DNA from: Dokdonella fugitiva | GTDB taxonomy: Bacteria > Pseudomonadota > Gammaproteobacteria > Xanthomonadales > Rhodanobacteraceae | Length of the DNA: 32,000 nt | Assembly: GCF_004342425.1 (NCBI RefSeq) | Contig: NZ_SLWQ01000005.1 | Span: forward strand, 253,476 to 285,475 | Direction: 5' to 3' | Shown: positions 1 through 32,000 of the stretch, one piece after another | How the letters are laid out: every line of letters begins with the position of its first letter | Numbering within the stretch: position 1 is the stretch's first letter | Notes under the pieces: generated by a model | What the model saw: only the letters and a program-made list of their open reading frames with translations | Told to the model about the DNA's origin: nothing | Databases searched by the model: none | Position numbers and translations under genes: made by a program

Positions 1-915
1 GCGGTCGCGGACCTGCGCGAGCGCAGGCGCGCGACGGCGGCTTTCTGGGCGATCCTCGCGCTGCCCCTGCTCGCCGGCGATGCGATCCTCGCCGCCGCGC
101 GAAACGGCACGCATTGGCCGGCGCAGGCGATGGGCGTCGGCGTGATCGCGCTCGGCGTGATGGCCGCGCTCGGCGACCGCCGCACGCCCGGCGACGAAGC
201 CGCGCTGGCGGAGGCGCGACGCGCGGAGGCGGATCGGCTCGGCAACCGTCTGTTCGGGCCCGCCCTGCTCATTCCGCTCGTAACCCTCGTCGTCGCGCTC
301 GCCGCGCAGTACGGCCCCGCGCCGCTGCGCGCGCTCGTCGACGCGAAGCAGTCGACCCTGATCGCGCTCGGCATCGCGAGCGTCGTCGCATTCGCGGTCG
401 CGCTGCGCGTCACCGGCGCGCGCGTCGTCGGCGGGCTGCACGAGGGCCACGCACTGCTCGATGCGCTCGGCTGGGCCGCACTGCTGCCGATGCTGCTCGC
501 CACGCTCGGCAGCGTGTTCGCCGCGACAGGTGTCGGCGATGCGATTGCCGCGCTCGTCGCGATGGTGATCCCGACCGACAGCCGCATCGCCTGCCTGCTC
601 GCGTTCGCCGCCGGCATGGTGCTATTCACCGCGATCATGGGCAACGCGTTCGCGGCCTTCCCCGTGCTCATGGCCGGCATCGGCCTGCCCCTGCTCGTGC
701 AACGCCACGGCGCGCATCCGGCCGTGCTCGGCTCGATCGGCATGCTGACCGGCTACTGCGGCACCCTGCTGACGCCGATGGCGGCGAACTTCAACATCGT
801 GCCCGTCGTCCTGCTCGAGCTGCCGGACCAGTACGCAGTGATCCGCGCGCAGCTGCCGACGGCTATCGGGTTGTTGCTGGTCAATGTGGGGTTGTTGTGG
901 GGGTTGGCCTTCTGA
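1..915 (+). CDS. polytopic membrane protein, DUF979-like; 5' end lies outside the window
   Basis: Frame 1 is open from base 1 into the listed 130..915 ORF with no stop. The sequence is hydrophobic and multi-TM. The C-terminal motif GYCGTLLTPMAANFNIVPVVLLEL matches my recollection of the DUF979 family. Confidence 0.6.
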   Translation, partial: AVADLRERRRATAAFWAILALPLLAGDAILAAARNGTHWPAQAMGVGVIALGVMAALGDRRTPGDEAALAEARRAEADRLGNRLFGPALLIPLVTLVVALAAQYGPAPLRALVDAKQSTLIALGIASVVAFAVALRVTGARVVGGLHEGHALLDALGWAALLPMLLATLGSVFAATGVGDAIAALVAMVIPTDSRIACLLAFAAGMVLFTAIMGNAFAAFPVLMAGIGLPLLVQRHGAHPAVLGSIGMLTGYCGTLLTPMAANFNIVPVVLLELPDQYAVIRAQLPTAIGLLLVNVGLLWGLAF

Positions 916-999
916 GGGCCCAGGGCCGAGTGCGCGCTGCGGGAGCGGCGGAAGCCGCGATGCTCTCGAACGAGCACGGCAGCCGCCGCCGATGCGGGC

Positions 1000-2436
1000 T
1001 CAGACGAAGCCGAGGTAGCGCGTGTTGAAATTGCCGAGGTTCGGCAGGATCAGGTCGATGTCGCCGTCAGTGAGGCCGAACCATTTCGCGAGCGTCGCCG
1101 AATACTGCTCGACCGACGTGGTCGGGATCATCTGGCCGTAGCCGCCGTCGTTCGGGTTCTGCGCCGACGGCGCGAGGCTCGGCATCTGCGCCGAGCCCGT
1201 GCCCGCGAGGTTGTCGCCGTAGAACTTCCTGCCATCGACGGCGCCGCCGACGACGAACTGGTGCGAGGCCCAGCCATGGTCGCTGCCGTCCTCGTTGTTC
1301 GACAATGAGCGACCGAAGTCGGACGCGGTGAACGCGGTCGCGCGGTCGGCGAGGTTCACCGAAGCGAGCGCGGCATGGAAGCCCGCGAGCGACTTCGACA
1401 GCCCGACGAGCAGGTCGGCCTGCGTCGCGAGCTGGTTGCCGTGCGTGTCGTAGCCGCCATCGGTGACGAAGAATACCTGGCGCTTGAGCCCGGCGTAACC
1501 GGGTACGCCGTTGTTGGCAGCCCAGATCAGCTTGGCCACGGTTTCGAGCTGGTCGCCGATCTCGCCGGCGCCGGTGAAGTAGCTGCCGAAGTCGGGCATG
1601 CCGGACGCGGACAGGGTCGCGCGCAGCAACGACGCGGTCGCGACCGAATGGCGCATCGCGTTGCCGAACGTGCGCTCGAGCACGTTCGCCTGTCCTTGTG
1701 CATGCAGCGCGTCGAACGCGGTGCGCAGCGCGCCGTTGCCACTGAGCTCGTACGGAAAGTCGATGACGTTCGGTCCGTACGAATTCATCACGTATCCGGC
1801 GACGGACTCGCCGCGCACGAATGCATCCTGGCCACCGAGCGAGGTGAGGATCGGGATGTCGGGCGGATTCGCGCTCGCGACGAGGTCCGCGATGCGTCCG
1901 CCCCAGCCCGTCACGGGCGAGTTGGTCGGCGGCGACGATTGCCAGTACGCGGCCTGGTCCGCGTGCGAGAAGAGCTGCGGCGGCAGCACGGCGGAACCGC
2001 CCTGGTATTCCGCCTTCGTGGTCGGGCGCACGAGCGCCCCGACGTTGGCCACGATCGCCGCATGGTTCGCGTTGAACAACGCGGCGAGCTCGGGCATCGA
2101 CGCGTGCAGGCCGTAGCTGGAGCCGTCGCCGGGGCTGCCGGCGCCGCTCGCGGGCGCGTTGAGCGCGTGCAGGCCGGCGCTCGGCAATGCGAGGTTCGGG
2201 CGCACGAGCTGGTAGTTCGTGCGCGCGCTGCCGGAAATCGGCACGACCGTGTTGAAGCTGTCGTTGCCGCCGTACAGGAAGACGCAGACGAGCGCCTTGT
2301 AGTCGGTGAACGTGTAATCGGTGCGATGAACCGCCGCCTGCAGCAGCTTCATGCCGCCGAGCGCGGAGTACATGCTGACCCCGCCGAGCGCGGCGCAGAT
2401 CGTGTCCCGGATGAACTTGCGACGATCGGTACGCAT
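1000..2436 (-). CDS. DUF1501 family protein with twin-arginine (Tat) signal
   Basis: 478-aa ORF with an N-terminal RRKFIRD Tat-like motif. GGYDTHGN and DGSDHGW motifs are typical of DUF1501. It lies 9 nt downstream of its usual DUF1800 partner. Confidence 0.85.
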   Translation of the reverse strand: MRTDRRKFIRDTICAALGGVSMYSALGGMKLLQAAVHRTDYTFTDYKALVCVFLYGGNDSFNTVVPISGSARTNYQLVRPNLALPSAGLHALNAPASGAGSPGDGSSYGLHASMPELAALFNANHAAIVANVGALVRPTTKAEYQGGSAVLPPQLFSHADQAAYWQSSPPTNSPVTGWGGRIADLVASANPPDIPILTSLGGQDAFVRGESVAGYVMNSYGPNVIDFPYELSGNGALRTAFDALHAQGQANVLERTFGNAMRHSVATASLLRATLSASGMPDFGSYFTGAGEIGDQLETVAKLIWAANNGVPGYAGLKRQVFFVTDGGYDTHGNQLATQADLLVGLSKSLAGFHAALASVNLADRATAFTASDFGRSLSNNEDGSDHGWASHQFVVGGAVDGRKFYGDNLAGTGSAQMPSLAPSAQNPNDGGYGQMIPTTSVEQYSATLAKWFGLTDGDIDLILPNLGNFNTRYLGFV

Positions 2437-2445
2437 GGGCGGCTC

Positions 2446-4374
2446 CTACTTCTGGACCATGTATTCGGGCGAATTGAAGATGAGGTACAGCGCGGTGTGG
2501 ATGCGCCACAGCCGCCAGTCGCTCACGCCTTCGGTCCAGCTCGAATTGATGCGGTTGAGGTACGTCAGCAGGGTCTGGCGCATGAACGGCGACATCTGCC
2601 CGGACATGAAGCGCTTGTTGTACGCATCCACGAGGCGATCGGCCGGATCGGCCGCGCCGCCGCTGCCGCTTCCGGCGAGCGCGAGGTCCTTGGCATGGTT
2701 GACCTTGACCTCGCCAAAGTCGTCGCCGGCGTCGCATACCCGGGCGACGTCGAAGTAGAACGCCCTGCCCTCGACGCTGTTGGCGGTGTTGGCGATCACG
2801 CTCTCGGTCTGCAGCTGGAACTCCGGGCCGACGAGGTTGCCCTGCGTCATCTCGCCCGGCGGCAGGTAGCTCGGCTTGAAGAAGTTGAAGACGGAGAACG
2901 CGTTCATCGGCGCCTGCGCGACGCCCGAGCCGTACTGGTCGTCGTCGGTGCCCCATGCGGTGGAGTAGCCGGCGTAGCGGTACGGCTGGTTCGCGTAGTG
3001 GTACTGCACCGTGCCCTGGGTGAAGTTGCGGCCGCAGGTGTGGCGCGCGTCCATCGCCCGCCAGAAATGTGTCAGCGCGATCAGCGGTTCGCGCAGCTTG
3101 CCGTACTTGTCGCTGTACAAGTGGCCGTAGCGCGCTTCCGGATCGAGCAGGATCGCCTGCGCGACCGCGCGCAACTGGTTCGGGCTCGTGCGGTTCGCGT
3201 TGAACACGTCGGCGACGCGCTTGACGTAGGCCGGGCTCGGATTGCTCGTGACGAGTCGCTGGATCAGCTGCCTGGCGATGAACGGCCCGACGTTCGGATG
3301 GCCGTAGATGTTGTCGAGCGCGAACTGCAGGTCGCTCGCCGCCGAGCCGCCGTCGGCGAGCACGCCGCCGGCCTGCGCGCCCGGATAGACGAGCAGCTGC
3401 TTCGCATGCATGTCGTTCGGGCCGGTGCCGTTGTCGTGGTAGCTCGGGTCGCCGTTGCGCGGATGGTTCGGCTGGTCGTACGGCGCCATCGGGTGCAACC
3501 AGTTCTCGCCGGTGGTGTAGTCGGGCCCGCAGTCGGTGAAGTTGTCGAACCCGTTGTCGTCGCAGTCGTACCAGTTCCAGCCGGTGAACACGTGCGCGAA
3601 CGCGGAGATGGTCGCCTGTGAGTAGGTCGGGATCGGATGGCCGCCCGCGTCGAGTTGCGGCGTGCCGTCCGGCTTGAGCATGACGAGGCCGATGCTGAAC
3701 AGCTGGTTGATCTCGCGCGCGTAGTTCTCGTCCGGATGGATGTTGCGCGTGGGATCGGCGCGCTGGTTGCCGCGCATGTTGAGGTAGGTGCCCATCGCGG
3801 GGCTCAGCGTCACCTGCTCGAGCAGGGCGCGATAGTTGCCGAATGCGTTAGCGACGAGGATGTCGTAGTAGTACGCGATGCTCTCCGGGAACTCGGCCAG
3901 CTGCGCGTTCTGGTCGGACACGACGAGGATCTCGCTCAGCGCGAAGGCCATGCGCTGGCGCAACTGGTCGGTATGGATGAGCGCGTTGTTGGCCGGGTCG
4001 GGGCCGCCGAGCGCCGCGAGGAACCACGCCTCGCGCCGGTTCTGGTGGCCGACCTGCTCGTGCAGCGTGTTGCCGACCCAGTCGAGATAATCCATCTCGA
4101 AGGTCGGCGGCGCGGCGAACTGTTCGTTCAGCCAGGCCTGGTAGCCGATCGCGCGCAGATGCGCGATGTCGGCGTCGGTCGGCCCGAACGTCGCCTGCGC
4201 GAGGAAGCGCGAGGCGTCCGCGTCATTCGTCGGCCCGGCGGCCGCGCCTTCGAAACCGTCGCGGAGCATGGCATCGGGCGAGTGCGATTGCGCGAACGCG
4301 GACGCTCCCGACGCCGTGCACACGAGCATCACCGCGAGGCGCAACAGCCTGCGGACATTCCTTGCTGGCAGCAT
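2446..4374 (-). CDS. DUF1800 family secreted protein
   Basis: 642-aa ORF with a signal peptide (LAVMLVCTASGASAFA) and a DENYAREINQLFSIG motif. It forms the canonical DUF1800-DUF1501 gene pair. Confidence 0.8.
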   Translation of the reverse strand: MLPARNVRRLLRLAVMLVCTASGASAFAQSHSPDAMLRDGFEGAAAGPTNDADASRFLAQATFGPTDADIAHLRAIGYQAWLNEQFAAPPTFEMDYLDWVGNTLHEQVGHQNRREAWFLAALGGPDPANNALIHTDQLRQRMAFALSEILVVSDQNAQLAEFPESIAYYYDILVANAFGNYRALLEQVTLSPAMGTYLNMRGNQRADPTRNIHPDENYAREINQLFSIGLVMLKPDGTPQLDAGGHPIPTYSQATISAFAHVFTGWNWYDCDDNGFDNFTDCGPDYTTGENWLHPMAPYDQPNHPRNGDPSYHDNGTGPNDMHAKQLLVYPGAQAGGVLADGGSAASDLQFALDNIYGHPNVGPFIARQLIQRLVTSNPSPAYVKRVADVFNANRTSPNQLRAVAQAILLDPEARYGHLYSDKYGKLREPLIALTHFWRAMDARHTCGRNFTQGTVQYHYANQPYRYAGYSTAWGTDDDQYGSGVAQAPMNAFSVFNFFKPSYLPPGEMTQGNLVGPEFQLQTESVIANTANSVEGRAFYFDVARVCDAGDDFGEVKVNHAKDLALAGSGSGGAADPADRLVDAYNKRFMSGQMSPFMRQTLLTYLNRINSSWTEGVSDWRLWRIHTALYLIFNSPEYMVQK

Positions 4375-4683
4375 ATGGACTCCCTCTCTCCCCAGGTCCC
4401 GCGAGAGCGTCGCGGCGGCGGCGGGACTCTACCGGGCCGCACTGGCGCCGGAGGGTGCGCCATGCCACATTCCGACTGCCGACCCGCTCACAGGTCGTTT
4501 CCGGCGGATAATCGGTCAAGCGGCGTCATTTTCGAGCCCGCCCGCAGCCGACAATGGCCGCACGAGCGGCGCAGCCCGCTTGCACGCCGCGTTTTTCTCC
4601 CTGGCATGCCGCATGTGTTTTCATGGATTGCGCGCTTGCGGATATGCTAGACCTCGCAACATCCCCCACCCTGAGATTCCAAG

Positions 4684-5151
4684 ATGCCCAATATCGCCAC
4701 GTTCCTCAAAGCCGAAATCACACGCCTCGCACGCAAGGAAATCCGCGGTGAAATCGGTACGCTGCGCAAGACGAGCGCCGCGCACCGCCGCGACATTGCC
4801 GCGCTCAAGCGCGAAATCGCGAACCTGCAGCGGCAGAACAAGCAGCTCTCCAAGCGCGCCGCCGGCGCCTCCCAGGCCGCGACCGCCGAGTCCGGCGAAG
4901 GCGAAGTGAGGAACCGTTTCTCGGCCAAGGGCTTCAAGTCGATGCGCGCGCGCCTCGGCCTCTCGGCCGACCAACTCGCCACCCTGCTCGGCGCGAGCAT
5001 GCAGTCGGTCTACAACTGGGAACACGGCAAGACCGTCCCGCGCGCCAACCAGGTCGCCGCCATCGCCGCGCTGCGCACGATCGGCAAGAAGGAAGCGATG
5101 CGACGCCTCGAAGAGGCACAGGCGGCGGAGAAGCCGTCGCGCAAGCGCTGA
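4684..5151 (+). CDS. XRE-like helix-turn-helix DNA-binding protein with N-terminal coiled-coil region
   Basis: 155-aa ORF. The C-terminal segment LGLSADQLATLLGASMQSVYNWEHGKTVP is a classic HTH_XRE pattern. It sits outside the island repeat, so it is probably core genome. Confidence 0.6.
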   Translation: MPNIATFLKAEITRLARKEIRGEIGTLRKTSAAHRRDIAALKREIANLQRQNKQLSKRAAGASQAATAESGEGEVRNRFSAKGFKSMRARLGLSADQLATLLGASMQSVYNWEHGKTVPRANQVAAIAALRTIGKKEAMRRLEEAQAAEKPSRKR

Positions 5152-5324
5152 AGCAGTCACGCGCGTTCAAGCAGACGAGCAGCACGGCGCACGTCACCCT
5201 CGCGAAAGCGAAATTCCATCTGCATCGGCTTAGGACGTCAGATCCCCGCCGCCTGGGATGACGAAACGCGTTCACATGATCGGCCGTGGTCGACATGGAA
5301 ACGCAGCGCGCGTGCGTGCGCGAT

Positions 5325-5338
5325 GTGCCCGGACCCGG
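5325..5338. repeat. distal att direct repeat (copy of tRNA-Leu 3' end)
   Basis: GTGCCCGGACCCGG is identical to 14398-14411. It corresponds to the T-stem 3' strand, acceptor 3' strand, discriminator and first C of CCA. Confidence 0.7.
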
Positions 5339-5341
5339 CGT

Positions 5342-5437
5342 CGCATTGCGCACGCATGTTATTGATTTACAGAGCATCGGCATGCGACAACCCGAGCAGA
5401 TACCCCCGAAAGAACCCCCGCGCTTGGCGCGGGGCGA
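5342..5437. repeat. element-end module, copy L (CGCATT / TGATTTAC / GATACCCC / GAACCCC blocks plus GC hairpin)
   Basis: The four blocks sit at offsets 0, +21, +57 and +70, exactly as in copy M at 7825. They are followed by the hairpin CCCCGCGC-TTG-GCGCGGGG (5416-5434) and GCGGGGCGA. Confidence 0.6.
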
Positions 5438-5555
5438 GCCGCTCCGATGCGGCTCCAAAAGCTACCGTAGTTGGTAGATGCGTCTACCGGCGCTAGTAGC
5501 TCCGCTGTGCTCGAATTTCTCGGCGCCACTTCGGCGCGACGAGAGGATCGACACC

Positions 5556-5921
5556 ATGGACACGAGCACCGCCCTGCGCACCGCGATCGAGCTGCTGACC
5601 CAGGTCGCCGACCGAGCATGCGCGAACGGCGCGATTGCAGCCCTGCCGCCCGACTTCGACGACCGCTACGACGAGTTGACGGACGCGCTGAGCGGAATCG
5701 CTGGACAGCCGCGCGCCGCATGCTCTCAGCCACCGGCGGCCACCAAGTCGACCGCGGCACTCATGACCGCACGCGAAGTCATGGCAGATACGGCCATGAG
5801 CCGCAGCACGCTCTACCGCTTGATCCGCGAGGGGCGCTTTCCTGCGCCGGCGAAGGTCGGCACGATGTCGCGCTGGCACGCAACCGCGGTCGCGGATTGG
5901 AAGGCGCGGCTCTTCGCATGA
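5556..5921 (+). CDS. AlpA-family HTH regulator/excisionase-like protein with ~70-aa N-terminal extension
   Basis: The C-terminal MSRSTLYRLIREGRFPAPAKVGTMSRWHATAVADWK is the AlpA (CP4-57 regulatory) signature. GAGAGGA lies 8 nt upstream of ATG 5556. The stop overlaps the integrase ATG (ATGA at 5918-5921). An alternative start at 5763 would give a 52-aa AlpA-only protein. Confidence 0.7.
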   Translation: MDTSTALRTAIELLTQVADRACANGAIAALPPDFDDRYDELTDALSGIAGQPRAACSQPPAATKSTAALMTAREVMADTAMSRSTLYRLIREGRFPAPAKVGTMSRWHATAVADWKARLFA

Positions 5922-7132
5922 GCTGCCGCCAACTTCACCGACTCACCGCGCGCGCGGTCGCGACCGCGACGACGCCAGGATACATCGCCGACGGCGGCGG
6001 CCTGTATTTGCAGATTACCGCAAGCGGCGCGCGGAGTTGGGTCTTGCGGTTCATGTTGCGCGGTCGCGCGCGCGAAATGGGGCTCGGCTCGGCCACGATG
6101 GTTGGGCTCGCAGAGGCGCGCCAACGCGCGGCGGAGTGCCGACGCCAGCTCGCCGACGGCATCGATCCCATCGACGCCAGAGCGCGCGCACGCGCGCAGA
6201 ACGCTCACACCTTCGAGGCGGTCGCGACGGAGTACATCGATGCGAACGCAGGCGGATGGCGCAGCGCCAAACATGCCGATCAATGGCGGCAGTCGCTCGG
6301 GACGTACGCGTTCCCGGTCATCGGCCGCATGCCGGTTGCGGCGATCGACCTCGCGCACGTGCTCCGCGTGCTGGAGCCTGTCTGGACAACCAAGACAGAG
6401 ACGGCCACGCGCGTGCGCCAGCGCATCGAAGCCGTGCTCGACTACGCTGCGGTGAAGCGGTACCGGGCGGCGGGCAGCGAGAACCCGGCGCGCTGGCGCG
6501 GGCACCTGCAGCGGATCCTCCCCAAGCCGTCCCGCGTGTCGCGCGTGCGGCACATGAGCGCGCTGCACTACAGCGAACTGCCGGCGTTCATGGCCACGCT
6601 ACGCGCGCTGCCGCAGGGCCCGGCCGCGCTGGCGCTGCAGTTCACCATCCTGACCTGCGCGCGAACGGGCGAGGCGCGAGCGGCGACCATGGGCGAGATC
6701 GACGTCGACGCGGCGCTATGGACCGTGCCAGGGTCGCGCATGAAGGCGGGCAGGGAACACGTCGTCCCGCTCTCGGCCGCCGCGCTCGGCGTCGTGCGCG
6801 CGACCGGCGTCACGGAAGGGGCGCTGTTCACCTATCGGCGGGCGCCGATCAGCAACAACGCAATGCTCGCGCTCCTGCGCCGCATGGGTCGCGGCGACAT
6901 CACCGTGCACGGCTTCCGCTCGACCTTCAAGGACTGGGCGACCGAGCAGACCGACTTCCCGACCGACGCGATCGAGATCGCGTTGGCGCACACCGTCGGC
7001 GACAAGACCGAGCAGGCGTATCGGCGCGGCAACCTGCTGGCGAAGCGCCGCGCGCTCGCCGACGCCTGGGCGGCGTACTGTGGGAGCGTCACGCAGCCCG
7101 GGCGATCCCCACCGCGGGATATGCGGTGGTAG
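5918..7132 (+). CDS. int: tyrosine integrase (arm-binding DUF4102-type N-domain plus phage integrase catalytic domain)
   Basis: N-terminus LTARAV..PGYIADGGGLYLQI..SWVLRF..MGLGS, and catalytic motifs ARTGEAR, HGFRSTFKDW and EQAYRRG. Start chosen at ATG 5918. The 5471-5917 extension of the listed ORF overlaps alpA and is rejected. Confidence 0.9.
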   Translation: MSCRQLHRLTARAVATATTPGYIADGGGLYLQITASGARSWVLRFMLRGRAREMGLGSATMVGLAEARQRAAECRRQLADGIDPIDARARARAQNAHTFEAVATEYIDANAGGWRSAKHADQWRQSLGTYAFPVIGRMPVAAIDLAHVLRVLEPVWTTKTETATRVRQRIEAVLDYAAVKRYRAAGSENPARWRGHLQRILPKPSRVSRVRHMSALHYSELPAFMATLRALPQGPAALALQFTILTCARTGEARAATMGEIDVDAALWTVPGSRMKAGREHVVPLSAAALGVVRATGVTEGALFTYRRAPISNNAMLALLRRMGRGDITVHGFRSTFKDWATEQTDFPTDAIEIALAHTVGDKTEQAYRRGNLLAKRRALADAWAAYCGSVTQPGRSPPRDMRW

Positions 7133-7292
7133 CCTTTGGCCGCTCGCACCCGTCCACTACTGGAGAAGTGCCTTGACGACCAAGCCCGCACCGCCGCCGC
7201 CGCGGCAACCGCCTACCCCGCATCCTCGCAATCTGCCGCCATTTCGAACCGTCCCGCCGCCGCCACCGCCGTCGAAGCAGGGCTAGGCTCAA

Positions 7293-7775
7293 ATGCGACC
7301 CGACGAGATGCAGGCGCGAACCTCGACTGAGGCCCGAAACGACCTCATCTACCAGATCCGTTTGCACGAGCTTCACGCTACGCTCTTCCGACGGTTGAAA
7401 TGGTTGGCGTCGCTCGTCTCATTGCTTGCTGGTGCGTCGGCCGTGACGAGTTGGGTTCAATCGCAGCCCGGCGGCGTGTTTGTAGCGGGCTTGGTAGTCA
7501 CGATCACCGGCGTTCTCGACATCCTTGGGCGCTGGGAGGAGCGAGGCGCAGCACATCGCGCGTGGCGCCGCCAATTCGCCGAAATTCTTGCGGAAGCGCC
7601 TGTGCTATCGGACGAGGATCTGCATGCGGCCTACGTGCGGGCCGAGGCGAGCGTCGACGACACGCTACGAAGCTTGGAGCGCGTTGCGTACAACGACGCC
7701 ATGCGCTCGCTCGGCCTGTATACGCGGCGGGTGTGGGAATGGCCATCGAACTGGTTAATGCGCTTGTTCGTGTAG
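7293..7775 (+). CDS. small two-TM protein with SLATT-like architecture (tentative)
   Basis: 160 aa, built as an N-terminal helix, two adjacent TM helices (WLASLVSLLAGASAVTSWV and GVFVAGLVVTITGVLDILG) and a helical C-terminus. This layout resembles SLATT/DUF4231 2TM effectors. The assignment is by eye only. Confidence 0.5.
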   Translation: MRPDEMQARTSTEARNDLIYQIRLHELHATLFRRLKWLASLVSLLAGASAVTSWVQSQPGGVFVAGLVVTITGVLDILGRWEERGAAHRAWRRQFAEILAEAPVLSDEDLHAAYVRAEASVDDTLRSLERVAYNDAMRSLGLYTRRVWEWPSNWLMRLFV

Positions 7776-7824
7776 GGAGCGGGAGCATTGATCCAAAGCG
7801 ATATTCGATGCCGCATGCAGCACC

Positions 7825-7930
7825 CGCATTCACGCGCCAACGTGCTGATTTACCTGCCAGCTTGCTGACGCAAGATTGAGCGATACCCCGACCTGAACCC
7901 CAAAAAAGCGCCCCGCGTGAGGCGGGGCGA
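7825..7930. repeat. element-end module, copy M
   Basis: CGCATT 7825, TGATTTAC 7846, GATACCCC 7882 and GAACCCC 7895 have the same spacing as copy L. They are followed by a GC hairpin ending in GCGGGGCGA. Confidence 0.6.
7901..7929 (-). terminator. rho-independent terminator of the minus-strand island operon
   Basis: On the minus strand, stem CGCCCCGC / GCGGGGCG with a 5-nt loop is followed by TTTTTT (A-run 7902-7907 on plus). It lies 26 nt downstream of the 7955 stop. Confidence 0.75.
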
Positions 7931-7954
7931 ATGGCTGGCGCACGCGGGAACGGA

Positions 7955-8695
7955 TCACGCCGCGCGGATCTCGAGACTCTTCTTCGGCGCGAGCGCATCG
8001 ATCGCCTCGACGTACTGCGGGACGACCGTACGAAGCCACGCGAGACGCTCCTGCGCTTCGCTGCGCAGCGTCGCCTCGCGCGGGTTGGCCCGTGCCATCG
8101 CGTTCGCCCAGGCGGTCGGCAGCGTCGCCGCGAGCACGCCGGGCAACGGCATGGGCGAACGCATGAGCGCGACGAGCGCGCGCGGATGCTTCCCGTCCAT
8201 AAGTTCGTGCGCGAGCCTTGCCTGCGCATCGGGCGACATCGCGCGCCAGAGGTCGCGCACCTCGCGATCCTCCGCCGCACCGACGGCATCGTTCATCGCC
8301 AGCGGCGGCGGCGAGCATGATTTCGCGTCGGCCTCCGCGAACTCGTCGATGCGCTTCATCGCCTCTACGCGCGCGCCCTCGATCTCGTTGCGAGCCGCCG
8401 CGGCGATGGCTCGACGCTGCTCGGCCTTCCATGCGTCGGTGCGCGTGGCGTCGGCCTCCACGTCGGCAATGCGCTTCGCGGCGCTCGCGGCGATGCGCAG
8501 CACCTTCGCTGCGTGGTTGAACTCGGCGTGGTCCGTATTGGCATGAAGCGGCGCGCGCAGCGCAACAACGCCGCCAGTCGCAAGGCGGAGAGCGGATATC
8601 CCGTCGGGCTCGCCCCGCTCGACCTGGCCCCAGATCGGGGTAACGCCGAGTTCGGAAAAGCTCTCCGCAAAGCGGAGTGATTCTGCGTGGTTCAT
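7955..8695 (-). CDS. hypothetical protein, 246 aa, Ala/Arg-rich and largely helical
   Basis: Last ORF of the island operon. Its ATG overlaps the upstream stop (ATGA at 8692-8695) and it is followed by a terminator. No motif recognised. Confidence 0.55.
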   Translation of the reverse strand: MNHAESLRFAESFSELGVTPIWGQVERGEPDGISALRLATGGVVALRAPLHANTDHAEFNHAAKVLRIAASAAKRIADVEADATRTDAWKAEQRRAIAAAARNEIEGARVEAMKRIDEFAEADAKSCSPPPLAMNDAVGAAEDREVRDLWRAMSPDAQARLAHELMDGKHPRALVALMRSPMPLPGVLAATLPTAWANAMARANPREATLRSEAQERLAWLRTVVPQYVEAIDALAPKKSLEIRAA

Positions 8696-8901
8696 CGCGA
8701 GCCCCCGATGCGCTGCGGGTCGTGCTTCGGCGCGTTGCTGTGGTCGTGGTTTCCGCGGTCGTGCGCGGCGGCATTGCCGGTAGCGTCGACCGGGCGCATG
8801 CCCTCCGCGACGAGGCCGGCGCCGGGATTCGATGCGGGCGCGGCCGGCGCGTGCGCGGCGCTTGCGCCGTTCACGAGTGCCTGAGGATTGAAACCTTTCA
8901 T
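8692..8901 (-). CDS. hypothetical small low-complexity protein, 69 aa
   Basis: ATG at 8901 with AGAGG about 11 nt upstream, and a 4-nt overlap with the next gene. Composition is Ala/Pro/His-rich, so coding status is uncertain. Confidence 0.35.
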   Translation of the reverse strand: MKGFNPQALVNGASAAHAPAAPASNPGAGLVAEGMRPVDATGNAAAHDRGNHDHSNAPKHDPQRIGGSR

Positions 8902-8952
8902 GGGTGCGTGCCTCTTTTGTCGTTCGCCGCGAACCGCGCGGCAGCGGGTTTG

Positions 8953-9147
8953 CTATACAGGCCTCGCCGTGCGCGGCGTGAGCGTCAGCGCAATGATCGG
9001 CGCGCGTGGATTGGCCGCTTTGGCCGCGGCGAGGTCGCGCTCGCTTGGGGAGTACAGGACAACGGCGGACTGCGGCAGATCGCGAGTCGCGCGCACGCGC
9101 TCGAGGCGCCGCTCGATCCGCGCAAGCCGGGAGCGCATGCCCCTCAT
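8953..9147 (-). CDS. hypothetical small protein, 64 aa, N-terminal RLARIERRLE motif
   Basis: ATGA overlap with the upstream ORF at 9144-9147. Its N-terminal motif is shared with the neighbouring 100-aa ORF. Confidence 0.4.
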   Translation of the reverse strand: MRGMRSRLARIERRLERVRATRDLPQSAVVLYSPSERDLAAAKAANPRAPIIALTLTPRTARPV

Positions 9148-9446
9148 GCCGACGCCCTCCGCTCGAGGTCAGCGAGTTCGATCTGCTGATCGCGCGCCAG
9201 GCGCGACCACGTGTCGGCGTCGATCACGGCCGGCACGAGCAGGCCACGTCCGACGATGTGCCCGTCCGCCAGCCGGCGCGCCGACGCAGCGTGCGCGGGC
9301 ATGCCGCGCCGCTCGCACGCGGCGGCCTCGCGCAGCACGTCTCGGCGCACGCCTTCGGGCACAGGCGCGCATTCGGCGCCGCCATGTCGCGCGCGCTTCG
9401 CTTCCAGCGCGCCGAGTCGGCGAATCAGGTCACGACGCATCGGCAT
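9144..9446 (-). CDS. hypothetical protein, 100 aa, N-terminal RRLGALEAKR motif
   Basis: GGAGGGAA lies immediately upstream of ATG 9446. There is a 17-nt overlap with the upstream DUF5681 ORF. Confidence 0.45.
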   Translation of the reverse strand: MPMRRDLIRRLGALEAKRARHGGAECAPVPEGVRRDVLREAAACERRGMPAHAASARRLADGHIVGRGLLVPAVIDADTWSRLARDQQIELADLERRASA

Positions 9447-9852
9447 TTCCCTCCAGCTCGGCCAGCCGGCGCTCGATCTCGTCCGCCTGGCGAATGTCCG
9501 AGCAACCGCGCAGTGCGGCGATCAGCTCGGCCGCGACGTCGGGCGCCAGTTCGCCAGCCGCGGCGGCGCGCACGAGCGCCTGCGCGGCCTCTGCCGGCGT
9601 CGTGGCGTTCGCAGCCGACTCGACCACGATGGGCTCGCGCGTCGCGCGCAGGGGCGGCGCCACGCGCGAGAGCACGAGCGCAATCGCGGCAACGTCGCCG
9701 TTGCGCGCGCGGTGAAGCAACGCCTGCAGGACGTCAGGCATCGCGCCATCGAACGCTTGGCGAATGCGCGAACGCTTGTCGACGATGCCGCGCGGCCGCC
9801 CCTTCGGGTTGCCAGACTGCCCCGGCTTGAAGGGCCTTCCACGCTCAGCCAT
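9430..9852 (-). CDS. DUF5681-type protein, candidate small-terminase-like (TerS-like)
   Basis: The N-terminal GRPFKPGQSGNPKGRPRG is the DUF5681 signature as I recall it, a family often seen at the terS position in phages and GTA-like elements. Start moved to ATG 9852 (GGAGCAGCAC upstream) rather than the listed GTG 9867. Confidence 0.6.
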   Translation of the reverse strand: MAERGRPFKPGQSGNPKGRPRGIVDKRSRIRQAFDGAMPDVLQALLHRARNGDVAAIALVLSRVAPPLRATREPIVVESAANATTPAEAAQALVRAAAAGELAPDVAAELIAALRGCSDIRQADEIERRLAELEGNADAS

Positions 9853-10474
9853 GTGCTGCTCCCTCACTGTTTATATCAGCGCCGCCCGGCGTGTGTTCGG
9901 CGTCACGGATTCCGTACGCTTCGCTAGCAGCGGCTCTGATCTCAGTCACTGTGTCGTAGAGGAGGCCGCCCTGAGCCATCAGGGAATCAAACTCAGCACG
10001 ATTGCGTGCGATCGCATCGCGCTGCTCCTGCGGTGCGCAGTCGAAAAAAACGTTCGCAGGAATTTCCTCGATAAACTTCGCATCGTGACGCTCAAACGCG
10101 ATTTCGGCTTCGGCTCGAACGTGATCTCCCACTGAGTATTTCGCGACAACAAACTCGTGTAGGGGTTCGCCTTCGCAGGCGCAAGGGAAGAATTTGCTCA
10201 GCATCACTATCGACGGCGATGCGAAGATCCTCTCGGGAACTAGCGCCATGGTTTGCCAAGCGCTGAATACGGCGGGCTTCTCCCGAACATCGAATGCATA
10301 CACCCCCCAACCGGTCTGGAGGTAACAAAGCAACAAGGCGACGCGGTCACAAGCATTCGACTGCCAGGGCCCGAGCCTGGACACGCGGTGTTCCAAGCGA
10401 TACGCGTTCCTCATCCTGCCCAAACCCCGAATGAAAACGGCGTTCCTCATGGCTTGCTGGTGCTGCTCAGACAT
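9845..10474 (-). CDS. orphan hypothetical protein, 209 aa, in a lower-GC patch (candidate accessory cargo)
   Basis: GGGAG lies 8 nt upstream of ATG 10474. The 60-nt lines at 10081, 10141 and 10201 count 53, 55 and 57% GC, against 73% for the line at 11041. No motif recognised. Confidence 0.6.
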   Translation of the reverse strand: MSEQHQQAMRNAVFIRGLGRMRNAYRLEHRVSRLGPWQSNACDRVALLLCYLQTGWGVYAFDVREKPAVFSAWQTMALVPERIFASPSIVMLSKFFPCACEGEPLHEFVVAKYSVGDHVRAEAEIAFERHDAKFIEEIPANVFFDCAPQEQRDAIARNRAEFDSLMAQGGLLYDTVTEIRAAASEAYGIRDAEHTPGGADINSEGAAHG

Positions 10475-10525
10475 CTCATCGGCTCCCGAAAACTGCGCTG
10501 CTCCAAATCCCCATACCCCTAGGGA

Positions 10526-10594
10526 TTAATTCGGCGCACATGCGCGCGCCGATTAACCCAATGCGCCTAACCCGTATTCGGCGCATTCGGCGCA
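10526..10594. promoter_or_regulatory. iteron-like repeat cluster / palindromic operator at the 3' end of the ATPase gene (candidate ori)
   Basis: ATTCGGCGCA occurs at 10529-10538, 10576-10585 and 10585-10594. There is an imperfect palindrome TTAATTCGGCGC (10526-10537) / GCGCCGATTAA (10546-10556). ATGCGC recurs three times, and the palindrome CCCTAGGG lies at 10517-10524. Confidence 0.45.
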
Positions 10595-11763
10595 TGCGCC
10601 CGGATCGCGTACCGCCGCCGCACCTTTCGCTGCGGGGTCAGGTACTCCTCGCGCACGAGCTCGCCGGAATCCTCGAGGCGCGCCAGGGCGGCCCAGAAAC
10701 GCGGCTTGGCCCGCAGCGCCGAAGGGAAGCCGGGGAGGTCTACGGCGGTCGTGTACGTCGTGGCGCAGCCGGTGCGGTGGCAGCCGATGACGTCGCCGCG
10801 CACGATGGCTGCGCGCAGGCAGTGCAGCAGCAACAAGTCGTCGCCGCCGGTGGCGTCCCCGGCAGCCGCCGGCAGCGGGACGCCTGCCGCGTTGACGCGA
10901 AGCGGGATCGAGTCAACGCGGCGGCACAGGTTCGCCTTCTCGTGCCGCAGCTCGAGCGCGCCGTCGCTGTCGACGAGCGCGAGGCGCGAGCGCGCGCTGT
11001 TGTGCCACGCGGTGCTTCCGCTGAACGTGTTTCCGCTCGCCCCGTGCCGCGCAGCGTGCTTGTCGACGTGCACGAGCAACAACACCGCGGCGCCGGCGTC
11101 GCGCCCGATCTTGGCGAGCGCGCGGACGAACGTGCGGACCTGCCGGCGATCGTTCTCGTTCGCGTCGTACGCGTCGGATGCATTGTCGATCACGACGAGC
11201 GCCGCATCGGCGGCCGCATCGCGAACCTGGTGCATCGTCGAGGTCGGCTCGAGCACGGCACGCCCGGCGATGACGAGTTCGTACGCGAGCGCGGTTGCAT
11301 CGGCCTCGGTTCCGTCGAGGATGATGAGACTGCGCGCGACGGCGAACGCGTCGAGCTGGTAGGCGTCGCAGATCGCGCGCAGGCGCCAGCGGACAAGCTC
11401 GCCGGGATCTTCCAGCGAGACGAACACCGCGCGCCCCTGCGCGCACGCGAGTGAGGCCCACGGCACGCCGGCGGCAACATGGGCAGCGATCGCGAGCGCG
11501 AGCGTGCTCTTGCCCGTGCCGCCGTGCCCGCCGAGCAGCGTGACGTGTCCGCGCGGAACGATGCGGTCGACGACGAACTCGGGCGCCTGCAGGGTCGCGG
11601 CGGCGAGATCGCCCACCTCGACGACGCGCAGCGATGCCTCGACGGTCATCGCCGGCGCCGGGCGCAACCATCGGCGCGCATTGTCGAGCCGAGCGAGGTC
11701 GCGTTCAGACAGTTCGTCGATGTCGCGCAGGCGTCGCGGCAACAACTCGGGAGCGGCGCTCAT
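10567..11763 (-). CDS. RepA/AAA_25-type (RecA-fold) replicative ATPase/helicase-like protein
   Basis: Walker A GGHGGTGKST and Walker B-like ALVVIDNASD. Start set at ATG 11763, which overlaps the upstream stop (ATGA). The Arg-rich 11764-12042 extension is rejected. Confidence 0.8.
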   Translation of the reverse strand: MSAAPELLPRRLRDIDELSERDLARLDNARRWLRPAPAMTVEASLRVVEVGDLAAATLQAPEFVVDRIVPRGHVTLLGGHGGTGKSTLALAIAAHVAAGVPWASLACAQGRAVFVSLEDPGELVRWRLRAICDAYQLDAFAVARSLIILDGTEADATALAYELVIAGRAVLEPTSTMHQVRDAAADAALVVIDNASDAYDANENDRRQVRTFVRALAKIGRDAGAAVLLLVHVDKHAARHGASGNTFSGSTAWHNSARSRLALVDSDGALELRHEKANLCRRVDSIPLRVNAAGVPLPAAAGDATGGDDLLLLHCLRAAIVRGDVIGCHRTGCATTYTTAVDLPGFPSALRAKPRFWAALARLEDSGELVREEYLTPQRKVRRRYAIRAHAPNAPNTG

Positions 11764-12194
11764 GCGGTCAGTACCTCGCGCGCGCATTGGATGCGGTCGA
11801 TCGCCTCGCGCAGCCGCGCGATGTCGTCGGCGTCGAACAAGGCACCATCTTCGATGGCCTTGGCAGCCGCGAGCGCGACGGCGCTCTCGCGTGCGAGCAC
11901 GCGCACCGCCGCGGACCAATCCGCATCGCGCGCAGCGCGGCGGCGCTCCTCTCGCGCCATTGGCGAGTGATCGCCCAGGCGGGCAGCGAAGAGGTCCGCG
12001 ACGCTGAGCCCGACAGCGCCCACGACGTCGGCGACCGGGCATCCACTGAAACAGTGGGCCAACACGCGTCCGTCATCACCGACGGCGATCGACAGCGAGG
12101 CGGTGCGATCGTCATGCGCCGGGCAACGCGCTGTCCAGCCGTTACCGCTGCGGCGGACGCCGATCAAGCGCGACAGCAGTGCGTCGACGCTCAA
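11760..12194 (-). CDS. primase-type zinc-finger protein (CHC2-like), no catalytic primase domain evident
   Basis: The motif WTARCPAHDDRTASLSI..HCFSGC is a typical primase/helicase-loader zinc ribbon. A TTG start overlaps the upstream stop (TTGA at 12191-12194). Confidence 0.65.
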   Translation of the reverse strand: MSVDALLSRLIGVRRSGNGWTARCPAHDDRTASLSIAVGDDGRVLAHCFSGCPVADVVGAVGLSVADLFAARLGDHSPMAREERRRAARDADWSAAVRVLARESAVALAAAKAIEDGALFDADDIARLREAIDRIQCAREVLTA

Positions 12195-12628
12195 GCGAAG
12201 TGCCTGCGGCTCTCGCGGCGATCCGCGACGCGCCGATGGTCAGCGAGGGCGCGCAGCAGCCCGTCAGCCGCGGCCTTCCACTCGGGGATGCGCGCGAGGC
12301 CACGGTCCGACCCCAGCCGGCGCACGGCAACGCGAAGCTGCGTCAGGCGGCGCGACGACGCCGGATAGCGCAGCGCGCTGAGCGCGTCGCATATGGTGCG
12401 CATGCTCTCGACATCGGCGGCGATGACCGCGGCGCGCAATGCGTCGCGCACGTCGGAGAGCAGGGCGGCAACGGCGCGATCGGTCTTGCCGTTCGGGAGA
12501 CGGACATGCGCAGCCAGGGCGACAGAGGCGCGGCCGAGCTCTTGCGACGCGCGGTGATGCGCGAACAGCGCGCGAAACGCGGCCTCGAGCGCTGCCGCGC
12601 GATCTGCGGAGCGAAGCGGCGCGCTCAT
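12191..12628 (-). CDS. hypothetical helical protein, 145 aa
   Basis: Start set at ATG 12628, overlapping the alpA stop (ATGA at 12625-12628). No motif recognised. Confidence 0.5.
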   Translation of the reverse strand: MSAPLRSADRAAALEAAFRALFAHHRASQELGRASVALAAHVRLPNGKTDRAVAALLSDVRDALRAAVIAADVESMRTICDALSALRYPASSRRLTQLRVAVRRLGSDRGLARIPEWKAAADGLLRALADHRRVADRRESRRHFA

Positions 12629-12849
12629 GCGGCCGCCTTGCGTGCACGCGACGCCGCAACGCGGTCGGCGATCCATGCACACACTTCCGCTTCACGCCAA
12701 GCGGCGCACCGCTCCGAAATCTTGATCGGTGCCGGAAACTTGCGCTGCGCGACGAGCGCGTAGGTCTGTGACCGGCCCAAGCCGGTGAGGTGCATGACCT
12801 CGCGCAGCCGAATGAGGCGCTGGGTGGCAAGCTCTTGCATGGGGCGCAC
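12625..12849 (-). CDS. alpA: AlpA-family transcriptional regulator/excisionase-like protein
   Basis: 74 aa. LIRLREVMHLTGLGRSQTYALVAQRKFPAPIKISERCAAWREAEVCAWI is the AlpA signature. Confidence 0.8.
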   Translation of the reverse strand: MRPMQELATQRLIRLREVMHLTGLGRSQTYALVAQRKFPAPIKISERCAAWREAEVCAWIADRVAASRARKAAA

Positions 12850-12888
12850 CTTGTTGGGATCAGGTGCGTCCAGAATCGTCCGGCGCGC

Positions 12889-13018
12889 GTTGACACTCCA
12901 TCGCGCCGAATCAGCGGCCTTGCAGCTATCGGATCAACGACTTGCGCTGTAGCTCGGCACGCGCGATCTGCGCAAGGCCTTGATTTTCCGTGTTGACAGT
13001 CCTCAACGATCCGTCAAC
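12889..13018. promoter_or_regulatory. repeated GTTGACA(C/G)TCC boxes in the int-alpA intergenic region (candidate operator)
   Basis: GTTGACACTCC at 12889-12899 and GTTGACAGTCC at 12992-13002 match at 10 of 11 positions. An inverted GTCAAC lies at 13013-18, 15 nt from the second box. Confidence 0.35.
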
Positions 13019-14225
13019 GCGCTGCGCGCATGGGCACGACGTTCGAACCCGAGCGCAGCGCATCGAGGTAGTCGGCCCACGCCTGCATCATCCTGATGCG
13101 CTCCTTGAGATACATCGCGCGGTTGTAGACGGCGCGCACCTTGTTTCGCTCGGCGTGCGCGAGCTGGCGCTCGATCACGTCAGGCGACCACCCCATTTCG
13201 TTCAAACGCGTCGAGGCCATCGCGCGGAACCCGTGCGCCGTCATCGTGTCGCCGTCGTAGCCGAGCCGGCGCAGAGCAGCCGTGATGGTGTTCTCGCTCA
13301 TGGGCCGGTCAGGCGTCCGCAAGCTCGGGAACACGTAGCGGCGCGATCCCGTGAGCGGTTGAATCGCACGCAGAATCGCGACCGCCTGCGTAGCGAGCGG
13401 CACCACGTGCCCCTCGCGCATCTTCATCCGGCTGGCCGGGATGCGCCATTCGTGCGCGTCGAGGTCGACCTCCGCCCACTCCATCGCTCGCAGCTCGCCG
13501 GGACGCACGAACAGCAGCGCCGAAAGCTTGAGCGCAGCGGCCGTCGTCGGCTGTCCGATGTAGCCGTCGAGCGCGCGGAGCAGCTCGGCGACCTTCGAGG
13601 GATCCGTTATCGCAGCATGCGATGTCGCGACGACGGGCGCGAGCGCGCCGCGTAGGTCGGCAGTCGGGTCGCGCATCGCGCGTCCGGTCGCGACCGCGTA
13701 GCGGAATACCTGGCTCGCCTTCTGGCGCGCGCGATGCGCGGTCTCGATCGTCCCAGCGGACTCGATGCGCCGGAGTGCGGCCAGCACATCCGGCGCGGCG
13801 ATCGCCGCAATGGGCATCGCGTGAATCGGCGCGAGCAACCCGAGCAGCCATTGCGCCTTCGCGCGCGTGACCGGCGCGAGCGCGTCCTTCTGCCGCGCGA
13901 GCCACTCGTCGGCGATCGCCCGAAAGCTTTCCGCTGCCCCGACTCGAGCGGCGACCTTGCGAGCGCGCCGCGCCTGCGATGGGTCGACACCCTCGCGCAA
14001 CAATGCGCGCGCCTCGTCGCGACGCTGGCGCGCTTCGGCGAGCGAGACCTCGGGGTATGCGCCGAACGAGAGCAGCAGCTCCTTTCCGGCGAAACGGTAC
14101 TTCATGCGCCACAGACGCGAGCCGCTCTGCCTCACGAGCAGAAACAGGCCGCCACCGTCGAACAGCTTCCCAGGTGCCGCGCTCTTGATCGCGAGCGCCG
14201 TCAGCTTTCCCATGCGCGCCGTCAC
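13014..14225 (-). CDS. int: P4/CP4-57-type tyrosine integrase
   Basis: N-terminus KLTALAIKSAAPGKLFDGGGLFLLV..RLWRMKYRFAGKE..FGAYPEVSLAEAR, and catalytic motifs VRPGELR, HGFRAMAST and RAVYNRA. It directly abuts the tRNA-Leu 3' end. The listed start is GTG 14225, with an alternative ATG at 14213. Confidence 0.9.
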   Translation of the reverse strand: MTARMGKLTALAIKSAAPGKLFDGGGLFLLVRQSGSRLWRMKYRFAGKELLLSFGAYPEVSLAEARQRRDEARALLREGVDPSQARRARKVAARVGAAESFRAIADEWLARQKDALAPVTRAKAQWLLGLLAPIHAMPIAAIAAPDVLAALRRIESAGTIETAHRARQKASQVFRYAVATGRAMRDPTADLRGALAPVVATSHAAITDPSKVAELLRALDGYIGQPTTAAALKLSALLFVRPGELRAMEWAEVDLDAHEWRIPASRMKMREGHVVPLATQAVAILRAIQPLTGSRRYVFPSLRTPDRPMSENTITAALRRLGYDGDTMTAHGFRAMASTRLNEMGWSPDVIERQLAHAERNKVRAVYNRAMYLKERIRMMQAWADYLDALRSGSNVVPMRAAR

Positions 14226-14229
14226 GTGC

Positions 14230-14281
14230 GTACCCCCGCAGACAGGGCCAACGCAGGCCCGATACCCCGGACGATACCCCC
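14230..14281. repeat. three (G/A)TACCCC boxes between int and the tRNA (candidate integrase arm-type sites)
   Basis: GTACCCCC at 14230-14237, GATACCCC at 14261-14268 and GATACCCC at 14273-14280. They have the same orientation as the boxes at 5399 and 7882. Confidence 0.4.
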
Positions 14282-14395
14282 AAGGCTCGCCGGATTCAAC
14301 CGAACGCTCGCGGACCCTACTGGACGAAATACCGCTCGATTTATGGCCTTTTCACGCAGACGCCGGACGTTGGCGGACCGTTGTGGAGGCTGCTT

Positions 14396-14482
14396 TGGTG
14401 CCCGGACCCGGACTCGAACCGGGATGACCTTGCGGTCGAGGGATTTTAAGTCCCTTGCGGCTACCGATTTCGCCATCCGGGC
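14396..14482 (-). tRNA. tRNA-Leu (anticodon UAA), type II with long variable arm
   Basis: The reverse complement folds as a cloverleaf. Acceptor is GCCCGGA/TCCGGGC, anticodon arm AGGGA-CTTAAAA-TCCCT, T arm CCCGG-TTCGAGT-CCGGG, and CCA is encoded. Confidence 0.9.
14398..14411. repeat. proximal att direct repeat within the tRNA-Leu 3' end
   Basis: GTGCCCGGACCCGG, identical to 5325-5338. Confidence 0.7.
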
Positions 14483-14589
14483 AGCGCACGAGGCGATGGT
14501 AGCGTCTGCGCGCCTGGATCGCGCGCGCCGGGATGCCGCGCCTCGGGACATGGCGCCGGCCCGTGCGCGGGCTGGCGGATCGCGGGCAC

Positions 14590-14613
14590 AAAAAAACCCG
14601 CATCGCTGCGGGT
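14590..14613 (-). terminator. terminator-like hairpin between tRNA-Cys and tRNA-Leu
   Basis: Minus-strand stem ACCCGCA / TGCGGGT with a 4-nt loop, followed by TTTTTTT (A-run 14590-14596 on plus). Confidence 0.55.
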
Positions 14614-14650
14614 CCTTTTGGCCACCGGCATCGCGGGTGCGCGGCGCGGA

Positions 14651-14724
14651 TGGAGGCTTGGGTCGGAATCGAACCGGCGTACGCGGATTTGCAGTCCGCT
14701 GCATGACCACTCTGCCACCAAGCC
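14651..14724 (-). tRNA. tRNA-Cys (anticodon GCA)
   Basis: Acceptor GGCTTGG/CCAAGCC and anticodon arm GCGGA-CTGCAAA-TCCGC. The T arm has one C-A mismatch. CCA is encoded. Confidence 0.85.
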
Positions 14725-14762
14725 GTGGCTGTCGCGTGCCGTGCATCTTGCGACGTCCGGCA

Positions 14763-14793
14763 GAAAAACGAAACCCCGGCGTGCCGGGGTTTC
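14763..14793 (-). terminator. terminator-like hairpin between tRNA-Gly and tRNA-Cys
   Basis: An 11-bp perfect stem GAAACCCCGGC / GCCGGGGTTTC (14770-14793), followed on the minus strand by GTTTTTC. Confidence 0.5.
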
Positions 14794-14801
14794 ATCGAAA
14801 C

Positions 14802-14877
<76 letters not shown>

Positions 14878-14888
14878 GTGGGACGCGC

Positions 14889-14916
14889 ATAATACGGTTT
14901 GGCGCGCAGGTGTCAA
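14889..14916 (-). promoter_or_regulatory. sigma70-type promoter of the tRNA cluster
   Basis: On the minus strand, TTGACA (14916-14911), a 16-nt spacer and TATTAT (14894-14889). A GC-rich discriminator GCGCGTCCC follows, just upstream of the tRNA-Gly 5' end. Confidence 0.7.
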
Positions 14917-14997
14917 GCGTGGATTTGCGATCATCGATCGTCGCACGTGCAAAAGAGCGGTCGTCCCGGTCGCGCGCTTCATGTACGGCCCCGCGCG

Positions 14998-15579
14998 TCA
15001 GCGCTGCTGGCGCAGGATCGGCCACGCCGCGCGCACGTACAGCATCCCCGACCAGATCGTGAGTCCCGCCGCGATCACCAGCAGCCCCTCGCCGACGTGG
15101 AACAGGCGCAGGCCTTCGAGGTCGTGCTGGTAGAGCAGCACGACGATCGCGACGATCTGCATCGCGGTCTTGATCTTGCCGATCGCCGCCACGCGTACGG
15201 TCGCGCGCTCGCCGATCTCCGCCATCCATTCGCGCAGTGCCGAGATGCTGATCTCGCGCCCGACGATGACCGCGCTGGTGACCGCCATCAGCGGCGTCGG
15301 GTTTTCCTGCACGAGCAGGAACAGCGTGATCGCGACCATGAGCTTGTCGGCGACCGGGTCGAGGAACGCGCCGAACGCCGAACCCATGTTCCAGCGCCGG
15401 GCGACCCAGCCGTCGAGCCAGTCGGTGATCGCGGCCGCGATGAAGATGAGCGCGGCGGCGACGTTGGCGCCGTGGAACGGCGCGTAGAACGCGATCACCA
15501 TCACCGGCAGGAGCAGGATGCGGAACAGGGTAAGCGCGGTCGGGATCGTGATATGCATCGGTCGGTCGGGTGGTGTCAT
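14998..15579 (-). CDS. pgsA: CDP-diacylglycerol--glycerol-3-phosphate 3-phosphatidyltransferase
   Basis: IPTALTLFRILLLP and DWLDGWVARRWN..FGAFLDPVADK form the CDP-alcohol phosphatidyltransferase motif. ATG 15579 overlaps the uvrC stop (ATGA). ATG 15558 (MHITIPT) aligns better with the E. coli N-terminus. Confidence 0.9.
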   Translation of the reverse strand: MTPPDRPMHITIPTALTLFRILLLPVMVIAFYAPFHGANVAAALIFIAAAITDWLDGWVARRWNMGSAFGAFLDPVADKLMVAITLFLLVQENPTPLMAVTSAVIVGREISISALREWMAEIGERATVRVAAIGKIKTAMQIVAIVVLLYQHDLEGLRLFHVGEGLLVIAAGLTIWSGMLYVRAAWPILRQQR

Positions 15580-17534
15580 CCGTGGAAGGTCGCATAAATG
15601 CGTTCGGCCAGCTGTCTACTGATCCCGCTGACCTGCATGAGTTCCTCGACGCCGGCCTTCGACAGGCCGCCGAGCCCGCCGAAGTGCTTGAGCAGCGCCG
15701 CGCGCCGGCGCGCGCCGACGCCGGCGATTTCCTCCAGCGTACTCGCTTCGCGTGCCTTCTCGCGACGCCCGCGATGGCCGGTGATGGCGAACCGGTGCGC
15801 CTCGTCGCGCACCGCCTGCACGAGGTGCGAGGCGGGCGACTCCGGACCGGGGAACAGGGTGCGGCCGGACCGGCCGACGATCAGGGTTTCGTCGCCGGCG
15901 CGGCGCGCCTCGCCCTTGGCGACGCCGACCACGGGCACGCCCTCGAGGCCGAGTTCGTTGAGGACGTCGATCGCCTGCTGCAGCTGGCCCTTGCCGCCGT
16001 CGATGAGCAGCAGGTCCGGCAGGCGCGCCATCAGCGGTGGTTTGGCCGGCGCGGTCGACGGCGGCGCTTCGGGCGGGCCCTGCCCGGCATCGCCTGACGG
16101 TTCCTGCGCGAGCGCGGCCGACGCTGCCGCCGATTCGCGCCGGAAGCGCCGCTGCAGCGCCTGGCGCATCGCCGCGTAGTCGTCGCCGGGCGTGATGCCA
16201 GTGATGTTGAAGCGGCGATACTGCGACTTCTCCGGCCCTTCGGGACCGAACACGACGCACGAGGCGACCGTCGCCTCGCCCATCGTGTGGCTGATGTCGA
16301 AGCACTCGATGCGTTGCGGCGTCTCGTCCAGCTCGAGCAGGTCACGCAGCGCCTCGAAGCGGTTCAGCAGGGTCTGCCGGCTCGCCAGGCGCGAGGCGAG
16401 CGCCGCGTCCGCGTTGCGCCGCGCGAGGTCGAGGAAGCGCGCGCGATCGCTGCGCACGCTCGCCTTGATCTCGACCGCGTGGCCGGCGTGGCCGGCGAGC
16501 GCTTCGGCGAGCGGCGCAGCGTCGTCGGGCGCATGGCTCACGATCAGTTCGGCGGGCACCGGCCGTTCGAGGTAGTACTGCGCGATGAACGAACCGAGGA
16601 TCGCCGCTTCGTCGGTGGCGCCGGCGAGGCGCGGGAAGAAGTCACGCGAGCCGAGGCTGACGCCGTTGCGGAAGAACAGCACGCTGACGCAGGCGATGCC
16701 GCCGCGGATCGCGCAGGCGATCACGTCCATGTCCGCGCTGGCGCCCTGCACGTAGTGGCGCGCCTGCACGCGCTTGACCGCGGCGATCTGGTCGCGCACG
16801 ACCGCGGCGCGCTCGAACGCGAGGTCGGCGCTGAGTCGTTCCATCGTCGCGACCAGCTCGTCCATGACCGCGCCGGCGCGGCCGTCGAGGAACATCTCGG
16901 CGTGGCGCACGTCGGCGGCGTAGTCTTCCGGCGCGACGAGGCCGACGCACGGCGCCGTGCAGCGACCGATCTGGTGCTGCAGGCAGGGCCGCGAGCGGTT
17001 GCGGAAATAGCTGTCCTCGCAGTTGCGGATGCGGAACAGCTTCTGGATGAGGTCCAGGCTCTCGCGCACCGCGCCCGCGCTCGGGAACGGCCCGAAATAG
17101 CGCCCCTTGCCGCTGCGCGCGCCGCGATGGAACGCGAGCCGCGGGAAGCGCTCGGACGGCGGCGCCCCGGGGTCGAGCGCCGCGCGCGTGGGATCGGCGG
17201 TGAGATGGATGTACGGATAGCTCTTGTCGTCGCGCAGCACGATGTTGTAGCGCGGCTTCAGGCTCTTGATCAGCTGCGCCTCGAGCAGCAGGGCCTCGGC
17301 TTCGGTGCGCGTGACCGTGGTCTCCATGCGCGCGATCTGGCCGACCATCGCGGCGATGCGCGGGTCCAACTTCGGCTTGAGGAAATAGCTGCCGACGCGC
17401 TTCTTCAGGTTGCCGGCCTTGCCGACGTAGAGCAGCTCGTCGTCGGCGTCGAACATGCGGTAGACGCCGGGCGCGCCGGTCAGGGTACGAACGAAGGTCT
17501 TGCCGTCGAACGGTGGTGCGGAAACGGATGACAT
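15576..17534 (-). CDS. uvrC: excinuclease ABC subunit C
   Basis: 652 aa with an N-terminal GIY-YIG region (GVYRMFDADDELLYVGKAGNLKKRVGSYF) and a C-terminal HhH region. It carries a Pro/Ala-rich low-complexity insert. Confidence 0.92.
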   Translation of the reverse strand: MSSVSAPPFDGKTFVRTLTGAPGVYRMFDADDELLYVGKAGNLKKRVGSYFLKPKLDPRIAAMVGQIARMETTVTRTEAEALLLEAQLIKSLKPRYNIVLRDDKSYPYIHLTADPTRAALDPGAPPSERFPRLAFHRGARSGKGRYFGPFPSAGAVRESLDLIQKLFRIRNCEDSYFRNRSRPCLQHQIGRCTAPCVGLVAPEDYAADVRHAEMFLDGRAGAVMDELVATMERLSADLAFERAAVVRDQIAAVKRVQARHYVQGASADMDVIACAIRGGIACVSVLFFRNGVSLGSRDFFPRLAGATDEAAILGSFIAQYYLERPVPAELIVSHAPDDAAPLAEALAGHAGHAVEIKASVRSDRARFLDLARRNADAALASRLASRQTLLNRFEALRDLLELDETPQRIECFDISHTMGEATVASCVVFGPEGPEKSQYRRFNITGITPGDDYAAMRQALQRRFRRESAAASAALAQEPSGDAGQGPPEAPPSTAPAKPPLMARLPDLLLIDGGKGQLQQAIDVLNELGLEGVPVVGVAKGEARRAGDETLIVGRSGRTLFPGPESPASHLVQAVRDEAHRFAITGHRGRREKAREASTLEEIAGVGARRRAALLKHFGGLGGLSKAGVEELMQVSGISRQLAERIYATFHG

Positions 17535-17759
17535 CCGTGCAGTGTATTGCGCCCGCGCGTGAATGTCGGCCTCGCGACGGCGAGCATCGCGGCTGAAGCC
17601 GCTCCCGCGGAGCGGTGCGTGCGGTACCTGTGCGCGGCCGTCACGCCCCGGTGCGCCGCGACGCTGCGGATGCGCGCCGCGGTCGTGTGGGCGGCGGAAG
17701 CCGCCATGCCCTTGAACGCCGAGACGAAGCGCGAGCGCGCCGCCGGAGTCTTGCGTCGT

Positions 17760-19187
17760 TCAGGTTTCGCCGACCGGCACGCGCCGCAGCGCGCCGTGGG
17801 CAAGGTCGATCGCGATGATCTCGTGCTGGTTCGTATTGGCGATCCACAGCATGTTGCGCGCGACCGCGAGCGCCTGCGGCTCGCGCAACGGATGCGCCAT
17901 GCGCAGCGGGCGCGTTTCGCCGCTGCGCCGGCTGACGAGCTTGATCGCGTCGTTGTAGCTGTCGGCGACGTAGAGCAATCCGCGCGGGTCGGCGGCGAGC
18001 GCGAGCGGGTTCTGCAGGCGTGCCTCGACGCGCGCACCGGTCGCGTCGCCGAACACGTACAGGCCACGGCCGAGCACGGTGTCGACGCGGCCACTGTCGA
18101 CGTCGATCGCACGGATCGCCGACGACGCCGCATCGGCGACGAGCAGTTCACGACCGATCGCGGCGAGTGCGGTCGGCTGCGCGAACGCGGCTTCGCTGCC
18201 ATGGCCGTCGGCGAGCCCGAGGTCGCCGGTGCCGGCGAGCACCGAGACGAGCCCGGTGGCCGGCTCGAAACGCCAGACCTGGTGCTGCCCGGCGACGGCG
18301 ACGAACAGGTCGTCGCCGACCGCGGCCAGGCCGAGCGGCGTGTTCAGCGCCGTTGCCGTCGCTTCCGCGGCGACCGGCCGCGAGCGTCCAGCGCGCGCGG
18401 TGCCGAGCACGGTGTCGACTTCGCCGCTGACGAGGTCGACACGGCGCACGCAATGATTGCCGGTATCGGCGACATACAGCGCGTTGCCGCGTCGCGCGAG
18501 CCCGTGCGGCTGGCGGAAGCACGCGAGCGCGGCGACGCCGTCGGCATGGCCCGCATTGCCGCTGCCGAACACGCGCACGACGCGGCCGTCGTGACTGCAC
18601 TCGACCACGCGATCGTGGCCGGTGTCGGCGACGAACAGGCGCTGTTCGTCGACGAGCAGGCCGGCCGGGAACGCGAGCACGCCGCGCGGCTCCGGACGCG
18701 CGACCGCCTCGGTCGGCTCGTACACGCGCTGGTCGTGTGCGGCGGCTTCGTCGAGCAGCGCGCCGACGTGCGCCTCGATCTCCGCGCCGCGTCCCTCGCC
18801 CGCGTAGATCGCGGCGAATCGCCCGGTCGCATCGACGAGTGCGACGCTCGGCCACGCAGCGATGCCGTAGTCCTGCCAGGCGCGGAAGTCGCGGTCGTTC
18901 GCGACCGGGTGGCGCAGGCGATGGCGGTTGACGGCGCGCAGCAATGCCTCGCCGTCACGCTGGTGCGGATATTTCGGGCAATGCACGCCGATCACTGCGA
19001 GACCGTCGTGATGCTGTTCCTCGAGCCGGCGCAGCTGCGGCATGAGGTTCCAGCTGTTGACGTTGTCGTAGCTCCAGAACCAGAGCAGCACGACGCGCCC
19101 ACGCAGCGTTTCCAGGCGCGGCGGCACGTCGGTGTTGACCCACTCGAGGTCCGCCGGCAGCGGCGGCGCGGGTCCGCGTTCGCTCAT
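17760..19187 (-). CDS. thioredoxin-like (redoxin) domain / NHL-repeat beta-propeller protein
   Basis: 475 aa. The N-terminal redoxin-like region is VVLLWFWSYDNVNSWN..GVHCPKYPH. Repeated LYVADTGNH / LFVADTGHDRV NHL-type blades follow. Confidence 0.75.
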   Translation of the reverse strand: MSERGPAPPLPADLEWVNTDVPPRLETLRGRVVLLWFWSYDNVNSWNLMPQLRRLEEQHHDGLAVIGVHCPKYPHQRDGEALLRAVNRHRLRHPVANDRDFRAWQDYGIAAWPSVALVDATGRFAAIYAGEGRGAEIEAHVGALLDEAAAHDQRVYEPTEAVARPEPRGVLAFPAGLLVDEQRLFVADTGHDRVVECSHDGRVVRVFGSGNAGHADGVAALACFRQPHGLARRGNALYVADTGNHCVRRVDLVSGEVDTVLGTARAGRSRPVAAEATATALNTPLGLAAVGDDLFVAVAGQHQVWRFEPATGLVSVLAGTGDLGLADGHGSEAAFAQPTALAAIGRELLVADAASSAIRAIDVDSGRVDTVLGRGLYVFGDATGARVEARLQNPLALAADPRGLLYVADSYNDAIKLVSRRSGETRPLRMAHPLREPQALAVARNMLWIANTNQHEIIAIDLAHGALRRVPVGET

Positions 19188-19188
19188 G

Positions 19189-19659
19189 TCAGGCGCGCCG
19201 CGCCTTGGGCGGACGCAGGCGGCGGATCAGCACGTCGACGCCCTTGCGCGACAGCTCGACGACGCGATCGAAGTCGCGCGCGGTTCCGTAGTACGGATCG
19301 GGCAGCTCGGTGTCGCCGAGGAACAGCGCCGGCTCGACGCCGAGACCGCGATGGAAGCGCTGCAGCGCGAGCAGGTTCATGCGATCCATCGCGAATACGA
19401 GGTCGAAGCGCTCGAAGTCCGCGCTGGTGACCTGGCGCGCGCGCAGGCCGGCGATGTCATAGCCGTGCGCGGCCGCGGCGCGGATCGCGCGCTCGTCCGG
19501 CGGTTCGCCGACGTGGTAGTCCTCGGTACCGGCGGAATCGACTTCGATGTCGAGCCCGGCGCGCGCGAATTCGGCGCGCGCGATACCCTCGACCGTCGGC
19601 GAACGGCAGATGTTCCCCATGCAGATGAAGAGGATCCGCTGTTTCTCTTGGTTGTCCAT
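19189..19659 (-). CDS. low-molecular-weight protein-tyrosine phosphatase
   Basis: The P-loop ILFICMGNICRSP (CX5R-S) lies near the N-terminus, and DPYY near the C-terminus. Confidence 0.88.
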   Translation of the reverse strand: MDNQEKQRILFICMGNICRSPTVEGIARAEFARAGLDIEVDSAGTEDYHVGEPPDERAIRAAAAHGYDIAGLRARQVTSADFERFDLVFAMDRMNLLALQRFHRGLGVEPALFLGDTELPDPYYGTARDFDRVVELSRKGVDVLIRRLRPPKARRA

Positions 19660-19743
19660 CGACTTGCGCCAGGAATCCGTCTGCTGCGCGAAGCGTCCGG
19701 AACCATGCCACTACGCGAAGCGGGAATCAATCGCTCGCGCGCC

Positions 19744-20529
19744 TCACCCGCCCGCGAGCAGGCGTTCGACGCGCGCGAGGTCATCGGGGGTGTCGACGCC
19801 GGCCGGGAACGGCTCCGGCGCGATGCGCACGGCGATCGCATGGCCGTGTTCGAGCGCGCGCAACTGCTCCAGCGATTCGCAGCGCTCGAGCGGCGTCGGC
19901 GCGAGCGTGGCGAAACGGCGCAGGAAACCCGCGCGATAGGCATAGATGCCGATGTGGCGAAGGAACGGCATGCCACCCGGCAGGGACCCGCGATCGCGCG
20001 CGAACGCGTCACGCGGCCACGGCAGCGGTGCGCGGCTGAAATACAGCGCGCGCCCGTCGCTGCGACGCACGAGCTTGACGCAATTGGGGTCGAACAGTTC
20101 CTCCGCGCTCGCGAGTGGCGTCGCCAGTGTCGCCATCGGCGCCTCGTCCTCGACGAGCGCCTGCGCGACCGCGCGGATGCCGCTCGCGGGCGCGAGCGGT
20201 TCGTCGCCCTGCAGGTTCACGACGATCGCGTCGTCGGGCCAGCCGAGCGTCGTGGCGACTTCGGCAAGGCGGTCGCTGCCGGACGCATGATCGGCGTGCG
20301 TCATCACCACGCGCACGCCACTGCCCGCGAGCGCGGCTCCGATGCGCGTGTCGTCGGTCGCGACGACGACATCGGCCGCGCCCGCCGCACGCGCGCGACG
20401 CGCGACGTGCACGATCATGGGTTCGCCGGCGATCGGCAGCAGTGGCTTGCCCGGCAGTCGCGTCGAGCCGTGGCGCGCGGGGATCGCGACGATGAAGCGA
20501 ACGTCGGTGGGCATCTGCGGCCGTGTCAT
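19744..20529 (-). CDS. kdsB: 3-deoxy-manno-octulosonate cytidylyltransferase (CMP-KDO synthetase)
   Basis: Motifs [26 protein letters not shown] and the GIYAYR region. Start ATG 20529, with an alternative at 20514. The rest of the listed 560-aa ORF is an upstream shadow. Confidence 0.88.
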
Positions 20530-20690
20530 CGAAGTTGGACGCAGCCTAGCGGAGCGCGGAGCGCGTCGACAACCCTGCCGCGGGTGATGCTCACCACCCG
20601 CATGCCGTCGCAGCACGGGAAACGCCGGGCCGCGGCTTTCGCCGGGACGACGGGCATTCTTCCATCTGCCCCGACTCGTTGCTGAAACCG

Positions 20691-21368
20691 TCAGCAGCCC
20701 TCGCCCGCCTTCGCCTCGCGCGTCACCTCGAGCACGAGGTCGCCGGTCGCCGCGAACGGCAGCTTGGTCTTGACCGCATCGGTCGTGTAGTAGAACCCGC
20801 CCTGCGTCGGCGCCTTCACCGCGTCGCGCACTTCCGACTCGTACGACTTGCCGAGCGCGTTCGGCGTGGTCGCGACGGCGATGCGTCGCACCTTGTCGAG
20901 CGTGACGCAGCCGAGCAGGCGCGACTTGCGGAACGGCCGGATGTCCAGATGCAGGGGCTTCACCTCGACCGGCGCGCGGAAGTCGTCGCCTTCGATGACG
21001 TACAGCAATGGCTTGAACACGACGTTGCCGTGCCCGGCCGGGTTCTTGCGCGCGATCACCTGCACGCGCACGGCCGCGTGCTCGAGTTCCTCGGGCAGCT
21101 CGATCACGCGGTAGCGGCTCCGGCCCTTGCTGAAGTCGTTCTGCGGCGCGTCGTCGTCGATGCCGAAGCGCACGCGCGTGCCGGGTGGCAACGCGATCGG
21201 ACCGCTCGGCGGCGCCTTCATCTCCGGCACCGGCCGCGCCGGCCTGCCGAACAGGCGGTCCTTCCAGTGGCCGAAGGTTTCGGTGACGAAGCTCAGGGGG
21301 TTGGCCGCATGGGCCTGCGCGCAGGCGGCAAGTACGAGGATGGCGAGCAGCAGTCTGTAGCGGGGCAT
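20691..21368 (-). CDS. exported hypothetical protein (signal peptide)
   Basis: Start set at ATG 21368 ([21 protein letters not shown] signal peptide), giving 225 aa. Confidence 0.6.
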
Positions 21369-21500
21369 CGTTTGCGGGAGGTCGAAGGGTGACATTCGTT
21401 CGGTACTGCGGCGCGTCGCGACACACGCCTCCACCGGCCCTCGGGCCCGTGTGCCGCGACTCCGGCGCACGCCGCGGAGGCGGCGTGCGCGATGCATCGA

Positions 21501-21923
21501 TCAGTGGCCCGCCGGCTCCTCGGCGGGCGCGGCTGCAGGCGCCTGGCCGTCGGTCGCGGGCGGGTTGTCGATCGCCGGCGCGGCGGCCGGACGCTCCGGC
21601 TGCGGGATTTCCTTGAGGTCACCGCCAGCCTGCTCGAACGACTTCAGGCCGAGCGTCTTGGCGATCGAGCCGATGACGCGGCGCTGCTCGTCGCTGCCGC
21701 CGCGCTTGAGCACGATGCCGGTGATGTGGTCGTCGTCGCGCAAGCCGCCGATGTAACCGTACAACTCGGCCTTGCCCATGATCGCGCCGTCGATCGAGTA
21801 CTTGTCACCCTTGACCGGCTGCACCATCGCGTTGCCGTCACGGATGTCCGAGCGCGCGAATGCGGCGCCCGCGGCGAGGAGGGAAAGGGCGAGCGCGAGC
21901 GCGCGCAGGATCTTGGTCTTCAC
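21501..21923 (-). CDS. exported hypothetical protein with Pro/Ala-rich tail
   Basis: GTG start at 21923 with GGAGA 7 nt upstream. Signal peptide is [22 protein letters not shown]. 140 aa. Confidence 0.55.
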
Positions 21924-22074
21924 GTGATTGTCTCCGTCGGATTCGGTGCGGGCTCCATGCGGAACGTCGGTCGGCATGGCGCGGGGTTGTGGTCGGGCCT
22001 GCACATGGGTTCGTGTCCACCGCATGCGGCTGCATTCCGCACGCCGCGACGCGACCGGCAAGGCATGCCCTGCC

Positions 22075-22488
22075 TCATTGCTTGTCGGCTTCTTCCCTCG
22101 TCTGCGCGCGCAGTTCGGAGATCGAGCCGTCCTTTTCCTGCAGGAACGCGCTGAACTTCATCTCGTAGGCGATGCGCGCGAGCGCGACGATGTGCTCGTT
22201 CTTCACCTTCTCCTTCTCGCCGCGCTTGAGCAGCACGGTGCTCATCGGCAGCTTCTCTTCCTGGCGGTAGCGGAACGCGCTCTTGAGGTCTTCCGAATTG
22301 AGCGGCGCGCCGTCGAAATCGAACTGGTTGTCCTTGTCCGCGAGGATCGTCACGTCGAAGCTCGACGGCACGTTCGGCGCGGGCACGGAATCGGGACGCG
22401 CGCGACCGCCGCCGCAGGCGACGAGCAGGCCGGCCAGCAACGCGAGCGCGCTGCCGCGCAGGATCGATCCGATCGGGAAACTCCGCAT
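22075..22488 (-). CDS. putative lipoprotein, distant paralog of 21501..21923
   Basis: ATG 22488 and a lipobox LLVAC. 137 aa, sharing the ..DG...L....VLLKRG.. core with the neighbouring gene. Confidence 0.6.
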   Translation of the reverse strand: MRSFPIGSILRGSALALLAGLLVACGGGRARPDSVPAPNVPSSFDVTILADKDNQFDFDGAPLNSEDLKSAFRYRQEEKLPMSTVLLKRGEKEKVKNEHIVALARIAYEMKFSAFLQEKDGSISELRAQTREEADKQ

Positions 22489-22684
22489 GGCTCCTGGGAC
22501 TCCGTGTGTAGTCGAGGTCGTCAAGCCTATCACCACCGCCGCGTGGGCGGCAGGGCGGCGTTGGCGGTGGTTCACCTGCCCACGCTTGCGAACCGGTAGG
22601 GCGGTACGCGCGCGCGCCCGCCATGGCGCTGCGGCGGGGGACTCGCGCGGCGCGCTCGACCCGCCCTGCCCCGCGATGCGCGCG

Positions 22685-23251
22685 TCAGGCGGTCGGCAGG
22701 GTGACGCCGGTCTGACCCATGTACTTGCCGCCGCGGTCCTTGTAGCTCGTCTCGCACTCCTCGTCGGATTCGAGGAACAGCATCTGCGCGACGCCCTCAT
22801 TGGCGTAGATGCGTGCCGGCAGCGGTGTGGTGTTGGAGAACTCGAGCGTGACGTGGCCCTCCCATTCGGGCTCCAGCGGCGTCACGTTGACGATGATGCC
22901 GCAACGCGCGTACGTGCTCTTGCCCAGGCAGATCGTCAGCACCTTGCGCGGGATGCGGAAGTACTCGACCGTGCGCGCGAGCGCGAACGAGTTCGGCGGG
23001 ATGATGCAGACGTCGGACTTGACGTCGACGAAGCTGCGTTCGTCGAAGTGCTTGGGATCGACGATCGTCGAGTTGATGTTGGTGAACACCTTGAACTCGT
23101 CCGCGCAGCGCACGTCGTAGCCGTAGCTCGACGTGCCATACGAGACCAGCCGCTTGCCTTCGTGCTGCTTCACCTGCTGCGGCGCGAACGGCTCGATCAT
23201 GCCGTGCTGCTCGGCCATGCGGCGGATCCAACGGTCGGATTTGATGGACAT
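22685..23251 (-). CDS. dcd: dCTP deaminase
   Basis: 188 aa: [44 protein letters not shown]. It is the C-terminal part of the artefactual 640-aa listed ORF. Confidence 0.9.
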
Positions 23252-23410
23252 TGGGAGTGGGAATGGGAATGGGAATGGGGATGGGGAATGGGGGATGGGG
23301 AATGGGGAATGGGGAATGGGGAATGGGGAATGGGGAATGGACTGGGGACGAGAGGGATTGGGAACGGCAGCGCTGAAAAACCATTCCCTATTCCCTATTC
23401 CCCATTCCCC
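23252..23410. repeat. GGGAAT/GGGGAAT tandem array with a complementary C-rich arm (long imperfect inverted repeat; G-quadruplex-prone)
   Basis: Six perfect GGGGAAT units at 23297-23338 and degenerate units from 23252. A 40-nt spacer follows, then CCATTCCCTATTCCCTATTCCCCATTCCCC at 23381-23410. Confidence 0.9.
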
Positions 23411-23415
23411 GCCTC

Positions 23416-24507
23416 CTACGTGTCCTGCACCACGATCTTCGGAAACGCGATCGCCTTGTTGCGAGCGCGCAGCGACAGGCGGCCGGCGGCGTTGCGCGCG
23501 ATCTCGCGGTAACGCGCGGCGAGGTCGGAGTCGGGCATCGCGGCGACCGTCGGCGTGCCACCGTCGGCCTGCTCGCGGATGCGGATGTCGAGCGGCAGGC
23601 TGCCGAGCATCGGCACGCCGTACTGCGCGGCCATGCGCGCGCCGCCGCCTTCGCCGAACACGTGTTCCTCGTGGCCGCAGTTCGTGCAGACGTGCGTCGC
23701 CATGTTCTCGACGATGCCGAGCACGGGCACGTTGACCTTCTCGAACATCTTGAGCGCCTTCCTTGCGTCCAGCAGCGCGATGTCCTGCGGTGTCGTCACG
23801 ATGATCGCGCCGGACACCGGGATGCGCTGGCACAGGGTCAGCTGGATGTCGCCCGTGCCTGGCGGCAGGTCGATGACGAGGTAGTCGAGGTCGGACCAGT
23901 TCGTCTCGCCGAGCATCTGCTGCAGCGCCTGCGTCGCCATCGGCCCGCGCCAGATCATCGCGGTGTCTTCCTCGATCATGAGGCCGATCGACATCGCCTG
24001 CACGCCATGGCTCAGCTTCGGCTCGATGCGCTTGCCGTCCTTCGTGTCCGGCTTGCCTTCGAGGCCGAGCATGCGCACCTGGCTCGGGCCGTAGATGTCC
24101 GCGTCGAGCACGCCGACGCTCGCGCCTTCGGCCTTCAGCGCGAGCGCGAGGTTGGCGGCGACGGTCGACTTGCCGACGCCGCCCTTGCCCGACGCCACTG
24201 CGATCACGTTCTTCACGCCGGGGAGCGGCGTCAGCCCCTGCTGTACCTCGTGCGCGACGACGCGGCAGGCGACGCCGACCGCCGCATGCGCGATCGCAGG
24301 ATCCGACTCGAGCGCACGCTTCACCTCGTCGGCGAGCGCGGCCTGCGCCGACAGTGCGGGATAGCCGAGCACGATGTCGACCGACACGTCGCTGCCGGAC
24401 ACGCCGACGCCGCGCACGGCGCCACTCGCGGCGAGGTCCTTGCCGGTGTGCGGATCGACGATGCCGGCGAGGATCTGCCGGGCGCGGGCTTCGAGGGAGT
24501 CGGTCAT
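23416..24507 (-). CDS. apbC: Fe-S cluster carrier ATPase ApbC/Mrp
   Basis: 363 aa with Walker [11 protein letters not shown], a CxxC (CTNCGH) motif, and an N-terminal DUF59-like region. Confidence 0.9.
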
Positions 24508-24648
24508 TGCTGGAAAGGGCGGGAGGAGAAACGCCCATTATGCCAGCGATGGCGCCGGCCACCCGCGCGTCCCGCTGCGCCGCGCCTTGACGACCCCGCG
24601 ACCACACGGCACCGTGCGGAGGACACGCCCACGCCCGGAGACCGCGCC

Positions 24649-25095
24649 ATGTCGTACCGCACGCCTGCCCTGCTCGCCCTCGCCCTGCTCGCCGGCGCGC
24701 CGGCCTTCGCCGCGGAAAACACGCCGGTCGGCACCTGGACCACGATCGACGACGCCACCGGCAAGCCCAAGTCGATCGTGCAGATCACCGAAACCGACGG
24801 CAAGCTCGAAGGCAAGGTGCTCGAAGTGCTGCAGTCCGAGCAGGGCCCGCACCCGGTCTGCAAGGCCTGCGACGGCGAACGCAAGGACAAGCCGGTCGAG
24901 GGCATGGTCATCCTGTGGGATGTGGTGAAGGACGGCGACGTCTGGGACGGCGGCCGCATCCTCGATCCGAAGAACGGCAAGACCTACAAGGTCAAGCTCA
25001 CCATGCTCGATGGCGGGCAGAAGCTCGACGTGCACGGCTACATCGGCTTCGCCCTGCTCGGCCGCTCGCAGGTGTGGGAACGCAAGTCGCCGTAA
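24649..25095 (+). CDS. DUF2147 domain periplasmic protein
   Basis: Signal peptide [15 protein letters not shown], then [26 protein letters not shown] and DPKNGKTYK motifs. Confidence 0.75.
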
Positions 25096-25220
25096 GTCGG
25101 CGCGCCACGCCTTCGGCCTGAGGCCATGCCGGCCGAGGGCCACGCGCGACCCGCCGTGGTCGCGTGCGGAGCGGGCGCGCTGCGATAATCGGTCATCGAT
25201 CAGGCGAGGAACAAGGCTCG

Positions 25221-26450
25221 ATGACCCCGGAATGGGACGGACTGCTGCTCGACGCGCGGCTCGCGACGATGCAGGCGAACGGCACGCCGTACGGCCTCGT
25301 CGAGCACGGTGCGATCGGCTGGAAGGACGGCACGATCGTGTTCGCCGGCGCGCAGTCGGCCCTGCCCGGCGATCCGTCCGGGCTCGCCGCACGGGTCGAG
25401 TCGGCACAGGGCGCGCTCGTCACGCCCGGCCTCGTCGACTGCCACACCCATCTCGTGTTCGGTGGCGACCGCGCGCATGAATTCGAGCAGCGCCTCGAAG
25501 GCACGAGCTACGAGGAGATCGCGCGCAGCGGCGGCGGCATCGCCTCGAGCGTGCGCGCGACGCGCGCGGCCGACGACGATGCGCTCTTCGCGCAATCGTT
25601 GCCACGCGCGAAGGCGCTGCTCGCCGACGGCGTGACGACGATCGAGATCAAGTCCGGCTACGGCCTCGATGTCGACAGCGAGCTGCGCATGCTGCGCGTC
25701 GCGCGCCGCCTCGGCGAAACGCTCGGCGTCGGCGTGCGCACGACCCTGCTGTCGGCGCACGCACTGCCGCCGGAGTACGCGGGGCGACCGGACGACTACA
25801 TCACGCTCGTCTGCGAGGCGATCCTGCCCGCGGCCGCGCGCGAAGGCCTCGCCGACGCGGTCGATGCATTCTGCGAGAAGATCGCGTTCACGCCCGCGCA
25901 GACGCGACGCGTGTTCGAGGTCGCGCGTGCGCACGGCCTGCGCGTGAAACTGCACGCGGACCAGTTGTCCGACCTCGGCGGCGCCGCGCTCGCGGCGGAG
26001 TTCGACGCGCTGTCGGCCGACCATCTGGAATGGACCGGCGACGACGGCGTGCGCGCGCTGGCCGCGGCCGGCAGCGTCGCGGTGCTGCTGCCGGGCGCGT
26101 ACTACGCGCTGCGCGAGACGAAGCTGCCACCGATCGACGCGTTCCGCGCCGCCGGCGTGCCGATCGCGATCGCCACCGACCTCAATCCGGGCACGTCGCC
26201 GCTGCTGTCGCTGCGCCTCGCGATGGGCATGGCCTGCACCCTGTTCCGCCTCACGCCCGAGGAAGCGCTGCGCGGCGCGACCGTCAACGCGGCTCGCGCG
26301 CTCGGCCTCGCCGACCGCGGCATGCTCGCGCGCGGCCTGCGTGCGGACTTCGTCGTCTGGGCCGCCGCGCGTCCGGCGGATCTGTGCTACTGGATCGGCG
26401 GCTCGCTCGCGCGCGCAGTCCATGTTGGCGGACGTCCGATCGCGCGATGA
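25221..26450 (+). CDS. hutI: imidazolonepropionase
   Basis: Amidohydrolase motifs [20 protein letters not shown] and [13 protein letters not shown] 25221 is preceded by GAGGAACAAGG. Confidence 0.85.
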
Positions 26451-27640
26451 GCGCCACCGCGGAGAACCCGTTCGACGCGATCGTCATCGGCGGCGGCGCG
26501 GCCGGCCTCATGTGTGCGCTCACCGCAGGCCAACGCGGCAAGCGCGTGCTGGTGATCGAGCATGCCAACCGCGTCGGCAAGAAGATCCTCATGTCGGGCG
26601 GCGGCCGCTGCAACTTCACCAACACCGGCGCGACCGCGGCGAACTACCTCTCGTCGAATCCGCACTACTGCAAGTCCGCGCTCGCGCGCTACACGCCGGC
26701 CGACTTCATCGCGCTGGTCGAGCGCCACCGCATCGCGTACCACGAGAAGGAGCTCGGCCAGCTGTTCTGCGACGACTCGTCCAAGCAAATCGTCCGCCTG
26801 CTGCTCGACGAATGCGCCGACGGCGGCGTGCGCATCGAGACCTCGTGCACGATCGAGCACGTGCGCCACGGCGACGGCGGCTTTCACGTCGACACCGCGC
26901 GCGGCGTGTTCAGTGCGCCCGCCCTCGTCGTCGCCAGCGGCGGCCTGTCGATACCGAGCATGGGCGCGAGCGGCTTCGGCTACGAGCTCGCGCGCCGCTT
27001 CGGCCACACCGTATTGCCGACGCGCGCCGGGCTCGTGCCGCTGACGCTCTCCGGCAAGCACCAGCAGCACCTCGCCGACCTCGCCGGCGTCGCCGTGCCG
27101 GTCGAGGCGCGCTGCGGCCGCGCGCGTTTCCGCAACTTCATGCTCTTCACCCACCGCGGCGTGAGCGGTCCGGCGATCCTGCAGATCTCCTCGTACTGGA
27201 ACCCCGGCGACGACCTGCGGCTGGACCTGCTGCCCGGCGAGGACGCACAGGCCTGGCTGCGCACGCAACGTACCGAACGCGGCGCGAGCGAACTGCGCAC
27301 CGTGCTCGCCGAGCGCCTGCCGAAGCGTTTCGCGCAGCGCCTGTGCGAACACTGGCTGCCGGACCGGCCGATGCGCCAGCTCGGCGACGCACAGCTGCGC
27401 GACATCGCCGCCGTGCTCGGCGCCTGGCCGCTCGTCGCGAGCGGCACCGAAGGCTACCGCACCGCCGAGGTCACGCTCGGCGGCGTCGACACCGACGAGC
27501 TGTCCTCGTCGACGATGATGTCCAGGCGCGTCCCCGGCCTCTACTTCATCGGCGAAGTCGTCGACGTCACCGGCTGGCTCGGCGGCTACAACTTCCAGTG
27601 GGCCTGGGCGTCGGGACACGCGTGCGGCATGGCGTTGTGA
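26447..27640 (+). CDS. NAD(P)/FAD-dependent oxidoreductase, HI0933/YhiN (BaiN-like) family
   Basis: [16 protein letters not shown] Rossmann motif, [16 protein letters not shown], and C-terminal [22 protein letters not shown]. The ATG overlaps the hutI stop (ATGA at 26447-26450). Confidence 0.85.
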
Positions 27641-27700
27641 GTGCGCGCTCGTTCGGGCCGGAAGCGAAGCAAGCGCCAAAGGTCGAACACGAAGCACACG

Positions 27701-27764
27701 GGGCACACGGACGAAAAGCTCCCAGGAAAAAAGTTCTTTCGTCCGCGGCATTCTTCGTGTGCCC
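27701..27764. terminator. nested hairpin between convergent genes (putative bidirectional terminator)
   Basis: Outer stem GGGCACACG (27701-09) / CGTGTGCCC (27756-64). Inner stem GGACGAAAG (27709-17) / CTTTCGTCC (27736-44). Confidence 0.4.
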
Positions 27765-27772
27765 TGCGTCCT

Positions 27773-28675
27773 TCATGTTTCGGGCTTGCTCCATTCTCCC
27801 GCCAGCATCCCCGAAAGCCTTGCGTCCTTGTCCTGCCACAGCGCGTTCATCCAGGCCTGGAAGCGTTCGCGGAACACGGCATCGTTCTGGTAGTCACCGC
27901 CGACGAACTCGCGCGGGATCGGCCGCTCGCGTACGTCGATGCGCACCTCGCGGATGCGCCCGCCGAACAGATCCAGCATCGTCGGCTTGCCGTCCGGGTA
28001 GGCGACCGTCACGTCGAGGATCGCCTGCAGGCCGTCGCCCATCGCATCGATCACGAACGCGACGCCGCCCGACTTCGGCTTGAGCAGGTGCGCATACGGC
28101 GACCCCTGCGCCGCGTGCTTCGCCGCGGTGAAGCGCGTGCCTTCGACGAAGTTCATGACCGACACGGGAATCGAGCGGAACTTCGCGCAGGCGCGCCGCG
28201 TCGCCTCGATGTCGCGCCCGGCGAGTTCGGGCCGGCGCGCGATCTGCTCGCGCGTGTAGCGCTTCATGAACGGGAAATCGAGCGCCCACCATGCAATCCC
28301 CATCAAGGGCACCCAGAACAGCTGGCTCTTGAGGAAGAAGCGCAGCAGCGGGATGCGCCGGTTGAAGATCTTCTGCAGCACCGGTATGTCGACCCAGCTC
28401 TGGTGGTTCGCCAGCACGAGGTAGTGGCCGTCGCGGTGCAGGTCGGCCCGCCCGGTCACGACGAAGCGCGTGTGCGTGCAGAGGTCGATCATGCGGCTGT
28501 TGAACGCGATCCAGCTTTCGGCGATGCCGGTCAGCAGCGGATTGCAGGCACGGCGCACGGCCGCGAACGGCAGCAGCGCCTTGAACAATGTCACCGCGAA
28601 GAGCGGGATCACGTGCACGACGGTGCTGAGGACGATCGGCGCGAACGCGACGGCGGCGCGAAACCAGGTCGGCAT
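27773..28675 (-). CDS. acyltransferase (PlsC/LPLAT superfamily)
   Basis: 300 aa with an N-terminal TM segment, the HX4D motif NHQSWVDI, and FVEGTR. Confidence 0.8.
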   Translation of the reverse strand: MPTWFRAAVAFAPIVLSTVVHVIPLFAVTLFKALLPFAAVRRACNPLLTGIAESWIAFNSRMIDLCTHTRFVVTGRADLHRDGHYLVLANHQSWVDIPVLQKIFNRRIPLLRFFLKSQLFWVPLMGIAWWALDFPFMKRYTREQIARRPELAGRDIEATRRACAKFRSIPVSVMNFVEGTRFTAAKHAAQGSPYAHLLKPKSGGVAFVIDAMGDGLQAILDVTVAYPDGKPTMLDLFGGRIREVRIDVRERPIPREFVGGDYQNDAVFRERFQAWMNALWQDKDARLSGMLAGEWSKPET

Positions 28676-28913
28676 GGCATTCCGGGCGGAAAGGCGAGTC
28701 GCAGCCTAACCGGGATCGGCCGCCGAGGCGACCGCGACCATGGTGGCGGATCGTCGCGCCGCAGGCGCACCCGTGCGCGACCGGGGCGCGGCCACGCCCG
28801 GCATTGACGCGAGCCATGCGCATGTCGATTCCGTCCTTCCCCGTTCGTCGTCCTGACGAAGCCGGCGAATGACCCGGCGTCATGCCCTTTCACGAACCCG
28901 AGGAACTCCCCCT

Positions 28914-29288
28914 ATGCGTTTCCTGTCGATGATCCGGATCAACGAAAACACCGGCCTCGTGCCGAGCGAGCAGCTCATGGCCGACATGGGCGAGCTCATG
29001 GCGGAGATGACGCGCGAAGGCACGCTCGTCGACACCGCCGGCCTGCGCCCGACCTCCGAAGGCAAGCGCATCCGTTACGCCCACGGCAAGATTTCGACGA
29101 CCGACGGCCCGTTCACCGAGTCGAAGGAAGTCATCGGCGGCTACGCCGTGCTCGAAGCCACCTCGATGGACCATGCGGTCGAGCTGACCCGGCGCTTCCT
29201 CGCAGTACACGGCGACGAGTGGAACATCGAATGCGAGATCCGCCAGATGGAATGCGGCCGCCCGGATTCGATCGAGAATCCGCAGTAG
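28914..29288 (+). CDS. YciI-family (DGPF domain) protein
   Basis: TDGPFTESKEVIGGYAVLE motif. GAGGAA lies 8 nt upstream of ATG 28914. Confidence 0.8.
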   Translation: MRFLSMIRINENTGLVPSEQLMADMGELMAEMTREGTLVDTAGLRPTSEGKRIRYAHGKISTTDGPFTESKEVIGGYAVLEATSMDHAVELTRRFLAVHGDEWNIECEIRQMECGRPDSIENPQ

Positions 29289-29802
29289 GAGGGACCAGGC
29301 CGCGCAGCGCGGATCCGGCGCTTCGTGCCTTGATCCGCCCTGCAGGCTGCGCGGACACCGTGGAGAGACCCATGTCGGCCGTCAAGGAGCCGGCCGACCG
29401 GCCGTCAGCCGCGATGCCCTTCGCTACGAGCGAGCCATCGACGCCCTGCTGGCTTGCGAGCGTGCGCGCGGCGGCGAGGCTCTGCACGTTGAGGCCAAGG
29501 TTGGACGCGACGGCGACGAGTTGGCCGCCGATGAAGAACGTCGCCGCGACACCGCCGATCGCGGCGCCCGCGGCGAACACGAAGGCCGCGACCACGACCT
29601 GCAGCAGCACGAACATCGGTTGCGAACCGCGCCGCAGCGATGCGCTCCCCTGCAACGCAATCATCGATTGCGTGTCGTTCGTCGCGCGTGCGCGGGCGAC
29701 GACGAGGTGATTCGCGACGAACAGCACGCCCCAGATCGATGCGGCGATGCCGACATCGAACGGCAACGCGCTCGTGGCGAGCGCCTCGAGGTAACGATCC
29801 AT
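29131..29802 (-). CDS. hypothetical membrane protein; 3' boundary doubtful
   Basis: GGGGAGGG lies 5 nt upstream of ATG 29802, and the first ~110 aa contain convincing TM helices. The Arg/Ser/Gly-rich tail overlaps the convergent yciI by 158 nt and may be read-through of a shadow frame. Confidence 0.45.
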   Translation of the reverse strand: MDRYLEALATSALPFDVGIAASIWGVLFVANHLVVARARATNDTQSMIALQGSASLRRGSQPMFVLLQVVVAAFVFAAGAAIGGVAATFFIGGQLVAVASNLGLNVQSLAAARTLASQQGVDGSLVAKGIAADGRSAGSLTADMGLSTVSAQPAGRIKARSAGSALRGLVPPTADSRSNPGGRIPSGGSRIRCSTRRRVLRGSAGSARPHGPSRWLRARRSRR

Positions 29803-29897
29803 GGGCCCTCCCCTGCGTGCTCCGCGGCGTGGCCGGCGCGGATCGTGGCAGCAGCCATGGCGGTATGCGCATGGCACGTGCCGCCGATCCGACTGGG

Positions 29898-30521
29898 TCA
29901 GGCGATTCGCGCCAACTCCGCCACGCTGGCGAACTCTTCCTCCGGCCGGTGCTCGCGCAACGATTCGATCGTCGCGTAGCCCCACGCGACCGCGCCGAAC
30001 GCGATGCCAGCCCTCCTCGCCGCTTGCAGGTCCACCGACTGGTCGCCGACGTAGATCGCCTCGCTCGCGTGCACGCCGGTCTTCTTCAGGACGCTGCGCA
30101 GGCTCGCGGTCTTGCCGAACATCGACATGCCGCATTCGAAGTGGCGGAACAGTCGCGTGGTCGCCGGCCCGAGCACGCGGCTCACATTGTCGTAGGCGTT
30201 GGACGAGACGACCGCGAGCGCGACGCCCGCGTCCGCGAGCCGTGCGAGGGCCGCGTCGACGCCGTCGAACGGACGGATCGCATGGATCGACTCGCCCATG
30301 CGCGCGATGAAGTCCTTCGCGACGAACGGCAGCTTCCACGCCGGTAGCCCGACGTGGCTCATCATCTGCCGCGGGCTGTGGCCACGCAGCGCCGCCGCGG
30401 TCGCGGGATCGATGCGCGCGAAGCCATGCTTGTCGGCGAGTTCGTTGAACGTCGCGGTGAAGAACGGAAACGAATCCGCGAGCGTTCCGTCGAAATCGAA
30501 GATGGCGAGCCGGTACTTCAT
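29898..30521 (-). CDS. HAD-superfamily hydrolase (phosphoglycolate phosphatase-like)
   Basis: Motif I at the N-terminus (LAIFDFDGTLADS), motif IV YVGDQSVD. Confidence 0.85.
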   Translation of the reverse strand: MKYRLAIFDFDGTLADSFPFFTATFNELADKHGFARIDPATAAALRGHSPRQMMSHVGLPAWKLPFVAKDFIARMGESIHAIRPFDGVDAALARLADAGVALAVVSSNAYDNVSRVLGPATTRLFRHFECGMSMFGKTASLRSVLKKTGVHASEAIYVGDQSVDLQAARRAGIAFGAVAWGYATIESLREHRPEEEFASVAELARIA

Positions 30522-30753
30522 GCGAACGATTCCTGCTGCGGCGTTCGCGTCGCCATCGGCCGACCGGCCCTCGCGTGCGAAACGGGTCGCGCATGCTACG
30601 CAGCGATCGTCGCGACCGCCAGCCGTGCCGTCGATGCGGGCGACCGGCGGCGCAGGCGCGCAACCGGTCGTTCCGCGGCCCGGTGCAGTCGCCGGTCACC
30701 GCGGCATCGAACGCACGGCGATCGGTGCCGCGGCGACGCACGCGCACGCGCGA

Positions 30754-31398
30754 TCACCCGCGCACGCCGAACAGCGCCGGCGCCGACGCGACCGGGTAGC
30801 ACTCGAGCCCGCGCCGGCGCACGTGCGCACGCAACGCGTGCTCGGCCGCGCGCGCCGCGAGCCACTCCTCGCGACCGAACATGAGCCGGTGCGCGGGGAC
30901 GCCACGCAACTGCGCCTCCTCCGCGCGCAGGCGGCGGAAGTCGAGGTAGTCGTCGAGTTCGAAGCGCAGCGCCGGCCAGGCGAGGTCGACCAGCACGGCG
31001 TCGTCGAGGCCGCCGACCACCGGGATCTCGTCCGGCACGAGCCGCTCGGGGCAGCGTGCGTAGTCGGCGATCGTGGCGATGCGCTCGCGTGCGGCGCCGG
31101 CGAGCGACCAGGCCGGCTCGACCGCCATGGCCTGCATCGCGGCGAGGCAGCGCAGGCGCAGGCGGATGCACGGCGCGCGCCGGGTGCCGACGAACTCGCG
31201 CTCGAGCCGGCGCGCGGCGCAGGCCAGCGCGTCGCCCCACGGCGGCGGCGGCGCGGCGCCGAGCGCGGCGGCGGCGCGTTCGAAGCGGCGCAACGCGCGC
31301 CCGCCGAGGACGCGGTGGCCGATGTGGTGGCGGCGGTGCGGGCCGGCGTCGGATACGGCCAGCGTGGGCAACGGGAGGTGGGCGAGATCGAGTTTCAT
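30754..31398 (-). CDS. hypothetical protein with DUF1232-like motif
   Basis: GAGGAG lies 7 nt upstream of ATG 31398. VPDEIPVVGGLDDAVLVD resembles the DUF1232 core. The upstream part of the listed 402-aa ORF is rejected. Confidence 0.5.
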   Translation of the reverse strand: MKLDLAHLPLPTLAVSDAGPHRRHHIGHRVLGGRALRRFERAAAALGAAPPPPWGDALACAARRLEREFVGTRRAPCIRLRLRCLAAMQAMAVEPAWSLAGAARERIATIADYARCPERLVPDEIPVVGGLDDAVLVDLAWPALRFELDDYLDFRRLRAEEAQLRGVPAHRLMFGREEWLAARAAEHALRAHVRRRGLECYPVASAPALFGVRG

Positions 31399-31587
31399 GG
31401 CTGACTCCTCAGGATCGGCGCGGCGATTCCGCGCCAGGCCAGCGTCCGCCGAAGCGGCCTGCGAAGCTCGATGGAACCCGGTCGGAAGCGTGTCGAAACC
31501 GTGTGGAGATCCGGTTTCCGATGATTTTTTCGTCCAAACGGGTATATCTTTGCCGCGTCGCCCGCGGGGAGGCATCCGACGGTGGCC

Positions 31588-32000
31588 ATGGAGGCGTGGA
31601 TCTACCGTTTCGGTGACGTCGAAGTGGAACCGACGGCGCATCGGCTCGCGCGCCGCGGCAGCGACGTCGCCATAGAACCGAAGGCATACGCCGTGCTCGT
31701 CGCGCTGCTCGACCAGCCGGGCAAGGCGTTCGAGCGCGACGAACTGCTCGACCGGGTCTGGGGCCACCGCCACGTCACGCCTGGCGTGCTCAATCGCGTC
31801 GTCGCGCAGCTGCGCAAGGCACTCGGCGACGACGCCGAACATCCGCGCTACATCCAGACCCTGCACAGCCTCGGCTACCGCTTCATCGCCGAGGTGCAGC
31901 GCGTGCCGGCCGGCGCACCGGCGCCGGCGCCGATCGCAACCACCCCGGCGGAGCCCGTCCATCCGCTGCCGCCGTCACGCCCCGCACGCGACGCGCGCCG
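31588..32000 (+). CDS. OmpR/PhoB-type winged-helix DNA-binding domain protein (CadC-like), 3' end outside the window
   Basis: Absent from the ORF track because it is open at the window edge. My translation from ATG 31588 is MEAWIYRFGDVEVEPTAHRLARRGSDVAIEPKAYAVLVALLDQPGKAFERDELLDRVWGHRHVTPGVLNRVVAQLRKALGDDAEHPRYIQTLHSLGYRF, which is the trans_reg_C pattern. Confidence 0.7.
   Translation, partial: MEAWIYRFGDVEVEPTAHRLARRGSDVAIEPKAYAVLVALLDQPGKAFERDELLDRVWGHRHVTPGVLNRVVAQLRKALGDDAEHPRYIQTLHSLGYRFIAEVQRVPAGAPAPAPIATTPAEPVHPLPPSRPARDAR

Follow-up and report, generated by a model that had tools for sequence, protein, structure and literature searches.

The window analysed here, a stretch of 32,000 nucleotides from Dokdonella fugitiva, raises the question of whether the DNA behind its tRNA-Leu(UAA) gene is an integrated mobile element and, if so, which recombinase brought it there and what kind of element it is. 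The original prediction had read the surroundings as a uvrC-pgsA-tRNAGly-tRNACys-tRNALeu block, and this was borne out: ARAGORN places tRNA-Cys and then tRNA-Gly after tRNA-Leu(taa) on the minus strand, and pgsA (14998-15579) and uvrC (15576-17534) were located. A P4-type integrase gene, int1, does lie directly 3' of the tRNA gene, co-directional with it and 183 bp from its end.

The tRNA-Leu junctions and empty sites in relatives

The expected recurrence of the tRNA 3'-end 14-mer was found, with GTGCCCGGACCCGG present in exactly two copies, both on the plus strand (attL and attR, Table 1), and forming the sole match of at least 11 nt to the 3' portion of the tRNA when the whole window was searched. 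Because the bases beside the two core copies differ, the repeat is exactly 14 bp long. Read in the orientation of the tRNA, the core spans the 3' strands of the T stem and of the acceptor stem, followed by the discriminator A and the first C of CCA. The left copy also marks the anticipated boundary of mobile-type genes, with an alpA-int pair just within the repeat and an Xre-type HTH gene (HTH155, 4684-5151) just beyond it.

The exact HTH155 protein was found in 64 blocks of the sequence collection. Eight contigs (L087, NCBI GCA_014138295.1; L088-L091; L093; L094; L096) are island-free and read DUF1501-DUF1800-HTH155-tRNALeu-tRNACys-tRNAGly, seven of them continuing into pgsA-uvrC; a ninth, L095, stops short of the site. 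Both flanks of the window align to the eight contigs by blastn with 99.5-99.9% identity, the alignments break exactly at window positions 5338 and 14398, and the two overlap by 14 bp in the empty-site contigs. These contigs lack 9,073 bp and pass from window 1-5338 to 14412 onward via one copy of the 14-mer, the sequence in L087 being gcgtgcgcgatGTGCCCGGACCCGGactcgaaccggg. Such breakpoints identify the repeats as a true attL/attR pair; they place the repeat boundary where the original prediction had set it and provide the empty site that it expected once the left flank was fused to the body of the tRNA. The island is either present or absent, a clean polymorphism whose breakpoints fall at the repeat.

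After integration the tRNA gene is again complete and gains an encoded CCA: the D. fugitiva attB has no encoded CCA, the island provides it, and the last two bases of the occupied gene (CA of CCA) come from island DNA. The genus had been guessed as Burkholderia, which was wrong, since the exact island proteins are annotated as Dokdonella fugitiva by NCBI. The two integrase genes of the island, int1 and int2, are each known from one other contig only, which matches 13.7 kb of the window at 100% identity, and the attP junction of an excised or circular form had no match in IMG/VR.

Table 1 Features of the tRNA-Leu(UAA) locus, in window coordinates.
Feature	Position	Strand	Evidence
attR, distal 14-bp core copy	5325..5338		repeat search, flank comparison, blastn
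P' arm, called functional: TGATTTAC (5363), GATACCCC-N5-GAACCCC (5399-5418), terminator-like hairpin (5416-5434)	5339..5436		
alpA2, 121 aa, AlpA/excisionase domain with 60-aa N-terminal extension	5556..5921	+	PF05930; PHROG and TIGR01764 excisionase
int2, second intact P4-type integrase, 404 aa	5918..7132	+	PHROG; catalytic residues; P0122 identity
orf160, cargo protein, two predicted transmembrane segments	7293..7775	+	hydropathy; PHROG unknown-function families
Putative vestigial internal P' arm: TGATTTAC (7846), GATACCCC-N5-GAACCCC (7882-7901), minus-strand terminator of the orf246 operon (7909-7929)	7846..7929		
orf246, last gene of the conserved operon, family marker	7955..8695	-	homologues, AF2 model
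Three small ORFs, 98, 64 and 69 aa	8692..9440	-	gene calls
DUF5681 protein, 140 aa, candidate small-terminase-like packaging subunit	9430..9852	-	PF18932 3.3e-11
orf209	9845..10474	-	gene call; lies where island GC is lowest (0.57)
Candidate replication origin: three exact GCGCCGAAT and one inverted near-copy	10529..10593		repeats at or just past the AAA_25 stop codon
AAA_25 (RepA/DnaB-like) ATPase, 398 aa, predicted replication protein	10567..11763	-	PF13481 7.6e-34; PHROG primase/helicase
Zn-ribbon primase-like protein, 144 aa	11760..12194	-	phrog_6088 DNA primase 1.4e-14; TIGR01391 dnaG, N-terminal
orf145	12191..12628	-	gene call in L001
alpA1, 71-aa AlpA-family regulator/excisionase	12625..12840	-	PF05930 3.8e-17; PHROG 'excisionase and transcriptional regulator'
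int1, 399-aa P4-type tyrosine integrase	13014..14213	-	Pfam, PHROG and NCBIfam matches
P arm: tandem GATACCCC at 14261 and 14273, GTACCCCC at ~14230	14230..14280		between int1 start and tRNA
tRNA-Leu(UAA), integration target	14396..14482	-	ARAGORN (taa); empty-site comparison
attL, tRNA-proximal 14-bp core copy	14398..14411		repeat search, flank comparison, blastn

The candidate recombinase and its arm-type sites

The int1 product contains the arm-binding, central and catalytic domains of its family (Arm-DNA-bind_3, Phage_int_M, Phage_integrase) together with the catalytic R-K-HxxR-H-Y residues. Among its relatives, 45 of 80 follow a co-directional tRNA gene at a distance below 700 bp, among them L130 and L135 at tRNA-Leu(taa); in L130 the tRNA end recurs as a 20-bp repeat 10.5 kb away. 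The motif GATACCCC occurs four times in the window, against 0.31 expected, and all four copies fall in non-coding DNA of the island, where they form putative arm-type pairs on both sides of the core (14261/14273 and 5399/5412). The layout and spacing of the P arm equal those of the TGGGGGTCA sites in the L130 island, which has a 59%-identical integrase and the same tRNA target. We assign the junctions to int1 on the basis of these arm-type repeats, present in both outer arms and laid out as in L130; together with the tRNA-then-int co-directional position that is canonical for the family, the tandem site pairs argue strongly that Int1 acts as the recombinase at tRNA-Leu. The original prediction of a mobile island thus stands, but the alpA-int pair at its left edge forms a separate, second integrase module and not the integration machinery of this site.

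Gene content and kinship of the element

The minus-strand genes of the insert run from int1 and alpA1 through the Zn-ribbon primase-like protein, the AAA_25 ATPase, the DUF5681 protein and three small ORFs to the 246-aa protein. The Zn-ribbon protein is 51% identical to its homologue in L117, and many relatives of the AAA_25 ATPase carry a fused PriCT or Prim-Pol domain. No family matches were obtained in Pfam or PHROG for orf145 or the three small ORFs. Homologues of orf246 occur in L117-L120 (39% identity), with 167 cluster representatives at E<1e-3; its AF2 model (pLDDT 94) predicts long helical hairpins and, at the N terminus, a small beta unit, and gave no Foldseek match to a known fold. 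Neither AAA_25 nor orf246 had a close relative in IMG/VR, where no virion-borne copy was found.

The DUF5681 protein matched none of the solved structures by sequence. Its gene lies directly upstream of the terminase large-subunit ORF in nine of ten IMG/VR contigs tested, and it is kept across the element family without a large terminase. Judged purely from gene position in phages, it is a candidate TerS-like subunit, and this neighbourhood leads us to interpret the element as a satellite of PICI-like type with its own TerS-like protein.

The same gene set recurs in elements at other tRNA genes, namely L117-L119 (tRNA-Lys, 42-bp repeat, 8.3 kb), L120 (tRNA-Ser, 14-bp repeat, 9.3 kb) and L115 (tRNA-Met). 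These share the Zn-ribbon or PriCT protein, AAA_25, DUF5681, two to three small ORFs, a 242-246-aa protein and a distal cargo slot, whereas each has a single integrase of another type with another tRNA target and no second module.

As in tRNA-targeting islands, the insert combines the integrase domains and residues, tRNA adjacency with a far repeat, an empty attB and arm repeats on both sides. CP4-57, an island with a P4-family (Arm-DNA-bind_3) integrase, sits at ssrA and has IntA/AlpA. With such islands the present one has in common a co-directional int immediately 3' of a tRNA, a far-junction repeat, an AlpA protein and a regenerated tRNA; it differs in a core of only 14 bp, in the acceptor and T-stem 3' strand, and in the island-supplied CCA. 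Satellite P4, whose target in Enterobacteria is leuX, resembles the island in integrase family, tRNA-Leu target, AlpA/Vis-type regulator, size (~10 kb) and a hotspot for cargo towards one end, but psu, delta, sid, epsilon and alpha had no Pfam or PHROG match in the insert, so that only int and alpA are shared and the element is not P4-like. Nor is it classed as a prophage, since capsid, tail, large terminase and lysis genes had no Pfam or PHROG match, or as conjugative or mobilisable, since relaxase, coupling protein and T4SS had none in Pfam, PHROG or NCBIfam. Known defence genes likewise gave no match in these three collections.

SaPIs (Staphylococcus pathogenicity islands) are controlled by the Stl repressor, whereas the regulator here is of the AlpA type, and the two show no sequence kinship. 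Common to both is a small-terminase gene, here the candidate DUF5681, that is not accompanied by a large one, an arrangement suggestive of redirected packaging; SaPIs carry a TerS of their own (summarised in PMC6092414), while the role proposed here derives from phage gene position alone. The closest parallel is with Gram-negative PICIs such as EcCICFT073 (Fillol-Salom et al. 2018, PMC6092414), which likewise have co-directional int and alpA followed by a primase/replication module, a small operon, and a size of about 9 kb without virion genes; the repeats that PICIs have behind this module may correspond to the iteron-like repeats of the candidate origin here; the 9,073 bp of the island, free of phage structural and lysis genes, fall within the range of ~8-15 kb. 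They differ in that PHROG revealed no homologue of known PICI interference genes (ppi/rpp, capsid morphogenesis) in the insert, and in that the island has AAA_25 with a separate Zn-ribbon protein and a second integrase. Under the SatelliteFinder rules, int, alpA and pri-rep alone define an ambiguous 'Type C PICI' (PMC10085698).

The distal 2.5-kb block and competing explanations

The distal block comprises alpA2, int2, whose start alpA2 overlaps, and orf160, whose product is 80.6% identical to a 160-aa ORF that fills the corresponding slot in the tRNA-Lys elements L117-L119. Between this block and orf246 lies a putative vestigial P' arm, its motifs collinear with those of the left arm, each displaced by the same 2483 nt, and accompanied by a degenerate core remnant, GCACCCG (7820-7826). 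Compared over their whole length the two arms score 53, marginally above background (47 for the best unrelated window), so the case for the internal arm lies in the exact motif pair and the collinearity. This copy of terminator and P' arm points to the distal block as a later addition.

To the view that the 14-bp repeat arose by chance, in a region that is ancestral and was deleted in other strains, we give virtually no credence: the repeat is short and lies in GC-rich DNA, but within the 14.4 kb 3' of the tRNA a direct 14-mer match to its final 50 nt is expected only 0.004-0.008 times, the eight contigs break at the repeat to the base, the repeat is a tRNA end beside a tRNA-targeting integrase with arm sites in both arms, and the GC3 of island genes (0.80-0.85) is unlike that of flanking genes (0.90-0.93). 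We count this explanation as refuted. That int2, alone or with int1, made the tRNA-Leu junctions is improbable, even though its tRNA-distal position, reading inward, is native to its lineage: the int2-type integrases of L120 and L121 read inward and lie 140-184 bp from a distal 14-bp repeat of a tRNA 3' end, on its inner side, the island core is also 14 bp, and int2 keeps all catalytic residues. Its kin, however, use another target, a tRNA-Ser end, CACTCTCTCCGCCA, that bears no relation to the tRNA-Leu core and has no copy in the island; they include the L120 integrase (44% identical) and the D. fugitiva prophage integrase P0122 (86% identical), which adjoins a tRNA-Ser end fragment. Homology to the prophage integrase begins at the int2 start codon, which indicates that att-proximal DNA was not inherited with the gene; int and alpA are convergent in int2 relatives, as opposed to the alpA-int operon here; and the repeats of both arms match the layout of int1-type islands. 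By its sequence, int2 appears to derive from a lineage linked to the tRNA-Ser 3' end, and it is probably a passenger, apparently orphan although still intact.

A more serious contender, though less likely than the main reading, is that two tandem elements, a 6.6-kb int1 satellite (~7820-14397) and the stump (5339 to ~7819) of another that formerly had ends of its own, were fused when a deletion ran through the middle core. It would account for the second terminator with GATACCCC-N5-GAACCCC and TGATTTAC right after orf246, for the merely degenerate core left beside them, and for a left hairpin (5416-5434) that has no gene to terminate. Against it, the distal unit has neither a P arm nor a second int1-type integrase, the whole 9.07 kb is missing from every empty-site contig with no intermediate form found, and orf160 occupies the same slot within single tRNA-Lys elements, so that cargo insertion with local duplication fits the data equally well. 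It is also conceivable, though we consider it rather unlikely, that the island is not a satellite at all and is a self-replicating integrative element, plasmid-like or a mobilisable island, that moves otherwise or is now immobile. The lack of recognised capsid-remodelling or interference genes, of an identified helper phage and of a copy in IMG/VR would suit this explanation, as would the occurrence of int, alpA and primase in several kinds of element (PMC10085698); the failure to match a relaxase, coupling protein or T4SS, the family-wide conservation of DUF5681, which holds the terS position in phages, without a large terminase, and a size (8-9 kb) and gene order that fit Gram-negative PICIs (PMC6092414) argue for a satellite.

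We consider it likely that 5339-14411 (9,073 bp) is a PICI-type satellite integrated at tRNA-Leu(UAA) with Int1 as its recombinase and the distal 2.5 kb as later cargo. On this reading the element entered the 3' end of the tRNA gene in one D. fugitiva lineage by a tyrosine-recombinase crossover in the 14-bp core common to attP and attB. A helper phage would induce alpA1, Int1 and AlpA would excise the element, which would then replicate, and the TerS-like protein may steer the large terminase of the helper to package it. The orf160-int2-alpA2 cargo would have been added between the original terminator and P' arm (now 7846-7929) and the present P' arm (5339-5436). The 9.07-kb mobile element of this one D. 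fugitiva strain is probably a phage satellite; it is otherwise ordinary in kind, and its odd extra is the second, apparently orphan integrase.

An empty attachment site in conspecific contigs

The 14-mer described in the original prediction as a repeat of the tRNA end, GTGCCCGGACCCGG, is present in the window in two exact copies, at 5325-5338 (distal) and 14398-14411 (tRNA-proximal), with no third, and other recurrences of at least 11 nt of the 3' part of tRNA-Leu were found nowhere in the window, including inside the island. In tRNA orientation this core reads CCGGGTCCGGGCAC and takes in the 3' strands of both the T stem and the acceptor stem, as well as the discriminator base and the initial C of the CCA, and a direct 14-mer match between the last 50 nt of the tRNA and the 14.4 kb on its 3' side has a chance expectation of 0.004-0.008. 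tRNA-Cys and tRNA-Gly adjoin tRNA-Leu(taa), with pgsA and uvrC further out.

Empty sites were located by exact-sequence look-up of HTH155, the protein of the gene at 4684-5151 just outside the left repeat, which occurs in exact form in 64 blocks of the collection. Eight contigs (L087, from NCBI assembly GCA_014138295.1, L088-L091, L093, L094 and L096) carry the order DUF1501-DUF1800-HTH-tRNALeu-tRNACys-tRNAGly with no island, and seven of them continue into pgsA-uvrC. Window positions 1-5338 and 14398 onward align to these contigs at 99.5-99.9% identity (blastn), and the left and right alignments share exactly 14 bp, the empty-site sequence of L087 being gcgtgcgcgatGTGCCCGGACCCGGactcgaaccggg. 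The insert measures 9,073 bp, one repeat copy counted. The search for an empty site in relatives, suggested with the original prediction, thus yielded eight contigs whose alignments meet in the 14 bp, and the empty site and exact breakpoints support the reading of a tRNA-Leu island bounded by the repeat. A pgsA scan of 185k species-representative genomes, with a closest match of 85% identity, recovered no genome sharing the DNA 3' of tRNA-Leu.

The original prediction named the wrong genus, Burkholderia, which leaves its argument unaffected: NCBI records identical to AAA_25, int2 and orf246 carry the name Dokdonella fugitiva, a species placed in Rhodanobacteraceae, Lysobacterales. The two integrases, int1 on the tRNA side and int2 at the distal end, are each recorded on a single other contig, Logan SRR8872472_906, which is 100% identical to the window across 13.7 kb and is probably from the same strain. 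GC3 is 0.80-0.85 in the insert genes vs 0.90-0.93 in the flanking genes. The element belongs to the tRNA-targeting islands with P4-family integrases, all defining features of which that could be tested were found in it.

Several further observations concern the host locus. The HTH gene abutting the attachment site is Xre/CI-like and kept in all conspecific contigs; neither it nor DUF1800 or DUF1501 occurs 3' of tRNA-Leu in other genera, and the DNA beyond tRNA-Leu is variable at genus level. Besides the island, the sole alignment break is an intergenic hypervariable microsatellite at 23252-23410, (GGGAAT/GGGGAAT)n followed by its inverted complement (ATTCCC)n, whose array is shorter in conspecific contigs and differs in unit (GGGATTA in L089). 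The empty-site tRNA-Leu(UAA) gene ends in GGGCAC followed by ATCGCG (L087 10636-10655), leaving CCA incompletely encoded (85 nt by ARAGORN), and in the occupied gene GGGCAC is followed by CA from island DNA (window 14396-14399), giving 87 nt. CCA is encoded in the neighboring tRNA-Cys and tRNA-Gly and in the tRNA-Leu of L007, the nearest other species, and the 'empty' tRNA-Leu site may itself be the scar of an older event.

Probable assignment of the junctions to int1

The catalytic residues R-K-HxxR-H-Y are kept in both int1 and int2, which are only 34% identical. Among 80 metagenomic relatives of int1 (52-66% identity), 45 have a co-directional tRNA of varying kind less than 700 bp upstream, and the position of int1 is canonical for its family. 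An island encoding an integrase 59% identical to int1 (L130) shares the pgsA-Gly-Cys-Leu(taa) surroundings and repeats 20 bp of the tRNA end at a distance of 10.5 kb. Its integrase-side arm contains TGGGGGTCA three times, 111, 123 and 152 nt from the tRNA, and its distal arm twice, 12 bp apart and about 55-65 nt before the distal repeat. The arms in the window share this layout, with GGGGTATC-type sites as predicted arm sites: on the plus strand, the tRNA-side arm carries GATACCCC at 14261 and 14273 plus GTACCCCC near 14230, and the left arm carries GATACCCC at 5399, then GAACCCC at 5412. GATACCCC occurs four times in 32 kb vs 0.31 expected, always in non-coding island DNA.

A relative of int2, 86% identical, is the integrase encoded at one edge of a 53-kb prophage in D. 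fugitiva GCA_014138265.1, where TGGCGGAGAGAGTG, which matches a tRNA-Ser 3' end in reverse complement, lies 140 bp upstream of the integrase gene. TGGCGGAGAGAGTG is also the direct repeat of a sister element, L120, whose integrase (44% identical) is located at the far end from tRNA-Ser(tga), reading inward. This arrangement of the int2 lineage, tRNA-distal, inward-reading and accompanied by a 14-bp repeat of the tRNA-Ser 3' end, is the opposite of that of int1-type integrases. The tRNA-Ser-end 14-mer occupies 9847-9860 and the integrase 10001-11296 in L121, and the L120 sites lie at 254-267 and 9598-9687. The best match in the island to a tRNA-Ser core for int2 has three mismatches, no better than chance; homology of the int2 region to the prophage starts only at the int2 start codon, and int and alpA are convergent in the int2 relatives vs an alpA-int operon in the island.

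Because of the position of int1, the layout of the arms and the derivation of int2 from a tRNA-Ser lineage with no core here, int1 is probably the cognate enzyme of these junctions and int2 is a captured gene. It is improbable that alpA2-int2 is used in trans to force or time excision of a helper prophage, or that it provides a second integration specificity. Were the pair functional, the satellite would have a working copy of the integrase found in a resident-type D. fugitiva prophage, along with an AlpA-like directionality factor of its own, an arrangement we consider a long shot.

Gene content and possible composite structure of the island

The genes of the island are listed below; int2, alpA2 and orf160 lie at its distal end.

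Features of the island and its tRNA target (window coordinates)
Feature	Position	Strand	Description
alpA2	5556-5921	+	convergent with minus-strand genes
int2	5918-7132	+	convergent with minus-strand genes
orf160	7293-7775	+	convergent with minus-strand genes
orf246	7955-8695	-	family marker
three small ORFs	8692-9440	-	function not assigned
DUF5681 protein	9430-9852	-	candidate TerS
orf209	9845-10474	-	function not assigned, low GC
AAA_25 ATPase	10567-11763	-	replication protein
Zn-ribbon protein	11760-12194	-	primase-like, 144 aa
orf145	12191-12628	-	function not assigned
alpA1	12625-12840	-	AlpA regulator/excisionase
int1	13014-14213	-	P4-type integrase
tRNA-Leu(taa)	14396-14482	-	ARAGORN

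The element is neither P4-like nor conjugative, and it is no prophage. No island gene matched capsid, tail, large terminase, lysis, relaxase or known defence families, and no cargo ORF matched the defence-system models. The orf246 family is small (167 cluster representatives among 1.84 billion proteins), and its predicted fold (pLDDT 94), a small beta unit with long helical hairpins, had no match in PDB or BFVD. The lowest GC of the window (0.57) falls at 10001-10500, inside orf209, which has a weak PHROG match only, to a family with no assigned function, and is missing from sister elements L117-L120. Two transmembrane segments are predicted in orf160, at about residues 36-79.

A strong minus-strand terminator (7909-7929) directly follows orf246, and just to its left, on the plus strand, lies GATACCCC-N5-GAACCCC (7882-7901). 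The same paired motif is found in the left arm (5399-5418), adjoining a similar hairpin (5416-5434) for which there is no gene on the minus strand to be terminated. The window contains this pair pattern two times and no more, against an expectation of zero, and an exact TGATTTAC is present in both copies at the same offset (2483 nt). Beside the internal copy, GCACCCG alone is left at the core position. Since aligning the left and internal regions over the whole arm gives a score barely higher than background, the case for an internal arm was built on the exact pair of motifs and on their collinearity. This pattern is suggestive of an original element that ended just after the orf246 terminator and to which a 2.5-kb block (orf160, int2, alpA2) was added later. 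The block would have entered between the old and the present arm, either when tandem elements fused or when cargo was inserted and a duplication arose.

Three sister elements in tRNA-Lys (L117-L119; 42-bp repeat, 8.3 kb) have an orf160 that is 80.6% identical and sits in the same slot (L117 13180-13659; L118 5911-6390), followed by a PIN-domain gene, and core genes only 39-61% identical to those of the window. orf160 looks like a recently exchanged cargo gene, and its placement in the sister elements speaks for a general cargo slot there.

Predicted replication and packaging, and a satellite reading

The core order, a Zn-ribbon or PriCT primase part, AAA_25, DUF5681, small ORFs and a 242-246-aa protein, is kept in L117-L120; a further element, L115, has in common only an int1-type integrase, alpA and AAA_25. 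Integrase and tRNA target vary among L115 and L117-L120. At or just behind the AAA_25 stop codon (10529-10593) there are three exact copies of GCGCCGAAT and one inverted near-copy, which are candidate origin or regulator sites; in PICIs the origin lies at this place (PMC6092414). Another GCGCCGAAT is found between int1 and alpA1 (12903-12911), and of the six exact copies in the window, the island contains five.

In nine of ten IMG/VR phage contigs tested (L208-L268), DUF5681 (PF18932) is followed about 100 nt on by a terminase large subunit ORF, which places it in the small-terminase position and suggests that it is the small terminase subunit; its profile had no significant match among PDB sequences. 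The island has the DUF5681 gene and no large terminase. A TerS-type gene without a large terminase is the SaPI way of redirecting packaging. Because of the core order, the origin-like repeats and DUF5681 without a large terminase, we lean somewhat towards a PICI-like satellite. Such an element would be induced via AlpA by a helper phage and excised by int1, and would then replicate and be packaged through its own TerS-like subunit. In IMG/VR there was no match to AAA_25 or orf246, the alignments of the latter being too variable for a pattern scan, and no attP junction (tRNA orientation GCGACG-CCGGGTCCGGGCAC-CAAAGCAG) was seen; no helper, circular form or virion copy of the element was found. 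Although it would work like a Gram-negative PICI, the element is not filed there; the SatelliteFinder label for such an element would be the ambiguous 'Type C PICI' (PMC10085698).

Current understanding is not overturned by this locus, which offers a clean case, resolved to the base, of a recent polymorphism for integration in a soil genus that has been little studied, with an apparently orphan second integrase, a putative vestigial internal arm and a lead to DUF5681 as TerS as extras. DUF5681 is given a testable role as small terminase subunit, and the second integrase raises a testable question of cross-talk between satellite and prophage; if alpA2-int2 were functional, helper recombination modules would be being captured in a satellite cargo slot. 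More broadly, the element belongs to a small uncharacterized family of 8-9-kb elements in Lysobacterales and relatives, defined by Zn-ribbon/PriCT, AAA_25, DUF5681 and the 246-aa protein, which swaps integrases and tRNA targets and could reasonably be put forward as a new satellite lineage.

Follow-up and report, generated by a model that had tools for sequence, protein, structure and literature searches.

The island analysed here lies in a 32,000-nt stretch of the Dokdonella fugitiva genome, called the window in what follows, and is bounded by a tRNA-Leu(taa) gene (14396..14482, minus strand) and a displaced copy of that gene's 3′ end. The 14-nt core GTGCCCGGACCCGG occurs at 14398-14411, where it forms the tRNA 3′ end and the attL core, and again at 5325-5338, where the displaced copy reads CCGGGTCCGGGCAC on the minus strand and forms the attR core. 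These two copies, at the outer ends of the island, are the only ones in the window with at most one mismatch. The gene int1 (13014..14225, minus strand; one gene call begins at the ATG at 14213) lies beside the tRNA gene and encodes a P4-family integrase; its element also carries a primase/helicase-like AAA_25 gene. Toward the other end of the island is a plus-strand cassette of three genes. It begins with an alpA-like gene for a putative excisionase/regulator (5556..5921; Pfam PF05930, E 2e-9), whose stop overlaps the start of int2 (5918..7132), which encodes a P4-family tyrosine integrase 86% identical to a D. fugitiva prophage integrase, and ends with orf160 (7293..7775), which has no Pfam match. 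Both integrases contain the Arm-DNA-bind_3 domain (PF13356; E 3e-25 for Int1 and 7e-21 for Int2) as well as the catalytic domain. Upstream of alpA, an array reading CTACC / GGTAG / CTACC / CTAGTAG (5461..5501) is a candidate operator or a candidate set of int2-related sites.

The int2 cassette is flanked by two modules, L (5342-5437) and M (7825-7930), in which a preliminary description had noticed four blocks at identical offsets separated by unrelated sequence. The blocks are indeed exact at a single offset of 2483: CGCATT (5342 in L, 7825 in M), TGATTTAC (5363, 7846), GATACCCC (5399, 7882) and GAACCCC (5412, 7895). Ungapped comparison at that offset gives 40/77 identical positions, of which 29 are block bases; the spacers agree at 11/48 positions, as random sequence would, and recent duplication was rejected as the origin of the pair on this ground. 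Each module then ends, on its inner side, in a GC-rich hairpin with GCGGGGCGA (5429-5437; 7922-7930), again as first described, and on the minus strand each of the two hairpins has a terminator-like score. The hairpin of M, with eight GC pairs followed by TTTTTT (7909..7929), is the intrinsic terminator of orf246 (7955-8695, minus strand), its hairpin and T-run lying 26 nt past the stop codon, so that M does double as an operon terminator. The inner edge of L consists of two neighbouring GC-rich hairpins (5416..5455), the first of them terminator-like with a weak tail, TTCTTTC. No minus-strand open reading frame with coding-like GC3 was found upstream of it, and it is a terminator in form only, which agrees with the earlier view of L as an orphaned element end.

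The modules differ in what lies outside them. L begins 3 nt after the core at 5325-5338, whereas the equivalent position beside M, 7808-7821, matches the core at only 6/14 positions, both as previously reported, and the sequence running from the outer edge of M toward 7824 is other than the tRNA-Leu core. The island interior holds no further core copy at up to three mismatches, and near M there is no core-like 14-mer and, within 5000-8200, no Rfam tRNA match even at E values up to 10. The island thus reads as composite, and because there is no core beside M, and hence no core copy between islands, a simple tandem array at one tDNA is not supported, as the preliminary description had also concluded.

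Read in the orientation of int1, on the minus strand, the two modules appear to share one layout. The hairpin is followed by a candidate pair of arm-type words 12 nt apart, GGGGTTC-N5-GGGGTATC, which is the same in L (5399..5418) and in M (7882..7901). A 31-nt spacer separates the pair from a candidate IHF-like bending site of the form AATCA(A/G)-N4-(A/T)TG. Then come 7 nt, block 1, which in this orientation reads AATGCG (5342..5347 in L, 7825..7830 in M; exact in both), 3 nt and, at L only, the core. The IHF-like site follows the pattern TCAR-N4-WTR and is AATCAATAACATG in L (5355..5367), at +52/53 from the arm pair, and AATCAGCACGTTG in M (7838..7850). Against the loose consensus WATCARNNNNTTR the site of M is perfect and that of L has one mismatch (ATG for TTR). 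The block TGATTTAC would be the conserved half of this site; five of its eight bases in L (5363-5367 of 5363-5370) fall inside it. The core-proximal AATGCG is possibly an element-side core-type half-site.

The same word is found at the other end of the int1 element. The integrase-proximal arm words (14230..14280, minus strand) lie 5-55 nt upstream of the int1 start and comprise GGGGTATC twice (14261-14268 and 14273-14280, with 12-nt phasing) and GGGGGTAC (14230-14237). The word GGGGTATC, which is unrelated to the core, is therefore present in both arms, proximally at 14261 and 14273 and distally in L and M. Counted over the 32 kb, GATACCCC occurs four times against 0.31 expected, a number that none of 100 shuffles attained; its sites are L, M and a pair 12 nt apart just upstream of int1 beside tRNA-Leu, all of them att-related. 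The longer motif GATACCCC-N5-GAACCCC, with up to two mismatches, occurs three times in the window, each time at an att position, against 0.01 expected. Int1 is the likely reader of the GGGGTATC words.

Relatives of int1 were examined in IMG/VR and at 80 genome loci, and about 150 of them were used for word comparison. Within the 20-70 nt before the integrase start they have 2-4 short repeats, often together with inverted copies of the word. At the integrase-proximal position an exact 6-mer pair, with a modal spacing of 12 nt, is present in 49/63 loci, against 12/63 and 3/63 in control windows. The repeated word differs by integrase (GGGGTATC, GGGGTAAC, GGGGCATC, GACGGTAT, GAGTAAC and GGGTACGA). 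In nine relative loci the distal arm was found as well, as a pair of the element's own word just before the core copy; the attR core was located by exact repeat in eight of the nine, and two of the loci, L116 and L123, are near-duplicates. In the GGGGTA-type distal arms that were measured, the word pair lies 58-60 nt before the attR core. Across the relatives compared, the word changes with the integrase and is the same in both arms of one element, and for four word classes (GGGGTA-type, GACGGTA, GGGTACG and GAGTA) both arms were seen, matching in one element.

Seven distal arms (L, M and those of loci L104, L105, L116, L123 and L142) are colinear over about 100 nt and align almost without gaps, the exceptions being a 10-nt insertion in the hairpin of M and single-base gaps. 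The GGGGT, GGGGTA, TCA and T..G columns are invariant and the spacers are free. Each of the five relatives has, at its integrase-distal end, two GGGGTA-type words 12 nt apart, an IHF-like site, a T..GCG block and a tRNA-identical core at +73 to +80. The TCAR-N4-WTR site lies at +52/53 from the start of the pair in 7/7 GGGGTA-class arms; in the one arm of another class that was read (L133) it was not found by eye. The block-1 column in the relatives reads (A/T)TGCG or TTTGCG. The closest match, L104, has an integrase 68% identical and sits at another tRNA-Leu, with the same 31-nt spacer and with AATGATGCG before the core. Comparison with the ends of related islands, which had been proposed at the outset, thus found the blocks at the same spacing in independent elements. 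We regard the L and M modules as real because of this recurrence in other genomes and because of the word enrichment. The proposal that they are protein-binding arrays (integrase arm sites, IHF or Xis sites), and not a recent duplication, gains support from the word upstream of int1, the fixed IHF-like site and the random spacers.

The explanation we consider probable is that L and M are the integrase-distal att arms of two related int1-type elements that targeted tRNA-Leu(taa). Int1, as a P4-family heterobivalent tyrosine integrase with an N-terminal arm-binding domain, would dock through that domain on the word pair and on the identical words before its own gene (14261-14280), where binding would probably also autoregulate int1. 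IHF would bend the arm, allowing the same Int protomers to reach the core with their catalytic domains. The expected outcome is an attR/attL (or attP) intasome, with an AlpA-like protein setting the direction. Because L adjoins an intact 14-bp core, the present-day excising unit is predicted to be 5339-14397, a 9.06-kb circle with alpA-int2-orf160 as a passenger, and the predicted attP junction is ...AATGCGACG-CCGGGTCCGGGCAC-CAAAGCAGCC. The functional island ends would be 5325-5338 plus L on one side and 14261-14411 on the other.

The two arms would then have had different histories. L, next to the core, appears to be the end that is now usable. M would be the native end of the int1 element, since it comes directly after that element's last gene and acts as the terminator of that gene; it appears to have lost its core and is now internal, and its colinearity suggests that it was formerly an attR arm. 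L, where the terminator ends no gene, is most simply taken as the one end that survives from an older, second int1-type element, whose remainder would have been lost or replaced. Both the assignment of proteins to blocks and this order of events we infer from sequence.

The strongest competitor concerns the protein that reads the words. Int and its recombination directionality factor (RDF) are inherited together, so that co-variation does not tell Int arm sites apart from AlpA/Xis sites, and the 12-nt-phased direct word pairs might be bound by the AlpA-like RDF and not by the N-terminal domain of the integrase. Direct repeats spaced by roughly one helical turn are typical of RDF sites, and both elements encode AlpA-like proteins. 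However, almost every relative has the words immediately before its integrase gene, and this holds also for large prophages with no alpA called next to int (L178); inverted copies are frequent alongside the words, as would be expected of arm-type sites. What all loci have in common is the Arm-DNA-bind_3 integrase, which was also the search query. On balance we judge it unlikely that the words belong to an RDF.

A second question is which integrase the modules serve. The preliminary description had placed them around the second integrase cassette; they do flank it, but as a system they would belong to the int1 type and not to int2. The closest relatives of int2 have a tRNA-Ser-like core, TGGCGGAG(A/C)G, and TGGGTA words in int sense directly before the ATG, and neither this core nor these words were found near int2 in the window. 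For these reasons int2 was rejected as the reader of L, and the alpA-int2 cassette seems to stand outside its native att context.

One could still propose that L is the att region of the int2 cassette itself, the cassette (about 5342-7824) having entered the int1 element where its arm meets the core, by a crossover in CGCATT, with a look-alike distal arm that gives the host element a working attR again and so allows the cassette to travel with it. CGCATT alone is exactly shared by the two cassette boundaries, although an identity of 6 nt is weak evidence, and the core is missing at M exactly where the cassette starts. Int2-type integrases are tRNA-distal and read inward, so L is where an int2-proximal arm spacer would fall, and the 7-mer GTAGGGA at 7774-7780 matches a Dokdonella int2-type word. 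Yet the words of L are antisense to int2, the family's own core and words are missing as just described, and the minus-strand terminator of L, having no gene, better suits a relic. We therefore give this proposal a smaller chance than RDF sites. Slightly less credible again is that alpA-int2-orf160 is a hitchhiker specialised on int1-type elements, which would enter by the CGCATT crossover at the arm/core junction, bring its own functional L arm and be mobilised by Int1. If true, the composite keeps a working attR, in analogy to islands that bring a replacement tRNA 3′ end.

That the modules are structured small RNAs, REP/MITE-type repeats or merely two terminators is very improbable: both contain stable hairpins and give weak sub-threshold Rfam matches (E 0.36-0.76), but no match reaches the gathering score, folding gives z-scores of only -1.4 and -1.9, the conserved blocks are found beyond the hairpins and have no pairing partners, and copies occur only at element ends, the motif sites in the window all being att.

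Taken by itself, the four-block diagonal of L and M is not significant. Among all direct diagonals of the window, L/M is the best non-tandem one, with 29 block bases, and the next have 27, 26, 26 and 25. Diagonals with at least four runs of at least 6 nt within 77 nt number three in the real window, two of them besides L/M, and 0-6 in each of 12 dinucleotide-preserving shuffles, one of which (1/12) also attains 29 block bases. The preliminary description had treated blocks at fixed spacing as a signature in their own right, and this step of its argument did not survive the shuffle check. Even so, a chance likeness between two GC-rich intergenic terminator regions is refuted, almost to the point of no residual probability, by the enrichment of the motif at att-related sites and by the independent elements that are colinear with L and M and share their invariant columns.

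The exact module pattern had no match in IMG/VR. Three pattern matches in JGI metagenomes were set aside as chance, since all are in sequence of low GC and neither a tRNA gene (ARAGORN) nor a tRNA-like core is near them. Whether run with the junction regions on all the loci fetched or with 5300-7950 on plasmids and phages, blastn returned only integrase-coding similarity, and no close relative of the whole island was found in these searches. The exact Int2 protein occurs in one Logan contig only, which is identical to the window; orf246 has a single relative, at 50%, on a 931-nt contig, and IMG/VR yielded nothing but distant relatives for alpA and for orf160 (one for the latter).

The layout proposed for L and M has a familiar counterpart in the P′ arm of lambda attP, in which the core is followed by the H′ IHF site and the tandem arm-type sites P′1-P′3. 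The lambda arm-type sites were reportedly described by Ross and Landy in 1982. The two systems are alike in order, with the core followed within about 80 bp by an IHF site and by directly repeated arm-type sites in tandem (candidate sites in our case), in having a heterobivalent tyrosine integrase and in repeating the same word in the other arm; it is the N-terminal domain of the lambda integrase that binds these sites, as is predicted here. They differ in that the layout here lies in the arm far from the integrase gene, with two sites and not three, 12-nt phasing, other words and an integrase of the P4-family, PF13356 clade. Phage P4 targets the leuX tRNA gene, and Pierson and Kahn are said to have found, in 1987, repeated Int sites on either side of the P4 core. 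P4 and CP4-57-type islands share with the present island the integrase family, a tRNA target and AlpA-type regulators, the AAA_25 gene of the int1 element being a further point of likeness, and differ from it in words, core and host lineage (here Lysobacterales-like).

In the KplE1 (CPS-53) prophage, whose IntS/TorI system acts at argW, arm-type sites lie in attL over the promoter of the tRNA-adjacent integrase gene, and IHF and an RDF take part; this arrangement has been studied experimentally and is reported to be widespread, and negative autoregulation is predicted (PMC2951348). Here too the integrase gene is beside the tRNA gene with candidate arm-type words upstream of it, but the KplE1 work concerns the integrase-proximal arm, whereas our window has two distal-arm copies in a composite island. 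Tandem islands at one tDNA are known from Islander-type arrays (PMC4383910), which resemble this island in having multiple integrases and multiple element ends at a single tRNA gene, with a displaced tRNA fragment as the bound. In contrast to such arrays, the middle tRNA fragment is missing here, and the second integrase, placed at the distal end and pointing inward, belongs to another subtype.

L and M are real, but as a feature of lambda/P4-type integrases they would be ordinary. Att arms with arm-type and IHF sites are textbook matter, as are composite tRNA islands, and no new biology is involved. The analysis does name GGGGT(A)TC as a candidate arm-site word, together with an IHF-like site, and both can be tested directly. 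In this clade of P4-family integrases the distal-arm layout is rigid across tRNA targets, with the word pair at 0, the bend site at +53 and the core at about +78, and it could aid the annotation of island ends where the tRNA repeat is so short that it escapes detection.

A minus-strand tRNA-Gly/Cys/Leu cluster (14396-14877) includes tRNA-Leu(taa), whose acceptor end finishes in 14 nt (the core, 14398-14411) that have one further copy in the window, at 5325-5338; the two copies delimit a 9.06-kb island. Counting from the tRNA, its first gene is the integrase gene int1 (13014-14225, minus strand); between this and orf246 (7955-8695, minus) lie, on the same strand, an AlpA-like gene, a primase-like Zn-ribbon (DnaG-like) ORF, an AAA_25 NTPase, a DUF5681 protein and small ORFs. 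Facing these genes is a plus-strand cassette of alpA (5556-5921), the second integrase gene int2 (5918-7132) and orf160 (7293-7775), flanked by the look-alike modules L (5342-5437) and M (7825-7930). Both integrases contain Arm-DNA-bind_3, Phage_int_M and catalytic domains, at 34% mutual identity, and integrase homologues were found in Dokdonella, Rudaea and Lysobacter (Lysobacterales/Xanthomonadales-like). Several further ORFs of the int1 element (8695-13014) have no Pfam match, and its gene set resembles that of a P4-like satellite or small integrative element. There were essentially no homologues of orf246 among 5.8 billion proteins, and no close relative of the whole island in the collections searched (Logan, JGI metagenomes, IMG/VR, fetched loci, plasmids and phages). 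After GGGCAC, the displaced fragment (5325-5341) continues with ATCG and the reconstituted tRNA (14396-14411) with CA, which suggests that before insertion the tRNA-Leu gene lacked a full encoded CCA and that the element supplies the CCA end.

The preliminary description of L and M was read back from the sequence, and each of its sequence statements holds. The modules share four blocks at an offset of 2483: CGCATT (+0), TGATTTAC (+21), GATACCCC (+57) and GAACCCC (+70). Of 40 identical positions across 77 nt, 29 fall in the blocks; the spacers, identical at 11/48, are at about the level of unrelated sequence of the same composition, which argues against recent duplication. A hairpin with GCGGGGCGA closes both modules, whose lengths differ by 10 nt. 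L starts 3 nt from the core copy, and the colinear 14 nt beside M match the core at 6/14. By itself the four-block pattern does not exceed chance, since shuffled windows give comparable four-run diagonals. Each direct diagonal of the window was scored by how many bases fall, within 77 nt, in exact runs of 6 nt or longer; L/M ranks first among the non-tandem diagonals (29; next 27, 26, 26 and 25), but 1 of 12 dinucleotide-preserving shuffles also reached 29, with 0-6 four-run diagonals per shuffle versus 3 in the real window. The case for L and M rests instead on word enrichment and relatives.

The word GATACCCC occurs four times in the 32 kb (0.31 expected; 0 of 100 shuffles reach four): in L, in M and as a pair spaced 12 nt, at 14261 and 14273, in the gap between int1 and the tRNA, 36-55 nt before int1 begins. 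GATACCCC-N5-GAACCCC with at most two mismatches has exactly three matches (L, M and the 14261/14273 site), versus 0.01 expected. Among int1 relatives (80 IMG/VR loci, 80 one-per-species genome loci and exact-protein look-ups), almost every locus with upstream sequence has 2-4 copies of a short word 20-70 nt before the integrase start, mostly as direct repeats phased at ~12 nt, and in many cases an inverted copy adjoins the ATG. Within 120 nt upstream, 49 of 63 genome loci have an exact 6-mer repeated directly at a spacing of 10-14 nt (mode 12), versus 12/63 and 3/63 in control windows. Repeats so arranged are characteristic of arm-type sites lying over the promoter of the integrase gene, an arrangement worked out experimentally for KplE1 IntS and reported as common at tRNA-adjacent integrase genes (PMC2951348). 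The word varies by integrase (GGGGTATC, GGGGTACC, GGGGTAAC, GGGGCATC, GGGGCAAC, GACGGTAT, GGCGGTAA, GAGTAAC, GGGTACGA and others); that the words are instead sites of the recombination directionality factor (RDF), here AlpA-like, is improbable. From tRNA to arm words, many relatives have a tRNA terminator hairpin, short repeats ('gtcc', 'cgtcc') and then a TTGA(A/C)ATCC-like -35 element directly preceding the words; the window counterpart, within 14282-14397, is TTGAATCC at ~14291-14298 (minus strand). A conserved integrase promoter overlapped by arm sites is thereby suggested.

At the integrase-distal end, eight relative loci (the L-numbered loci here and below are relatives, distinct from module L) had an exact attL-core repeat within the fetched flank. 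The element's own word stands as a pair right before the core copy in L105, L116, L124, L133, L139 and L142, and in L104 and L123, added from a word-pair scan; no word pair was identified in L112 and L127, which have the core repeat. These eight pairs share orientation and 12-nt phasing, and lie 58-60 nt before the core in the arms measured. Seven arms of the GGGGTA class (L and M, reverse-complemented, with L104, L105, L116, L123 and L142), from elements that occupy four different tRNA targets, align almost gaplessly over ~100 nt, the exceptions being the M hairpin insertion, a single-base gap in L105 and another in L116 and L123. Invariant columns are GGGGT, GGGGTA, TCA and, ahead of the core, T..G; the spacers are unrelated. 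TCAR-N4-WTR begins at +52/53 from the first word in 7/7 arms, and the tRNA-identical segment at +73 to +80. L104, in tRNA-Leu(caa) with an integrase 68% identical, shares the 31-nt spacer and has AATGATGCG ahead of its core. The L/M blocks thus recur colinearly in the distal arms of homologous elements, which supports the earlier proposal of a protein-binding array, such as integrase arm or IHF/Xis sites.

GAACCCC and GATACCCC are two predicted arm-type words, and TGATTTAC is the putative conserved half of a site for the DNA-bending factor IHF, which reads AATCAGCACGTTG in M, a perfect match to the consensus WATCARNNNNTTR, and AATCAATAACATG in L. The core-proximal block CGCATT (family consensus roughly TTTGCG) would be the element-side core-type half-site. 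The modules are real and were correctly interpreted. They exemplify the well-known att-arm architecture of heterobivalent tyrosine integrases, here within a composite tRNA island; this helps annotation and will not surprise specialists.

Relatives of int2 (Dokdonella L178, 86% identity, and L186, L187, L004, L005, L010 and L011) have TGGGTA-type words in integrase sense immediately ahead of the ATG. Their core, TGGCGGAG(A/C)G, corresponds to a tRNA 3' end in reverse complement, which places their integrases at the tRNA-distal end, reading inward. Neither this core nor TGGGTAG was found in the window, and the words of L are antisense to int2. Since L and M carry words identical to those that precede int1, and int2 relatives differ, both modules belong to the int1-type system, and the int2 cassette lies outside its native att context. 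Just upstream of alpA, 5461-5501 alternates CTACC, GGTAG, CTACC and CTAGTAG at roughly 12-nt spacing, possibly an operator or a set of degenerate int2-type sites; no counterpart was found in int2 relatives. GTGTAGGGAGCGGGAGC (7771-7790), overlapping the orf160 stop, has the 7-mer GTAGGGA in common with the arm word GCGGGTAGGGAC before the Dokdonella int2 homologue (L178 9985-9996); the match may mark a relic int2-type site or be coincidental (rough hand-estimated chance ~0.08).

Most likely, two related int1-type elements have used tRNA-Leu(taa). M would be the distal arm native to the int1 element now present, and L, adjoining the intact core, that of another int1-type copy whose body is gone. 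L would now be the arm able to pair with attL, in which case excision is expected to free 5339-14397, int2 cassette included. Simple tandem integration is unsupported, as already proposed, because the middle core that it needs is missing beside M. In L051 (7950-8215), L186 (1340-1645) and L004 (2680-2915), a distal-type word pair, core, proximal words and integrase gene are contiguous, representing either attP (circular form) or a tandem junction keeping the middle core; no such junction is present beside M in the window. The simplest idea is a putative deletion, possibly integrase-mediated at the middle core, that would place alpA-int2-orf160 between M and L. That the cassette itself brought L, inserting at CGCATT, is an unlikely alternative to this two-element account. 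Chance resemblance of L and M is ruled out by word enrichment and colinear relatives, and recent duplication, a small RNA and a MITE are excluded.

On the minus strand, each hairpin has a terminator-like score. That of M, with 8 GC pairs and TTTTTT, lies 26 nt after the orf246 stop, and its proposed role as terminator of the minus-strand operon is credible. The hairpin of L (tail TTCTTTC) has, as described, no minus-strand gene with coding-like composition ahead of it, which fits a leftover element end. Elsewhere in the window (GC ~68%), self-comparison diagonals are dominated by 12 tandem copies of the 7-nt unit GGGAATG (23259-23340, 93% matches), in the gap between candidate ORFs 22809-23120 (plus) and 23416-24507 (minus).

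Follow-up and report, generated by a model that had tools for sequence, protein, structure and literature searches.

The distal 2.6 kb of a 9.07-kb island in a Dokdonella chromosome consists of a recombination module and its cargo, a unit that appears to have been joined to a phage-satellite-like backbone. The cargo, a cassette whose composition is foreign, pairs a polyproline micro-ORF with the gene for a 160-aa two-TM protein, and we propose that this protein is a translation-gated membrane effector, probably one of phage exclusion. As an explanation of the whole, an island with an accreted int-1 unit and a gated micro-ORF/effector cargo accounts best for these data, and we would give it roughly an even chance of being right.

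An island with two recombination modules at tRNA-Leu(UAA)

The island occupies positions 5325-14411 of the window (the whole 32,000-nt stretch of DNA analysed) and is one insertion at tRNA-Leu(UAA). The core GTGCCCGGACCCGG has two exact copies in the whole window and no more (5325-5338 and 14398-14411), and the corresponding site in D. fugitiva is empty, with 196 bp where the island has 9.2 kb. The features discussed here are as follows:

5325-5338, no strand: distal att core, exactly repeating 14 nt of the tRNA-Leu(UAA) 3′ end in direct orientation
5363-5437, no strand: outer end module, TGATTTAC-N28-GATACCCC-N5-GAACCCC and then a GC hairpin at 5416-5434
5556-5921, plus strand: alpA-1, AlpA/HTH_17 DNA-binding protein of 121 aa with an N-terminal extension of ~70 aa
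5918-7132, plus strand: int-1, intact tyrosine integrase of the P4 type, sharing an ATGA stop/start overlap with alpA-1
7173-7286, plus strand: unannotated polyproline micro-ORF of 37 codons with a TTG start and the Shine-Dalgarno sequence GGAGAAG at 7162-7168, reading MTTKPAPPPPRQPPTPHPRNLPPFRTVPPPPPPSKQG and then a stop
7293-7775, plus strand: gene for the 160-aa two-TM protein, of a family (phrog_11791) remotely related to the SLATT superfamily; GC 0.62, below its neighbours
7846-7930, no strand: inner end module, in the same register and spacing as the outer copy
7955-8695, minus strand: p246, terminal gene of the minus-strand satellite backbone, outside the cassette
12625-14225, minus strand: int-2 (13014-14225) then alpA-2 (12625-12849), the tRNA-proximal recombination module, given for context
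14396-14482, minus strand: tRNA-Leu(UAA), the integration target, with the proximal att core (14398-14411) inside it

The three genes that the first-pass annotation had placed in the distal unit (alpA-1, int-1 and that for the 160-aa protein) were all located at these positions; each points into the island, away from the distal att repeat of 14 bp. The coordinates likewise confirm its description of a mirror layout, with alpA-1 preceding int-1 at the distal end and int-2 preceding alpA-2, both on the minus strand, in the module that adjoins tRNA-Leu. The two integrases of the island face each other. At the other border of the unit, homologues of p246 also end the backbone in two related satellites.

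The product of alpA-1 matches Pfam Phage_AlpA (PF05930) at 37 bits (cut-off 21) and PF12728 at 28.5 bits (cut-off 27). An alternative ATG at 5478 would give a 147-aa form, and because the AlpA domain matches cover residues 95-144 of that form, its C-terminal ~50 residues, the N-terminal extension of ~70 aa described earlier is borne out. A word-indexed protein search returned only one relative of AlpA-1; the single metagenomic homologue is 62% identical over the whole length and matches 24 of the 26 residues encoded from 5478-5555, where GC3 is only 0.65. The proposed coupling of alpA-1 to int-1 rests on an ATGA overlap at 5918-5921, and the two genes form one translationally coupled operon with its start ~150-230 bp inward of the distal att core. 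This arrangement is atypical, as the AlpA gene in the other relatives of int-1 is short, lies downstream of int and is convergent with it.

Int-1 matches Arm-DNA-bind_3 (PF13356, 74.7 bits), Phage_int_M (PF22022, 110 bits) and Phage_integrase (PF00589, 45.8 bits), its catalytic positions (ARTGE, HGFR, LAH and AY, for R..HxxR..Y) align with those of Int-2, and its GC3 of 0.88 is host-like. The two integrases had been assigned to different subfamilies. They do fall in different clades, but belong to one family with identical P4-type Pfam architecture and 34% identity. An integrase 86% identical to Int-1 is encoded by a ~53-kb D. fugitiva prophage in tRNA-Ser(UGA), 140 bp inside the tRNA-distal 14-nt repeat. 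A D. fugitiva orthologue of int-1 at tRNA-Leu was considered and rejected, as the gene lies 200 kb away in tRNA-Ser. In a 6.35-kb satellite in tRNA-Ser(CGA) (G059), an int-1-like integrase (49%) again sits at the distal 14-nt repeat and is followed by homologues of p144, the helicase, DUF5681 and p246. Int-1 has the location usual for its clade, beside the att farther from the tRNA, and points into the island. The tRNA-Ser core of its closest relative is completely different, however, so Int-1 may not act on the tRNA-Leu core.

End modules and the origin of the distal unit

The outer and inner end modules are each ~85 bp and have diverged, with ~45% identity in ungapped register; their local alignment score of 33 compares with maxima of 30 among 167 real-sequence controls and 25 among 500 shuffles. 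The GC hairpin of the outer module is terminator-like on the minus strand, and the inner module includes the strong minus-strand terminator of the satellite operon (7909-7929 plus a T-run). The core position expected beside the inner module (~7807-7821) is degenerate. RTACCCC occurs seven times against 1.18 expected, and boxes of this sequence are common to the outer module and the int-2 arm (14230-14280), which suggests that the outer att may serve Int-2. A sigma-70 scan of 5150-8000 found no promoter-like site.

The first-pass annotation had offered a separate mini-element, a captured recombinase module or a cargo slot of the satellite as readings of this unit. The evidence favours, without proving, a small int-1 element accreted onto the satellite with the cassette as its cargo, because int-1 has its native geometry, end modules bracket the unit, and a slot for cargo lies at the corresponding place in a related satellite. 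In this history, the int-2 satellite would have accreted at one att site with either a small int-1 element or the int end of a larger element, and decay of the internal core would then have left a composite with two recombinases. The segment did not turn up as an independent unit elsewhere: a DNA search with 5300-7900 among 61 relatives gave only partial integrase matches. Where tandem accretion would call for three cores, we found two exact ones and, at the internal junction, a colinear end module with a degenerate core. Against accretion stand the presence of only two intact cores, with no more than a degenerate trace of an internal one, the ~45% identity of the end modules, the different core used by int-1's closest relative, the atypical upstream position of alpA-1, the RTACCCC boxes shared with the int-2 arm, and the lack of an independent copy among the 61 relatives.

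A possible, if doubtful, alternative is a single satellite with int-2 as its own integrase and with a slot for variable accessory genes between p246 and the distal att. The alpA-1/int-1 fragment and the moron cassette would then have been captured by recombination with a resident prophage, leaving int-1 as a passenger inactive on the tRNA-Leu att. Consistent with such a slot, a same-genus satellite (G903) has 1.8 kb of unrelated ORFs in the same position, between p246 and its distal att; PADLOC found no match for int-1, p246 or this cargo. The flanking of the composite by two intact cores only, the RTACCCC boxes shared with the int-2 arm and the tRNA-Ser target of int-1's closest relative fit this reading as well. 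So do the three different integrases among satellites with this backbone, which indicate that modules are exchanged. Random capture would not predict, however, that the distance and orientation of int-1 to the att core are exactly clade-like, and simple capture leaves the bracketing of the slot by two end-module copies unexplained; int-1 is also intact, with host-like GC3.

We consider it quite improbable that the unit is instead what remains of a full prophage, that is, of an int-1-type temperate phage at tRNA-Leu beside which the satellite integrated in tandem, before a deletion removed almost every phage gene together with the internal att and left the int end and a moron as decaying debris. 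This would accord with the ~53-kb prophage that encodes the nearest relative of Int-1, with the closest homologue of the 160-aa protein being a prophage moron, and with an internal core that is not intact. Yet none of the four ORFs is broken, the cassette retains its conserved micro-ORF, and the inner end module looks like a satellite end rather than a phage end. Furthermore, in related prophages the cassette is not beside int, and xis/alpA is convergent and downstream of int, so the present order is not a simple truncation. Under the favoured reading of accretion, the island would neatly illustrate how integrase modules are exchanged and accreted within a small satellite family, in which one backbone is found with three different integrases at three tRNA targets.

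The two-TM protein and its polyproline micro-ORF

The 160-aa protein has hydrophobic segments at residues ~35-56 and ~57-81, and its AlphaFold model (pLDDT 95.7) is all-helical, with helices at 11-47, 49-57, 61-79 and 81-100 and further C-terminal helices. Hydropathy and model agree on the proposed layout of helix, TM, TM and helical tail. Its suggested identity as a SLATT/DUF4231 effector stands in weaker form. A Pfam scan of the protein gave no SLATT or DUF4231 match, and none at E ≤ 0.1; against NCBIfam SLATT_1 it scores 15.6 bits (E = 0.012) where the cut-off is 41, and it falls under every curated SLATT threshold. When 106 members of its family were scanned singly, SLATT_4 matched 66 (best 5.4e-8), SLATT_1 matched 39 (best 2.2e-6) and Pfam DUF4231 matched 7, with no other family recurring. 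In a Foldseek search of BFVD, the top matches were SLATT-annotated giant-virus proteins (probability 1.0, TM 0.5-0.58, E never better than 5e-3), and a fold search of the PDB with the same model found no meaningful match to a solved structure. The profile matches and, more tentatively, the fold matches point to a relationship at the superfamily level only, as remote homology.

The family is sparse (6/400 and 9/400 genomes), and its members elsewhere occupy mobile, moron-like contexts, one of them with a cI-like repressor and a holin-family gene as neighbours. The nearest homologue (55%) is a moron in a prophage early region, outside the lysis module. The word-indexed protein search gave one relative only, tblastn against 50,697 phage records gave zero matches, and a viral-contig scan with a four-member alignment confirmed no member. 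PADLOC had no match for the protein. It had been described as a lone SLATT-like protein with no sensor partner, and no SMODS, SLOG, CD-NTase, RT or TIR partner is indeed present in the island or beside the relatives examined. It is not alone, however, as the polyproline micro-ORF is its conserved neighbour.

The micro-ORF ends in RTVPPPPPPSKQG, and its stop lies 6 nt before the start of the 160-aa gene. Among 21 related loci, a micro-ORF with PPP is found in the equivalent place in 15 and a proline-rich one in two more, and a recognisable micro-ORF is missing in the remaining 4; upstream of genes in general in this 69%-GC genome, the background rate is 16/3988 (0.4%). The PPP-or-longer motif falls 2-12 codons before the micro-ORF stop, which in turn lies between -38 and +25 nt from the effector start across related loci, including four ATGA-type overlaps. 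The loci with the micro-ORF range in GC from 0.49 to 0.66, and its proline codons vary synonymously among them. As the tract recurs at locus GC 0.49-0.57 with such synonymous variation, we rejected it as a by-product of high GC. Outside the proline run and a short preceding motif, the peptides vary freely. The peptide in this island has PHPRN and PPFR motifs and a basic tail, and in our own reading of the junctions, the K/G/E-rich tail codons of several loci may reflect the Shine-Dalgarno sequence of the effector.

By these features, the micro-ORF resembles a conserved EF-P-dependent polyproline leader or arrest ORF, and it is predicted to be translated and to stall ribosomes. A spanin-like lipoprotein was discarded, since the peptide has neither a signal sequence nor a lipobox. 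We also set aside an unmasking hairpin of the ermC/secM type, as the predicted RNA fold of 7150-7340 is no better than that of shuffles (z = 0.51). The micro-ORF is unannotated in every locus with gene calls, which points to a systematic gap in genome annotation, and we did not find a pairing of a polyproline micro-ORF with a SLATT-like gene described in the literature.

Proposed action and comparison with known systems

In the action we propose, the effector would be an N-in/C-in two-TM protein, remotely related to the pore-type SLATT effectors. Ribosomes would have to cross PPPPPP, an EF-P-dependent motif, in order to terminate beside the effector's Shine-Dalgarno sequence and start, so effector synthesis would be gated by leader translation: occluded while a ribosome is paused, and allowed by termination-reinitiation afterwards. 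The peptide itself may instead be a partner or an antidote. Borne by a lysogen or satellite, the effector would exclude phages or abort infection by acting on the inner membrane. If this is right, a widespread SLATT-like family with a polyproline micro-ORF as its sole conserved partner would be a much simpler system, of two small genes in ~0.6 kb; the pair could show how such effectors are restrained and released, and would link EF-P-dependent translation to mobile-element conflict.

A bolder version, which we regard as speculative and rather doubtful, takes the pair to be a self-contained module for surveillance of the state of translation. Effector synthesis would depend on EF-P or on prolyl-tRNA-dependent transit, or else the peptide would hold the pore closed, and disturbance of translation by a phage would release a membrane-depolarising effector. 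The immune sensor would then be a leader peptide rather than a nucleotide-signalling enzyme or a reverse transcriptase, in a module that prophages, satellites and mini-islands would carry as cargo throughout Pseudomonadota.

It is unlikely, in our judgement, that the cassette serves the element and not defence, for example as a holin/antiholin-like or membrane-anchoring device, or with the peptide as the active agent, a ribosome-binding proline-rich peptide like the antimicrobial ones of animals whose exporter or immunity partner would be the membrane protein. The absence of a known sensor partner and of a PADLOC match, the sub-threshold SLATT assignment, the PHPRN and PPFR motifs and basic tail of the peptide, and the relative beside a cI-like repressor and holin-family gene could all be read this way. 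The K/G/E-rich tail is explicable, however, if our reading of it as Shine-Dalgarno codons is correct, and free variation of the peptide beyond the proline run and short motif suits a leader better than a ligand; moreover, the gene lies outside a lysis module in the single prophage context that was examined.

The prevailing view is that SLATT effectors depend on sensors dedicated to them, whether a cyclic-nucleotide synthase, a SLOG protein or an ncRNA-paired reverse transcriptase. To our knowledge, what triggers the pore is an open question even for DRT10, the best-studied case. Like these effectors (SLATT_4 NF033632, SLATT_1 NF033634; Pfam SLATT_1 and DUF4231), the 160-aa protein is small and helical with a central two-TM hairpin, shows remote profile similarity across its family and a fold that may resemble SLATT-annotated models, and belongs to a family that is also accessory cargo of prophages and satellites. 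It differs in lying under all curated thresholds, in having no SMODS, SLOG, CD-NTase, TIR or RT neighbour in the window or the related loci examined, and in having the polyproline micro-ORF as conserved neighbour. The SLATT-5 effector of DRT10/UG17 is carried aboard P4-like satellites and prophages, and there is precedent for SLATT effectors as satellite or prophage cargo (PMC9122126; bioRxiv 10.64898/2026.04.29.721553).

As in the defence hotspots of P4-like satellites and PICIs (Rousset et al. 2022; PMC9122126), we see a small satellite-like island, integrated at a tRNA gene, with int, alpA, a helicase for replication and, adjoining the recombination module, an accessory slot of variable content that holds other cargo in a related satellite. 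In contrast to those hotspots, the slot here adds another intact integrase, accompanied by an AlpA of its own; an anti-phage role and a helper phage are both putative.

Accretion at att sites is known from ICEs and CIMEs in streptococci and from tandem islands at tRNA genes. The island shares with these two recombination modules within one pair of att repeats and an internal junction that resembles an element end, but its internal core is not intact, its exact repeats bound only the composite, and its two integrases oppose each other. AlpA and IntA form a pair in the E. coli prophage CP4-57. Similarly to this pair and to P4-family integrases, an AlpA-family HTH protein is encoded beside a P4-type integrase at a tRNA-type att; alpA-1, however, is upstream of int, ATGA-coupled to it, and has the ~70-aa N-terminal extension.

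Translational coupling of a toxin is known from hok/mok. Regulatory arrest peptides include SecM-secA and MifM-yidC2 (PMC4423224), leaders with proline codons are found at the Salmonella mgtCBR operon and as the mgtQ uORF (PMC8092293), and stalling at PPP depends on EF-P (PMC4176338). In common with such leaders and coupled toxins, the micro-ORF is short, ends at or within a few nucleotides of where a membrane-protein gene starts, and carries, 2-12 codons ahead of its stop, three or more consecutive prolines, a strong motif for stalling. It departs from them in that no alternative RNA structure is seen, and in that the downstream gene would encode a putative toxin-like effector rather than a housekeeping factor.

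A remote branch of the SLATT superfamily

The cassette of alpA-1, int-1 and a 160-aa gene forms the left third of the tRNA-Leu island, in the orientation opposite to its satellite-like backbone. The first-pass annotation had described an AlpA-domain gene coupled through ATGA to an integrase, followed by a 160-aa two-TM ORF, and all of these were borne out. The 160-aa ORF (7293-7775) encodes two hydrophobic segments, and the model of its product, from a 106-sequence alignment, is all-helical (pLDDT 95.7).

Searched alone, this protein had no Pfam match at E<=0.1, and its sole NCBIfam match, to SLATT_1 (E=0.012), fell far under the cut-off; it did match two uncharacterised phage protein families, phrog_11791 (1.6e-15) and phrog_6315. 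An exhaustive HMMER search yielded 193 cluster representatives, nearly all of 150-170 aa. Scanned one by one, 106 of the 193 gave 66 matches to NCBIfam SLATT_4 (best 5.4e-8), 39 to SLATT_1 and 7 to Pfam DUF4231, with no other recurring family match among those 106. A PDB fold search with the model returned nothing similar; the best matches among predicted viral structures were annotated SMODS/SLOG-associating 2TM effectors (prob 1.0, TM 0.5-0.58). Together, the member-by-member profile matches and the fold matches argue that the family is a remote branch of the SLATT superfamily, outside every curated family. The SLATT/DUF4231 assignment proposed at first pass therefore holds as remote homology of the family, but not as a direct match of the protein.

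Of 400 genomes from the class, 6 contained the family, as did 9 of 400 from the phylum; this rare, patchy distribution fits accessory, mobile genes. The gene has a GC content of 0.62 (GC3 0.74) versus 0.71 (GC3 0.88) for int-1, and is probably of separate, foreign origin.

A polyproline micro-ORF upstream of the putative effector

Int-1 and the gene of this putative effector, as we call the 160-aa protein, are separated by 160 nt that contain an unannotated ORF.

7173-7286, plus strand, micro-ORF with Shine-Dalgarno sequence GGAGAAG at 7162-7168, TTG start at 7173 and TAG stop at 7284-7286

Its peptide is MTTKPAPPPPRQPPTPHPRNLPPFRTVPPPPPPSKQG, and it stops 6 nt before the effector ATG at 7293. 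The closest homologue of the effector (55%) lies in an unrelated prophage, where a peptide ending in ...TPRNAPPHRTVPPPPPPNPQR and a stop codon is found 4 nt upstream; eight of the residues common to the two peptides use differing synonymous codons. We compared 21 distinct related loci besides the window (locus GC 0.49-0.66), not all of them independent.

Micro-ORFs in the related loci
PPP or longer, ending -38 to +25 nt from the effector start: 15/21
Proline-rich, without PPP: 2/21
No recognisable micro-ORF: 4/21

Because the same detector fires at only 16 of 3988 long ORFs (0.4%) of this 69%-GC genome, chance and base composition do not explain the 15 loci, their non-independence notwithstanding. 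Many of the micro-ORFs have in common a loose motif, (R)PV(R/S)(D/L)T(F/L)-P5-6, followed by a K/G/E-rich tail, and in our reading of the junctions the tail codons of several loci (e.g. AAA AAG GAG or GGA) resemble the Shine-Dalgarno sequence of the effector.

The earlier description of a lone SLATT-like protein was thus mistaken, given this upstream partner ORF. No SMODS, SLOG, CD-NTase, TIR or RT gene adjoins the window copy or the relatives examined, and full-text literature searches returned no paper on the pairing of a polyproline micro-ORF with a SLATT-like gene. In the genome of one relative (G1196, L057), a cassette relative lies between a cI/LexA-type repressor gene (HTH_3 + Peptidase_S24 + SNase) and a GTA_holin_3TM gene, neighbours that place it in a prophage immunity region.

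The recombinase mosaic and its history

The window is GC-rich (about 0.69; genome size 4.28 Mb). Its flanks share 86-94% identity with Dokdonella fugitiva sequence and are collinear in a comparison genome of that species (G061). The HTH gene (window 4684-5151) and tRNA-Leu are separated by 196 bp there versus 9.2 kb here, which identifies 5325-14411 as a single 9.07-kb insertion. The 14 nt GTGCCCGGACCCGG of the tRNA 3′ end recur exactly only once in the window, at 5325-5338.

14396-14482, minus strand, tRNA-Leu(UAA) (ARAGORN)
Right two thirds of the island, minus strand, satellite-like backbone: int-2, alpA-2 (12625-12849), p163, p144, AAA_25 helicase, p209, DUF5681, p100, p64, p69 and p246, in order
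5363-5437, outer end module, with the weaker hairpin, adjoining an intact core
7846-7930, inner end module, its hairpin being the satellite operon's strong terminator, adjoining no intact core
5400, 7883, 10513, 14052 (minus), 14230, 14262 and 14274, RTACCCC boxes, in the arm of int-2, both end modules and the stretch after the helicase gene

The backbone ORF p209 (9845-10474) has markedly low GC (0.57; GC3 0.64) and no match in Pfam or PADLOC, and probably represents a second item of foreign cargo. The same genome carries a second island of this kind adjoining tRNA-Thr(UGU) (contig C3, ~113.5-119.6 kb). It encodes an integrase resembling int-2 (60% aa) and a homologue of p144 (48%), after which comes a 439-aa ORF; a possible repeat of 12 nt lies at a distance of ~6.1 kb.

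Within the cassette, alpA-1 encodes 121 aa from the ATG at 5556, its AlpA/HTH_17 match being confined to the C-terminal ~50 residues, and its stop overlaps the int-1 start (ATGA, 5918-5921). Int-1 has the full P4-type domain set and, aligned with int-2, keeps the ARTGE, HGFR, LAH and AY catalytic positions. At 34% identity the two integrases belong to different clades of one family. The sole alpA-1 homologue, P0273, is 62% identical. The 26 codons 5′ of the annotated start (5478-5555) match it at 24 of 26 positions, versus 62% overall, with a GC3 of only 0.65 and a CTACC-N6-GGTAG palindrome at 5463-5478; these codons either encode the genuine N-terminus or form a conserved regulatory region.

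Int-1 is closest (86%) to the integrase of a prophage of ~53 kb that occupies tRNA-Ser(UGA) in D. fugitiva. That integrase gene, at the tRNA-distal end, begins its inward reading 140 bp in from a 14-nt repeat. This prophage (G061, C1 about 329.6-383.4 kb; L012/L017-L019) is bounded by TGGCGGAGAGAGTG. G059 belongs to a different family within the order; its 6.35-kb satellite (L026:8813-15163), inserted at tRNA-Ser(CGA) and with a repeat of 14 nt, has an int-1-like integrase (49%), also distal and inward, followed by p144, helicase, DUF5681 and p246 homologues. The mirror-image layout noted at first pass is therefore the native geometry of the int-1 clade. A third satellite with this backbone, from the same genus (G903, L053:5040-12496; tRNA-Lys(UUU), 27-nt repeat), encodes an unrelated tyrosine integrase, and in it 1.8 kb of unknown ORFs separate p246 from the distal att. 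Backbone relatives in the G059 and G903 loci comprise p144, helicase, DUF5681, p100 and p246. One backbone thus occurs with three integrase types, and the differing integrase and ORFs of the G903 satellite indicate that this backbone exchanges integrases and that its cargo slot coincides exactly in place with the window cassette. Two unknown ORFs in that slot (L053:10974-12228), one encoding a 216-aa protein that bears a TM helix at its N-terminus, had no match in Pfam or PADLOC.

The cassette is bracketed by the two end modules, each TGATTTAC-N28-GATACCCC-N5-GAACCCC plus a GC hairpin. They share an identical register (alignment score 33; the maximum among 167 real-sequence controls was 30), and their ~45% identity in ungapped register rules out a recent duplication. 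RTACCCC boxes, candidate arm-type or AlpA binding sites, occur seven times in the window against 1.18 expected, and not at all in the 19.9-kb G903 locus. The simplest reading, plausible but unproven, is that two elements using the same att accreted and the internal core then decayed. Several observations speak against so simple a history: the nearest relative of int-1 uses a quite different core, the gene following alpA-1 differs from that following P0273, and the placement of alpA-1 is atypical. In the 61-66% relatives of int-1 (L065-L067), a short AlpA gene (59-67 aa) is downstream and convergent, overlapping the integrase 3′ end, whereas alpA-1 is, unusually, upstream, coupled, co-directional and extended. 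Two serious rivals are that a single satellite took the int-end fragment of a prophage into its cargo slot, or that a tandem prophage was mostly deleted. Mosaics of recombinases like this one are commonplace among mobile elements; what merits experiments is the pairing of the polyproline leader with the SLATT-like gene.

Proposed action of the leader-effector pair

Bacterial ribosomes stall on runs of at least three prolines unless rescued by EF-P (PMC4176338). In the related loci, 2-12 codons separate the last proline codon from the stop of the micro-ORF, with the effector ribosome-binding site within or just after those last codons. By our estimate, a ribosome paused at the tract would cover this site, while one passing the tract would end translation only a few nucleotides from the effector AUG, where it could reinitiate. 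Occlusion during the pause, together with reinitiation after termination, would tie effector synthesis to ribosome transit through the leader. Folding of the leader region RNA gave no alternative structure (z = 0.51), a result that favours steric occlusion and coupling over the unmasking of a hairpin. Alternatively, the peptide may act directly, as a partner, an antidote or a ribosome-binding proline-rich peptide.

Effector translation coupled to transit through the leader would have likenesses in SecM-secA and hok/mok. It would also resemble the leader-gated translation of MifM-yidC2 (PMC4423224), the output here being a toxin-like membrane protein. The SLATT effectors of DRT10 are themselves cargo of P4-like satellites and of a PICI (PMC9122126; bioRxiv 10.64898/2026.04.29.721553), and by analogy with them the cassette likely serves in phage exclusion or abortive infection, through a membrane effector borne by a lysogen or satellite.

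Follow-up and report, generated by a model that had tools for sequence, protein, structure and literature searches.

Beside a tRNA-Leu gene of Dokdonella fugitiva (Gammaproteobacteria, Lysobacterales) lies an integrase gene followed by replication genes and several small ORFs. What kind of mobile element occupies this site, how far does it extend, and could it be packaged by a phage? The window, that is, the whole stretch of DNA analysed, comprises 32,000 nt. On balance we lean towards the view that the 9.1-kb integrative element in the tRNA-Leu 3' end is a PICI-type phage satellite that depends on a helper.

Limits of the element and integration site

The integration target, the repeats and the genes in the distal part are as follows.

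14396-14482, minus strand: tRNA-Leu(taa), integration target, 3' end toward the island (ARAGORN; Rfam tRNA, 54.7 bits)
14398-14411: proximal direct repeat (att core) GTGCCCGGACCCGG within the tRNA-Leu 3' end, exact 14-nt match to 5325-5338
7293-7775, plus strand: orf160, cargo gene convergent with the operon (phrog_11791, E 1.6e-15; two predicted membrane helices)
5918-7132, plus strand: int2, second P4-type tyrosine integrase, apparently intact (Pfam)
5556-5921, plus strand: alpA2, AlpA / HTH_17 protein (PF05930, E 3e-9; HTH_17)
5416-5434, minus strand: terminator-like hairpin just inside the distal island end
5325-5338: distal direct repeat, 14-nt copy of the tRNA-Leu 3' end

The copy at 5325-5338 was the only one found of the tRNA-Leu 3' end, with P about 0.0017 in a first-order Markov simulation. 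The sister elements L176 and L177 encode, at the corresponding position, a protein 81% identical to the orf160 product. Since the distal repeat is present and orf160 is kept in place in these sisters, the island spans positions 5325-14411 (9.09 kb), with tRNA-derived repeats as its bounds. The sequence-only reading had ended the element at 7808, which is too narrow a limit; beyond the minus-strand array, the island additionally includes orf160, alpA2 and int2. A betaproteobacterial lineage had also been suggested. The host is a gammaproteobacterium, and PICIs and cfPICIs have already been described in Gammaproteobacteria (PMC10085698). The end of alpA2 overlaps the start of int2 by 4 nt, as in a xis-int-like pair; this second integrase module had previously been missed.

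The minus-strand operon

Eleven minus-strand genes, from int1 to orf246, were found at the positions given to them before.

13014-14225, minus strand: int1, P4-type tyrosine integrase (Arm-DNA-bind_3, Phage_int_M, Phage_integrase)
12625-12849, minus strand: alpA1, AlpA-family HTH protein, regulator or excisionase (PF05930, E 3.8e-17)
12191-12628, minus strand: orf145, 145 aa, no assigned family, between alpA1 and the replication genes
11760-12194, minus strand: CHC2 primase-type zinc-finger protein, 144 aa (Zn_ribbon_DnaG, E 8e-6, residues 4-52)
10567-11763, minus strand: RepA-like AAA_25 / DnaB-type ATPase, replication helicase or initiator (AAA_25, E 1.9e-34)
10529-10593: four clustered copies of the 9-mer GCGCCGAAT, of which three are direct and one, with a single mismatch, is inverted
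9845-10474, minus strand: orf209, low-GC cargo gene inserted between the helicase and DUF5681 genes
9430-9852, minus strand: DUF5681 protein (PF18932, E 3e-11; motif GQSGNPKGRPRG)
9144-9440, minus strand: orf98, small ORF, one of the conserved set after DUF5681, C-terminal 40 aa conserved
8953-9147, minus strand: orf64, small ORF (gene call; 60-70-aa ORFs at the same position in relatives)
8692-8901, minus strand: orf69, small ORF (gene call)
7955-8695, minus strand: orf246, uncharacterised 246-aa family, island-restricted and associated with DUF5681
7899-7929, minus strand: intrinsic terminator closing the operon, a GC-rich hairpin of eight G-C pairs, then the T-run CTTTTTT

Coordinates, domains and the hairpin confirmed the gene order of the sequence-only reading and its strong terminator. 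Overlaps of 4-17 nt at six gene junctions in the array are consistent with an operon, and the ORFs of the island are all intact and translationally coupled. As had been claimed, no ORF matched capsid, portal, tail, large-terminase or lysis genes when all were scanned with Pfam and PHROGs. A canonical TerS gene and a capsid-modifying gene are likewise lacking from the element, and SatelliteFinder would therefore probably not call it.

The orf145 product, whose gene overlaps each neighbour by 4 nt, had no Pfam, PHROG or PADLOC match. The CHC2 zinc-finger protein, conserved in 21 sister loci, matched only the N-terminal part of phrog_6088 (primase; positions 6-78 of 772) and has no TOPRIM or catalytic domain. 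Among the 905 homologues of the AAA_25 protein, many carry a fused PriCT_2, Prim-Pol or RepB primase domain. The earlier claim of autonomous replication was overstated: the element encodes a zinc finger and an ATPase of helicase type, but no catalytic primase or polymerase domain. The iteron-like cluster likewise stood in part. Clustering of GCGCCGAAT does exceed chance locally, but the cluster is small, two copies fall within the 3' end of the helicase gene, and the repeat-bearing spacer is absent from the closest relatives, in which merely 26-104 nt separate the helicase and DUF5681 genes. The cluster may be considered a weak candidate for an operator or origin.

The ORF noted earlier as a lower-GC orphan is indeed lower in GC: local GC in orf209 is 0.57 vs about 0.70. 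It is missing from L002, L176 and L178, and its product gave a weak match to phrog_1106 and no phage match. The last 40 aa of orf98 share 54% identity with their counterparts in L176 and L177 and 42% with those in L002.

Two integrases in one island

The presence of two integrases raises the possibility, which we hold tentatively, that the island consists of two tandem elements: an int1-type element (about 7.8-14.4 kb) and a stripped int2-type remnant comprising alpA2, int2 and perhaps orf160. The repeat at 5325 would then be the outer att site of the int2-type element, and the att copy between the two elements would have disappeared. The two integrases share just 34% identity, and each is placed as in sister islands, where integrases 49-57% identical to int1 adjoin the tRNA (int1-type in L028) and int2-type integrases lie at the tRNA-distal repeat (L035, L038, L059, L064 and L178); in addition, the strong terminator at 7909-7929 divides the two parts. 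However, a third att-like copy was not found between 7132 and 7955 with up to 3 mismatches allowed, orf160 has the same position in single-integrase relatives, and the total of 9.1 kb matches that of single relatives (8.4-9.4 kb). The tandem arrangement concerns structure only and is compatible with a satellite or a non-satellite lifestyle.

The DUF5681 and 246-aa proteins

The AlphaFold (AF2) model of the DUF5681 protein (pLDDT 86) shows a three-helix domain followed by a long C-terminal helix, with a GNPxGRP motif at the N-terminus. A TerS-like fold was not recovered: Foldseek gave no significant match to solved structures, TerS or other (best E 1.0), predicted viral proteins matched only as uncharacterised or DUF5681 proteins, and sequence profiles found no PDB relative. 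The earlier association of the motif with the small-terminase position in phages was upheld by gene context. Of 35 DUF5681-domain ORFs on IMG/VR viral contigs, at least 21 are directly followed by a large-terminase ORF, and L133 and L108 encode near full-length homologues with TerL downstream. The island-type profile was matched by 34/34 phage proteins lying upstream of TerL; these phage proteins largely lack the C-terminal half seen in the island-type protein. The DUF5681 protein is named here as a candidate small-terminase-type DNA-recognition protein.

The orf246 family (211 cluster representatives) adjoins DUF5681 in L002, L009, L082, L085-L090 and L176-L178. Its AF2 model (pLDDT 94) had no PDB fold match. 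None of the 140 IMG/VR loci fetched contained the family, which therefore could not be tied to virion biology.

Sister islands sharing the helicase backbone

Islands with a homologous helicase backbone and tRNA-derived direct repeats as bounds (n=33) range from 4.9 to 15.3 kb and are far too small to be phages. The close relatives are inserted in other tRNAs with repeats of 14-42 nt; L002, L176 and L177 sit in tRNA-Lys (7.5-8.4 kb) and L178 in tRNA-Ser (9.4 kb). A major capsid protein is encoded in at least 10 of the 33. The slot after the helicase gene holds capsid and protease genes, namely Phage_capsid (6), Gp13-like capsid (3), Phage_capsid_4 (1) and prohead protease (3), and terminase-type genes, namely Terminase_4 (3), Sf6-type TerS (2), Terminase_2 (1) and TerL (3); DUF5681 occupies it in 3 of the 33. 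Capsid, protease and canonical TerS genes in this slot are what a satellite backbone would be expected to carry.

All eight further sampled contexts of island-type DUF5681 (8/8) were small int/replication islands flanked by host genes. DUF5681 and the small ORFs, usually with the 246-aa family, are paired from island to island with at least six distinct replication modules (CHC2 plus AAA_25, PriCT_2-AAA_25, long AAA_25, DUF3987, Prim-Pol plus DUF927, P4-type primase, O-like), and these islands with swapped modules contain no structural genes. The IMG/VR islands with the same helicase lack DUF5681, and none of the contigs fetched had the terminal repeats of a circular contig. The satellite reading of the locus thus gains comparative support from the backbone islands, their capsid and TerS slots and the DUF5681-TerL adjacency, but not from a TerS fold.

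Proposed cycle and alternative lifestyles

Gene content and comparative context are observed, and we infer each step of the following cycle. A helper phage would turn on the alpA-led operon, and integrase and AlpA would excise the island between the two 14-nt repeats. The zinc-finger protein and AAA_25 helicase may then start replication of the circle with a host or helper primase and polymerase. The DUF5681 protein would bind the island's own DNA via its GNPxGRP motif and three-helix domain, oligomerise via its long C-terminal helix and present the DNA to the helper's large terminase, and the island would be packaged into helper capsids. The 246-aa protein and small ORFs may be parts of this hijacking module. 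The genes orf209 and orf160 and the alpA2-int2 pair would be cargo, or remains of a second element.

A different lifestyle, which we consider unlikely, is that of a small integrative non-satellite, a plasmid-like or mobilisable island moved by conjugative helpers, vesicles or transformation, in which the roles of the DUF5681 and 246-aa proteins would lie in maintenance, regulation or DNA handling of the relaxosome type and not in packaging. For neither protein does structure point to a terminase or capsid protein, none of the 140 viral loci examined encodes a member of the 246-aa family, and full-length DUF5681 homologues are found on small circular plasmids. Those plasmids, however, were typed as non-mobilisable and also bear capsid or tail genes of phages, and Pfam and PHROGs scans found no relaxase, coupling protein or oriT-type protein in the window element. 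The tight linkage of the DUF5681 domain to large terminases in phages and the capsid and terminase genes of same-backbone sisters also speak against it. One virome contig with DUF5681 bears a Mob_Pre gene, which would suit mobilisation.

It is quite improbable that DUF5681, the small ORFs and the 246-aa protein form an anti-phage defence or exclusion system on an integrative island. Satellites are known to carry defence (PMC10085698, PMC10803314), and similar small islands bear Vsr, Dcm and Eco29kI with Abi_2 (near L088) and PIN (L176). Such recognisable defence genes lie in the variable distal region, whereas the module is in the core operon by the replication genes; PADLOC had no match for any cargo protein, and the DUF5681 domain belongs to a phage packaging-region gene.

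A decayed prophage end, suggested by the DUF5681-domain genes that adjoin large terminases in complete phages, is already largely refuted and barely credible, given att repeats bounding only 9.1 kb, intact and coupled ORFs, and small islands amid host genes in all eight further contexts and every direct-repeat-delimited relative.

Comparison with known satellites

As a putative satellite, the window element resembles P4-like elements in its P4-type integrase with arm-binding domain by a tRNA, its AlpA, primase-type zinc finger and helicase, and its lack of structural genes. It differs from them in having no Psu, Sid, Delta or Epsilon and no P4 alpha-type primase-helicase. P4-like elements are found almost entirely in Enterobacterales (PMC10085698).

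PICMIs of Vibrionaceae have the order int, alpA, one unknown gene and a replication gene (PMC10803314), and the window element shares this order and a minimal gene set without capsid-remodelling genes; up1 occupies the slot corresponding to orf145. Relatives of the element have a gene overlapping the integrase stop by 4 nt, as iolg does, and some DUF5681 islands (L085, L321) encode a DUF3987 primase of PICMI type. PICMIs, however, integrate downstream of fis, are defined by DUF3987 or DUF5906 primases and have no TerS-like gene, whereas the element lies in tRNA-Leu and carries AAA_25 and the DUF5681 and 246-aa module.

With cfPICIs, reported in Xanthomonas, Pseudomonas and Bordetella (PMC10085698), the element shares the int, regulator and replication half. 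It lacks their capsid, portal, connector and TerL components and measures 9 kb vs a cfPICI median of 14 kb, but sister islands of its backbone bear the major capsid protein, protease and, in three cases, TerL.

Gram-negative PICIs of the EcCICFT073 type (PMC10085698) differ in several respects. The TerS candidate of the window element is a DUF5681 protein outside recognised TerS families and with no TerS fold match, its replication module is split into a CHC2 zinc finger and an AAA_25 helicase, no capsid-morphogenesis, Ppi or Rpp gene is recognisable, and it has the DUF5681-linked 246-aa family and two integrases. The likeness to PICIs lies in an end integrase, AlpA, a primase/replicase-type module and then a candidate small-terminase-type gene, in a same-direction operon of a gammaproteobacterial host, with a size near 10 kb and no tail, lysis or portal genes. 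Three PICI core components, int, regulator and pri-rep (PMC10085698), are thus covered, together with a TerS candidate, and the sister islands of the same backbone bear a capsid gene like PICIs of Type A.

Host and gene content of the island

The AAA_25, DUF5681 and 246-aa proteins of the island all had 100% identical counterparts at NCBI from Dokdonella fugitiva (Gammaproteobacteria, Lysobacterales, Rhodanobacteraceae), so the betaproteobacterial host guessed in the sequence-only reading gives way to a gammaproteobacterium. The genes uvrC and pgsA, then tRNA-Gly, tRNA-Cys and tRNA-Leu(taa), precede the island. Its minus-strand array was as follows (orf names give the length in aa).

14396-14482, minus: tRNA-Leu(taa), with the island array downstream
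13014-14225, minus: int1, integrase (Arm-DNA-bind_3, Phage_int_M, Phage_integrase)
12625-12849, minus: alpA1 (PF05930, E 4e-17)
12191-12628, minus: orf145, no family
11760-12194, minus: zinc-finger protein of 144 aa, CHC2 zinc finger only
10567-11763, minus: AAA_25 / DnaB-type ATPase (AAA_25), here called the helicase
9845-10474, minus: orf209, GC 0.57 against about 0.70
9430-9852, minus: DUF5681 protein, N-terminus MAERGRPFKPGQSGNPKGRPRG
9144-9440, minus: orf98, no family
8953-9147, minus: orf64, no family
8692-8901, minus: orf69, no family
7955-8695, minus: orf246, no family

Genes overlapped by 4-17 nt at six junctions of the array, which was closed by a hairpin at 7929..7909 with eight G-C pairs and a T-run. 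Gene calls together with Pfam and PHROGs confirmed the proposed series of integrase, alpA, zinc-finger, ATPase and DUF5681 genes and its closing terminator, and the lower-GC orphan ORF proved to be orf209. The 144-aa zinc-finger protein aligned with the first 78 of 772 positions only of a PHROG primase family. As had been read from the sequence, structural and lysis genes were absent: no ORF matched capsid, portal, tail, large-terminase or lysis families in Pfam or PHROGs. PADLOC gave no match for any cargo or unknown protein of the island, Rfam returned the three tRNAs and nothing else, and no phage match was found in a search of orf209 against phages.

The 9-mer GCGCCGAAT occurred in three direct copies and one inverted copy with one mismatch, clustered at 10529-10593; only three further exact copies were found in the 32-kb window. 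The final codons of the helicase gene contain two of the copies. Locally, the copies cluster non-randomly. In three of the closest relatives (L002, L176 and L178), however, orf209 is missing and the helicase and DUF5681 genes are only 26-104 nt apart, so that the repeats travel with the low-GC orf209 insertion. They are therefore not callable as the origin of the family.

Boundaries and distal cargo

No second copy was found with a 28-nt probe taken from the 3' end of the tRNA; an exact 14-nt copy of the tRNA-Leu 3' end, GTGCCCGGACCCGG, lies at 5325-5338. In first-order Markov simulations (3000 simulations, 12 kb flank), a chance match of at least 14 nt to the final 30 nt of the tRNA had P ~0.0017. 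The relatives L176 and L177 (helicase 61% identical) occupy a tRNA-Lys site between 42-nt repeats over 8.36 kb, and L178 (helicase 69% identical) a tRNA-Ser site with a 14-nt repeat over 9.36 kb. In all three, the core operon is followed by opposite-strand cargo reaching the distal repeat. Since the relatives continue beyond the terminator and the 14-nt repeat lies there as well, we place the island at 5325-14411 (9.09 kb); the limits first proposed, 7808-14411, were too narrow. The distal part adds three genes.

7293-7775, plus: orf160, phrog_11791, two predicted membrane (hydrophobic) helices
5918-7132, plus: int2, P4-type integrase, 34% identical to int1, apparently intact
5556-5921, plus: alpA2, AlpA-like, 4-nt overlap with int2

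A copy of orf160 was found at the window's exact position in L176 (13180-13659) and L177 (5911-6390). It is 81% identical while the core genes are only 39-61% identical, and orf160 thus looks like cargo that was exchanged recently at a hotspot of fixed position.

The two integrases could reflect a fusion of two tandem elements, one of int1 type and one of int2 type. In sister islands, which share a homologous helicase backbone, int1-type integrases adjoin the tRNA and int2-type integrases lie at the distal repeat. Each integrase thus sits at its type's place, and a fusion is conceivable; however, no third att copy was found between int1 and int2, and we consider this history possible rather than probable.

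A 10-nt match, CGATACCCCG (14260 and 7881), was too weak to serve as an alternative att site. Just within the distal end, a strong minus-strand terminator-like hairpin lies at 5416-5434 (eight G-C pairs and a T-run), with no minus-strand gene upstream and no Rfam match. Directly outside the distal repeat, positions 4684-5151 on the plus strand encode an XRE / HTH_31 protein whose N-terminal part is a coiled coil. The gene lies between the island and a DUF1800/DUF1501 pair of the host, and it may belong to the host or be left over from an older insertion.

Helicase backbone and sister islands

Among 8000 candidates scored, 905 helicase homologues were found at E<=1e-10, many of them fused to PriCT_2, Prim-Pol or RepB-primase domains. 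A scan at one genome per species gave 80 helicase loci, with integrase, AlpA and zinc-finger genes recurrently upstream. Islands of 4.9-15.3 kb were delimited in 33 further loci by a 14-53-nt copy of the adjacent tRNA, and about 20 different tRNA genes are used by these.

Families matched among 136 ORFs (at least 100 aa each) that follow the helicase in the 33 delimited islands (number of ORFs). An imperfect GC3-based gene caller served only for choosing ORFs for family scans.
Phage_capsid: 6
Gp13-like capsid: 3
Phage_capsid_4: 1
Prohead protease: 3
Terminase_4 (small subunit): 3
Sf6-type small terminase: 2
Terminase_2 (small subunit): 1
Large terminase: 3
DUF5681: 3

Individual checks found capsid genes in L004, L007, L010, L029, L041 and L054, a protease-capsid fusion in L035, and a capsid gene with TerL in L026, L042 and L043; a capsid gene is present in at least 10 of the 33 sister islands. 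L003 gave a weak, sub-threshold match to a Nu1-type small terminase. Sister islands with capsid or terminase genes measured 7.8-11.4 kb, far below phage size, and this combination is the signature of PICI or reduced cfPICI satellites. Judged from these gene complements, the backbone of the island is a satellite backbone, in which DUF5681 occupies the slot where sisters carry TerS or capsid genes.

Distribution and gene position of DUF5681

The island-type DUF5681 protein had 345 homologues at E<=0.001, all of 130-180 aa. Eight further genomic contexts were sampled, from Gamma- and Betaproteobacteria and from one genome of the Desulfovibrionales. Each was a small island with host genes on its flanks, and none had structural genes. 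The common order was an integrase, an AlpA/HTH_17 gene where recognisable, a replication gene, often a protein of about 230 aa, DUF5681, and two to four small ORFs. Replication modules were swapped freely (long AAA_25, DUF3987, Prim-Pol with DUF927, an O-like protein, and in L096 a P4-type primase). In the Pseudomonas frederiksbergensis island L088, the distal cargo at 12266-14542 encodes Vsr together with a Dcm methylase and the restriction enzyme Eco29kI, and an Abi_2 gene lies on the opposite side of the integrase. The distal cargo of L176 includes a PIN-domain pair (14183-15453).

A scan of IMG/VR with DUF5681 gave 80 viral loci. The DUF5681-domain ORF measured 100-140 aa, and in most loci an ORF of 390-550 aa followed directly. 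The ORFs after DUF5681 in 35 viral contigs matched Terminase_6N in 21 cases and Terminase_3 in 17, so that at least 21/35 are large terminases. The earlier association of DUF5681 with small-terminase positions in phages thus held. In L133 and L108, a near full-length match to the island-type protein has TerL downstream. ParB-methylase genes are common just upstream of phage packaging modules, and they preceded DUF5681 in three loci. The island-type profile matched 34/34 phage DUF5681 proteins, mostly over positions 7-75 (hmmsearch); tblastn of the protein against phages at 1e-3 gave no match. Proteomics of Salmonella phage virions is reported to include such a protein in one phage (PMC8954984).

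In the AlphaFold model (pLDDT 86), the N-terminus, which bears the GNPxGRP motif, is disordered; three short helices (26-64) follow, and one long helix (104-139) forms the C-terminal part. A TerS-like fold of the 9430-9852 product was not borne out: Foldseek gave nothing below E 1 against PDB and only uncharacterised or DUF5681 phage proteins in BFVD. Profile searches with island-type and phage-type alignments matched no PDB sequence, and no canonical TerS Pfam match occurred in the window. A TerS-like role is suggested by gene position, protein size and a plausible architecture (a DNA-binding N-terminus with an oligomerising helix), and not by fold.

In Felixounavirus and other Ounavirinae, a small protein with the GNPxGRP motif alone opens a rightward operon, as in Escherichia phage PHB11 (L095, 4974-6842) and Pectobacterium phage Wc4 (L094). 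In PHB11 a DUF2828/DUF7788 protein and no terminase follows, so the motif alone is not diagnostic of a TerS position.

Two small circular 'plasmids', of Moellerella wisconsensis (L092, pW18-2-d, NZ_CP093253, 8.7 kb) and Shigella flexneri (L091, NZ_CP055032, 13.3 kb), carried a full-length DUF5681 gene with phage structural genes, an integrase and a primase (DUF5906 in one, VirE with toprim in the other). The Moellerella plasmid has an HK97-type capsid gene, and the Shigella plasmid tape-measure and Dit genes. Both resemble satellites, or mini phage-plasmids, that persist as episomes.

The orf246 family

Exhaustive searching with HMMER recovered 211 cluster representatives of the orf246 family (200-290 aa), where a word-index search had given one homologue only. 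In the very confident model (pLDDT 94, pTM 0.85), a small sheet at the N-terminus is joined by a long helical hairpin and a bundle of helices. Foldseek against PDB gave nothing significant, with only weak matches to long helical proteins (ClyA, E 0.17). A sequence profile search gave no match. The family adjoins DUF5681 on either side in L002, L009, L082-L084, L085-L087, L089-L090 and L176-L178, and was absent from 140/140 IMG/VR loci examined; it is thus a conserved DUF5681 partner found only in fetched islands. At 11290-12291 of L009, two tandem DUF5681 genes precede the gene of this family.

Lifestyle of the island

On balance, we favour a helper-dependent, PICI-like satellite. From gene content, mobility signature and comparative context, which were observed directly, we infer every step of its life cycle. 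AlpA and integrase would excise the island, the zinc-finger protein and helicase would begin replication with borrowed primase and polymerase, and DUF5681 would bring the helper's large terminase to island DNA. The fetched IMG/VR and metagenome contigs had no terminal repeats, IMG/VR islands with this helicase had neither DUF5681 nor orf246, and no helper phage and no circular or virion-derived copies were found.

An integrative or mobilisable island that is not a satellite is rather unlikely, even though the missing fold link of DUF5681 and the absence of the 246-aa family from fetched viral loci are in its favour. A defence module, to which the defence-type genes in the distal cargo of DUF5681 islands would point, is improbable in view of the empty PADLOC result. 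A prophage remnant is very improbable, given the lack of structural and lysis genes: relatives proved to be direct-repeat-bounded islands of 4.9-15.3 kb, flanked by host genes in the nine sampled contexts, and not the complete prophages that a decayed prophage end would imply.

What seems new is the DUF5681 and 246-aa pair as a putative hijack module with a wide, modular distribution. It is possible, though we hold it tentatively, that this pair is an unrecognised packaging-hijack module of widespread minimalist satellites (Gamma- and Betaproteobacteria, Desulfovibrionales) that freely pair with six or more replication modules, use many tRNA sites and are missed by current finders, and that DUF5681 represents a structurally new class of small terminases. 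Phage satellites influence both gene transfer and resistance to phages, and present detection depends on a small number of marker sets, with Enterobacterales, Firmicutes and Vibrio at their centre. If the island is a satellite, a DUF5681 gene and the 246-aa family beside integrase, alpA and replication genes would be a search handle, revealing many small islands in environmental Proteobacteria missed by present tools. DUF5681 would gain a function as a small-terminase-type DNA-recognition protein, and the well-folded, uncharacterised 246-aa family would be a candidate helper-interference factor. If not, it still neatly illustrates a modular family of islands that target tRNA genes.

Comparison with known satellite families

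The island is a member of neither the P4-like nor the cfPICI family. Pfam and PHROGs found no psu-delta-sid operon, epsilon or alpha primase of P4-like satellites, and the island lacks the own capsid, portal, head-tail connector and TerL of cfPICIs. Its minimalist layout is very similar to that of PICMIs (PMC10803314). However, these have a DUF3987 or DUF5906 primase and insert downstream of fis in Vibrionaceae, whereas the island has AAA_25 with a CHC2 zinc finger and lies in tRNA-Leu of Dokdonella; DUF3987 is confined to other islands with DUF5681. Primase type and integration site thus place the island outside PICMI. A gene reminiscent of the essential PICMI 'iolg' (126-158 aa, 4-nt overlap with the integrase stop) occurs in relatives (L176 8534-8914; L178 1677-2153; L082 8060-8506), and the window element is without it.

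PICIs and cfPICIs have already been reported in Gammaproteobacteria, including Xanthomonas and Pseudomonas (PMC10085698), so the claim of an undescribed betaproteobacterial lineage falls as written, the host being gammaproteobacterial. Three of the five SatelliteFinder core components of PICIs (PMC10085698) are present at least in part: two tyrosine integrases, an AlpA regulator (PF05930, E 4e-17) where AlpA, Stl or MerR types are expected, and a candidate primase-replicase, the CHC2 zinc finger and the AAA_25 helicase, with homologues fused to PriCT_2 or Prim-Pol. The capsid-morphogenesis or modification component, required for Type A only, is absent from the window, and Pfam and PHROGs scans of all ORFs found no tail, holin, portal or connector genes, as in PICIs. 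The candidate for the fourth component, TerS, is one by position: DUF5681, which has neither a canonical TerS Pfam match nor a match to a solved TerS fold, takes the TerS position in at least 21/35 viral contigs.
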